From NCBI GenBank assembly GCA_026026165.1, contig JAPEUD010000019.1, positions 1 to 64,000 on the forward strand: 64,000 nucleotides of DNA, in the 5' to 3' direction. The DNA comes from Sarea resinae. Its lineage: Eukaryota. Shown here in pieces: positions 1-64,000 of the stretch. Made by a program: the position numbers and the translations under genes. How positions within the stretch are numbered: the stretch's first letter is position 1; every line of letters starts with the position of its first letter. The notes under the pieces are model-generated. The model was not told the DNA's origin. It saw only the letters and a list, made by a program, of their open reading frames with translations, and did no database searches.

Positions 1-32
<32 letters not shown>
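1..32. repeat. poly-C homopolymer inside the ARD1 intron
   Basis: At least 32 consecutive C, truncated by the window edge. Confidence 0.95.
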
Positions 33-80
33 ACCACCAATACGCTCAGGCTAACTCACCCCCTCGGGCACAAACAACAG

Positions 81-568
81 AACGCGCCATGGTCGAAGTC
101 TTCAACGCGCAATACGTGTCGCTGCACGTACGCATGTCCAACACGGCGGCGCTGCACCTGTACCGCGACACGCTCGGCTTCGAGGTCGAGAAGATCGAAG
201 ACAACTACTACACCAACGACGGCGAGGACGCGTACTGCATGAAGATGGACCTGAGCTTTATCCGCGCGGCGGCGCTGGACGACTCCTCGGACGACGATGA
301 CGGCGAGGAAGACGAGGAAGGCGAGAGCGCCGACGAAAACGGCGAGGGTGCAGCGGTGGCGCAGGACGAGGGCGACGAGGTGGGCGAGGCCGGCCGCATC
401 GGCGTGACTGCGGCGAAGAAGAAAACCGCTGCCAAGACTGCTGGTGCGAAAAAGGGGGGCGCGGATAAGGAAAAGGAAAAGGAAAAGGTCAAGAAGAGAA
501 AGGTCAAGGTGGGCCGGGGCCTGGGCGTTGGCGAACTGGTCGAGCGGAACGAGAGTCAGAAGGCTTAG
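81..568 (+). CDS. ARD1: N-terminal acetyltransferase A catalytic subunit (NAA10/ARD1), last exon; 5' part lies outside the window
   Basis: [33 protein letters not shown]...YY...DGEDAY matches the Ard1 GNAT C-terminal half. It is preceded by a GCTAAC branch site and CAG acceptor ending at 80. Acidic and Lys-rich tail. Confidence 0.93.
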
Positions 569-849
569 TTTTGTGGTTTTCGTTGTTGATATCTTTTCTT
601 GCTGTGCTTAAGGGGGGGGTCTAAGGAGAGGGGAAAAGAAGAGAGGTTCTAAAAGTAAGATGGAGATAGAAAGAGAAATAGAAGCCGAAGTAAAGAAGAA
701 TGAGTAAAGAAAGAAAGGAGCAAGGAAGAAAGAAAGAAAGAAAGCTAAAGTAAAGAAGAAGTAAAGAAGAAACAGACACAGAAACAGAAAGAGAAGAAGA
801 AGCAGAAGTAGGAGTGAGAAAGTAAAGCAGAGGCAAGATAAGATAATCA

Positions 850-937
850 GAAAATATAGTGTATAGTGTATAGTGTATAGTGCATAGAAACTAGAAACTA
901 GAAACTACAACTACAACTACTTACTACAACTACTACA

Positions 938-993
<56 letters not shown>

Positions 994-1460
994 CTTATTA
1001 TACCTACCTTATTATACCTACCTTATTATACCTACCTACCTATATACTTACTTACCTACTTCCCTATCTACCTATCTATCTAGATACCTTGATATATAGA
1101 GATATATATAGAACTACTTTCTCTCTCTACTCTATTCTTACTCTCTCTAATCTTTCTACAATCTACTCTTTCTATAATCTACTCTTACTTTACTCTCTCC
1201 TCTTTTCTCTTTCCTCTCCTCTTTTCTCTTTCCTCTTCTCTACTCTCTACTCTTTTCTCTTCTCTCTCTTCTCTACTATCTACTCTTTACTCTCTCCTCT
1301 ACTTTAAAGAAAAATAGAAACCTAAAGTTTATTAATAAGAGTAGAGAAGAGTAGAGAAGAGAGAAGAAGAGAAGAGAAAAAAAAAAGAAAGAGAACGGAA
1401 AAACGAAAAAGAAAAAAGAAAAAGAAAAAGCTAGCTAGCTAGCTAGAGTACTACTACTAA
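850..1460. repeat. Low-complexity/microsatellite island: (TATAGTG)n, (CTA)n at ~940-992, CT-rich and GA-rich tracts
   Basis: Directly visible tandem repeats between the convergent ARD1 and AHC1-like 3' ends. Confidence 0.9.
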
Positions 1461-1765
1461 TAATCAGAAAATCGCAAGCAAAGAAGGAGAGAGTTGTAAG
1501 GGTGATTTCTATCGTTTCCTATTCCTACTCCTATTCCGACTCCTTGTGCCAACAATGCCAGTGCCAGTGCTAGTGCTAGTGCTATCCACCCATCCATCTA
1601 AACAGAAGGGTCCTCCATGACGGCCTGACGGCCTGACAAACTGCTACTAATAGAACATAATGGGACAAAGAACCGCGCCGGAAGAAAAGTATAGAAACAA
1701 CACACAAGAAGAGTCGAGTCGAGTCGAGAACAAGGCCACGGAATCATAGTAGACCTCGCCTTTAA

Positions 1766-4197
1766 TCATAGCAAACCTCGGCCCCTGCCCGCACCGCCGC
1801 CGCCGCCATCCTTCCTATTACTGCCCCCGTCACCACTTCGACCGCCACCTCGGCCACCACCACCGCCACGCCCATCCTTGACCGGACTGACAAAACTCAC
1901 GTGTCGGCCGTCCTGCGCATTCCCGCGCCCCACCCTCTCCCTCAGCGCAGCAGCACCGGCAGCAGCCGATGACCGACGCGTGCGCATCGCCTTGGCCGAG
2001 TTGGCCAGTTCCGGGTCCGTGGCTGTGGTCTCGCTGCCACAGGCGCCGGCCGCGTCGTCGTCTTCGTCCTCGACCTCGACCTCGACGTGGTCCAGATAAC
2101 CGTCTTCGTCCTCTGCTTCGGCCGAGCTGGGCGACTCCGACTCCGAGTGCGCTTCGTAGTCGCCGTCGTCCGACACGAGGCTGGGCGCCGGATTGGTCTC
2201 GATCGTGTTGGGGCTGAGGTTGAGCGGGTTCGACGTCGTCGGGGACCCGTCCACCGGCATCTCGTCTTCTTCTTCTTCTTCTTCAATGTCGTCGTCGGCT
2301 TCTCGTTTCAACGGCATTCGAGGTGCCGACGAAGACGAAGAAGAGGCCAAGTGGACACCGCCAGATGTGGCATGCGGCGCGGCCGACGAAGAACCAGTCG
2401 AGATCCCTCCTAGCCTTGCGGCTTTCCTGGACCGTCTGTCGACGCCCTTGCTGCTGCTCGGACGACCACCAAAGGGCGCAGGCGACATGCCCGAACGCGC
2501 CGGCATGCGACTCGCATTGAGGAAAGCTGGCCGATCGTTCTCATCGTGCGCACCGTCCAACGCCGACGGACGCCGCATGCGTCGTAGCCCGCCATTACAC
2601 CTCATTGCCTCGGTGTCTTCAGATTTGACAGGCCAATCTTCCGTATCGTCGTCGTCCGAGGAAGAATAGATACCTAGATCTAGCTGCGTCCGTGCTTGGC
2701 TCACCATGTCCCCCAGATCACCGCCGAAGCCTCGTCGTTCCATCAGAGCGGACAGATGAGGTGCCTCGGGTGAGGGCACAAACGACGACTTCTTGTGGAC
2801 TGATCCGGCACCGTTCCGTGAGCGGACTTGTTTCGCCCGCGGTCGAGGGGCTGCTACTCCATTCGTAGTCCCTTGACCTTTGGCACCGGGAGATGTACCA
2901 TTGACTGTCGGAGTCCGCGTTACCTTGGACGGCTTGGAGGGGTTGCCGGTAAAGTTCGGACTTGCTGCAGTTCTGATCAGTGGATGCACAAAGCCTACTC
3001 CGTTGGTTGTTGGAGGTTCTGGTCCGCCGCCGCCGACGACGACGCCACCCGCTTCATCGACCTCGACAACTTGCCCACAAGCAATAGCAGCCGCGTCGTG
3101 GCTCTCGAAACCTCGATGATGAGCAATTCGACAGTGGTTGATGAAACCTTGCGCACTGGAAAAGTCGCCTCGATTGCAATCCAGGCATACAAGTTTGACC
3201 GACTGTCCGTCTGAAGAGCGCTTGACGATCAATGGGCCGGCCTTCTCCCGGGGTTGAGCATATCCATTCGAGAGCGCCTGGAGCTTCGACCCAGCCGAGC
3301 CTCGTTGCGCGCGGGATTTCCCCCCGACAGACGCTGGCTCCGTGATGCTACCGCGAGTAGATCGACCAGGAGGAACAGTCTTGCCTGCTGGCATCAGCTC
3401 TTGATCCAACTCTTCGGGCCCACCATCAAACTTCTGGTCCGGGATAAGCCACTTGGCGTAATGTCTCGTATAAGGGCCGTCTGTCACACCCCATGGCGGT
3501 GGATATTGCGCCCTTTGCTGTCCGGCTTCAGGCTCCAGGGCCGGACCACTGCCATTGCTAACCGCCTGCCAGCCGCTTTGTGAAGATGAATCGGGAAAGG
3601 GAATGACTTGGCAACGTCGAAGCTGTTCCAGAGCGATTTGGCATTTGGCAAGCTCCTGATCGATCAGGCGCAGTTCGTTGTGTTTCAGAAGGATCTCGAG
3701 GCTGAATTGCTCCTCGATGGTCTGCTGCAGAGGGGTCAGAGACGCGACATCTACTGGAAGAATTAGCTACACTGTTCAAAGCGCGCAACAGAGTCCAGAA
3801 GCGTCTTACCTTGCTCAACAGGCTGAGAATCCGGCATCTCCACATCTGCCTCGGAGAAGGTGCCTGTCGCGGTCCCATTTGTAGCATGTCCAATGTTTGG
3901 TGCAACGGGTGCCCCCAACACGTCTTGACTACAGATCTCCGCTAGCGAAACCTCGTCTACATTGTCGCTCACGCCTTGCAGGCCTGACGCGTGCCTTCCC
4001 TCTCCAGGCGGCTTCGCGATCCCCGGTCCCCGCCGCGCATTCGCCGAGTCCTGGCTGTCTGCTCTTTTGCGCTTGAGCTTGTTCAACATGGGAATCTCCA
4101 CGATCGGTTTGCGCTTCGGATCTTGCGGCGCCATCGCGTCTCCTCCTTTGCCGGTCTTGTCGCCCCTAGGGTCGGAGATCCAAGGGATGAGAAACAT
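1766..4197 (-). CDS. AHC1: ADA histone acetyltransferase complex component AHC1-like C2H2 zinc-finger protein (2 exons, intron ~3751-3809)
   Basis: Spliced reading gives QQTIEEQFSLEILLKHNELRLIDQELAKCQIALEQLRRC and CLDCNRGDFSSAQGFINHCRIAH, both typical of fungal Ahc1-like proteins. GTAAGA donor, GCTAAT branch site, TAG acceptor. Confidence 0.8.
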
Positions 4198-6090
4198 GCG
4201 CGGCTTCTAGAAAAAGGCTGCTACCCGAACTCGACACGAGAGCCAGGGTAACAGCATCCGAATGCCCTCGAAGCATGCGACGGAGTTTCTTCGCGTCCCA
4301 GAGAGAAAGAGTCGAGGTGGTCAGTTGCGGTCCTTTCGGTTGCGATCCTTGCGAGGTCGAGGCTGTGAATGCGGTGTTCAATGGGGACCTCGGTCGTGGG
4401 CGAGGCACGGTACCGATGTATTACAAATGGTCTATAGGTGAAGTATATGTGAATGATGGCAGAGAATGGAATCGACCGTCGTGGCGTGAATGAAGGGTAC
4501 AGCAAAGAAAGCGCGCGTCGGCCGAAGCGTGGAAGCTGAAGCGAAGAAGACGGACAGACGTGTCGATGGGGTTGCGGGATCCAAAAGGTCGAGAATCTAC
4601 AAGCGAAAAGGCCAAAAGGTCATTAAATAAGAGAAAATATCGGTCGCAATTGGCGTAAATGGTGTTGAGAAAGGAAAGGAGATCGAAGAGTTGTAGGACG
4701 GGTGAGAGGGAGAGAGCTTGACGTTTAGAGAAGGTTGAATGGCGTTTGACAGGTAGAGTGAGGACGCCGTCCGAGCAGCAGGCGAGAGGAGGCGAGAGAG
4801 GGCGAGAGAGGGCGAGCGAGCGAGCGAGCGAACGAGCGCGATGCGCATAAACGGGAGAGACGACAGCTGTGTGCATGAATGCTGGATGCGCGGCAGCACC
4901 GGGGACTTGCGACGACGGTAGTCAGTACTCGCGAGACCGTGTCCCTTGAGGCTGAATCCGGGTATCCGCTACACCGAATGCATCCACGCACGAGGTACCT
5001 CAGCGTGCTCCGGTACCTACATCGTCATACCTGAGCGTCCATGAGCAAATGGATCTAACGGAGCTGGAGGTGCGTGGGAGGGGCCTTGATGGATCTCGTA
5101 CCGGGTACCGGAGATCACCGCGTCACTCACCGCACACGCCTGGTCACCAGGACCTGCCCGGGTGAGGAAATCTCCCTGCTCGTGTGTTCCGGCACGGCAG
5201 GAATGGCCACTAGGCCGTCGTCGTCGAGGGAGACGGCACGGGAGACTGGAGATACCGAGCACATCTCCGTCGGCCATCCATCCTCTCTCACGTTGACTCG
5301 ACGTATTCCGTACATTGGGCGTACGAGAACAGAGTACGGACAGGAGTAAGGTAGAGCACAGCCGGAAACAACGTCCTCGACGTCTCATTATTTCCAACGA
5401 GGCTAGAATCATTCATCCCTGACACGACAGTCGCACATGCTTCCATCGAGCATCTCCTCATTGTTGACACAGATAGAATATACTGCAGTACTGCGTAGTA
5501 GGTCGATGGCCCAATAGCCTCTCATGCCATGATTTCCCATCATTCTCCATGGGGGCCCCTGGGGCCGAGGGGCCGTCTGAGTCATAACAATACCTGTACT
5601 GTATATGCATCCAAACACCAATAATGAACGACCTCCAGCGCTCCATCTTACCTAATCAGGCGAGGGCAAGATGCACACATGGCGCTGTGGCACGCCCGTA
5701 ACGTTGACTGGGCTGGAGATCCTCACGGCCGCCCCAGTGCAGCTGCAGACTGGAGGTCCCTCGTGGTCCGTGCATGAACATGAACATCGGGATACTCAGT
5801 AGTAGAAGCTGAGCCTCGAAACGTCAAAGGCCTCGATCTTCTCGACACCGCTGCCAGAGTCCGATGCTGCCACCGTTGATGTGTGGGTGCAACGATGAGA
5901 AAACGTAGACTAAGAGATTCCATCCGCCATCGTTCCTCTTCGAAGAACACCTGCGCTGGCGGGGCGCCATCGAGCATCGGTGGCTGAAGGATTCGTGAGC
6001 ATTCACTCACTCTCGAACAATTTCTTGTTTCGATGCCATCGTTCCTCTCGAAGAAAACAATACAAAACCCGGTGAATCGGGCTACAGAAG

Positions 6091-7161
6091 ATGCCCTCCA
6101 GACGTAAGAATAAATCTTCCGCTGTCCACAACCGCTCCGATTCCTCTGCCGACAGGAGGAAAGGCCAGCCGTCACAGCCAGCACCATCCTCAGTCATCAC
6201 CACCCCCACCACCAGAAAGAATCCGATCGAGACCGACAGGATGTGGCCATCCTTGTTCCAGTACGAGGATGGGGTCATGGTTGGCGAGGCTCCAGATACC
6301 TCGGATGATCTCCTACCAGCCAAACGAGTCAAAGTCGCCCACGGCATCGACATTCGCACTTCGTCCGACTCACAGACACATGCGAGCCCAAGCAATGACC
6401 TGGCCTCGGAGACTACGAGAGACCATTCCATCCCTGCACCCGTGGACTCCATCCTCTCTCCCAATCTTCAGCACCTCCATGATAGATTCACCGTCTTCCA
6501 CATCAACGTCATCTCATCCTCGAGCATGCACTCCAAAGTCGTTAGTCTCATCAGCAAGTTGTATGCCGATGACGCAGCATTTTCCAACCCCAGTGCGCTG
6601 CAAAAGCCGCCTCTCGTGGTCCTGACGTCCAAGGGAAAGGTTGCCAGTAAGATGATTAGTATTGTCGAGGTCGGCAAGGAAACCATGAAGAAGGAGCACC
6701 CTCGCATGAAGATATTTCAGTATTCGAAACTTCACGGTCAGGTTGCGGAAGCCGAGCCAAAGGCGCAGAAGAACAGGAACGAGCAGCAGCAGGCTCAGAA
6801 CCAGTCTCGGAACAAAGGATTGGATGGTCTTACCCAGCAACAGCATCACCACGCATCTGGCGATGGGGACGATGCCGCATTGGACGGACATGATGACGAT
6901 GATGGCAAAGGCCACGATCCGGACGAGGAAGCATTCGAGACGATGGAGCCTACGGAGCCTCTCATAGAGCCTTTTCCCAATCTCGATCTCGAGTGGCGTC
7001 GGAAGCTCCAGCCAGTGCCCATCCTGACTATCATCCTCTCTCTGCTTCCGATCAAGGAACTCCGGGACGTGTATGGGTGAGTTCCATTAAATCCCACCGG
7101 GGCGTCTCCCCCTCGTATCAATCGATCCTGACATCTTCATAGCGAGCAAGTCGATCCCTAG
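6091..7161 (+). CDS. Alba-like DNA/RNA-binding protein (possible RNase P/MRP Pop6/Rpp25-type subunit); intron 7077-7142, short last exon GEQVDP*
   Basis: 329-aa ORF with VISSSSM..KV, LTSKGKVASKMISIVEVGK, FQYSKL and PILTIILSLLPIKELRDVYGEQ, a pattern seen in fungal Alba-fold proteins. GTGAGT/CTGAC/TAG intron. Confidence 0.65.
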
Positions 7162-7774
7162 GATATGGCTCATCGATCCTCTGGGGAAACCCTACGTTTG
7201 GCCCTCGTAGCTTCTTCGCTCGAATTGTCCTTCGATAACCTCACCGTGATTTCGGCTTTTACGCTCTCATATTTTGTACGGAGTTCTGGAGGACGCATTG
7301 GGACGGATCGTGATCGCAGGCGGTGTTTTTGGGTGTGCCATCTTCGCTGATCATCTCTAATCATTGCTCACAAAACCTCACCGATATCGCACTGGCAGTC
7401 CATAGCTTGCACAATCCGTATTTCTAATTCGAATGGTCTTGCCTGGCTTTGCCATGCTTGCATAGCATCATCGTGCAGAATATTGTACAGTAAGAGGTAT
7501 CTATACACAAGAAACATCCCAAAAACTGGTATCTGACCGTGTCCTCCCTTTCCCAATGGGTTGCCTGAGACTAAAACGCTCGGTCCCAACGCGCTCTCTG
7601 ATCTTGTCATTGCTCTCGAAAGTGGCCGTGATGCATCTCCCAGTCCTATGTTCAATTGCTCAATATCATCTACGAGGCTCTTCCTCTTCATCCTGCAATC
7701 CTAACGAATCCCTCTCACGATAGCATCTTGCCCGCGCTCCCTGATTCTAAAGCAAGTTTCTCCCAAGCCAAACC

Positions 7775-8284
7775 CTACTTCCTCCCGCCCTCGGTAATCC
7801 TCAAGACAAAATTGACCACGACGGCAGCCAACAAGGCAACGGCCAGGACGGTGGGCCCGAAGCGGTCGTCGAAGCCGCCCTGGCCCCTCTGCCGTATACT
7901 CTTGGCGCGCCAATGATACGTCACGAGGGCGTAGATCATGGCAGCCATGGCGACGACGGTGAACATGGCGGCGCTGATCCGGCCGACGCTGTCGCCAAAG
8001 TTCAGGAGCCCGACGGCGAGGCCGCCCAGGATCACGGTGAAGTTGAGCCATGAGAGGAAGGTGCGCTCGTTGGCGAAGAATACTTTCGGCTCCACTCGCG
8101 TGGGGAGAGCAATGCGCTTGCCTGTGTGAGCGAGGTTAGTCTGTGTCAGAGGGCGGGTTTCTCTTTATCGGTTTGCTTGTCTTGCTTGCGACAAGAGAGA
8201 GAAGGGGGGAGAGGGGAGGGGTAATGAGGGCGAAAGGAGGAGCACAGTACCAGGCGCAGTCTGAAGAAGTGGTTGACTCGACAT
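7775..8284 (-). CDS. VTC1: Vacuolar transporter chaperone 1 (polyphosphate VTC complex), 2 exons
   Basis: [37 protein letters not shown]...DDRFGP with three TM helices. Intron ~8122-8250. Confidence 0.96.
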
Positions 8285-8829
8285 TTTCTGATATCGAAGT
8301 CTGGGTTTGTCGCTCTCAAGTGCAATTGAGATCCCCCTCTCGTGAGATAGCAACTAGCAGCGATAGAGTACAGCTCGTCACTGCCTCATTGGAGAATCAA
8401 TTGGTCTTCACTTGATTGGAAAGATGCTTTCAAGAATACACCCCACGATGCGGTAGCGTGGGCAGCTCTGGGGGAATAGAGTGGAGGCGTGGTGAGTGGT
8501 GTGTCGTGTGTCTCTGCCTCGGATCGTAGACCGGGGTTCAGGTTGCTTGCGAGAGAGAACTTGGAACGTGCCGCCGTTATTGGACCAGAGAAGATGAAGA
8601 TGTTGGGGCAATGTGATAAGATAAGATTATGATATCGCCTGTGTTACCCGGCAATCACGGTGGTGTGAAGTGAAGTACTTCGTACACAGTACGGAAGCCA
8701 AAGCGAGCGCATCCATCTTCGCAATATCGCAACAAACAAACATTCATCTCATCCCCCATTTTACCCCGTATCCAACAATTGCTACTCGCTATCACCAGTC
8801 CGCTAACTCCAAACACATCCTCACTCAGC

Positions 8830-9641
8830 ATGGCTAGCACGACAATGACCCCCGTATGTCCTTCATCCTCTAGATGCACTCCATCCTTGCGATTCAAGGT
8901 GTCATTGCTAATCTTTCGACAGCCCATCTCCTATACCCGCCTAAAGCAGATAGCGAACGACGTAAGACTCACCAGCATCTCTCACTATGGGCGCGGATGA
9001 AGGCGGTTTGCCGTGATAAGGCTTCAAACATGGTGGGCGTTGATGCTGATGTCAGGGGTAATAATAGGCATGCGAATCTGCTCTTGCTACCGCCGAGGGA
9101 TACGAACATTCCAAAACTGAGGGGTGGAATACGAGTATCATCGTACGTGTCCTTGACCACCCTGTCTCTGTCAGAGTCCAAAAGAACAGCCGTCAAGGCT
9201 GACCCTCTCCAGAATTCCATCCTCCGATCTCTGATATCTGAATCCTCTTCCCCATCTCAACCACCCAGCTACAAATACGCCGTCAACAGCACCATCATCC
9301 AGCACCTCTCGGCCGCCTCGCCATCCTCGCATCCCCACCGACCCAATAATTACGCATCGACATCCACCTCCACGTCGACCGCCCCCGGCGCCAACGAGGC
9401 CTCCACCGCCGACGAGACGCATCCCGTCGCTGGAGGCCCGAGCGACGAACGAGCATCTCCAGCCATCAAGAGCGAGGCTGGCACCGCCAACTCCGGGCAT
9501 CACCCTGGACGCCGAGGGATGCATTCGGCGACGGGAGCGTACTGGAACAACGAGAAGGACGGCATGTGGAGTTTCAAGTACGAGACGGGCGAGGCCAAGG
9601 GCATGGATGTCGTGATCAGCGTCATCTGGATTTCCATCTAG
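8830..9641 (+). CDS. Dynein light chain Tctex-1 family (4 exons)
   Basis: Spliced reading gives PISYTRLKQIAND/ACESAL...WNTSII/NSILRSLIS...YKYAVNSTIIQH...RRGMHSATGAYWNNEKDGMWSFKY...DVVISVIWI. Confidence 0.9.
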
Positions 9642-10933
9642 TCTCGTGTTTGTTTTTCTCTTCGCCATCATACCTCTCACTACTAGCCAGCCTATCCATC
9701 TCGATCCATCTTCTTGATCTTCTTCCCTACTTCCAATCTGGGGTTTTGTGTGTCTGTATGAGAGTGGCATTTGGCTCTGGACAGAGCACTACTGTACTCG
9801 CTCCACTCACGCAGCATGTCGGGTAGCAATGGACCATGGCAGAATCAAAAGGACGATGTCATTTACTCTTCGAATCGATGTCTCTCTGACTCACGTAGGA
9901 GTATGTACCGTCGAGCGGTGAAGATGGACTACGGAGCGGAGTGGTGGTGATCTTGTACTGTACTCCGTATGTGTTGATGTACTACGTACGTACGGAGTAC
10001 TCCGCCACTCGACGATCGGGTGTCGTAAGCCACGGTGGCTGTGGGCTGTGATGGCAATCCCGCTGATCATCATCATTGCCGAACGGACATGAATGGATGA
10101 ATTGGCGAATGGGGGATGGCAACATGGGCGCATTGATACGCATACACGTCCATTGCTATCACTGCACTTATTACTACGTAGTAGAGTTGAGTACTCCAGT
10201 AGAGGCTGCACAGCCACATCGTCGTCCATGTCCCAGACACGTTTCCCCGGGTCTCCAGTGTTTTGTTTTCTAGGGCTGTCGAATGCGAGATGGCTATTCG
10301 ATCAGCGAGATGCTCTATTCCATCGTCTTAGGTCGTTTCAGGCTAGATGTACTCCGGAGTACCATAGTAGTCCTGCGCAAGGAGATGTGATCGGCGCAAC
10401 CAGCTGTCGCTGTGTCGCTGTGTCGCTGTGTTGTTGCCCTGGACTGGACTCCTGGACCCCTGGACCCCTGGACCCCTGGACTTCGGGCCCCGTTGCGCGC
10501 GTCGCTTGCAGGCTTTGCACCTTTGCACATTTGCGCATTTGCGCATTTGCGCATTTGCTTGTTTGTTTCCTTGCTTGCTGGGTATGACGCACCCATGCAC
10601 CCACTCGGCGCCAGACCAGACCAGGCCAGACAAGTAGTGTAGAGAGCGCACAAGAACAAGAACAAGAACAGGGCCACGGCCATGGCCACGGCAGGACACA
10701 GACGCTGTGAATGGAAGAGATCGTCCACATGGGCAGTAGTTCGTGAAGCAGCCACATCATTTAACATTGGCTTGTCCGAGGTGAAGACTTAAAGACCGCC
10801 ACAACACTTGCGACTGACTTGCACATCCAATTTGACTCTCTTGACGCCCTCCCTCCCTCAATTCTCCTTCCTGGCACAGTCGACGAAAGCTGCTGTCTTC
10901 TTATTGCCTGTCGCGCGCCGGCTTTGCTTCACG

Positions 10934-12030
10934 ATGCTGCGACTCACCGCCCTCCTTCCGCTCCTCTGCGCCATCGGTGCGCTCATCCTCTCGTTCCTCT
11001 CCCTCTTCGCCGGCTGGACCAAGGGTTTCCTCCAAGATGCGCCCATTCTCACGGTATGTCTTGCGACCTTGATTCATTCTAGAAACTGACCCCGGAAACA
11101 GCTCAACACGTCGGAGATTGGCCACAACCTGATCGGGTCCTCGTCGTCCAGCAACCCGTTCTCGTCCTTTCTTCACAACCTCACGAATCCGCTGTTGCAG
11201 GGCATCGACAACGACATCACGTCGATCGCCCACGAGATCGGCATCCACGACTTCTACACGGCGCACATCATGGACTACTGCGAGGGCTACTACCTGCCGA
11301 ACGCAACATCCAAGCACCCGAAGCCGCACAAGACCACGACGCGCTGCAGCAACCACACGGCCTTTTTCCACTTCGACCCGGCCGCCATCATCAGCAGCGA
11401 GCTCAACGACTCCATCACGCTGCAGGACCTCAAGTGGCCCAACGACATCCAGCACGAGCTGAAGATCCTCAAGGTCGCCGAGCGCGCCATGTTCGTCTTG
11501 CTCTGCATCGGCATCGGCTTCACCGCCCTGACCATGTTCGGGAGCCTGATCGGCCTGTTCGCCGCCGGCAGGCTGATTGCATTCACCAACTGGGTCCTAA
11601 GCATAGTGCGTTTTCCCCCCCTTCTCTCATGATCCCCCCTCCCCCATAAACCATCCAGCCCCTTTCCTTCACAGCCAACGACACAAACTAATCCTCCCAC
11701 CACACACAGCTCTCCTTCCTGACCCTCGCCATCGCCGTCTCCATCATCACCGCCGTGGCCGTCAAAGCGACGTCGGCGATCAACAAATACGGCAAAGGCA
11801 TCGGCATCTCGGCGTCCAAGGGCGGCCGGCTGCTCGGCATGACCTGGGCCGCCGTCGGGCTGATGCTGCTGGCCAGCTGCGTGTGGATCTTCGAGTGCGT
11901 GCTCGGCAGCCGCGCGGCGCGGGCCGGCCGGCGCGATGGCAGCGGGAGGCGCTTTGGCGGCATCGGGCGCAATGGGCGCAATGGGCGCGGCCAGGCCAAG
12001 CGCGAGATGGATGGCGTGGATGGCATGTAG
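10934..12030 (+). CDS. SUR7/PalI-family tetraspan membrane protein (3 exons: 10934-11053, 11102-11606, 11710-12030)
   Basis: N-terminal TM, GIHDFYTAHIMDYCEGYY...C extracellular loop, three further TMs, GISASKGGRLLGMTWAA motif. Confidence 0.88.
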
Positions 12031-12222
12031 GTGGTGGCCCTGGTGGGGTATTTTTTTGGTCGGTTCGGGTCGGGGAGATGGGTGGGTGGATGTTAATGGG
12101 TGAGAGACATGAGAATGAATGAATCAACGAATTAGTCAAGTAGGTAGATGGAATACTATCTCTATCCCTATCTCTATCTCTCTCTTTCAAGTGTAAACAC
12201 ACACAACACACACCCACACACA

Positions 12223-12335
<113 letters not shown>

Positions 12336-12399
12336 CCTCTCCCCTGTAAGGCCGCCTCCACGGCTTCCCTTCCACCTACCTCTAGTAGAATCCCTACGA

Positions 12400-13330
12400 C
12401 CAGGAAAGTAGAAGAGAACAAGTCACAAACACTCTACACTTAAGCATAAATCCCACCCATCTTTAGCGTCTATGGAGTAATACAAAGAAGACAATAACCA
12501 ATAATAATGATAATTACTACTGGTACTATAGGCACGAACTTTATAGTTCTACTAAGCACTACCTACCTTAGCTACCGTACCTTACCGTCTCAGGTGCTTG
12601 AGTAGAAGGCTAGGTAGGTACGGTAAGGTAAGGTAAAGTAGCTATCTCTCTATCTACCTTACCTACCTCATCGAAGGTATGTTTCCAAGGTAGGAGGTAG
12701 CCAAGGCGGCTAAGGTAGGTAGGTAGGCAGGTAGTTATATCTCTACCTACTTACTTGCTCAAGGTAGCAAGTAGGTAGGTAAGTCTCTTAGTAAATCTAC
12801 TGGCTGCTTGTATTACTACCTATACACTACAGTACTAAGTCATATCTCTTTTTCCTTGGTAGCAGCTTAATCAACTTTCTGCCTTTCTTTCTTTCTTTCT
12901 TTCTTTAGCTGCCTACCTACCTACTTTGATCCGAGATAGGCAGCTTATTTCTAAAGAAGATATAAAAGAGAGGAGAGAGAGAGAAGAGAGAAGAGAGGAG
13001 AGAGAGAAGAGATATAGAGAAAAAAAAGATACGAGGGGGAGATTCGACTCGATTGGGTGGTAGTGCTAGTGCTGGTGCTAGTATTTCTTACCTTGGTTCT
13101 GTTTCTAGATCAGCTAAGATTGAGGCAGAGTAGAGTATAGGAGAGTCTCTATCTAAGATATCGATAGAAGAGACTGGATGATAAGGTTAGTACTTGTTCT
13201 AAGTCGGGTCGATCAGATAGGTACTAGAGTAGAGTAGAGTAGAGTAGAGTAGAGTAGAGTAAGGAGCGCTCTCTAGAAATATCTAGTATCTCGAAAAAAA
13301 TCAGGGGCAAGGGTAGCAAGAAAAGGAGAC
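12400..13330. repeat. AT/TpA-rich low-complexity island with (TAGG)n, (GAGAGAA)n and (TAGAG)n tracts
   Basis: No ORF; abundant TAG/CTA; tandem simple repeats. Confidence 0.75.
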
Positions 13331-13437
13331 GAGGATCTAGTCAGGAGAGCAAGCTCAAGTATCTCATAATACTATTCCTATCTATTGCTTGTTCATCCAA
13401 GATAACCCTGCAACACGACCGCTCCTTCTCCAACGGC

Positions 13438-15269
13438 TCATTCTCGTTCGCGCTCGATATAGAACCACAGCCGTCGAGCGGCCTCGTCCGACATCTCCGC
13501 CGAGTACTTCTCCAGATAGACATCAAACAGCTGCCGAAGCGTCACCTGGACGGCCTCGAAATCGAGCTGCGGCGACACCCAGCCCTCGTCGTCCGAGCCC
13601 AGCAGCTCCTGCGTACACGCCCGCAGCTTGTGCCAGTCCCGATACCGACCCACCTCGTCCTCATGCCTCTGTCGATCTTCCAATGAGATCTCGAATGGAC
13701 ACGTTCCGGGCAGGCCCATCGACTGCCACTTGTCCGCGACGCCGACCAGGCAAGCACGCAGCGGCACGATGCCGTCCTTGTGAGTGGTTTCGCCTCGGGT
13801 GAACAGGTCGCGCAGGCACGGCTCGGGCTGCGTCATCGCTAGGAAGGCCTGCCGGTGGTTTCGCGCCAGCGCTGCTTCGTAGCATTTCGTCTTCCGGGCT
13901 TGATCTCTCATCGAGACGAAAAGTTCTTGTTCGTCCGGGTACATGGCATGGAAGTTCCGAGGGACGTCGGGTACGAACGGTCCGGTCTGGTAGCCCTCGG
14001 GAGGGTTGAGGAAGATGGGCCATCGTGCTTGAACGAACAGTGGAAGGATAGAGGTGAACTGCCAGTCAATCAGGCCGACGATCACTCGAGGGTCCTCTTC
14101 AGAGACAAAGATATTGCCCATATGCAAGTCCGTGTGCCAAAGGGTGGGCTTGCAGTAGCGATCCAAAAGGGAGCATGATTCGAGAGCGCGAATGACCTTC
14201 CTAGCAGCTTCCAAGATCTGTCTATGGTCCTCGGACGAGCCAAAATGTGGTCCGACTGCCACATCAGATCGGGTTTGATCTGTATGCCAGGTCCCTCGTT
14301 GGCAAAGTCCGATGCCCAGTTCTGAAAGGCCAGTCCCTACGATTCGGCATGTCAGAACCATGTTACTGTAAAGGGACATTGACATACATGGGCCAGCACT
14401 TAGATCTACCCAGCTGAGATGCTCACCCGAGCCACCCGGCCACGAATCGTTGTATACAGGACCAATACAGTACAGGGCTTCCGGATCTACATAAGAATCC
14501 AGATCAATGGCCTTCTCGGGCTTGCCCTGACGGAAATACAGATTTCCATAAGCTGGGAATTTTATTGATGTTAATTGGCTTTCTAGTCGACTGAGACTTT
14601 GTATGAGTTCGAACTGGTCAAGCTCATTCATTTCGCCCCAGGCTTCAGAGAGCTGCTTGCCAGGGACCATTTCTAGAATGATATATTCTACACCAATAGG
14701 ATTATTTGCATCAGAACTCCATGCCAGTACTCCAGGCACCGGAATGGCAGTGTGCGTTTTCACTAAGAGGTCGGATCAGCATAGTGTTTCTCAATAAGCG
14801 CTTGCAGACTATTACCAAATGTTAAAACAGCCACTTCCGATGCGGTGCAGAATTTCGATGGTCCTGCATTGGGAAAGGGGATCTTGGCAACAGCCCGTGT
14901 CCCATTCTCCATGGTCAATATTAGAGCTTTGTTGAAGCCGCCTTCCACCTTGTCTATCTTGGAAACGGGCGATGAGACGGCTGGTATTGATGCAACCATC
15001 TTGCAAAGCTGGTCCACATCAAACTCGACATAGCGCTTAGCTGTTTCATGCTTCTCATTGACGAGAAATCGGCCATTGGTGTATCGGAAGAGGCCATCTT
15101 GAGTTATCGGTTTCCCTGTAATAATAAGAAGTCCGTGACGGCACGCTCGAAACAGCTTGGGTGTCAACATACCACGACAAGTCAATGATATGCTCCTCGA
15201 AATTGAAACCGAGACAGTTTTATTTTTTCTTTGGAAGAGAGTAGTACTGGCGGTGCGGAGCCGAAACAT
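13438..15269 (-). CDS. APH-type phosphotransferase, AIM9-like (4 exons, possible mitochondrial presequence)
   Basis: LFRYTNGRFL, EGGFNKALIL, AKIPFPNAGP..TASEVA, PVPGVLAWSSD.NPIGVEYIILE, catalytic-loop PTLWHTDLHMGNIFV, IDWQ. N-terminus is Arg/Ser-rich. Confidence 0.88.
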
Positions 15270-18200
15270 AGTCGAGGTTCAGCGCGGCTGGTCGACACGA
15301 TTTGTTCAGAGCAAGTATTCGGAGAATCCTGTTCATGCTTCTCATTATAACCCGAAGTCTTCATGTCACTAATTATCCCACAGAAGCAAAGTTGATGGAC
15401 ATGAAAGCATCCCGAAAATGTCAAATGAGTCAAAGAACAAAACCATCATGATATTGAGGCTCCGAGATGGCGATGCAGTCTTGTTCATAAACACAAGTGG
15501 AGTGATGGCACTGCTGCGAATCAGATCTTTGTCAGCCCCGGAATGTCTGTCATAGGCGCCTTTCAACGAAGTCCTCTGTGCGTGCGGGCCAGCGGAGAAA
15601 TGGTATATCGAGCGATAATGGATGCCACGAACGTCGGTTCTATAGCCACCTAGTAGACCAGACTCGAGCGGTCATGAGTCAAGGGGCTGTTCCCTTGGTA
15701 AGCGGTAAAGTTGCGGCAGGCGTCGCCGATGCCTGGATGAAGCCCATTAACACTGCTCAGTCCTACTCCCGACGTTGTCACCAGAGTACTAGCAAGATGT
15801 CGTAGATTGGTAGCAGATGGTTCAAGCTTGGTGAAAAGCTACTAGATGAATACCACAGCCCAAACCAGACTTGCGCTCATACATACATACCTTATGCACG
15901 AAGTTCAACCATGCAAGGTAATCTCTTCAGAACTATGGAAAATACAATCGTTCTACACTGATGTCGGCAAATGAAGCATTATCGCATATCGAAATGGATC
16001 ACCGTGCACATACCGAAGAGGGTCGCAAGGCAAAGTGGGTAGGAAGGTAGCTCACCCCTCCAAATCCCTAATAGCAGACAAGACGGGATAGGGAGGTATC
16101 TACTTCGCAGTCTCGACTAGGCTCAGTACTCGGGCTTCGTACTTGGAGTCCGAATGCAGACCATCTCACTTCCCCAGTATCTCAAGGAACGGAGATAGTC
16201 CTACTAATGCAAGCCGAACGGCTCGATCCGCTGATGACCGCCACTTCGGAATTGCAATGCCACACATCCTTGTGCGAATAAAAAATCACACAAATGCACA
16301 CAACTCCATGACCTCCGCCGAAAAAGGCCATGAATGGGCACGAGAACGTCAAAACCCATCACGGTCTGCCACGCGCTCTGCAAGCGTCTAGGGATGAATA
16401 GAGAATGCGACATCAAGATGATCATAATGTGCATGTACTGAAGTAAAAGGATCCATGACACTTCACATCTCTGTCTCAGGCTCCATTCCGGTTGGACAAG
16501 ATGTCCTGCACCGACTGTGTGATCATCTGTCAGGGTGGAGCCGCCCGGAATGCAACGAATTCACGACATCTAGCGTGCTTGCGCTCGTATCTTTCTGTCG
16601 TGGAGCGCAGAGTACTTCGTACATTCGCGCGCGGCCAACAATCTGAACCGCCCACCAGTTGCCATTACATATTGAAAACACCAACGCCTAATCGTTAAGG
16701 TTTCGCTATCGAATGACTGCAATATAACCAAGCCGAGTGAGAGCGTCGAATCCTGGCCCCTCGGCCGCGACTAAGGGCTTTCGGAAAGTTACTTTCTGAC
16801 ATAGCCGATCAGATCTGGCATATGAGAGCCGCTGCCTGCGCTCGGAGACTTCCACGAGCGGATAGAACGGAAGACGGCAACTGGCCACGCTTGTATAATT
16901 TGATTTGGCGACCTCCTCCATCACCAAGGTCCGACTGTTTGAGGAAGCTGTGGAACCATTCTTGCCACAAGGCCATTCCATCCCTCGCGTTTGAGGTTCA
17001 TGTTCGGTTGCCCGTCTTCCACCATCCGCGCGCGACCGCAATGTTGAACCAGAGTCCGTAGTGTCGACCGATGGACGTCGAGCAGAACGGGCGGTTGCTT
17101 TAAGCTTACCTTTGCATCGTGGATCCTACTTTATTGGATGTTCCCGTTCCCAAAGCAGCAAACAGTAACTTTTTCGAGGCTAGATATATAAAAGGAAGTG
17201 CCTGCGTTCCTGAGTGCTCAAAGGGGCCTAACATGGCGATCTGGTCTACTACGTACTTCGCGAGGGTCGAGGGTTCAAGATGGCCCGCCGTAGCCTTCCA
17301 ATAGAGCAGCCCTAAGGGCCAAGATTGATCTCCGGGCATTGTCGCCGTGCCCTTCTGCGGCGGCTAGGCGGTGATGCAATTTTCTAGGGGGCTGACTGAA
17401 TCATCCCTGACGGATTACCCCTTCAGTAAGGTAAAATGCACGAAGGTCACACGCTCACAATCCATCGCCAAAGCCGTCGATAAGCCGCGATCAGATCCTC
17501 AGGGAGGAAATCTAACGGTGACCAAGGCCGTAGCGCCCGTATCCCACTGCAGGAACCCAAGGCGCTTGCGGATCTTCTTCATCCATGAATTGCTTGCTTG
17601 CAGGATGACTTCTCTTCAAATATGATGATCAATTTTTTGCTGTCGGTCTGACTCACGAACTAGTCGTAGGAACGACTACCCAGGTAGAGTAGACGTCTAA
17701 TCTTAGAGTATGCTCATTTGGCAATTGGTAGAACTTCGAGCGAGATTGGTCCAGGGTTCGAGGGGGAGAATGCGACAGCCGTGGAGGGCGACATCAGTAC
17801 CTTGTGGCACACCGCACATCGCTAGCGCTGAAACAGCGGATACGTCGCGAGCGCTCGTATCCAAAGCGGGCGTTGAGTAATGATAGCCGCTCAACCAGAT
17901 GATGAGTAGTCTTCTAGGACGCCCATAATCATTCGGTCTCTTGCAGATGACAGACGCCGATCTATCCTTGTTAGAGACAATTAGTCCGACTGGATCTTAT
18001 TTGCAGCACCCTCGTCTATAACAGAAGACGGCATATGATGAGGCTCATATAAGTCTGCAATATGTACTAATAATCGCCCGATTATCGTCCATTCAGGCAT
18101 CAAGTCTCGTTGCAACTTGCTAGTAGATGGCCTCTCAAATCCACTCGACTTCTGATCAGATAGGACGAGCGGGCCCAGCGGGGAACGATTCCGCTGCCCG

Positions 18201-21200
18201 TGAGCGGGGTAGCTTCGTTTGTGCCTCGTCCTCGTACTGTGTATGAATCTTCTCGTCGACGAGCATTTGCTGTGCCTCGAAGGATCAAATCAAATCCACT
18301 GCCCATCTCTTATTTGCCTAATAAACGTGTGCACTGGCCGCCAGCGGCAGGGTGGCTCCGAGGATCCGCCCATTCCGCGCGGCGAGACGTCTGCTTCCCG
18401 AGCGTGCATGCAGCATGTTTCGCAAGCCCTCGACAACGACCAATGGCGGTGACCGTCGATCATCATTCATCGGCCGTCGCTCGCATTTGCCGATGACGCC
18501 AATGATGGTCCCTTCCAGGTTCTCCCGCCCAGTCCTCCCTCTCTTCCCTGCCTCCTACTCCTGCTGTACTCTAGAGTATCCTCCTCATACCAAGCCCACC
18601 TCCCTCCCCCCACCCTCGAAGGTCGTTGCCGCCCTCGCAGGACATCTGCAAGTTTTTATGTACGAATACGCACGAGGTAAGAAGTGAAAAGCCTGTATAC
18701 GGCGCATCACGATTTCGCTCTCGCTTTCGCCCCTTGCTATCACATCACAGCCATCCTGACCTCTCGCTCTCGCTCTCAGGGAGCGTCCGAGAGAGAGACG
18801 CGGGGATACTGAGTAAAGTTCTCGTAACGGGCGAGGGTTGAATCTAAGTACGGTACTATGTACACTATCGTGCATCCTAAGCAGGTAAGATATCTGCTAC
18901 CTAACTTGGAATCTGGCACGCCGCGACTCTCGATAGGATGATTAGACGATACCCTGGGTAGAGCAAGTCCACTACGACCGATGGGAGTACAAGACCCCTC
19001 CACTTATGGTGGGAATCAACCTTGAATAGCCTGGACAGCATCGCTTAATCAATTGGCCTAGATCTTTAGGTACCCGCAACGGAGCGCCATAGAGCTCTCC
19101 CTCGTCTCTCTTCTCTCCATCACGGGCAGAAACAACCGCCGTCTTCTAATTTGCAGATCGCACGTGGGACAGGGCCAATGGATGGGCGGAGCGGGGCATA
19201 TCATCCCACATACGAAACGGTACTACTCCTCTACATTACACAGTAGGTTTCTTCAGGTAAAGTCGATAGTCGCGGCCAGTGCTGAGTAAAGTACTTACCT
19301 TAGGTACCAGCACTACCTACCTGGTAGCCAGAGCGGATAATGCTTAAGTGTGAAGATTAGCAGAGAACAGAGGGAGCTTCAAAACAAGCCAGGTCTAAAG
19401 GGGCGAGTGGGAAAGCCAGGTCGGGGACCAGCTACTCATAGTAGAACCAGCCAGGGGGGCCTTGGACCGAAGCCACTCCCACTCTGCATTCTATGAAGTA
19501 CCTCATGCCCTGGACCGACCGCGGTACGGTATTGTGTATCACGAAGTACGCGTACTGGAGTCCGCAGTCTTACTTGACGAGTAGGGGTAGCGCAGTACTC
19601 CGAGTACCCGAGTAGTACCTGCTAGTGGGCAGTCGGTACTTGATGTACGTAAATCCCGTCGCCACTGCCTCCCTACGTCCAAGCTAAAGGCCAGGTACCC
19701 CCGCGGGTCTAAGTGGTCCTGAGATGCTTGTCAATTGTCCCAAGGGGCCTCAGGAATTCTAACCTCGCGCCTCGAGCGGACAAAGACCTCTGAGCTTGGC
19801 GAGCTGAGCGAGGTCAGCGAAACGGGCGCATACTGCCGGAATTGCCCTAGGCGCCAATGCCGCCGCCGTTGCCGTCGCTCTCAAGCCCATGGCACGTTTC
19901 GGCATGTCCGTCGTCACCACTTACTGCTCTGGGATCCTTTTACGTGGACGTACGCCGGAGTAGATCATCATCGACCTATTCGCACTCTCTGCCCGCTTGT
20001 CTGCCCATACTCTAGGACGGGAGCCTTGGCCCCATGGGAGGTGACTCTTCATGTGCTTGGATGTTGAGAAGCCATCCAGGGAGAGAGAGAGAGAGAGCCC
20101 TGGCACTCTTTCCTGGTCCCATGGCATGTGCCGCTCCCAGCCCTGGCAAGCTAACACTTTCACGTCAGATAGACTCGCGCCAATCGCTCCCGTGGTCATT
20201 TTCCGGTCGATGCAACTGGGTTGGACTGGATTTCAGACGGGGTGACGAGAGGGCAGAAAGGGAAAGGATATCTTCTTCACACGCGGTCAAACAGGTCAAG
20301 CCGGCCGAGGACCTACTATGGTACCTAGTAGTCTAGACCCCCCCGTCGATGAATCACGTTGTATGTACACTGGGAGGTAGTGGTGTAGTAGCGGTCGTAG
20401 CTTTAGCCGTGCGGGCGACAAGATGGGAATAGTAAGGCAAGGTAGGCAGAGTAAGGTATGGATAGCCCAAAGTTAGTCGTCGAGTGGGCAAGAGAAGCAA
20501 GCGGCTACCACTACGCATTATTGCTCTTGTAAGATACGACTATTCTTGCCCCAGTCGGACCCGTACCATACATCTTCCCGCCGCCCAGTCCTACTTCTAG
20601 AGTAGTTGCGCCTGTCTATTACCGCTCTCCTGGGTTCCGCGCTCTCATATACCTCATTGCCCTTACTGTCGGTATCGCCCTCGCCCAGACGCTTCTCACC
20701 AGACCCCTCCACGTCTTCATCCTGCTTCGACCACAGACGCCATCGCTTTTGCCGCGATATCGGATTGGAGGAGAAAGGTCCATCGTAGGTACGCGCGCGA
20801 GAGAGGGCGAGAGAGGGCGTGTGTGTATACTGGTGTGGGTGTGCGTGTGTGCCTAGGGACTCACTCGGCAGATACGTTTCTCTCACCTTACATACCGCAA
20901 GCAGGCCAACAGCGCGCGTGCATCTGCCGATCAGCGCTCTCATCCAGTGCCGCATCCCGCGAGTGTGCTGCCGGCGATCGAACGCCATCGGTCAAGGCAA
21001 ATTGTGCGTGTGGCTATATTGTTCAATGAGAGAGCTCCCTGTGATGTATATTCGGGGCTCCCTCTAGCCAAGCAACTCTGTCCCACGGCTACATCACCTA
21101 TCATCCGAGAAGGCAGAAACAGCTTCTCGACGAGCGTATTACACGCAGTATTCACCATCATCGTACAAGCGCTTGCCTGTTGGGATATCCGCCTGAAACG

Positions 21201-21798
21201 AGTACCGGTCCTCCAAATTCATTCGCGGTGTCTTGGCTGACGCTTGCCAATTACGAAGGATTAGGCGCCTAATTTGAGCCTTGAATGCAACCGCAGCGAC
21301 ACAGCCCACCATCTCTTCGACAGCGACCACATAACCTTACGCGTGTCGCAGAACGTTGCACGGCGTGGCGCTAGCTCTCGGATTGGACGAAGCATACGGC
21401 CACCGAAACGTGGAAGCATAGAAGAACGGCCTCTTATTGCCCTGCTTTGGCGCCTCGACTTCAGACCATAAGCGCACTCATCGTCACTACAAGAACAGTG
21501 GCCTTCCACCTGGCCGGCGATCTCGTCATCTTCGAGCAGCTCAAGTAATCAAAAAGTACGTTCCGTTCCGTCATCGGTCGAAGTTACACGACAACAATAA
21601 GCACACGGCTGGGTTCCGTGTCTCTTGCCTTGCGATCGCGGCACGTTGAAGCTGTCGCATCCCCACATTTCGCCACTCACCTTTGGGTCTTTCCTTCTCA
21701 AAGCTAGGCTCCCGTTGTGGGGTGTCTGTTGCTGTTCCGTTGTAGTTGTGACTTTGGCTCATCATCTCGATTTCTTGAGGAGATAGAAGTTGAAAACA

Positions 21799-24089
21799 AT
21801 GACTTCAATGTTTCCACATCAGCCGCAGAAAGCACCGGGGTCTGTCGAAGAGGAGCGTGCTGACGAGCCCGCACCGTCTCGATTTACGGCGGTCAATGGC
21901 CAAGAATCTTCGACGGCCGCCAGCGAGGTTAACGTCACTCGGACCGAGACTGATAATCAGAACAATGGCTCGCGACGTCCCAGTGTATCAAGCAACAAGT
22001 CTGCAGAACGAACAAACACATCTACTCGGCGGGAAGACTGGGCTCGTCCTGCACCTAGTGGGCCTGAACCGCAACCCATCCATGCATCCACTACTCAACC
22101 GCAGAACGATCATTCCACCAATTCGCCGAATGCCAGCGCCCACAAGCGAAAACGGTCGATTTCCGACGAACGGCAGTCTTCAAGTACTGCTTCGTACCTG
22201 AACCACGGCCTTCCAAAAAGTCCGACAAGAGAACACCAGGATTTCACTGACTCTGGCGTGGGAACAGAGGCCGCTGATAGCGATGGCCACGACAAACGTT
22301 ACCAAGGAGCCACGAGCCCCAATCAAGACTCTCAGCGTCGCTTTCCACAATATCCCCAAATCGAGAACGATAGACGGGAAAGTAATCAGCCCAGTGGGCA
22401 TTGGTACAGTCAAGAAGTGCAAGCGTCGAATCAGCCTTACAGCGCGCAGCGAGCTGATAGTCCGGCAAACTCTGACGCACAACTGGCCGAGGCCCTTCAA
22501 CGGGAGTCTCAAAATATGGGATCGAGCCGAGGAGATTATAGCACGAGAAGCCCAGAAGGCGAAGATATACAGGGAACACCGCAGCGGACCAGTGAGTACG
22601 GCACAGATCGCGCGCCGCAGTCGGGTGTTCAAGTAGATCATAAGCGGAGGAAGAGAGTCTTTAGCAACAGGACCAAGACTGGATGTATGACCTGCCGCAG
22701 GCGGAAGAAGAAATGCGACGAGGAGAAACCTGAGTGTGGGTCTAGTTCTACCCCGTTTAGACGTTTGAAGGGGTCCGAGAAGCTAATTTCAACGTTCAGG
22801 TAACAACTGTATGCGTGGTGGATTCGTTTGTGAAGGCTATCACCAGAAGAATACCTGGCAAAAACCGTCGACCCTTAAAGCCCCTGTGCCGTTGCAATCG
22901 AAGGAAGGATACCACGCGACCAGTTCCCAAGCGAACACAAACCATCCATTCAGGCGTGAACTCACTCCTCCGGTCTACACAAATGGTCTGCCACATCCGC
23001 CGCCTCCTCTCCACACTTCTACCATAGAGGGCGCTAGGGTCAGGCCGATTGTTCTTGACGACGAACATGATCGGTCACAAAAAGCCGCGAGTCCGCACAA
23101 TCCGTCCATCTGGTCGAAACCCTCGTGGCCTAACCCAGGCAATCCGTCCTACTTATCAGAGCACCTCCCACAAACCGACTTCTCACGCGTTCCCCCACTC
23201 CATGAGTTAACGAGGTCGGATCAAAAGGACGCTTCAGCTACTCCATCATCTGCGACCGCAACTCATCGCTCACTCGTTCATCCTTCTAGCACCAGCAGTC
23301 CAAATACCCCTCAATCTATACAGGCGAAGGCACAACTTGCTATCCAGCATGCCGCACCTATTCGTCCGCCCCAGATTCGGCCTATGGAAAAGACACAGAA
23401 AGAGAAGATGCTTGCGGGTGAATTATATCTCCCGTTCAGTTCTACATTGGTCGAAGAGCGCGAGCGATGCAAAGCTGCTTGCTGGCGCTTCAACAATTCT
23501 ACGAATCCAACACTTGGTGTCAGCCGTGAAGAGCGGGGCCGCCTTTTTCGCGAGATTCTGCAACCGCCAGATGGTACACCTTACAACAGCACTGGCACAC
23601 CGTCTCCCATCGGGAGCGTTGGTGACCGTGTCGTCGTTGATGCACCTTTCACATGTGATTATGGATACAACATCACAATTGGCGACGATGTTGTTATAGG
23701 GGCAAATTGCACGATTCTTGATACATGTAGTATCAGCATAGGGGCGAGATGTATTTTCGGACCTAATGTCCAAGTATACGGTGCCACCCTACCAATCGAC
23801 CCCCGAAGGAGGAACGGCAGTCAAGGGCCGGCGATTGGTGGAAGTATAGCTATTGAGGAGGACTGCTGGATCGGTGGTGGAGTCATTATTCTTCCTGGTA
23901 TCAGGATCGGAAAGAGCTCGACCGTTGGAGCTGGTTCTGTTGTGACAAGAGTGAGTCTTCAATCACCCTCTAATCATGTCGAAGCTAGAAGTTGACTCGC
24001 TTTGTTAACAGAACGTACCGCGCTTCACCGTGGTTGCTGGCAACCCGGCGCGTGTTCATCGTGGCATCTACCAAAATGAACAATTTTAA
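21799..24089 (+). CDS. Zn(II)2Cys6 transcription factor fused to a C-terminal maltose/galactoside O-acetyltransferase-like (Mac + hexapeptide left-handed beta-helix) domain; introns 22736-22799 and ~23951-24011
   Basis: RTKTGCMTCRRRKKKCDEEKPEC/NNCMRGGFVCEGY spans the intron. EKMLAGELY, PFTCDYGYNITIG, DCWIGGGVIILPG, VGAGSVVTR/NVPRFTVVAGNPAR. Confidence 0.92.
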
Positions 24090-26125
24090 GCATGTTGGTG
24101 AAGGCATCATCTCGGCTTATGGCGCCGATTAAATGTTACTCTCGTTTGCTTTGTTCTTGTTACATGTCATCCGTGGTGGTCTATATCATGCTGAGTCTCA
24201 TGGTACGTCTGATTGTCTACGAAAAAGGGGTCATGGCTGGTATTGGAGTATTGCGAAGCATAGTTTTACGAGTTGCTGTTTCTGATGTGGTATTTACGCC
24301 TTCCGGATGTATGACATTTCTCTGCGATATACCTTGCATCGCGTCGGCTTTGGGGAACTGAGGAGGGATCTGTGAGGGGTAAGTGAGCAGGGGCGGGGCT
24401 TTGCTTTGAATTTTTTCCCTCTGTTCGGCTGTATGACTTCTCTATTCGATTCCAAATGGGGTGGCTTGACAGGATATCTTAAGCCTGCCGCCACCTGCTA
24501 TCAGCTCCTGCATGCTTTACTAGGTGTCTTGTCTTCACGAACTCTAACCTTTATGACTGCGGCTATATCCCCATTAAGACTAACATCGGGCACATTATCC
24601 TTACATATGCATACATTCATGCTTAAGGTGTTGCTGATAGTACAATTCTTAACAGGCACTCGCTAGATGCATGAGGCCATATTCCACCTGCACTCAGACT
24701 GTAGCACCAGACCAAGATCATGCATTCTCTCTTGGCACTGTGATTGGCCTTGTACATCAAAAGGAACTCATCTAGCCTTCAGTCGTAACCGTACCTTAGT
24801 AGGTTCCGTCTTCGGTTGTCGGCTGTCCCTTGGCCGTCGTTCTACAGCTTCCCATATCAGAAAGCCAGGACGGGCAGCTTTGACTTCTGGCCCGATCAAA
24901 CACGTGGACGCCATTGGGGACCTTGGGATGCATGATCCTCGCTTTGAGCCACAGCAGGCCGTCGACATGATCGACGGCTTCATTCAGGTAGAGTGACATA
25001 TGTATGACAAGAGACTGGATTGTGCCAAGTCGCCTAGATGGTAGATTCTGCTCCGTCCTCGGCATGGGAGTGTTGATGCCCTGATGCCCGCCACCTTCAG
25101 CAGACATGGAATGGCATGAGGAAGCATGTCCGAAAGTGGGTTTTGGCGGATCCTTGACTCCGATCCGATGATCCTGACGGAGCCAGGGGCCATGCGGTCT
25201 ATCTGGGACACTTACTACTATAGTACGTAGGCGAGCGGGGTCTACTTTGTATTGCGGCACTGCGGTACTTTACTGCGGTAATCCTACGTTATAGAGTATG
25301 GAGTACCCATAGCATCCATTGTGATCCCCTACGGTCCCTCCAGTGATTGCCGATCGCGTCCGGCTATTCGAGCTCTCTATATAGGATTAGCCGTGGACAG
25401 TGTTGATGTCGGCGCTTTGGAACGACCGATTGTCCGACTAGGACGAAGTCACTGGCTCTAGCACTCTACAGGTAAGTGTGTCCTGCGGATGAAGTGCGAC
25501 GTATCCTCGCAACTCTACCTCAAACAAGCAGAGCCAAGCTGAATACCTCATTCAGTCCTAGCCTATGCTCCAGGCAAAGGCCAATGCAGAGGCGATCGTG
25601 CCAGTTGACGGTGATGGTGCTGGTCGTGCTGCTGAGTGAGATAGGTACGATGAGGGGCTTCTCATCAGGAATGTTTACTATCTCGGGAGTCAATCAATAG
25701 TCAAGACCACCCTGGCCTCGAGATGTCATGGATGATGGATACTCGTGCAATCCTCGCACAACTACATCTTTCCAATGCGAGGGCCCTGGGTGGCTCTTCC
25801 TTCTCCCTAGCGACGTCGAATGTTTGCATCGCTTGCATCGCGTCCGACCCTCTGTGACACCCTGGAAGCTCGTTCCCCGCTTGAAAGTTGAAGGGTGCCA
25901 ATAGATTGATATTATGCTCATCTTCGATGATGCTGTACCCATTGAGGGGTCTGTCAAGCTTACAGATGATCGACGGTTGCGCTTTGAACATGCTTTTTGC
26001 TAGCACGACATGGGCTAAGGTCAGCGTTTGAACTGCATTCATCGTGCAACTTGGCATATAAGTGCTGCTCTTTGGCTTTCTTTTGAGGATGTTTTCATTA
26101 TCATTGCCAACTTCGCATCTGCAAC

Positions 26126-29100
26126 ATGCCTGAGGAAACACCCTATGGAAAGAGGCTCTTGCTTACCCGCTTTGACGAACTCGCACTTGAGCGTCCTGAT
26201 CATTCGTGGGCATGGGTGCCTCGAACAGCAGATCTCAGAGATGGCTTCAGGGCTGTTTCCTATAGCCTTCTATGCAACGCTATCAATCGTCTCGCATGGT
26301 GGCTCGAATTATCCCTAGGCAAAGGGCAGAACTTCGAAACGCTGGCTTACATTGGGCCCGCCCTCGATGTTCGATATGTCATACTGTCACTTGCCGGCGT
26401 AAAGGCTGGTTACAAGGTCATTCAATCTCTACCATGTCAGATATCTATTTTGTGCTGATTCCACAAAGCTTTTATTAATCTCTCCTCGCAACAGCGTCGA
26501 GGGCAATCTTTCTCTCTTCGAGAACACTGACTGCAATGTTTTGATTCATCCTTCGAACTTGCATTTCAGACATCTCCTTGAACATCGGCAGATGCGAGAA
26601 TTGATCATCCCCGAGGTGGCGGACATTCTCGACGAAAGCAAAGTGCCACATCATCCGTACGAGAAAACTTACGAGGATGCTAAGACTGAGCCTGTTGTAG
26701 TCCTACATACATCAGGCTCCACCGGTCTGCCCAAACCCATCGTGATCAAGAATGCAATATATGGCTCCTATGACGCGATCAATCTACTAGGGCTCGTCGA
26801 TGGAAAGGAACTGTACATAAAGGACTGGTTTGGCCATCGTATCTTTAGCGTGTTTCCGCTCTTCCACGTAAGTCGTGTTTCTGAATCTGCATCGTACGCT
26901 TCACGGCATCTTCCCTCAGCATCTCTTCTTACATTGCTCGGGCAATGATAGCTCATCAACCTTCATTAGTCGGCAGGTTTCCTCACGGCAACGGCAGCGG
27001 CTGCTTATATGGAAGTCACTATGGTGTTGGCCCCTGTTGGCAAGCCACCAGACGTAGACACTTGCGTTCAAGCATTTGAGCAAGTCGAGCTTCATGGGGC
27101 GTTTCTTCCCCCCGCGATCGTGGAAAGCATGGCAAAATCTCCTTCCTCGCTGAAAAGGCTGCATAAGTTGAAGTTCCTAGTCTTTGGCGGTGGGCCCCTA
27201 TCTCAAGAAGCTGCGCAAATGATCAACACCGAGACGCTCTTATACAGCACCATGGGGGCTACTGAGACCTTCTACCTACCCAACGTCAGGACCGATCCGG
27301 AAGACTATCAGTACTTTCACTTCGCCCCCAGTACTGGAGTCGCATTCCGGCAGCATACCGAGGACCTGCACGAATTGTTCATTGTACGATACGAGAAGGA
27401 ACCATTCTTCCAAGGAATCTTCTGGACGTTTCCTGACCTCCAGGAATATTCGATGAAGGATCTCTATTCGAAACACCCTACCAAGCCAGATTTGTGGATG
27501 TATCGTGGCAGATCTGACGACGTTATAGTCCTGTCGAATGGTGAGAAGGTCCAGCCTGTGGATATCGAAGGCATAATGGGGACCCATCCGGACGTGCTCT
27601 CTGCTCTTGTCGTTGGCCAAGGAAAATTCCAGCCAGCATTGTTGGTTGAATTGCGAGAAGCCTCTCCGTTGTGGGAGAAAAGCCAGGAAGAGAAAATCAA
27701 CGCGATGTGGTCCAAGGTCGAAGCATCAACGCACGATGCTCCCAGCCACGCGAAAATTTCCAAGCAATTCATCTGGTTCACCCCCGCCGCAAAGCCTATG
27801 CTGCGGGCCTCCAAAGGCACAGTTCAGCGCCAGGCGACAACAAAACTTTTCAAGGGCGAGATCGAGGCTTTGTATGAGGCGGCCGAATCTGGGATCAACG
27901 ATGCCGATGTGAAACTTGATGCGCACGATGAACCATCATTGAAGGCCTCCTTGCGTACCATCATTTCGAACGTAACGTCTTTCGAAGTTATCGAAGAAGA
28001 AGCTGATCTCTTTACGCTTGGGATGGATTCTTTGCATGTGCTTGCCATTCGTCGCGCTCTGAAGAAGGGTCTGCAGGGGCAGCTTGAAGAGAGTTCTACA
28101 AGGCTGGTCTATCAAAACCCAAGCGTGGAGAAGTTGACGAACGCAATTTGGGCTCTACTTCACCCTGAACAGGCCGCTAAGCATGATCAGGATGTTCAGG
28201 ATGAACGACGGACGCAGACAATGAAGGCAATTCTTGAGAAATACTCCGCACATCTTCCAATACCGCATCCCACACCAGCACCAAGCCCGACTGGATTGCT
28301 GACGGTCATCCTCACGGGCTCAACCGGCTCTCTAGGCTCTTATCTATTAGACACGCTGCTCAACGACAGCAGAGTAGACAAGATCTATTGCCTCAACCGA
28401 TCCGCAGATGCTCGGGAAAAGCAAATTCAAGTCAGCTCGAGCCGCGGCCTCCCAACAAAATGGGACGCAGCCAGAGTTTCCTTTTTACATACCAACTTTG
28501 CCAAACCGCAAATGGGCCTTGGCCAAGACGACTACCAGCATCTTCTAGGAACTGTCACTCACATCATCCACAATGCCTGGCAAGTCGACTTCAATATGCC
28601 CGTCGGGTCCTTTGAAAGCGTGCACATCGCCGGCGTGCGGCGCCTTATCGACTTCTCCGCCGTATCGCGGCACCGATCCCGCATCTTCTTCGTCTCGAGC
28701 GTCTCGACCGTCATGAACTGGTTTGCCCTGCACCCGGGCGTCGACGTGCCCGAGGAAATCATCCACGACTTTGCCGTCCCGGAAGCCATGGGCTACGGCG
28801 AATCCAAACACCTGGCGGAGCGGCTCCTCGACCAGGCCGGCGCCGTCTCCAACGTCCATTCCGTCATCTGTCGCGTCGGGCAGGTGGCCGGGCCCGTCTT
28901 GCGCAAGCAGGGAAAATGGAGCCCGCAGGAGTGGCTGCCGTCCATTCTCGCGAGCTCGAAATTCCTCAATGCCGTACCGGACGCTCTGCCTGCCGGCTTG
29001 GGCGCCGTCGATTGGATCCCGGTGGATCTCCTTGCGACTATCATCGTTGAGCTCATGCTCCCTGACGACTCTTCCTCCTCCTCGGCGCTTTCTTCTCCCG

Positions 29101-29492
29101 TGTCCACGACAACGATGACGGCTCCGACGCAAGTCACGCACGCCGTGAACCCACAGCTGACGTCCTGGACGGCCTTGCTCCCAACAGTAACGAAGTACCT
29201 CTCAGCGTCCTCGCACACCAAACCCATCGCCACCGTCTCCTTTGGCCAATGGCTCGACAAACTGCGTGCCTCGGCCCCGACGACGACGGACGACGTGGCC
29301 GTGCGCCAGAACCCGGGCGTCAAGCTGCTGGACTTCTACACGGCGGCCTACGCCGGCGCGGATGCGGACGCGGAACACAGGACCGCCAGATTGTCCACGG
29401 CCGGGTCCGTGGTCAGGAGTCCGACGTTGGGTGGCTTGCAGGCCGTCAATGAGGCGTGGATGGAGCGGTGGCTGGAGCAGTGGGCTTTCTAG
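26126..29492 (+). CDS. NRPS-like adenylation-thiolation-reductase (A-T-R) carboxylic acid reductase; introns ~26417-26468 and ~26868-26968
   Basis: A-domain motifs LHTSGSTGLPKP, GATET, YRGRSDDVIVLSNGEK, KGTVQR. T-domain LFTLGMDSL. R-domain LTGSTGSLG, HNAW, GYGESKHLAE. Confidence 0.93.
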
Positions 29493-30479
29493 CTTCCTTG
29501 AGTCGTCTGTTTCGTTCCTCGTCGGTCTTGCCTCGAAGAAAGAAAGTAAGAAGGAGAGACAGAAAGGGAACAATGTGAGCATACGATTCTAGGGATCTCA
29601 GTGCCCTTGGGGATTGCGCATCTCCCTGTCTGTACGCTGGACGATCGATATACATAGATATATATATACATACATGAATGACGATAATCCAATCCAGTTT
29701 AATTTTCTCTCCCTCTCTCCCTCTCTCTCTCTCTCCCTCTCTCCCTCTCTTCTCCTTCTCCCACCCTCGATACCTCGATTCCCTCGACTGCTAATCTCCC
29801 TAAGCTGAGTGAAAACACTTGATCCACCAAACCAAAGTCTCTACATCAGCCAGCATCAGCCAACATCAACCAGCATAAGCCTTCATTTCTGCCCTAGTAC
29901 CCTAGTATCCTACCAGTCCAAGCGACCGGCCCTACAATTGATAGAAGTGATACTAATACTCTACTGATACTAACTAGTACTGATACTAACACCAAACCGT
30001 CGAGCTAGGATAGATGGATGCATGGCCCTTTGCCTACGCTGTATGTACCTAATCAAGGCTGGAAATGTGATTTGGGATGATGCTCTAGATGAGGGGACGT
30101 CTAGATGAACGTCTGTCTGGATGATCGCTCACATTCAGAATCATAGTTGCTTGCAGTCACCCGCGGTTACTCGCCGCCGTCACTGGCCGTCTTTGAAGAT
30201 GGGGTTGCTGGTAGTGTAGTGTAGTATAGCTTCTATGCTTATATACATGTGCTTATATACATGTATGATGTATGGCTATATACATACTTGAACATCATGG
30301 TTAAAAAGAAGGCGGGGGGCCAGGGAGGTAGAGGAAGGGGTAGGAGAGAGGGGGAGGGGTAAGAGAGAGAGAAGGCAATAGGAATGAGAAAGAGAAAGGG
30401 AATGGGAATGAGAATGAGATTGGAGTTTCAGCGGGTCTGTCTTGGCTGGCTCGCCTGGCTTGCCTGCTAACTTGCTTGC

Positions 30480-30650
30480 TGATGATGATGAATAAGGATG
30501 GTGAGGATGGTGAGGATGGTGAGGATGGTGTAAGGATGAGGATGAGGATGATACTGCTGAACAAGATCGCGATAATGGCGATAATGATAACGCTGAAGCT
30601 GAAGATGAAGCTGAAGATGAAGATGAAGATGAAGATGCTGAAGATCATGA
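30480..30650. repeat. Trinucleotide-based microsatellite tracts (GAT/GAG/GAA)
   Basis: Imperfect (GGTGAGGAT)n and (GATGAA)n repeats in the convergent NRPS-like/GH76 spacer. Confidence 0.8.
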
Positions 30651-31038
30651 TGCAAAGGGTGGAAAACGCTGACGCTAGAAAAAAATGATGCTGATGGATG
30701 ATGCCAGAAGATGCAGAGGCGGGGAAGTAAATAACATAGTGACGAGAAAGGGACGGGCAGATTGACTGATTGACTGACTGACCGACGGGTCGATAGATGG
30801 ATGGGTAGTTAGATGGATGGGTAGTTAGATGGATGGGTAGATCGGAAGATAAGAGGTTGAAAGGCATGGGAAGAAAGGGAGAAGGGAGAAAGGAAGAAGA
30901 AAGAAAGAAAAAAATTTGGCAAGATAAAGGGAAAACGCCAGCGCCGACACCGCCTATACCACCACCTCCATTGCCCCCCACTTTCTCTATTTTCTTTCTG
31001 TCTCTCTCTCACACTCTCACACACACGCAATCACTCAA

Positions 31039-32780
31039 TCACTCGACCCAAATCATCCAGCCCCCAATCGCCAACAACAGCACGACAACCACGACAGTCA
31101 ACGCGGCCGCACCAACCCGATCGCCCGTCGTAACCACGACCACCTTCTCGGGGCTCCCCTGCACCAGGCCGCCGCCGCCTGTGCCAGCACTCGGATCCGA
31201 CTTGCTGGTCCCGCCCGACTTCAGGCCGACGGGGCCGGGCACGCTTCCGATGAGATTGCTCTGGACGACGGCGAGCGCGGACATCTGCTCGCCGACGCCG
31301 TACAGGCCGTCCCAGTTGGCCTGGGTCCAGTGCATGCCGCACGTGACGCCGTCGGTGCCGCCGGAGCACTGTTTGGCGGCCGCGTTGGCCGAGGTCGAGA
31401 GGAGCGGCATGATCTGGCTCGAGGTCGAGGGCACGAGCTGCGAGGTGGCCGCCAGCGATTGCGCGAGGCAGGCTTTGAACGATCGTTGGTCCGTGTCGCA
31501 TACTGTCGTCGGCTCACACGTCGCTTCGTACATGACGTTGGGCACTTGTGGGGAGAAGAAGATGGAGGTGGCGTTCAGGATTCCGTGGACGGCCGAGAGC
31601 CATTTCGGGTCATTGTTGGTCTGGAGAAGACCTTCAGTTTAAAAGGTGGATGAATGGGGAAAACAGTGGCAGTTTGATGGATGGATGGATAGATGGAGAG
31701 AGAAAGAGTGAAAGGCAAGAGAGGGGGCGGGCAAAGACGAGACAGTAAAGCAAGATGAGTTTCTGAAAAGAGAAAAAAACTCACGTAATTCGCCATATGC
31801 GCCGCGCCCAGCAACCAGACGGCGGCATTATAACTCCACTCCCTATGATCGACAGCCGTACAATTATTCTCCATGTTGGTGCCGTCGTAGAAATGATACG
31901 TCGGGCTCATGAGGGCGGACGCATGCATCCAATCGTAGACCTTGTCGGCCCAGTCCGCGTACGTCTGGTTCTGCGTGTACCGGGCCAGCCGCGCCGAGAT
32001 CTGGAAGAGGCCCCCGTTCGAGATGCTGTTTTTGTAGTTGTACCCGGAGTTGAATTGGAAGATCTGCCATCGTAGACCGCCACCGCAGTTGGTCGTGTCC
32101 CACCGAGCCGCTTGCACGTTGAAGACTGCTTGGGCCAGCGCGAGCCATTGCGGGGACGAGGACGGCGGGTCGGGGAATTTGGTCTCGGCTGCTGTCATTA
32201 CGGCGAAGGCCCAGAAGATTTGGTCGTCGTTGCCCTAGAGGGGATAGTGAGCGAGGAGGCTTATAAGGTACGGCAGACTCTGATTTGGGAGGCGGGAAGA
32301 GGAGCAGGACATGTCCTTTGGAATATAATAGGTTTCCTTTCTGTAGTGGCTGGCTTACCTCGACTTTGGTCTGATTAGGAGGCATATAGTCATTGTCTGG
32401 CCCCGTCTGGAATAACAATCCCTGCGTGACAATATCGTTGTATTCGGTGTGGCCGGTGTAGAACCAGTAATTAATCAGTTGGCCGAACATGGCTCCGGCT
32501 TCATACCAGTAGTACGGGTTGGGCAGCATGCCTGGGATCTGGCCGGTTTCGTTGCCGTGGTAATATTTCACCATGCCGTAAGCCAAGGTCTGCGCCGCCG
32601 ATTTGATCGAGTCTGTCAGTGGGAAGGGAAATCAGTCGTTGATTGTTGATCGGGTGCCTCGTCGGGTTACTCACCGGAACTCGTCAGGTCGAGATTGATG
32701 GCCTCGACGGTGCTGGTGCCCAGGAGCAGTATGCACAAAGCCGAGACAAGAGTCCGCCATCCATCGTGAACTACTCTCAT
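31039..32780 (-). CDS. GH76 alpha-1,6-mannanase/transglycosylase, DCW1/DFG5 family, GPI-anchored (4 exons)
   Basis: Signal peptide, [11 protein letters not shown], catalytic [64 protein letters not shown] hydrophobic tail. Confidence 0.95.
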
Positions 32781-34273
32781 CCTAAGAGCCGCGGGGGAGA
32801 AGAAGTTGTAGAGTAAAGGATTGAGGGGCCGTGGTGCTCAAATGAAGGTACAGTCCTGGATGAATGCGGAAATGAAACGATTGAATGGGTCGAAGCCAGC
32901 GGAGCCGTCGACGATGCGCAACTTGAAGTCGTCAGTTGGATCTGCGCAGTCTGATTCCTAGATGGCAAGGCCGCCAGCACAGGAAGGAAATCCAGCTCCT
33001 TGTGCGCAAGCACACTCGAATCGAAAAACCTCACTTCGAAAGGCCGAGATGTTGGACAAGAATAAAGAGGTTATGTGTAAGTTCCCTGGATAAGAAAATA
33101 ATGCACGGATAACGATTGTGTAGGCTTTCCCTCAACTCTATCAACGAGCGACAGTAGTAGTAGTAGTAGTATGTAGTATCACCAAACGAGCGAGATGTAT
33201 GTATTAAGGTTGTATGTACGGACGTTTCATTAGGACAGTACGTGATGAGACCCGAGCGATGATAACAATGAAGGGCATGATCCTCGTCAGATCTGCAATG
33301 CCTGCCTCTTCAACACGGATACGAGACGAGCGAGCGAAGCAGTAGTGGAATCGAAATAAGCGTTGCAGCGAGAAAAGGAACAAGGGGAAATTAACGCGAA
33401 GGACAGATGAGATAAGAAAGGTTCTCATCTCAGCTTTGGTGCTGCATGAATAGCTCATCGATGCGGAGTCTAACGGAGACTCGATTTGTAAAAGGCACGG
33501 TGGAAACGGGAGAGAATCGAGTAAGTCCCGCCGCAGATCGCTTTTCAGGGGAAAGCAATGTTCGGAAAAGAGAGAAATACCGAAGGACCCTGAATACGCA
33601 TGCGAAAGCGGTTAGACGAGAGCAGTCGGCTCTGGCTGACTGACGCCATGTTCAGCCGTGTCAGAAGAGAGCTGGAACCAAAAGGATATCCATAATCCGA
33701 CGTTGGCGATGAAGAGATAGACCAATTCGATGATTGATGCTGGCAAGAAAAGTACTCGAGATCGCATACGTAGACGTTATATGTCAATCCATGCAAGTTT
33801 TACGAAAGAACATCAAGCACGCCCACCATGATGGCACTCGCGTCAAGCTCCCCCTCGACGCCAAGTCTATCTTCACTTCGTCCCAATAACCTACATAGTA
33901 ATGCTCCACCTCATTTTCTACCACGTGATCGGATCGGTTCTCTCTACCGACACCACCGCTTCATGAATGATCCATGAACGTCATTGGCACATTGTAGCAC
34001 GGACCAGAAAAGGTATCTCGAGATTATAATTCAACTGTATGTTTTCAGAAAAGAAATATCATGACCGGCCGCCGTGGTTTATCCAACGACAGCATCCAGT
34101 AAACATGAGAGGGCCCAGCCGGCACTGTCATCGACCTTCGAATAATCTACATATTTAATCGAACACGCTCTAAAACGCCATCCACCATGCATGATGAGAG
34201 AGATAAAGGAGAATCTGTGACAAGATGATGTTCGTAGCACCCATATCCGATCTACCGCATTGCAAAACGAAGA

Positions 34274-37200
34274 TCACGGCTTGCTCAATTGCTCCTTCCG
34301 GAAGAATGTGAAGAAACCCACGCAGATGACTAGTTGAAATAGAAGTGAAATCCAGAACACTCCGGAATTGAGGCCCGAAGCGCCGAGAGCGAGATTTGGG
34401 AAAACGCTTCCCGGGCCCACCTTATCCGGTGCGGTGGCGCGGGCGAGAATGGTACCGACAGAACCGATGACTTGCGCTGCAATGAGGGTGAAGGTGATGT
34501 GGAAGCGAGTCATCGTCTGGAGCAGGATCATACCGAAACCTACACCCTGTAAGGAATCGAGGATTCCAAGCCACAGCCAGAGAGTCCGGCCGATTAGGGC
34601 ACTGGCAACGGCGCTACCAGTCCATGGAAGGTAGGCACCGACGCCAGAGGTTCCCCATAGCATCTGGCACCATCGAGGAGCACCGAGACCGATAGCGAAC
34701 ACTGGTAGGATCCAGGAATGCGACTTGGATAGAGTGCTGAGGATCCACAAAACGGCGGCCCATACCCCAATGAAGAAGAGGATGACGAGAAGGAAGATTT
34801 GCCATTGGCTGGCGTGCTTTGTCGTCCATAGGTAGCGCCAGTTACGACCGAAGGGGGCCGAGAGGAAGTAGTTCTGGATGAAAACCGTTATGAAGAACCA
34901 CTAAGCAGTCAGGTGGTCAGCATGGACACGATTACGGAAAATAGACGAATGAGACATACGATGATGATCTTTCGCCGGAACAGTGATCTGTAGAAGGAAG
35001 GTACCAGGCCTGGAGCTTGTCGGTAGTATTTGGGCAACCCCAAGTAAAGGAGGATGCCGACTGCCCAGCAGAAAAATGCCAGGGGTATTGTGACGGCGGC
35101 AATAACATCATGCGGAGCGACAACGCTTTGTACCAACCCGGATTCTGTTAGCTTCGTCAAGGCCGAACCCCAGAACCACAAAGCGGCCACGTAAAGCTGC
35201 TGGGTGCCCTGGATAAGGCAAGCTCGGAAAACCCATGAGGCAATAGGAGCACCACCTAAGCAAATTAGCTACATCTCTGGATATGACCGGGAGTGAAAGC
35301 TTACCTTCATCACCAAAATTCAGAGCAAAGAAAATGGACCCGCTGGAAGAAGCAATAGTATACAATCCGGTGGCAATATTTTGTACCCAACCTCGGCCTC
35401 CGTAACCTGATACGAAAGGAGACACACCGATGAATAAAAATGCGAAACCATAGAACAAAAATGGGATAGAGAGAACATATACAGCCTTCACCGCCCGGAA
35501 GAGGAACCACCACAAGATAGAGGTGACAGCATATATTGTAGCGATGATGTAGAGCTTGGTGGCTGTCTGACCAACTTCACCAGTGAGCAAGGTGATTTGG
35601 TATGATGTTGCCGCAATGATTTGACCCTGATACTAATTAGCCAATGTCCGCTGTGCGTTCAAGGATCAAGACTTACTATGGCGAGCAAGAAGGAATAGAC
35701 AGGCCAGTCTCCAATTTTCTGAAGCAGAAGTCTCTTGACACCACTTGGTGGTGTGTAGTCGATACCCAGTTGAAACGGTTCCCCTTCGGAATCGGTCATA
35801 GTATACGTGTCACTTCCATCGCCACGAGATGAATCATTGAAGATTGATCCTACTGGGGTTGAAGGCCTTGTTGAGCGGAACAGTGAAGCCGAAGAAGAGC
35901 TTGCACCTGGCAGTTTGCCCAGTTTCGCGTCGCGATACTGATTGAACCACTTCTTCTCACTCTTGATCAAATGCTCTTCAATGCAGAGATTGTCATCCGT
36001 ACCTCCCTTCTCTCCCATCTGGTCGAGCTTCCTCTCAAATTCGCGAATGTACATGCCCTTAGAATCCGTAAAGAAGGGGTCGACTTTCTGTAAGGCAAAG
36101 TCTGTCCTTTCGCCGACAACGGAATCAAGACTTAGAACCGAGACGGTGCGAGGTAAACCCGCACCTGGCAATGGCGGTCGCAACTGAGGTTGTAGAAGGC
36201 CAGTGTCGGCTTGAGGCGTACTCGGTGAAGAATTGACAGGCGATAGTCCTGGAGAAGGAAGGCCGAGAGACGGAGGAGTGCCTGGAGCGACGGCAGGCGT
36301 GGGAGAAAGGAATTGTCGATCTGGGGGAGGAGACACCAATGTGACTTGGGTGGCGTTCGGGCTTGAAGGCTCAGTGTGTCCACCGACTATGTTCACCAGC
36401 CTCTGCAAAGAAGGTGATTTCGGAATCAACCGCAATTTTGCGTTCTCTTCCTTCGACATCTTGATAGCAGTCGACTGCAAGATGTTGAGGTCTTCCACCC
36501 ATTGGGCGACCGGAAAACGTTGTTTTGCGGATCGGGCTCTCATCATCGCTCGAGTCTCTTGAGAAGAGCCTAACGCGTCGTGGATGGCCATCTTGAATTG
36601 GTGGAGAAGATGTTTCGGCGTCGGAGACTCGATTGTGAACCACCAGCCAGGCATTTGGCCCAGGCCTCCTACCCGGGAGCCGACACCCAATGCTCCTTTC
36701 CGGCCAAATTCAACAGCGACCAGACCGAAGGGCTCATCTCTGGAAGGAATCAGGGCGAACTCCGCACCACTGAATATGTAAGGAGGCAGAGATGTGAATT
36801 CGGGTCTTGAAAATACCCTGCCCGGATATAGCTGCATCAGTTTATCCAACTTCAGAGCCGCAAACCGACCATAAAGATCAATGACCGGGCCAACAGTGAT
36901 GAGTTGGGCCCTCGGATATGACTTCAGAATGTTTGGAAACACGTCGGCGATAAGATCTATGCCTTTTTGCATCGACCAACGGCCGACAAAAACAAACAGA
37001 TCAGCTTGAGGGTCTTCATTGAGGCCTGCCCAAGCCTGCGCCTGCTTCTTGAGCTCCGGTCTTGCTGCCTCAAAGGAAGCGTCTACCATGACATCATCCG
37101 CGACTGACATTTCTTTGCTCCACTCCGCCGTATCCGTCGGGTCAGGATTCGGTAAGCTTCCAATCTTATGCAGACCCCAGAAAATGGGGTATCGTGCGAA

Positions 37201-40200
37201 GGTGCGTTTTCCGTACTTTTTGGACACACCCACTGCTCCAAAGCCCTTTTGGTGGATCCGCAAATAGCTCGCCCCAGCGTGCAGCAGGTTGAAAACGTCT
37301 CCGAATTGAACGTACCTCTGCGCAATATCTGCCGATATATTGAAGACCTTGCAGACTTCATCACGCTCCTTCGTCGATCGCATGGGCCAAAGACCTTGAA
37401 ATTCGGCGTTGTGCAGGGAAAGAGCGCACGGTATTATTCGGGGCAAAAGGTGTAGGGGAGCCAATGCGCCGTGGTAGTCATTGATGTGATACAGATCGAT
37501 TGGAAAGCGCTTCATCGCCTCCGCTATACAGGCATTCCAGGCTGAATAGTAGATGGCGCTGTCTAGATCGTCCATGCGCTCCGGGTATGGTTCGCTCTTC
37601 GATTGTTGTCGGAAAACTGGCGCATCCAAAAGAACGTAGGTGATATTTCGCAGGACATGATACTGAACCTGAACTTCATACACCTGATCCAGAATTGTGA
37701 TGAACATTGGTTCAGCCCGCTGGTCGACGGGATATTCAATGCCGCTAACGCATGGAACAACCCAGATCAGATCCTGATGTCCCAGATTCTTCCCCATTAG
37801 TTGCGCCATGACTCCCAGACCGCCAATCTTGATCTTGATATTCCAATCCTCAATATCATATTCCATGGTTGCAATGAGCACGGTTCGTCTCCCTGGAGCT
37901 CCAATATCCATTTGCAACGGATTGGTTGTAGGCTCTGGCGATTTGGTGTCCCGCAGCGCCAAAGATTTGTCCGTCGAGATGTGATGCTTGAAGTTCCGTC
38001 GTAACGCTAGCGGTATCAGAGGCTTATTCTCGGTGACACCTATCTGATTGAACTTGACCTGATAGAAAGACTTCATGAATATCCAAACGCCAGCAGATGC
38101 CGTTATAATGGGAATGATTGCCAACAAGATGAACAATGCTAATTGTCTCCACCTTGAACCGGTTGGTATTAGTGAATAGCGATAGCTGCCGTCGTTGATA
38201 GATATCTTCCAGGCCACGTATGGTGAGGCGGGTGTGTCGGTGATATTGATCACGTCTTCGATCAGCGATCCTGGGGGTAGCCGATCGAGTACTAAGTCGT
38301 TATCAACATCGCCGAGGATCATTGTTTGATCAGGCTGGCCGTCAGGATCCACACCCCATTCGCTCAGTTGGAAAGATGTTGGCCACTCCGTCATGAAGTC
38401 GAAAAGCCACGTTCCGTTTTTGTCTTGACTCATCTCGCTCGTCAGGCCGGCATCGAAACCATACTGGTTGTATGGGCCATGGACAAAAAGGTGGGGAAAT
38501 CGCCGCGGTGGTACGGTCTTCCCAGATGTCTGTAGATCACCGTGTTGATAATGGTTGCTACTGGCCGTCATGTTACTCCAATACTGAAGAATGACATGCG
38601 AGCCACTCCAGCCCTGCTTCTTGGTCCCAGTCCAGTTCTTCGCCGCCAGGGTAGTATTATCGCCCGTGTAAGGCAGCCAATTGCTATAGGAGGAGCCCCA
38701 GTTGAGCGAGTACCGGAACATGGACGCCCCAGCGGCTTTGTGGCTGACATAGAGATTTTTCTTGGAATCCTCGAAAAGAATATTGTCGGTATAATTTGCT
38801 TCTGCGGGGAAAACCATCGGATTGTCGATCTGTCCCACCCGGAAAAGGAATGCGCTGGGATAGCCTGTAGAGGAGTTCTTGGATTGATTGGTCGCATTAC
38901 CGACAATCACACTGTGGACGCCATTCGAAACGTTTATCAGTGTAGCAGAAAATGTCCACTGAGTGGCAACCCCCGCGGAGAGCCCCGGGGGGTCTGTATT
39001 GGCTCGAGTCTGGCATTTAATGCTCTTTGAATCGATGGTCGGTACTTTTGAATCAGCAGTGGTGGAATTGATGATGATTGACTTTGTGACAGAATTGCAG
39101 TCCATCAAATCGGAGAAATGTATCTCTATCGGCACCGACTCCTGCTGGCCGAGAGAAACATTCGATTTCAGCCGCACGTCGTGTCCTGGTACGAATTCGG
39201 TAATGGAGGGGCTTGGTGCCACCCATTTATCTATCGGTACGAATGCCTTGAAGCTCCAGGCGGTCATAGTGAATTCCGACAGACAGCCGTTCGTATCATC
39301 GGAGCCGTCGATCCATAATTGCGTATTCCCCGACGCCAGCGTATACTCATCGTATGGATAAAATAGATTCTTGACCGTCGTTCCTTTTGCAAATGGAGCA
39401 AGTAGCGCTGCCGATGAATTACTGCAGTTGAATTTGTACTCCACGGTATCCCACTCGTTTCCGTAAACGAACCATACACTCTGGTTGCCCTGGCCTTGAC
39501 CCGTAAAATCCTGCAGTTTCGTGTACATGGAACGCAGGACACTCCAAACGCCCAGTTCCGTAATCGTCCCCTGACTGCCTGGCTGGGTAAGGTTATGCGT
39601 CTGTTTAGACAACTCCTGGAGCGTGTAGCCGTCGTTCAAGACGGGATAAACCTTGCGCAGCTCATACATTCTCTTCAGAATGTTCCGAATTGGGTGCGAG
39701 GGGTCCCGGTGGTCTCGACTGACACTGTCGTCTTTGCAACCGTCAAGAGCAGCGTCTAGGGGGAAATTCGGGTACTTGTCAGAACCAACACTGTAGCAAC
39801 CGTGCAGCTGCCATGCTCGCGAAGAGGTCATTGGGGATCTTCCGTAAAGATAGTTCGAGGCAGTGTTTTCAAGGACATAAAAGGCCTGTTCTTCGCCCCA
39901 CATCAATGTAGGAACACCAGGCAACACCATAGTTGTAATGAACAGACCCAGAAGATTCTTCTGGGTCCCATTAGCAATAGCTGGCCAGCGGAAAACGTCC
40001 TGATTTGTGACTCCAAACATATGTCTTGGATCGAATACACCGGTGTTGGTATTGACAAGATCGTTCGTCCTCACCATGGCATTCCATCCTTCAACCCAGT
40101 TCACTGGAACATCCAGCTCGGCAGCGTAGACACCATCGAGACTTTATGACAAAAGGTTAGTCACGGACAAATCAGACAAGACGTAGTCATCATACCTTAA

Positions 40201-41600
40201 AAATCTTAGCAGACTTCGATAGACTGAGTAGTGGAAAGCCGCTGCATCCAGAGCTGAGAGTCCCTGGTCACGAATGTAATATTCTTCATTAGTCCCGCTT
40301 CCTGCATCCATCGCTTGCGAGAGAGTCTGCGGTGCCATCTGCGGCTCCTTTCCTCGGCCAAGATATAGAGCGCCCTCGGTGTTGCCGCTGACAATCTCGC
40401 CGGGAATGAAGAAATTTTTCTTGTTGACCTTGCTGGCGCATTCTCGAATATAGCTAGACCACTCCGCTTGAGCATCTACCGTCACGGTCAGTCCTTTGTC
40501 GATACGAAACCCGTCGATGTCGAGCATGTTAATCGTGATGCACGAGAAACGCTTGATCTTGTCCAAGACACTCGGGCGCCATTCTCGCAAGCGATCTTGG
40601 ACGAACCCAAATTTCGAGAGTTGCTTTTGCCATTCGGGGTAGTTGCCGAAAGAAGCAACATCACCATACTGTTTGGCAGTCGTTAGTTTCTGTAGGTGCC
40701 AAAGGTAGCGGTGATGAGCGAAGGTACCTGGTCAAAATCGCTATTCATACACCCAATCAAGCGATCAGTGACATTGGAAGTCAGCATTTCTCCGGTTTCG
40801 GTCCAAAAGCGAGGGTAATCGCAATGATCAAGCCATTGGCTGCTGATGTCAAAGTCATGATATCGGCGCTCGCTTTTCCATACGGCGGTGTGCTCTTCAA
40901 AGCTGAACGGCGCAGATGTATTAAGGTACCCGTCAAACCCAAGGAGATCGCCCAACCTATATCACGGACCGTCAGTCTCCCCAGCGTTGGTCCGGAGAAG
41001 GGAATCGATAACATACGTTCCCATCGTATTATCAAGAATAATGTACATCCCCCGTCGATGGATTTCATCAATCGTTTCCCGCCACGCGTCGATATCGCCA
41101 TAATGAGCGTCTAGTAAGGTGAGATCGAGCGGACTGTAGCTGTCGGCTTCCCATGGTTGATTGATATGAGGGCTGCCGGCAAGATAGAGTGCCTATGTGG
41201 AAGTTTGGTGAGATAGATTCGACCACAATGAACAGAGACGCGTCCTCACCTCTATGCCCATTCCCTGGAGGTAGTCTAGGGAGTCCATCAGTCCTCGAAT
41301 ATCTCCGCCATTCCGAAATTGATTCGACAGGATGTCGTGTTCGTACGCGGTGCCGTTGGCGTCGTCGTTCGATGGGTCGCCATTGACAAATCTATCCAAG
41401 AAGATGGTATAGAAGGGCATCCGCCAGTTGTCGGGTGACGGGGTGTAATCGTGCTCCCCCCATTCTCCCCAATAGTCGGTCGGATCTACCGCCGTCTGGT
41501 TCTGATTGAGGTTGAACGCGAGATATTCCGGATCATAGCGAAGGGCATTGAGCAGTTGCACAAAGAATGACAGAACTGTAGCGACGGAATAAACAATCAT
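34274..41600 (-). CDS. ags1: Cell-wall alpha-1,3-glucan synthase (GH13 + GT5 + multi-pass TM), ~8 exons
   Basis: LRYDPEY..FNLNQN, PSPDNWRMPFYTIFLDRFVNGDPSND, DGFRIDK, TMEYDIEDWNIKIKIGGLG, HINDYHG, PSRDEPFGLVAVEFGRKG, C-terminal FFRKEQLSKP. Confidence 0.97.
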
Positions 41601-44600
41601 TATGAGCACGGTACGACGCTCTGCAACCCTAAAACGAATGCACGCCTGTCTCGAGACAGAGCCACCTTTGAGAGATTCGCTGTGGCAGGCCCGACCATAG
41701 CAAGTATGGAGGTTTTCGTAAAGGGAGAAGGAGAGATAAGCAGGCGGCGATATCAACGAAAGACGAAAAGAAAGGCGGTTTCAGCAGGAAGGTTCGGTCG
41801 AGGAGAGGAGGGGAGACACGGCGAAAGTGCAGGAACCCGGAAAAGTGTAGGCAGGCCGATCAGGTAGCAGTGGAGGAGGTAGCAGGTAGCAGGTAGCAGG
41901 GAGCAAGTAGGTAGGTAACTCCGCCCTAGAGTAAGTCCGTACTTCGTACAAGGCTCTGCTGGGGTCAAGCGTGGCCACGCAAAATTAGTAATAGGGGCTG
42001 GGAGACGTGCCCGTTAATCAATCGAGTACCTTTCGTATGGTGAGAGGAGTAGGAAGTGACTAGCACATACGGATACGAAGGAGAACGGCCATGCTTGGGC
42101 GAGAGGAGGAGAAAGTTATCGGGGGGGGTGGGAGGGAAGAGGATCGTGTGTGCGTGTAAATGGTATGGCGCGAATAGGGATCAACAGAGCGGATCGCTTA
42201 CCTCCTGGGTAGTGGATGCTGCAGCTGCTTGCTTTCTCTACTCTACAGTACTTTACTCCCTCTGCCCCCCTCGACCTGACAGCCTGCGCCGCGAGAGAAA
42301 AACTGGCGGAAATCTGGCTGTGCCGTCTCACGGATTCGCAAGTACAATTTCTGGCCCCTAGACTAGTCTCAAGCACCGGACGAAAGCCCCTGCAGCTCGA
42401 TAGATCAGATGGCGGGTAAGATCATGCCGTAGCTTATGGTGTATGGGATAGTTGCTCAGTAGTCTACGGTGCTATGTAGCGTAGCGAGGCGGGCGAAGGC
42501 GGGCGCAGGTGGTGGACGAGCTGGACAGAACGGCTGTCGATCTCCAGCTGGTTGTGGCAAATAATGGCTCAGGGCAAGCAATGCCAAATCCCCATCCTTC
42601 AGGAGTGGCAGCTCTCGCTCGGGAACACTCAGGGTACGCCGTGGAGGAGTAGTAGTACATGCGGACGAGCCAAGTCCCCTTTTTTCAGGCCACGGACCAC
42701 GGACCCCGGACCCCTGCTGGTCCAGGAACTGGAAATAGGTACAAATAGTCTGCCTTGCCCCGCTAAGACAGCCCAGCAGACAGCTCGGCCAGCTCGGACA
42801 CGTCCATTCAACACCTCCAAGACTCTGCGTACGTACGATACCGCGTAATCGAGTGGAGTGCTGGAGTCAGGTACACGCGGGTCCAAAAAGAGGTCAGCCA
42901 TCAGAGCCGCCACACTGGAGCGCCGGTCGTGAGCTTGAACGTGTGGAGGCCGTGTGGGTGTCTACATGTGTCTACCTGGTGCCGTGTCTGTGTACACAAT
43001 AGGGCGGGCATCTGCGGGTGAATGGATCCAAAGTGCTTAGTGACAGCACGCGAGCATCTACATCAAGTACGAGGTACGCCGTAGTCGATCGATGGAGAGT
43101 ACCCATCCGTACTCCGGAGTAGGTACCCATCGAGTTGTCGCGATGGCAGCAGCTGGGAGAGGAGCGAGTGATCGAATACGTACTCTGTAGGAGAGATTGC
43201 TACTCCGTAGATGGCCAGAGATACGAATACGCTCGACATTGGACGGACTGTGTCGGGAAGCAGAAATGATGGACAGAGCTGACGTCCACGAGACAGCAAT
43301 GAGCAATGATCGACGAGAGATATTGCCTGCTTGCTTGGTGTGCAAAGTACTTCTTACTCAGGGACGGTGCCTATCTTGGAGTACATCGAGTACATCGAGT
43401 ACATCGATGTGTCCCTACGTCGATGGCATTGACCGATAGTCTGCTGTCGGTCTGCTGTCTGTCTGCTGTCCAAGGTTAACGTGTGCGCTAGGGGCTGTAG
43501 GGGCTAAGGAGGTACCTGAGGTCGCAGGTATCGTCCGGTACCTGGTCTGGGTGCAGAGGCACTGATCAAGTCGCTTGGAATGAGAAAAGCACGTTTTGTG
43601 GCTTTTCCCGCTACACTCGCGTCGACGAAGCGGGAATCTTGATTGGCCAGGTAGCCATCCCATCATCATCTTCTCTTAGCATGGTAGGTACAAGCCCATT
43701 TCCCGACAGACCATCGAGGACCGCGAGAATGCGGAATTGAGGAGTGAGAGAATTATTCTGCTCCTGCTTCTGCTCTGTGCTCTCCGGTCTAGAGTAATGG
43801 AGGGTTCGAAGCTCAATTTGCCTTCGTCCTTTTCTTTCCGTTTTCGCCACGCATGAGGTGCTTGCTGGGCAAGGGAGGTAGGTAATGGGTATTCAGTAGG
43901 TAGGTAGGTAGCGTCGTACACGTCCAGGTGAGCCTGGATCGAATGGATGTCAGAGGTCAATCATCAATGTAAGGAAACATCCATCAGAGGCAGTACTCGT
44001 AGTCTCAGAAATCGGAGTCTCTGATCGGTGACACGACCGGCCAGTACTAAGTGAGTGAGATGGTTAGAGTTGGTAGATAAAGTGTACTCTACGTACCGAG
44101 CCTGTACGCCTGGAAGACATGACGCCTACTTTAGTTTGGTAGCATCGCCTTCCCACGAACGCATGTACCCGGGTTGTCCCTCAGACATGCAACGTTCCCA
44201 GTTGGCCGTGGCATGAGAGATAAGAACCCTAAGTGCCCTGCCCACAGCTCAGCGAGATGAGACACGATCAGGCCTTCTTCTCAGCGGCCTTGCGCATGAG
44301 ATTCAGCGACGCCGCTTCTGAAAGATGAAAGATTTGTCTACCTCTTCTCGGTTCCGCTCTCGTTGTCGTCGTTCGTTCTTTTCCCGTCTTCCTCGATCTT
44401 CGGTCGTCTGTCTCCAGGGCTGTCCCGTCTAGAGTCGAGGCCTAGTGCCCGGATGGTTGGTACCCACCGCGCATACACTACTCCCGAGTACTTCGCTCTT
44501 GACTACGAAGTACCGACCAAGGAATTGGATGCGCACACTGCCTTATCACTGACCCTGTACATCCCTGTGCTCTCCGGCTCCTATGTACTTGCTGTACTGT

Positions 44601-45942
44601 CCGGCGCCGGTCCCCCTGATCCAATCATAGTAACACTTACCTAAGGTAGGTAGACTCCATCCGTTCCGCTCTCCCGCTAGAGGGCGCTGCTCTCCAGAGC
44701 TACCACGACCCCTAGGTACCTTACATTGTACTGAAGTACATTACGACGAACGAAGTCGACAGGACCTGCAGATCTGATTTGACGCCAAACGGCGACTCAA
44801 TTGCCTCTCACCCGTCGGAGCTACCTAAATTAACCTACATACCAAGGTACCTGGGTGCGAGTTGCTAATGATGCCCCGGGACCTGACTAGCCCCTTTACT
44901 CGCTCCCAGGTTCCAATGGAGATTGAGAGTCTCGAATGGCCTCGCGCCCTGGCGGAGAAATCGACTAGTCGTCCTGCCAAGACGATCCAGCGCCAATGTA
45001 CTCCAAGTACTCCCCTCTCTCGTAAATATTCCACGCCAATTCAGCCAATCCGAACCATCCAACCTGCCGGCCAACAATCCTTTCATTTGGTGCTCGGCGG
45101 AAAGATATGCTACCACGTACGGAGTGGTAGGTACGAGTACCGATTACGAGGGACCCTCCAAGCCAACTTCTAGTCTGAGGATCTAGTTCGACTTGTACGG
45201 GGGACTTTCGTATCAATCACAAATATCATTCTTTCAGACGCTCTATTCATGAATGTCCGAACCTGTCTTACCGTACTCTGTACTGCGCAGTACCAGGTCG
45301 TTATTTGTCTCCATTTTCCCTTGCCCGGATTTATGCAAGCTGCTCTACATAGAAATTTCCCTTTGCTGATTGACTTGCTGCTTACCTGATGGCGTGCATG
45401 TACACCGTTTTCCCGATCTGGACATTCTCCTGCCTGCCCTTGTCTGAAGGGGCTCTCTCCATGGGCGGCTCTCCAGGGCTACCAGGTACCAGGCTGTACA
45501 TATTCATCTGTCCATCTACTACCACCCACCTCTACGCAGTACGAAGCACATAGTACTATGAGCAGGGGCTTGGGTCTGGAAGTGATCCTGCGTGCTCCTC
45601 TGTCTCCCAAACGCTTACTGCTCTATTACTCTTCTTCGTGGTGGCTTGCCCTTCCCCCCCCCCCCCCCCAAAGTACTGACTACAGGCGCTAAACACTGCT
45701 CGTACACCCCATTCCCTCCTTTTCCTCGCAAGTTGTTTGGCGACGTGAAATGTCAAAGTGCATGTCCATGTAGATTTGGGTGCACGTTTGCATCCCCATC
45801 GCCCCATTCTCGATAGCCTCTCGAACCGTCACTCGTTTGATCTTTTTTATCGTGGGGCATTTGACCTCGACTCGGCGTGGTCAAGGGAAGAAGAGGACGA
45901 GTGAATGATCTCGAGTCAACAGAGAGGAAAACTCCATCGATC

Positions 45943-48026
45943 ATGGCTTCAACAACGTCGAAAGGCTCGGCGGCATTCGTTTCGACATTCTTGCTCTTCT
46001 GCCTCACCTTCATTTGCGGCACTCACGCGGCTACACCGGATCAGTGGAGAGGACGGTCCATCTATCAGATCATCACCGACCGTTTCGCTCAATCCGACGG
46101 GTCGATCACGGCGCCATGTAATGTCACGAAAGAACTCTACTGCAATGGGACGTGGCAAGGAATCATAAAACAACTCGATTATATCCAGGGCATGGGCTTT
46201 ACGGCGGTGCGTACTCTGTCGGTGCAATTGCATGAATGGCCCAGAAAGCCATGCGGTTCGATGCAGAGACTGACACGCGCGGGTAGATCTGGATATCGCC
46301 AGTGGTCAAAGGAATCGACGAGGTCACCAAATACGGCCAGGGATATCATGGCTTCTGGCCTCAAGATATCTACTCGCTCAACAGCCATTTTGGAACGGCA
46401 GATGACTTGAACGCGTTGTCATCGGAACTTCACAAACGTGATATGGTACGACGACCCTAAAACGTTTCGTTATCCTACCTAAATCTAGAGCACTAACTGG
46501 GAATCAGTATCTGATGGTCGATATCGTAGCCAATAACTTTGCCTATGCCGGTGCCGGGGACGCCGTCGATTACTCGATATTCGTCCCATTCAACGAAGAA
46601 AAGTACTTCCATCCATTTTGTTTCATCACCAATTACAACAACGCGACAAACGCAGAGCAGGTATGCAGTTCCATGGAAATATTGGAGTAGTGTGATAGCT
46701 AAAACGCAAGATTAGTGCTGGTTGGGCGATAATACGGTCTCCCTTCCGGATATGAATACAGAATTGGCCGAGGTCCAGTCGACTTATAGTAAATGGGGCG
46801 CGGACATGGTCAAGAATTACTCTAGTAAGCAATATGATCGTGGGTTGATAGCAAGAGCATCGAATAACCTCAAGGGTGTTGCAGTTGACGGATTCCGAGC
46901 CGATGCTGCAAAGCACGTTGACAAGCCTTTTTGGGATGCCTTTCAAGCCGAGGCGAATGTTTATATGGTTGGAGAAGTCTTCTCGAACGATGCGTATTTC
47001 TCATGCGACTACATGGTCGACGCCCTTGATGCTGTACTAAACTATCCAATGTTTGTGTCCCCAATCAAATTACGATTCGAGGCCCCGATAGAAAAGTAAA
47101 ACTGACGGTCAATGACAGGTGGTATGCAATGACTGGGACCTTTCAATTTACAAACGGGTCTCTCGAATATCTTTCCTACATGATTCAGAACATCACTGGC
47201 TCCTGTATAGATTCTACGCTGCTGGGAACCTTCTCTGAGAACCAGGATGTCGCTCGATTTGCATCCATGACCAACGACACGGCATTGCGGAGGAATGTTC
47301 TTGCGTTCACATTACTGTCGGATGGTGTGCCGATCATCTATTACGGTGCCGAGAAAGGCTTCGACGGCGTTAGCGACCCTACAAATCGTGAGCCATTCTG
47401 GCTTACTGGATACCCCACAACGGGCCCTCTGTATGAAGTGGTGAAGGCTGCTAATCTGGCTCGCAATGCCGTTTTCGCCTCCAACAACAATGATAGCTAC
47501 TGGAGCCCGTACTGGCAATACAAGGCCAAGGTGACATACGCTACTGATCAGATCATGGTCGTACGTAAGGGCTATGATCATTCGCTGGTCGGCGTCTACA
47601 CGGTCCTTGGAGAGAACAGTACAGAGTCAGCGCCAATCACAGTAACTGACTCGAATTTCCATGGTGGCGACCTGCTCGTCGAGGTCATAGGCTGCACGAG
47701 CTTGACAGCAGGACTTTATGGCAATTTCAACACAACAATAAAGAACGGTGACCCACAGGTGCGCTATATCTTTTTTTTCGCCACGTTTGAAGATTCGACG
47801 AATTTGAGCTGATAACAATGTCTAGGTATGGGTGCCTGCGAAGTACCTCAACGGATCGGCACTATGCCCAAACGTGCTCAAGAAGGGCATCTGCACCACC
47901 AACTGCGGCGTTCATAAGTCTGCAGCTGGCCTTCCATTTGCAACTCCGGCAGTATTCACTTCGCCCTGGGCATCAGTACTGGGTTTACTGGCGGCGACAT
48001 TCATCCTCGCGTATGCTCCATTATAG
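45943..48026 (+). CDS. Secreted/GPI-anchored GH13 alpha-amylase-like 4-alpha-glucanotransferase (AgtA/AmyD type), 7 exons
   Basis: Signal peptide, [62 protein letters not shown], hydrophobic C-terminus. Confidence 0.92.
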
Positions 48027-49813
48027 CCCTCATGACACTCAATTCATCGTCCTATCTGTTGTTTTTTTCCGAATTCAGCCTGAACATATTGGGATCTTCC
48101 AAATCACTTCTTACGGCGAGCACGAGCACGAACTAGGGGTACATTTATTGCATTGTCAAGGGGGTCGTCGATTCAAATCATAGGAGTTCAACCGGGTCCA
48201 GGGTCTCGGATATCGGCCATACTATTTTCTTCTCTCGAGGGAGGTTCTTGTATATTTCCTAATTCTGCCTGTCACTGGGCTATTTGTCAAGACTCGGAAG
48301 GTCAGTTCCACGTTTGCTTCTATCCAAGCCAGGACTTCCTGGGTGCTTCCTTTTGGTTACATTCAGCTCTTTGAGTCCGGGTATGCAGAATTAGCTAGCG
48401 GTTCGACATTTGATTGTCGTTCGGCAGCGACGTGGAGACTTTTTTTCGAAAATTGAGAGGTTCCGGCTGTTGAAAGGACAAGGCGGTCAAGGCGGCCAGG
48501 GCCCTCTTCTGAGAGCGATCCCGCGGCTCGGTGTATATAAAGTTCTTCTTTATTGAATTCATAGAGGAACTAATGTACGAAAAACTACTTCAGAAAAGTT
48601 ATATCCTCTTCTGCTTATCCGTAGAAGTTGACCTTTACACGCAACCTTAGAGCAAATCTAGCCGGCCAGCTGTACGGCTCACTGTCAGCATCGTTCCTCG
48701 TCCGTACTCTGTCTAGTACAGTACCTCCCGGCCTGCATTCCCAGGCGTTGTAGTCGGTAGTCAGTCAGTTCAGTACTCAGTCTTCTGTCCCTTCTAAGCG
48801 GCAATTCCATCCGGCGCCGCGACCCGACATTCATTCCAGACGCGTCAAATACCATATATAAACTTGAAGCATGCAAGCAAGCGTGTGCCGGCTGTACGAG
48901 TGTGCCGAGGAATGGGGGTGGAAAGTAGCCGTCCCATGTCGATGTATCGATCTACATGCCAGCGGTCACTCGCATGCCATTCCATGGAATTGAATCTGAG
49001 TCAGGTAGCGGAGCGAGGATTGGGTTGGAGAATGTCATTAAGATTTCTTCCTGCTTGCTTGCGCTGGCTTGGCGATGGTGGGGAATTTGAGATTGGGTAG
49101 TCAAGGTGGCGGAGGTTGGCCAGATGACGTACTTGATAGGTGTGAGAGGGAATATTTGAGATCAAAGTTTAGTACGGATCTATCTAGACAGATGGAAGGG
49201 TTTTTTCTCCCAGTTTTCGAATGTCTACTGTTGGGGATTGGGTTGTTGGAAGCTGTTTAAGATAGGAGCTAGTTGTTTTTCAACGACTCTTGGATTTTCT
49301 CCGCGTGCTGGCGGTTTAGTTATTATCAGACCCTGATATGTAATAATATTCTGTACAGGGAGAACGACTGTCTTTGGAGGATTAATATGAATTTATACTC
49401 CGTTTGATGATAGAGATTTTGGTAGGTCTTTCAAATACAATATAAAGGTTATTATTTTCTTCGGAATAATATTCGGAAGACGGATATCTAATTTGTTAGA
49501 TATTTCCTATTAAATGTTTAACGTCGTACTGATATTCATGATGTCAGAACCACATCTGCCAGCAGCAGAATGATAGTTGGAAGAATTGGTGATCTCAAAA
49601 TTATATCTCGGACTAGCCATCTAGAGAGAGTCGACTTCAATGCCGGATAACCGTCGCCGGAGTTAATGACTTTGTACAGCCGGGCAATCAACTACGCCAT
49701 CTCCTCACTTCCCTTATATCAGAACGTCCAAACATCGGCATAAGAGGCGACAAAGATCGAGATACATCTTTGGCGGCTTCGAATACAACCCATCTGGTAT
49801 ATTTCCTTTCAAG

Positions 49814-51269
49814 ATGACGCTCGCGAATGAAACCTACCGCCCCGCCTTCCCGCCCTCCACCCACGACCCCACCAAGCCCAACCCTCATATATCCTACGGC
49901 GTCTCCTTCCCCGCCGCCCTTGCGCATCATGCCGCCCACACCTATCACGCCAAGCGCATCTATGTGCTGCTCTCGAGCTCTTTGAGCCGAAACACGGACA
50001 CTTTGGGACGGATAGAGAATGCGCTCCGGGATGAGGGGGTGGAGGTCGCCGGGGTCAGGAGGGGCATGCAACCGCATACGCTGTTCAGTGAGCTTTTGGA
50101 GGTGGTACGAGATATCAAGGACAAGGGAGCTGTCGATCTGTTGGTTACGGTTGGCGCGGGCAGTCTGACGGATGCGGGCAAGATTATTACGTTGGTGAGT
50201 AGGTGATATTCGGCCTCCTTTACTTTTCTTACTTTGCGATTTTCTGTGCTTTTCCTTCGAAGCAATTTGGTTTTCGGTCAAGATTGTCCTATTCCTCTTG
50301 TCGTTTTGCAATATCATACAGAAAGAAAGAAACGAGAACGGTCCCGCCCACTAGCATCACCCACTAAACCTCAACCCACCCTCCCAGGCCCTCGCCAACA
50401 ACGCCCCCCAAACCCCCTCGTCCCTCCTCGCCCTCTCAGAGACAACGACCAAGAATCCATCATCCCTTTCGCCGCCAACGATTCCCCAAATCTCCATCCC
50501 GACCTCCCTGTCAGGCGGAGAGTACTCGCCCTTTGGCGGCGGCACCTCCGACACCACGCACCAAAAGCACATGTTCTCGACGCCTGCCCACGGACCCAGC
50601 CTCGTCATCCTCTCGCCGGAGCTAACCATCACGACGCCGGCGTCAGTGTTCCTCTCGACTGGCATCCGCGCCGTCGACCACTGCATCGAAACGGTATGCT
50701 CGCTCTCCAGCAACGACGCCGCCGACGCCGACGCCGCCGCTGGTCTGAGAGCGCTAGTCCCGGGCCTGCTGAAGTGCAAGTCGCAACCCGACGATCTGGA
50801 GGCCCGACTGGCGTGTCAGATGGGCGTCATCGAGGCCATGAAATCCGTCAGTGCCGGCGTACCGCTGGGCGCCAGCCACGGCATCGGCCACCAGCTCGGG
50901 CCTCTGGGCATCGGTCACGGCGAGACGAGCTGCATCCTCCTCCCGGCCGTCTGCCGGTACAATGCGCGGGTGAATGCCGCGCGGCAGGAAAAAGTCGTCC
51001 ACGTCCTGCTGGGCCTGGACGACGTGGCGGCGTTGTTGAGGGAAGACGGCAAGACGGAGACCGGACAGGACCTAGCGGGCATCCTCGACTCGCTCATCCG
51101 CACCCTGGGCCTCCCGCGCTCGTTGAAGGATAAGGGGGTCGAGTTGACGCGCGAGGAGGAGCTGGATCAGCTCGCGGCCAACTGTCTGCGCGACCGGATG
51201 TGTGCGACGAATCCTGTGCCCCTGGTCGAAAAGAGCCAGGTGCGTGAGATTTTGGCAGAGATTGTCTGA
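49814..51269 (+). CDS. Iron-containing alcohol dehydrogenase family protein (2 exons, intron ~50194-50387)
   Basis: VGAGSLTDAGK, IPTSLSGGEY, STGIRAVDHCIE, GASHGIGHQLG..HGETSCILLP metal-binding His/Asp motifs. Confidence 0.93.
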
Positions 51270-51819
51270 GTGAAGGAGGGAGGCTTTTGGTGCAGGAGAG
51301 GGGGAGGGAGCTAGGTAGGGAAGCAGGGATACACTTGAATAGATACTCATATAGGGAACAAAACAAAAACCCGATTTCATCTCGAACACAACACAGCACA
51401 ACGTAATTATAACCAAGTATATATAGCCCACCCCCTTTTCATCCTTCCCTCGTCCTCCTTCCCCCTTCCCCCTCTCCTTTTCTCCCTTTACCCCTTCCCT
51501 ATTCCCGCTTTCACCCTCTCCCTTACACAAAGCAATAAACAAACGAGACAACTAATTAATCTAAGCCTACCCCCTCTCTAAACCTCTCTGCTACTAATCA
51601 CCTACCTATTTACCTAGTCTCTGTCTGTCTATCTATCTAGAGCCGGCATCTATTAATCTACTAGATCTTAAACTAAATTTTTATATTTAGTCATAGGGGG
51701 TTAAGGGTGTTTACTTCGTTCTCTGTTTCTTTTCTTATAAGCTTTTTTTATAGGGTGGTAGGTGTGAGTAGAGAGGTGTGAGTAGAGAGGTGTAGTTAGA
51801 GAGGTGTACTTAACAGAGA

Positions 51820-51960
51820 GAGAGAAGAGAGAAGAGAGAAGAGAGAAGAGAGAAGAGAGAAGAGAGAAGAGAGAAGAGAGAAGAGAGAAGAGAGAAGAGA
51901 GAAGAGAGAAGAGAGAAGAGAGAAGAGAGAAGAGAGAAGAGAGAAGAGAGAAGAGAGAGA
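51820..51960. repeat. (GAGAGAA)n heptanucleotide tandem repeat within an AT/TpA-rich island (~51540-52450)
   Basis: Perfect 7-bp unit repeated over ~140 bp. Confidence 0.95.
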
Positions 51961-53344
51961 GTAAGAGTATAAACAGTGAAAAAACAAAGCTTGTGTTATA
52001 ACCTCTCTATCTCTCTCCCTATAACCCCTCTCTACCGCTCTTATACTATAACCTTCTCTCTACTCTTACTCTCTCTCTATCTTACTCTTTCTCTCTCTCT
52101 ATCTCTCTCTCTTCTTCTCTCCTTATAACCTCTACTACAACCTCTACTATAACCTTCTCTTTACTCTTACCCTCTCTTACTCTCTCTATTACCCCTCTAT
52201 CTCTTTGCTCTAACCTCCTATATAACTACTCTCTCTACTCTCTCTAACCTCTCTAACTCTCTAACTCTCTGCTAAAACCCTTACTCTCTAACCCCTCTTT
52301 TCCTTTCCCCTCTCTTCCTCTCTTCTCTTCTTCCTGTATTCTTCTCTTTCCTATCTTCTCCTATCTTCCTTGTAGAAATCCCCCATTGTAAAAATTCCTC
52401 TACTAGGTAACGATCTGCTCAAAAAACCCCCCTAAAAAACAAAAGCAAGCAAGGATAGAGATAATAGATAGAGATAGAGAGGCATACAGACAGCTTTTAG
52501 ATTATATACCCCCTTCTTTAAGGGCAGAGGGCAGAGCGCTTGAATGCTTGCTGGGATAGATATATAGAGATGATGATCCGGGATATGTTCTGTGGGGTTG
52601 GGTAGTGTGGTCGCGGTAGGTAGGTAGGTAGGTAGAGGGTGGGTAGATAGGAGGTGGTGAGTCGAGCGAATAGAGGGTGGGAAGGGAGAGGAGAAGGTAT
52701 GAGGTGACGGAAGGGTGCAGGAACAGGCGTCGAGGAGGAAGTCTACCGTTCTTCCACTCATTCATGTATCCCGTTCAATAGCAGAGGCGGTGGGCGCGTT
52801 TCTATTCTCTACTATCTCTATTCAATAGCAGAGACACTGATTATATGTCTGTTTTTCTGTGAGGCGCGCTGATATATAGTAGGCAAATAGGCATAGCCCG
52901 GACGAGCCGGGTTATAGTAATCTTTTTGGATGGCTCACGTTGGAACAGGTTTGCCTACTCACTGGTCCTTACATTTTTCCTCCAATCATCTGATTACAGT
53001 AATTCCCATGGTCTTGCTATTGACGTCCCCGTCGTCATTGTCGTCATATCCTCCCCATGCATGGAAGAGAAAAAGAAAAAGAATAGATCCAAGGCAGAAA
53101 AGAGATCGATGGGAACACACCCTTGGGATAAATCGGGCCGTAGATAATAATACAGAGAGAGAAGAAAGTAAACATGGGTATCGAATTGCATCGCATCGCA
53201 TCGAATCGCATCGAATCGCATCAACAAGCACACCCACACGAAGACTCTGCCGTTCTCAATCAGCTCTAGAAGACGGCAGAGCCCCCCCGGAGTGGGTCCC
53301 AGCACGAGGAGATCAAGAGACGGCCACGAGGTCGAGCAGATCGA

Positions 53345-53933
53345 TCAATAGACGGTGTGGCTCCCGCGTCCGTCGGTGCCGTGCATGCGGCGCGTGCCGG
53401 CGGCCTGTGTTATGCCCGGGCACGGTTAGCATGTTTCTCTGCCTCTTGTCTTTGCTTTTCGTGTCTTGACGACATCGTACGGCGACTTGACACCAATGCC
53501 AACTTGAACGCCGACGGCGATGCTGACACTATCACGGTCGTCTCCATCTCTATACTCATCATCACCGTACCCATGCCTTTCTCCCCGAGCATGCGTATCA
53601 GAGAGAGCCGCCAGAAGACTACCCAGTCCGCGCAGCTAGATGCACGTCAAAGAAAAAAAAAGGGGAATATACCTTCAAGCCAGGCCGTCTCGTCAACGCC
53701 CCACGGAGCTTCATCATCGCGCCGGAGATCTTGTCCCCGAGACTCGCATGCCGCTTGTGGTGGTGCGCGCCTCCTGTCGTCGTGGTCGTCGTCGTGGTGA
53801 CTGTCTTGCGCGTCGTCTCTTTGGGCTGGCTGACGCCGTTATGCCGTGAGCGGCGTGTGATGCGGCGCTGGCGACGGGAGGGGCCGACGACCGCGTTGCC
53901 GTTCACGTTGTTGCGTCGCCCGAAAATGGCCAT
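53345..53933 (-). CDS. Small basic hydrophilic fungal protein of unknown function (2 exons, intron ~53405-53672)
   Basis: HHHKRHASLGDKISGAMMKLRGALTRRPGLK/AAGTRRMHGTDGRGSHTVY*. GTATAT donor, GCTAAC branch site, CAG acceptor restore a motif recalled from conserved ascomycete hypothetical proteins. Confidence 0.75.
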
Positions 53934-54912
53934 TTTGGGTGATGATGATAGTGTTGGTGGTGGTGGATGTGGGAGGGGGGTGTGTTTGTTTCTGACTTGT
54001 TTGGGACTGCGAGAGCTTCTGTGGCTGAGACTTGGACTTTGATCACGAATGAAGAGAACAGGTGCTTTGGTCTTTATATATGCTGTCTATGGTGGAAACA
54101 AATACAGATGATGGCATGGAGCATACGTATTCAGTCGTCCGCCAATCGAAGGTCACGATGAACAAGAAGACCGTTGTTGCGATGTCAGTGATCTACCTGA
54201 CTTCCTCTAGCATGTGTGTGCATGTAGGTAGGGCTGCGCACAAGCCCGAAAACAAGGCATATGCGACAAACTGCGTCATCTCGATCATGGTCGGCAATCG
54301 AGTACGAGGAGAAGCTTGCTCTGGTGACGATTCAGACACTCCGATACCATTTGGCGGTTCGTTGATGGCGTCAAGGTCCAAGCAGGACCGCACCCCTACT
54401 TCAGTAGACCCGGACCCTGAGATGCGAGAGCGGTGGGGCAGCGGCTGTGGCTTGGCTGACGTAGTTGCGTTGGGTTTTGCACGGAGAGCCGAATGAGCTT
54501 GGGAGGCACCTAGGGAAGTACCTTGGATGGTTGTCCAAGTTGTCTGCAGAGGTGATGAAGTCGATAGTTGTAGACCCGCTGTCGCAGAGATGATTATCTG
54601 GATTTCATTTGCGTATCAAGTTATGGTTCGACCCGACATTCAATCTCTTCAAAACGGTGAGCTGCTGGTACGTGAAAGACGTTATGCCTTCTCCCCGACC
54701 CACCGACTACCTGCCCGTGCCTTCATCACGCCCCGAAAGCCAAACCAGAAAAGCCCATGGACCAAATACTCCGGAATCAGATCTCCTCCACCGCTTCCAA
54801 CCCTTTCGACATTCTGACTCAATATCAAGGACAGCTGGTCTCTGACTCGGCGTCCTACGGCTTCTTCTTAGTCACCACTAGAGAAAGCCATTACGTCGTC
54901 TAGAGCATTACC

Positions 54913-55233
54913 TTATTTCTCCTTGAAGACGTCCTTGAGTTTCGACATCGCACCCGAGACCTTGTCCCCGATGCCGTGTGAAGAACGATGGCTTTTCCTG
55001 TCCGCCGTGCTGGCGGTCGTGCTGACATCGTCGTCGTAGCTCATGACGGGTCCCTTCTTATCGGTGCTGGTGGTGCTCTTGGCGTCTTCCTCGCCTGTCT
55101 TGGGACCCAGACCCATGAGACGCTGCTGAGTGCGTAATCGTTGTTGATACTTCGCCTCTGCATCCTTCATGGACAGGCCACCGTCTGCGTTCGGGGGCAG
55201 GGGAGGAGGCTGAAAGAAAAGGGGGCCTGACAT
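54913..55233 (-). CDS. Small hydrophilic hypothetical protein (106 aa)
   Basis: ATG-started ORF with coding-like codon usage; C-terminal GIGDKVSGAMSKLK resembles the neighbouring gene. Confidence 0.6.
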   Translation of the reverse strand: MSGPLFFQPPPLPPNADGGLSMKDAEAKYQQRLRTQQRLMGLGPKTGEEDAKSTTSTDKKGPVMSYDDDVSTTASTADRKSHRSSHGIGDKVSGAMSKLKDVFKEK

Positions 55234-56825
55234 GATGGAAATGGTGGTGGAGAGTTTGAAAGCTTGAAAGCGCTTGGGAAGAAATATACGATTATGATCG
55301 GAGACTTTGTCTTCAGCTAGATCAACAGTACCTAGATGGTATGATATTATACTCGTTGAGATATCAGCATTATTCGTGCTTCATTTCCGCCCTAGATATA
55401 CCACCATCTCCAACTACGATCGACATGACACAGCACCGCAGCGTGGCAGTGTCTTCCACCGGGCCGATCGCAGATTGGCGAATGGGGTGGTGTCTCCCCG
55501 GACGGAACGGGCACGACGAGTTCATCGGATCAGGTACAAATCCTTTGTAGAGATAATGTGGGGAATCTCGGGGGCTGCGCTGACGTAGATCTTTCCTCTC
55601 CTGTCGAGGTGGTCGGGACGTCTGCAACGAACACGGATCATGCAATGCATCACCATCGTGCAATTGGGAGTTCTCTCGTCGGAAAGAGAATCTTGAGTGT
55701 CATGCGTTCGTGACTGTACTCTGATGGCACAGTTGAGCTATGGAGCAGAAGCTATTCATCCTTTGAGGACGACGTCAGGTGCTCTCCCGCGGCCGAGCCT
55801 CGTCGAGGTTGCTCACATGCTTTGCGATGCCGCCACTCTGAAGAGGTGGATCCGCCAAGACGGCGGAAGAGCACGCGGAATCCTTCATGCACATACCACG
55901 TTTCATGACTGCGTCTCCTTGGCTATGCAGAATCATCTTCCGTACAGAAGAATCCTCCGTCTTACTTTCTCCTCGCCGAGCATCAAGCGTCAAACATCAG
56001 GCAGCCGGCAGGACAACGAAGCGACCAGCTAACGTCTCAATAGGCTCTTCAGGATGTTATTGCAGGTAAGTTCTGAACCAGACTCATGTCATCTGTCTGT
56101 CGACTCAAGTTTGAGAGTTCGTCCGTCTTCTCGATTTGCTAATATTGAACCGCTCAAGGCAGGCTAGGTATATAGCTCGTACGTGATGATGAACAAACCC
56201 TTTCTTATCTCTATAATGGTGTACAAGCAAGCGCATACAGTTTGGAGGGAGGGTACAAACAGCAAATCCAGAACTATTGACATGCTTATCTTACTTAGCT
56301 AATGCCCCTTTTCTACGAGGGTTCCATATTTATGCCTGGAGAAAAATGCCCACTTAACTCTAAAATAGAAGACATTCCCTCCATCTATTCTGGATTCAGC
56401 ACCTGAATCACCATCTCTTTTCTCTCACCACAACAATTCTAAGTATAGTAGGAGTGGTCTCAAATACCAGACCAAATGCCATTGCTAAGACGAATCCACC
56501 AAAAGTAACTCTCAAGATATCTCAGAGGCAAAAAGAAAACGGTTTTGTGAGCGATTTGTGCATTTACATCAGTTGAAGAACTGAATATAAAGAGGTGAGT
56601 GAAGAAGCATGAACTCGTTGCTCTTTGAACGCCGGTGAAAAGCTGCCGACTAGAGAGCCCGCCCCATACGCCATCGCTAAGTGCCATCATCGTCATCGTG
56701 ATCAACCACCGGAAACGGAATCTCGGACCGGGACAGTCTCCCAGTTCTTCCTCCTCGGAAATTTCTCGCTCCCTCATAAGCCTTTTACCCCCAATCTCTC
56801 ACTCCAGGGAGTAGAGGAAAAGTAT

Positions 56826-57890
56826 TCAAAACAGACTTTCATCAACACTATCGCCATCGCCCCAGATATCACGACTCTCCTGCTCGACAGCGCTCATACT
56901 AGCCGCGACATCCTCAAGTCTCCTCACCACATCCAGCACACCCGCATTCACGCGCTGGAAATACCGATCGTTGGCCTCTCGTCGTTTCCTTGCCATGAGC
57001 ACGTCGTTCTCGGTCTCCTCCTCGAGGCGATTCTTAGCTCCCTCGCTGGCGCCGCCCGGGCCATCAGCGGAAAGGAGCCCATTCCCACCGCCTATGTTCG
57101 CACCTTCGCCTTCCTCGTCGTCTCCCTCGCCACCCTTGGTCAGGCCTCCGTCTTGATCACCACCAGGCCCCGTTTCATCCCCAGACTTTACGTCCCCTCC
57201 TCCACTGCCTCCACTGCCGCCCTGCGACGATGTAGGCTCACCGCCACCACTACCCCCACTCCCTCGCGACCCGGCCTCGTCCCCCTCATTCCTCGCCCAC
57301 GCTTGCGCAAGCGCTAGCTGCGTGACTCGTAGCCCCTCTAGCGCCCGTGCATGCTCAGCGCCAAAGACATGCGTGCGGCCTGCGGCGGAGAGTTCGACTT
57401 CCTCGAGGGTACTCTGCATTTCGGACCAGAGGGCATCGGTGCGGTCGGCGGCGTTGCGGGACTCGGTGTCATTGCGAGGTAGGGTTGAAGCGCGCGGGCG
57501 GCGGGCGGCGCTGGCGGTGTTGGTTGTTTCCGGGCCTGCTCCTCCTGCCGCCGCCGCTGCTGCGGCTGCGGACTGCGATTGATTTGTTGTTGATGGAGTG
57601 AGGGTATCCAGGGGGCTAGTGGCTGTAGATGAGGAATTAATTGGGTTGGCGGTACCGGGACGAGAGTCTGGGATGCGCTTCGAGCGGGTGCGGAGGAGAT
57701 GATGGGTTGGGGGCGGTGGGAGGGTGGTTTGTGCTGCGTTGACGGTATTCTGAGTCGAGGCGGCGGCTCCAGAAGGGGGGTTCAGGACCGAGGTTGTAGA
57801 GGCATTGCGGGAGGGCGGGCCTTGGAAGAGGGTTGGCGGAGTGAGGCGGGTGGGATGGGCCCTGACAGAAGAGGAACTTGAGGATGTCAT
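56826..57890 (-). CDS. Conserved fungal hypothetical protein (possibly DUF5315-like), disordered N-terminus with coiled-coil blocks
   Basis: 354-aa ORF. Blocks TDALWSEMQSTLEEVELSA..HVFG..H..ALE.LR..QLALAQAW and EEETENDVLMARKRREANDRYF. Confidence 0.75.
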   Translation of the reverse strand: MTSSSSSSVRAHPTRLTPPTLFQGPPSRNASTTSVLNPPSGAAASTQNTVNAAQTTLPPPPTHHLLRTRSKRIPDSRPGTANPINSSSTATSPLDTLTPSTTNQSQSAAAAAAAAGGAGPETTNTASAARRPRASTLPRNDTESRNAADRTDALWSEMQSTLEEVELSAAGRTHVFGAEHARALEGLRVTQLALAQAWARNEGDEAGSRGSGGSGGGEPTSSQGGSGGSGGGDVKSGDETGPGGDQDGGLTKGGEGDDEEGEGANIGGGNGLLSADGPGGASEGAKNRLEEETENDVLMARKRREANDRYFQRVNAGVLDVVRRLEDVAASMSAVEQESRDIWGDGDSVDESLF

Positions 57891-58647
57891 TGTGGTGGTG
57901 GTGATTGTAGTTGGAGTAGTCGACTCTGGGCTTTCGATTGACGTGATGAGGATAGTCGAGGGTGTCCAAGCTTAGTTGTTTGCCAGTCGCATGCTGGTCA
58001 AGCGTAGAGAAAACAGAACACAGTGCGGTCAAACATCTCACGATGTCATGCCTTGTAGTCCTAAGCCAGACAGAGGTTCCCACGATCCATGATAGCCTGA
58101 GGTGCAACGCAGTGCACACCTCACCTCGGACGCCATCCCGGCAGAACATTTCACCGACCGGACGTCTCACCGCCACGAAGATGATCCGTTCCCAACCACC
58201 TTACGTAATCTATCAGATGGTTGCCAGCAGGGTTACCCTGCGCTTAGGGCACAAGCCTCCAGGGCTCCCCTCACACACACTCGCTTAGGGCCTAGCGCCT
58301 GCCACGCTCGGCTGAAGGCTGGGGGCTTCGCCAGCCAGCAAAATCGACTTCTTGAACGCCCGACGATTGACGACGACGACGACCATCACGACGACGCCCA
58401 CGACAACCTCAACAACCCGTTTTCCGTCACCAAGAATCCGGTACGTTTCCATTCGCTCTATCCATACATCAATATCTACATCCATCAACTCTGCCGTCTC
58501 GGACCCAATCCTACCATCCATCCATCCAGCCCCTCTCCCATCACCCCAATCCAATCCCATCCCATCCGCCTCTTCCCTTCTCTATCCCCCATCCAATCCA
58601 TCTCAGCAGCAGAAAAGAAAGACGCAACTAACAGCCAGCCAGCAACC

Positions 58648-59246
58648 ATGGGTAAAGGCAAGCCCCGTGGACTCAACGCCGCGCGCAAGCTGCGCAACCA
58701 TCGCCGCGAAGGCCGCTGGGCCGATCTATCCTACAAGAAGCGCCTGCTCGGAACGGCATACAAGTCATCTCCGTTCGGCGGGTCCTCGCACGCCAAGGGA
58801 ATCGTGCTCGAGAAGGTCGGCGTCGAGGCCAAGCAGCCCAACTCCGCCATCCGGAAGTGTGTCCGTGTCCAGCTGATCAAGAACGGCAAGAAGGTCACTG
58901 CTTTCGGTACGTTTTACCGCGTCTGCCTGATGTGGATGCTGCTGCTGCTGCCGGCTCTGCCAGCATGCATATGTTTTCATCACTATCCTCAAATCTCATC
59001 CTCCCGCTCCCCGCTTGATTGACTTGCATATCACCCCATACTAACCCGTCCGTTTGAACAATCACAGTCCCCAACGACGGTTGCCTCAACTTCGTCGACG
59101 AGAACGACGAGGTCCTCCTCGCCGGATTCGGTCGCAAGGGCAAGGCCAAGGGTGATATCCCCGGTGTGCGATTCAAGGTCGTCAAGGTCTCGGGCGTCGG
59201 CCTGTCCGCTCTATGGAAGGAGAAGAAGGAGAAGCCGAGATCGTAG
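58648..59246 (+). CDS. RPS23: 40S ribosomal protein S23 (uS12); intron 58907-59067
   Basis: [15 protein letters not shown]...[34 protein letters not shown]...KEKKEKPRS*. Confidence 0.99.
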
Positions 59247-60489
59247 AGTAGCAGGCAGCTTTCCGTCGTTTGTTTTGCATTGCCGTCGAGATGGGAGAAG
59301 GGTTCAGGGGGGAGCACAAACACCACGATTCATTACGTACGTTGAGCCGTGTGTATTGAATTCAATCGGATATGGGATTGAAGGGATAGGGATAGGGGGA
59401 GCCGCCGTCGGGAGAGAAAGGGAAATCTACAAACGGGGTTCGTGGCTGATGGACACACCGCACCACGTCACGTTCTGTTCTGTTTGACTCGGGGATGATT
59501 GTTTTTCAGGCCACAGAAATCGATCCCCTCTCGTCTTGTCCCTTTTCTTTTCCATCTGCTTGCTATGCGCGAGATCAACAGAAAATCTTTATCAAAACAA
59601 AGTTTCCTCCATCTATGTTTGATCCCGTCTACGTCCGTTTGTCGTGATATATGCTCCGTAAGACGCGCCATCTCCATAGGACGTACGTGGTGATACGGGA
59701 TGCACCATGTACCATGCACCAAAAGACGCCCTAAACCTACTCCCTCCGTTCTGGATCGAACAAGAACACGAAAAAACAAAGAAAATAGAAGGTTGATCAA
59801 AAAGAGGAAGAATTGTATATACTGCCATCTCATCGACGGATGACTTGATAGAATTGACTTGAATTGAACTGAAGTGACGACGATGATGATGATGCTGCCG
59901 CCACCGCCGCCGCCGCCGCCGCCCCCAAAAGCAGGAAAGATCAGAGAGACCAGAAAGACCAGAGAGACATATGCAGACAAGAGGGAGAAGGAGAACGAAT
60001 GAATAATTAATTAATTGCACGCTCAATTACACTTCTCGGATTTAGGCTAGGCTAATTTAGGCTAGGTTAGAGCTGGCTGAGTTTGGCTGGGGCTGGGGCT
60101 GGGGCTGGGCTGGATGAGGCTGGGGCTGTACGATGCCCGGATTTGGGCAAGAAAAAACAAAAAAAATACGGATATGATTAATTTGGGAAAGAAAAGGAGG
60201 ATGAAGACAGGGGTAGGAAGAAGAAGAAGGAGAAGAAGAGGAAGAGGAAAGAAGGAGAAGAAGAGGAAGAAAGAAGAGGAAGAGGGAAGAAGGCCAAGAC
60301 AATCAAAGACGGGACCTCTCTCATCCCATCCTAGTCCAGCCCATTCCATCGTTTCTCGTATGTAGGTAGGAAAGAGAGGCAGGATAACACCGCGCGAAAG
60401 AAGAGCTTCTCCAATAGTGAGAAGAGTAGAAAGAAAGGTTGCCTTCTAACGGTTACGCTCATGCCCATGCTCATGCTCATGCTCACTGC

Positions 60490-62181
<1,692 letters not shown>

Positions 62182-63697
62182 GTTGAGTAACTGTTGTTAT
62201 TATCGTCAATGTTTTATGGTCCTTGAGGGGCGACCGTGAACGTTGGTCAAGGACGGTGGATCGAGCGAGTGTATGTGACGAAATGGTGGCAGGATTCTTT
62301 AGGACGGGGAATATACAATAATACTGCCAGCAAAACAGATGATTGCACCACTGTCGGTAGGTCCAAGGTCGGGTCGGATGACGTCCCTGCTTCTCCCGCA
62401 GCGATGGAGTCTGGCAGATTGAATGGGTACAGGCAGGGAAGGCTTCCCCTTAGACCGAGAATGCCATGGAAAAGAAAAGATAATGGATGGTGGCTTTCAA
62501 GTGAGGAAAACAAGTTCAAGGATGCGGCAACGGAAGACTGGCAGGAGAGATGTTGATCCAGGCGCGTAGGCCAAGGGAATTGGAAGGGTCCTCGAGTTCA
62601 GGAAGTGGAATTGCGGTAGAAGAGGTTGCACGCCGGTACAGAGTGCAAAGTATACTGGACTTGTTTCTATTGGGCGAAGACGGCGTCGGTCGAGTCTCTG
62701 GTACGAGTGGCCATGATCGCTCTCCACTCTCTAATTGACCTTACCTTTCCTACCTAGGTACCTTTCATTTCACGAGGCAACTTCTCGCTTCCCACTTTCT
62801 CTCATTCTCGATGTTGTGCTATCAGTAGACGGCCTGGCACCGCCTACCACCTACGTAGTATGGTCGAACACGGTCAAAGTACGGAGCAGGTCAACAGTAG
62901 TCCTCCAGCTCATCGAGACTGAAGGTGGGCTACGACTCAGCTAGGAGTACCTTGTGCGCGAAGTATTCGTTTCGAGTGCAACGTCATCATCTTCACACCA
63001 TCTGCCGGGGCTTGGGACAGGAGGTAGTGCTCGTTTTCGGGATATCTGGAGGGGCATCCATCACACGGTGAAGCGTGAAGAGAGAGGATGATTCACCGAG
63101 GCGAAATTGCGGTACCCATTTCTGGGGAGATGCATTGCATGTCTAGCTGCATTGGCGGAAATAACTGACGCGGAAACAGAGACAAAGGGGGGTAAAATAA
63201 AAGGGCAAACGGAGAAAAAGTACGGAAACGGTAACAATGCACTCGCTGCCATGGCGAGGAGGATCAGGTAAGCTGTAGGTGTGCGATGCTTGGCGAACAG
63301 GCAGGCAGGTGCAGAACTATTCCCAAACCTAACAGGAACCTGCGACACGTCCCCTCGACCCCCTCCATCGAGACGTTTTTAGGGCTCATGATGATGACTT
63401 CCTACACCGAGCCCACTCATCAAACACCTCAACAGTCCCATCAGTCATACAGCTCCTCCCCTTTCGCTAAGCAGCGCTGGAACCTGAAAAGAAAAGCGGT
63501 ATCACGCAATTGCCTGGATGAGACATCCCACAGGAGAGCACATCTTCGTCGTAACACCGGATATCGTTGCGAACGTCAATCCTGATCCCGGGAGCCATCG
63601 CCCAACGTGTTCAATCATAACTCATAGCACCTATCCAATGACTCGAAACCAAACAGCGCCGGAGCACTTCCGGTCAGAGTCGGACCCTGAATCAAGG

Positions 63698-64000
63698 CTA
63701 CTTGTCTTTCGGTGTGGCAATCTTCGAAGGTAGGCGGCTGTCCGTGACGGGGTCTATCTTGGTGTCAACTGAAGGGTCAGATTTGTCCAAGGTCGTCGAC
63801 ACTGGCGAGCTCGTCAGAGTGGCCGAAGAAGTGTCATTTCCAGCGCGCTCGTTGGCAAAGTTTGGCCCCGGCGTTCCTTCTCGTTCGTTTCGTGCGTTGC
63901 TGTCATCAAAGTTCTGCTCGTCGCCTGAGCTGCCCTGGAGTTTGCTGACTTGACTCTCGAGATCTTTGTCCTCTTCGGCATGGTCGAACATTTCTGCGTC
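63698..64000 (-). CDS. Possible 3' end of a gene entering from beyond the window (acidic, disordered)
   Basis: Frame is open to the window edge with protein-like composition; no recognisable domain. Confidence 0.4.
   Translation of the reverse strand, partial: DAEMFDHAEEDKDLESQVSKLQGSSGDEQNFDDSNARNEREGTPGPNFANERAGNDTSSATLTSSPVSTTLDKSDPSVDTKIDPVTDSRLPSKIATPKDK

What the first reader, a model, noticed from the sequence alone, without database searches (positions are those of the whole stretch)
21799..24089. Zn2Cys6 transcription factor with a probably catalytically dead sugar-acetyltransferase domain: candidate acetyl-CoA/sugar-sensing regulator
Seen: one spliced reading frame joins a Zn2Cys6 DNA-binding domain to a full Maa/LacA/NodL-type domain. 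The segment after the beta-helix coil reads GPNVQVYGATLPID (CTA, Leu, at 23789-23791). Established: MAT/GAT enzymes have 'ATHP/TGHP' here, and that His (LacA His115) is the catalytic base. These domains trimerise and bind acetyl-CoA between subunits. The following conserved Trp (DCWIG) and the C-terminal CoA-binding GAGSVV/GNPAR motifs are retained. Inference: the domain may act as a ligand-binding or oligomerisation module, giving a metabolite-responsive regulator. A trimerising domain on a normally dimeric Zn cluster factor would be unusual. I recall this architecture in other fungal annotations but know of no functional characterisation.
Basis: partly seen in the sequence, partly recalled or inferred. 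Interest (0 to 1): 0.72.

Follow-up and report, generated by a model that had tools for sequence, protein, structure and literature searches.

The report
Fungal regulator with disabled enzyme domain
This gene is a copy of a known fungal development regulator (FF-7) whose attached sugar-acetylating domain has lost its catalytic residues in most filamentous fungi sampled but kept them in the two oldest lineages, so it probably works as a three-way clamp and not as the enzyme a paper proposed.

Summary
Three exons give a 721-aa protein with a central Zn2Cys6 cluster and a C-terminal maltose-acetyltransferase (MAT) fold; Leu643 sits at LacA His115. The gene is not uncharacterised: it is the orthologue of Neurospora FF-7 and Botrytis Bcin04g03490, which have knockouts, ChIP-seq, RNA-seq and a partner (SUB1). 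What the papers I read do not say is that the active site is degenerate. His is absent in 120 of 120 named Leotiomyceta fusions; LacA Asn85 (119 of 120) and the Glu at the acceptor pocket (120 of 120) are gone too. 14 of 16 Orbiliomycete and Pezizomycete fusions, and both stand-alone MAT paralogues of this genome, keep His. On a rooted tree the loss is derived. A trimer is predicted (0.94 against 0.01, possibly from memory). CoA-site motifs are kept here but eroded in Neurospora and Aspergillus, so acetyl-CoA or sugar sensing is less likely than a structural trimerisation role. His-independent N-acetylation is not excluded. Known gene family, with a new and testable pseudoenzyme reading.

The parts
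21799..22735 (+). Exon 1: disordered N-terminal region and first part of the Zn2Cys6 cluster
21883..21900 (+). Conserved FTAVNG motif (residues 29-34) in the disordered N-terminus; candidate short linear motif (inference)
   Evidence: F29, T30, A31, N33 in at least 90% of 60 orthologues
22144..22155 (+). Conserved KRKR (residues 116-119), probable nuclear localisation signal (inference)
   Evidence: at least 90% of 60 orthologues
22684..22831 (+). Zn(II)2Cys6 cluster, Cys296-Cys323, interrupted by intron 1 inside the Cys313 codon
   Evidence: PF00172 E 8.5e-10 on the spliced protein; six Cys invariant in 60 orthologues
22736..22799 (+). Intron 1, 64 nt, GT...GCTAAT...CAG
22800..23950 (+). Exon 2: end of cluster, linker, most of the MAT-like domain
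22862..23275 (+). Mac_assoc unstructured linker (residues 334-471)
   Evidence: PF16628 E 4.6e-17; pLDDT mostly below 50
23384..24071 (+). MAT/GAT-like left-handed beta-helix domain with helical cap (residues 508-716, spans intron 2)
   Evidence: phmmer to solved MATs E 1e-33; model pLDDT 89; Foldseek TM 0.81-0.84 to MATs
23660..23662 (+). Tyr600 = Botrytis Tyr633 (natural loss-of-function site) = LacA Tyr72
23699..23701 (+). Gly613 in place of LacA Asn85 / Maa Asn83
23789..23791 (+). Leu643 in place of the catalytic LacA His115 / Maa His113; touches Trp669 of the neighbouring subunit in the trimer model
23831..23833 (+). Ala657 in place of Maa Glu125 / LacA Met127
23867..23869 (+). Trp669 = LacA Trp139, retained
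23927..23944 (+). GAGSVV; Gly689 = Botrytis Gly722 (natural loss-of-function site) = LacA Gly159
23951..24011 (+). Intron 2, 61 nt, phase 0; same position as an intron in both stand-alone MAT paralogues of this genome
24012..24089 (+). Exon 3 with GNPAR (24039-24053) and the stop codon

Best explanation
The gene is the FF-7 orthologue, a Pezizomycotina transcription factor for development and light response. Step 1 (shown in Neurospora, inferred here): the Zn2Cys6 cluster binds single AAGCG-type sites and cooperates with the GATA factor SUB1/NsdD. Step 2 (shown from sequence): the C-terminal domain comes from a fungal MAT and has lost the catalytic His, Asn85 and the pocket Glu in Leotiomyceta. 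Step 3 (inferred): it no longer O-acetylates sugars and is kept as a folded homotrimer. The trimer holds three DNA-binding clusters on flexible tethers of about 180 residues, giving avidity and a surface for partners in place of the Gal4 coiled coil. Residual CoA binding in some lineages, this one included, is possible but not required.
For: Orthology: 40% over 578 aa to N. crassa FF-7 and 42% over 748 aa to BCIN_04g03490, same architecture. His column: H in 0 of 120 named Leotiomyceta fusions and 0 of 43 unassigned fusions; H in 14 of 16 Orbiliomycete/Pezizomycete fusions. Asn85 column N in 1 of 120; Glu column E in 0 of 120 against 16 of 16 basal. Both stand-alone paralogues of this genome keep N, H and E. 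In 38 His-less representatives at 50% clustering the His column holds 10 different residues and ranks 173 of 205 columns for conservation, so no fixed replacement catalyst; R533, C598, Y600, D620 rank in the top 15. LacA H115A loses about 90% of activity (PMC12775004). Two natural Botrytis missense alleles in this domain are nulls (PMC8079791), so the fold is needed there. Trimer model 0.94 against best control 0.01; runs agree in at least 96% of contacts, pLDDT at least 89; the mark was reached by 21 of 30 solved homo-pairs and 0 of 23 single chains (eukaryotes 17 of 29 and 0 of 30). No helix follows the cluster in the full-length model.
Against: No activity, binding or oligomer was measured. 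The trimer pass may be memory of solved MAT trimers, and the calibration held no small molecule. LbH N-acetylation can proceed without His (ApmA H135A, PMC7885111). LacA H115A keeps about 10% and N85A loses only a little over 20% in a whole-cell assay. This protein and most close relatives keep the CoA-face residues (A690 135 of 135, W669 118 of 135, N707 128 of 135), which may mean a ligand is still bound. The Botrytis null sites map to residues that lie near ligands in LacA, so they do not separate fold from ligand binding. 17 of 120 have His one position downstream, B. cinerea among them. The linker is low-confidence in the model, so a missing coiled coil is weak evidence.
Confidence: 0.6

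Rival explanations
1. Catalytically dead acyl-CoA sensor: the trimer still binds (acetyl-)CoA between subunits and binding changes FF-7 activity.
For: W669, GAGSVV, T695/R696, GNPAR and R713 are kept here and in most of 135 close relatives. Botrytis G722R lies at the LacA Gly159/Ala160 turn. The inter-subunit Leu643-Trp669 pair is preserved in the model.
Against: N. crassa FF-7 has lost GNPAR; A. flavus has Trp to Tyr, GAGSVV to APGEVV and no GNPAR. In 40 diverse fusions the Trp column is W 22, F 11, L 3, Y 2, V 1, H 1. Many kept residues are also trimer contacts, which explains their conservation without a ligand. CoA was not scored.
Confidence: 0.2
2. Active His-independent N-acetyltransferase that acetylates a protein or small amine at target promoters (close to the proposal in PMC8079791).
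For: ApmA H135A still N-acetylates; QdtC and AntD are said to lack a base (recalled, not checked). The CoA face is largely intact here. Domain missense alleles are nulls in Botrytis.
Against: The acceptor-side columns (641, 643, 644, 657) are among the most variable in the domain (ranks 167-177 of 205), which does not look like a site selected for one substrate. The CoA motif is eroded in Neurospora and Aspergillus. FF-7 is not needed for nucleosome eviction at WCC sites (PMC4378982).
Confidence: 0.12
3. Ordinary sugar O-acetyltransferase using another residue, for example the His one position downstream, as base.
For: 17 of 120 fusions have His at +1.
Against: This protein has Pro there and no His between 501 and 711. 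13 of those 17 are near-identical Colletotrichum sequences. N. crassa FF-7 has Cys-Tyr at these two positions.
Confidence: 0.05
4. Two separate genes or an annotation artefact.
For: No RNA was laid on the locus here.
Against: The Zn cluster itself spans intron 1, and exon 2 runs openly from the cluster into the MAT domain. The fusion is present in 136 named proteins with a full cluster. Tagged FF-7 works as a DNA-binding protein.
Confidence: 0.01

Closest known systems
Neurospora crassa FF-7 (NCU04001; PMC4378982)
   Same: Central Zn2Cys6, linker and C-terminal MAT-like domain; 40% identity over 578 aa; no His at the catalytic column (Cys).
   Different: FF-7 has drifted further (GNPAR lost). 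Its DNA motif, SUB1 contact and regulon are shown; none is tested for this protein.
Botrytis cinerea Bcin04g03490 (PMC8079791); F. graminearum FGSG_10069 is named there as orthologue
   Same: Same architecture, 42% over 748 aa; Leu at the His column, Gly at the Asn85 column; null sites Y633 and G722 are conserved as Y600 and G689.
   Different: Botrytis has His at +1. The paper proposes active acetylation; the alignment argues against the canonical mechanism.
E. coli Maa and LacA (maltose and galactoside O-acetyltransferases)
   Same: Helical cap plus left-handed beta-helix (TM 0.78-0.84 to MAT/GAT chains); Trp139 and CoA-face motifs; predicted trimer.
   Different: Stand-alone enzymes with His115/His113 and Asn85/Asn83; here these are Leu and Gly, and the domain is tethered to a DNA-binding cluster.
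Orbiliomycete and Pezizomycete FF-7 orthologues (e.g. P0155 Orbilia brochopaga, P0269 Wilcoxina, P0289 Tuber)
   Same: Same Zn cluster type and same fusion.
   Different: They keep His and the pocket Glu; Orbiliomycetes also keep Asn85, Pezizomycetes mostly have Glu there. They may still be enzymes.
Gal4-type Zn2Cys6 factors
   Same: CX2CX6CX6CX2CX6C cluster.
   Different: Cluster is central; no coiled-coil helix after it in the model and no Fungal_trans middle region in Pfam.

Membership tests
FF-7 / Bcin04g03490 family | Central Zn2Cys6 cluster of the RTKTGC..CR.RKKKCDE type | tested here: met
FF-7 / Bcin04g03490 family | Mac_assoc linker and C-terminal LbH MAT/GAT domain | tested here: met
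FF-7 / Bcin04g03490 family | Similarity to named members across both domains, and placement of the domain in the fused clade | tested here: met
   E 4e-122 and 1e-158; fused clade 100/97 holds the window protein, FF-7 and Bcin04g03490. The two other MAT loci found in the genome have no Cys cluster in about 3 kb. No reciprocal best-hit search was run.
FF-7 / Bcin04g03490 family | Binds AAGCG-type sites, cooperates with SUB1/NsdD, controls development | not testable with these tools
   shown only for N. crassa and B. cinerea
Active MAT/GAT O-acetyltransferases | LbH fold with helical cap | tested here: met
Active MAT/GAT O-acetyltransferases | Catalytic His (LacA His115) | tested here: not met
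   Leu643
Active MAT/GAT O-acetyltransferases | Asn85 (intermediate stabilisation) | tested here: not met
   Gly613
Active MAT/GAT O-acetyltransferases | Trp139 and C-terminal CoA-face motifs | tested here: met
   W669, GAGSVV, GNPAR; eroded in some orthologues
Active MAT/GAT O-acetyltransferases | Homotrimer | tested here: inconclusive
   model 0.94 against best control 0.01, but like complexes are solved, so the pass may be from memory
Active MAT/GAT O-acetyltransferases | Acetyl transfer to a sugar | not testable with these tools
   needs an assay
Canonical Gal4-type factors | Coiled-coil dimerisation helix after the cluster | tested here: inconclusive
   no helix from 320 to 485 in the model, but pLDDT is mostly below 50 there
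Canonical Gal4-type factors | Middle homology region (Fungal_trans) | tested here: not met
   no such Pfam hit at E 0.001

The most novel reading that the evidence does not exclude
FF-7 began as a DNA-tethered, active sugar O-acetyltransferase, a state still alive in Orbiliomycetes. At the base of Leotiomyceta it became a trimeric pseudoenzyme that still binds acyl-CoA and so ties acetyl-CoA status to light-dependent and developmental transcription.
Probability: 0.18. Interest if true: 0.75.

Novelty: new member of a known kind. Interest (0 to 1): 0.43.

Why it matters
FF-7 orthologues are needed for fruiting in Neurospora and for sporulation, sclerotia and infection in Botrytis, and what the acetyltransferase-like domain does is an open question. 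The Botrytis paper proposes acetylation of chromatin substrates; the sequence says the canonical catalytic machinery is gone in the two characterised proteins aligned here. The basal classes that keep His supply a natural positive control, so the question becomes one assay with matched proteins. A trimeric Zn2Cys6 factor would also depart from the Gal4 dimer pattern.

Tried and rejected
RNA evidence: no RNA holder listed, so no reads were laid. Earlier scan findings: nothing by sequence or by words. Another His at the catalytic position: rejected for this protein. LacA Asp93 and Thr113 as diagnostic losses: rejected, since Maa differs there too (Val91, Ala111). P0382, a Sordariomycete protein with His, is a WD40-joined MAT without a Zn cluster that groups with the stand-alone enzymes, so it is not an exception. 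The first FastTree run over 266 rows rooted inside divergent fusions and was not used. AU tests did not reject trees that join the basal fusions (p 0.159) or the Orbiliomycete fusions alone (p 0.101) with the stand-alone MATs, so a single fusion followed by loss is the best tree, not a proven order. A paper on the role of Maa Glu125 was not found; that role is recalled. PMC9271549 gave no example of a His-less enzyme. AAGCG[CA] sites upstream of the gene (2 on the + strand and 4 on the - strand within 18000-21800; 65 in the window) were counted without a shuffle control and are not used.

Full report
Observation. The locus holds three exons (21799-22735, 22800-23950, 24012-24089, + strand) with GT-AG introns of 64 and 61 nt; the spliced frame is 721 aa and equals database protein P0001, which one search lists under Sarea resinae. 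Pfam finds Zn_clus 294-332, Mac_assoc 334-471, Mac 515-567 and hexapeptide repeats. Intron 1 splits the Zn cluster, and exon 2 runs without a stop from the cluster into the MAT domain, so two genes are very unlikely. No RNA was laid on the locus.

The active site. With LacA and Maa taken from the E. coli K-12 record, Leu643 (CTA, 23789-23791) aligns to LacA His115 and Maa His113. PMC12775004 (passages read) names His115 and Asn85 as catalytic, reports about 90% loss for H115A and a little over 20% for N85A, and names Met127 as an acceptor contact; the role of Maa Glu125 is recalled only. Trp669, GAGSVV and GNPAR are kept. The domain folds with pLDDT 89 and matches solved MATs at TM 0.81-0.84.

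It is a known gene. BLASTP gives 40% over 578 aa to N. crassa Female fertility-7 (P0440) and 42% over 748 aa to BCIN_04g03490 (P0425). PMC4378982 (abstract, passages, results section 12 and discussion read) reports 2756 ChIP-seq sites, a t/cAAGCGc/a motif (written AACCGC once in the text), a weak interaction with SUB1, 192 of 519 light-inducible genes reduced in the knockout, and no role in nucleosome eviction. PMC8079791 (abstract, passages, first half of the discussion) maps natural non-pathogenic Botrytis mutants to this gene, finds it only in Pezizomycotina, cites knockouts in N. crassa and F. graminearum (seen second-hand only) and speculates that it acetylates chromatin proteins. Its two null missense alleles in the domain, Y633D and G722R, map to Tyr600 and Gly689 here. 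The word 'catalytic' does not occur in that paper's main text. PMC12027217 (two passages) adds nothing on the domain. In searches (listings only, apart from the papers named) I found no paper on the missing His; the library lacks most subscription journals, and I read no supplements.

Is the loss conserved? Among the 120 best long hits (120 of 556 listed), none has His at the column (L 100, Y 11, M 8, V 1). Pooling and keeping named proteins with a full Zn2Cys6 pattern (class labels assigned by me from recalled taxonomy): His in 0 of 120 Leotiomyceta and 14 of 16 Orbiliomycetes plus Pezizomycetes; Asn85 column N in 1 of 120, against N 7, E 6, D 1, H 1, gap 1 in the 16; Glu column E in 0 of 120 against 16 of 16. 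Dropped before this count: 15 of 135 Leotiomyceta rows and 1 of 17 basal rows without the full cluster pattern (among them P0382, a His-bearing MAT joined to a WD40 protein), and P0268, which had no domain hit. 43 further fusions without a class label have no His; 7 of 9 unnamed Pezizomycete-like rows have it. The 120 are redundant and biased to close relatives, and Eurotiomycetes came in only through. Against the reading: 17 of 120 have His one place downstream, 13 of them near-identical Colletotrichum proteins, and B. cinerea has it too. The genome's two stand-alone MAT paralogues (G000 C125 and C1) keep Asn, His and Glu, have no Cys cluster in about 3 kb, and share the position of the last intron.

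Order of events. With the three diagnostic columns left out, a 40-row tree rooted on LacA and Maa puts all 32 fused domains in one clade (100/97) beside stand-alone fungal MATs, with the 24 His-less Leotiomyceta as a subclade (98/84); three changes explain the His pattern, the other two in Arthrobotrys musiformis and Ascobolus (a 54-row tree agrees). AU tests do not reject joining the basal fusions with the stand-alone enzymes (p 0.159 and 0.101). His loss is derived under either tree because the outgroup has His; a single fusion before the loss is the best tree but is not proven.

What is the domain kept for? In 38 His-less fusions from the 50%-identity library the His column holds 10 residues and ranks 173 of 205 for conservation; columns 641, 644 and 657 rank 167-177, while Arg533, Cys598, Tyr600, Cys616 and Asp620 are almost fixed. 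That is relaxed constraint on the acceptor side, not a new catalyst. The CoA side is mixed: well kept in 135 close relatives, but among 40 diverse fusions the Trp column is W 22, F 11 and others 7; N. crassa FF-7 has lost GNPAR and A. flavus has lost Trp, GAGSVV and GNPAR. Three copies of residues 505-721 with CoA fold as a trimer with score 0.94 against best control 0.01; runs agree in at least 96% of contacts, pLDDT at least 89; the mark was reached by 21 of 30 solved homo-pairs and 0 of 23 single chains (eukaryotes 17 of 29 and 0 of 30). MAT trimers are solved, so the pass may be memory, and CoA was not scored. In that model Leu643 touches Trp669 of the next subunit, the place expected of the catalytic His. 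The full-length model is disordered outside the cluster and the domain, with no helix after the cluster (low confidence there).

Mechanism. Most likely (0.6) the domain is a pseudoenzyme kept as a trimerisation and partner platform, placing three Zn clusters on long tethers; this fits a single non-palindromic motif and a factor that co-occupies SUB1 and WCC sites. Acyl-CoA sensing (0.2) remains open, above all in lineages such as this one with an intact CoA face. His-independent N-acetylation (0.12) has a precedent: ApmA H135A still N-acetylates apramycin (PMC7885111, passages). Ordinary O-acetylation (0.05) and two genes (0.01) are unlikely. Fusion, residue losses and their distribution are shown; inactivity, trimer and ligand binding are inferred.

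Verdict. A new member of a characterised family, not a new system. The added value is that the enzyme domain of FF-7 looks dead in the two characterised proteins aligned here (Neurospora, Botrytis) and intact in the basal classes, which makes an open question directly testable. Interest 0.43.

Noticed in passing
window 14776-21798: About 7 kb upstream of the gene without an open frame of 200 aa or more, with GA/CT repeats near 18760-18800, 20080-20100 and 20795-20850 and several short upstream ATG frames; a long regulatory region or 5' UTR would fit a developmental regulator.
   Followed up: partly
window 21883-21900 and about 22471-22512: FTAVNG motif (residues 29-34; FTAxN in at least 90% of 60 orthologues) and a short helix at residues 225-238 stand out in an otherwise disordered region; candidate cofactor-binding motifs.
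   Followed up: no
window about 26000-29492 (+): NRPS-like adenylation, carrier and reductase gene (AMP-binding, PP-binding, NAD_binding_4) just downstream; no sign of a functional link was sought.
   Followed up: no
window 31867-48000: GH76 gene (31867-32631, -), a large alpha-glucan-synthase-like glycosyltransferase frame (35662-40143, -) and an alpha-amylase (47030-47809, +) lie together, as in fungal alpha-1,3-glucan clusters (recalled).
   Followed up: no
G000:C125:72396-73145 and G000:C1:870040-870690 (L004-L007): Two stand-alone fungal MAT genes with an intact Asn/His/Glu site; they share the last intron position with the fused gene.
   Followed up: yes
P0435-P0437 and P0141 (Diaporthe sp. 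PMI_573): Four proteins of this family from one strain, on contigs of different length; a possible expansion of a usually single-copy gene.
   Followed up: no
P0285 (Arthrobotrys musiformis) and P0354 (Ascobolus immersus): Apparent independent losses of the catalytic His inside the basal classes (Arg and Tyr).
   Followed up: partly
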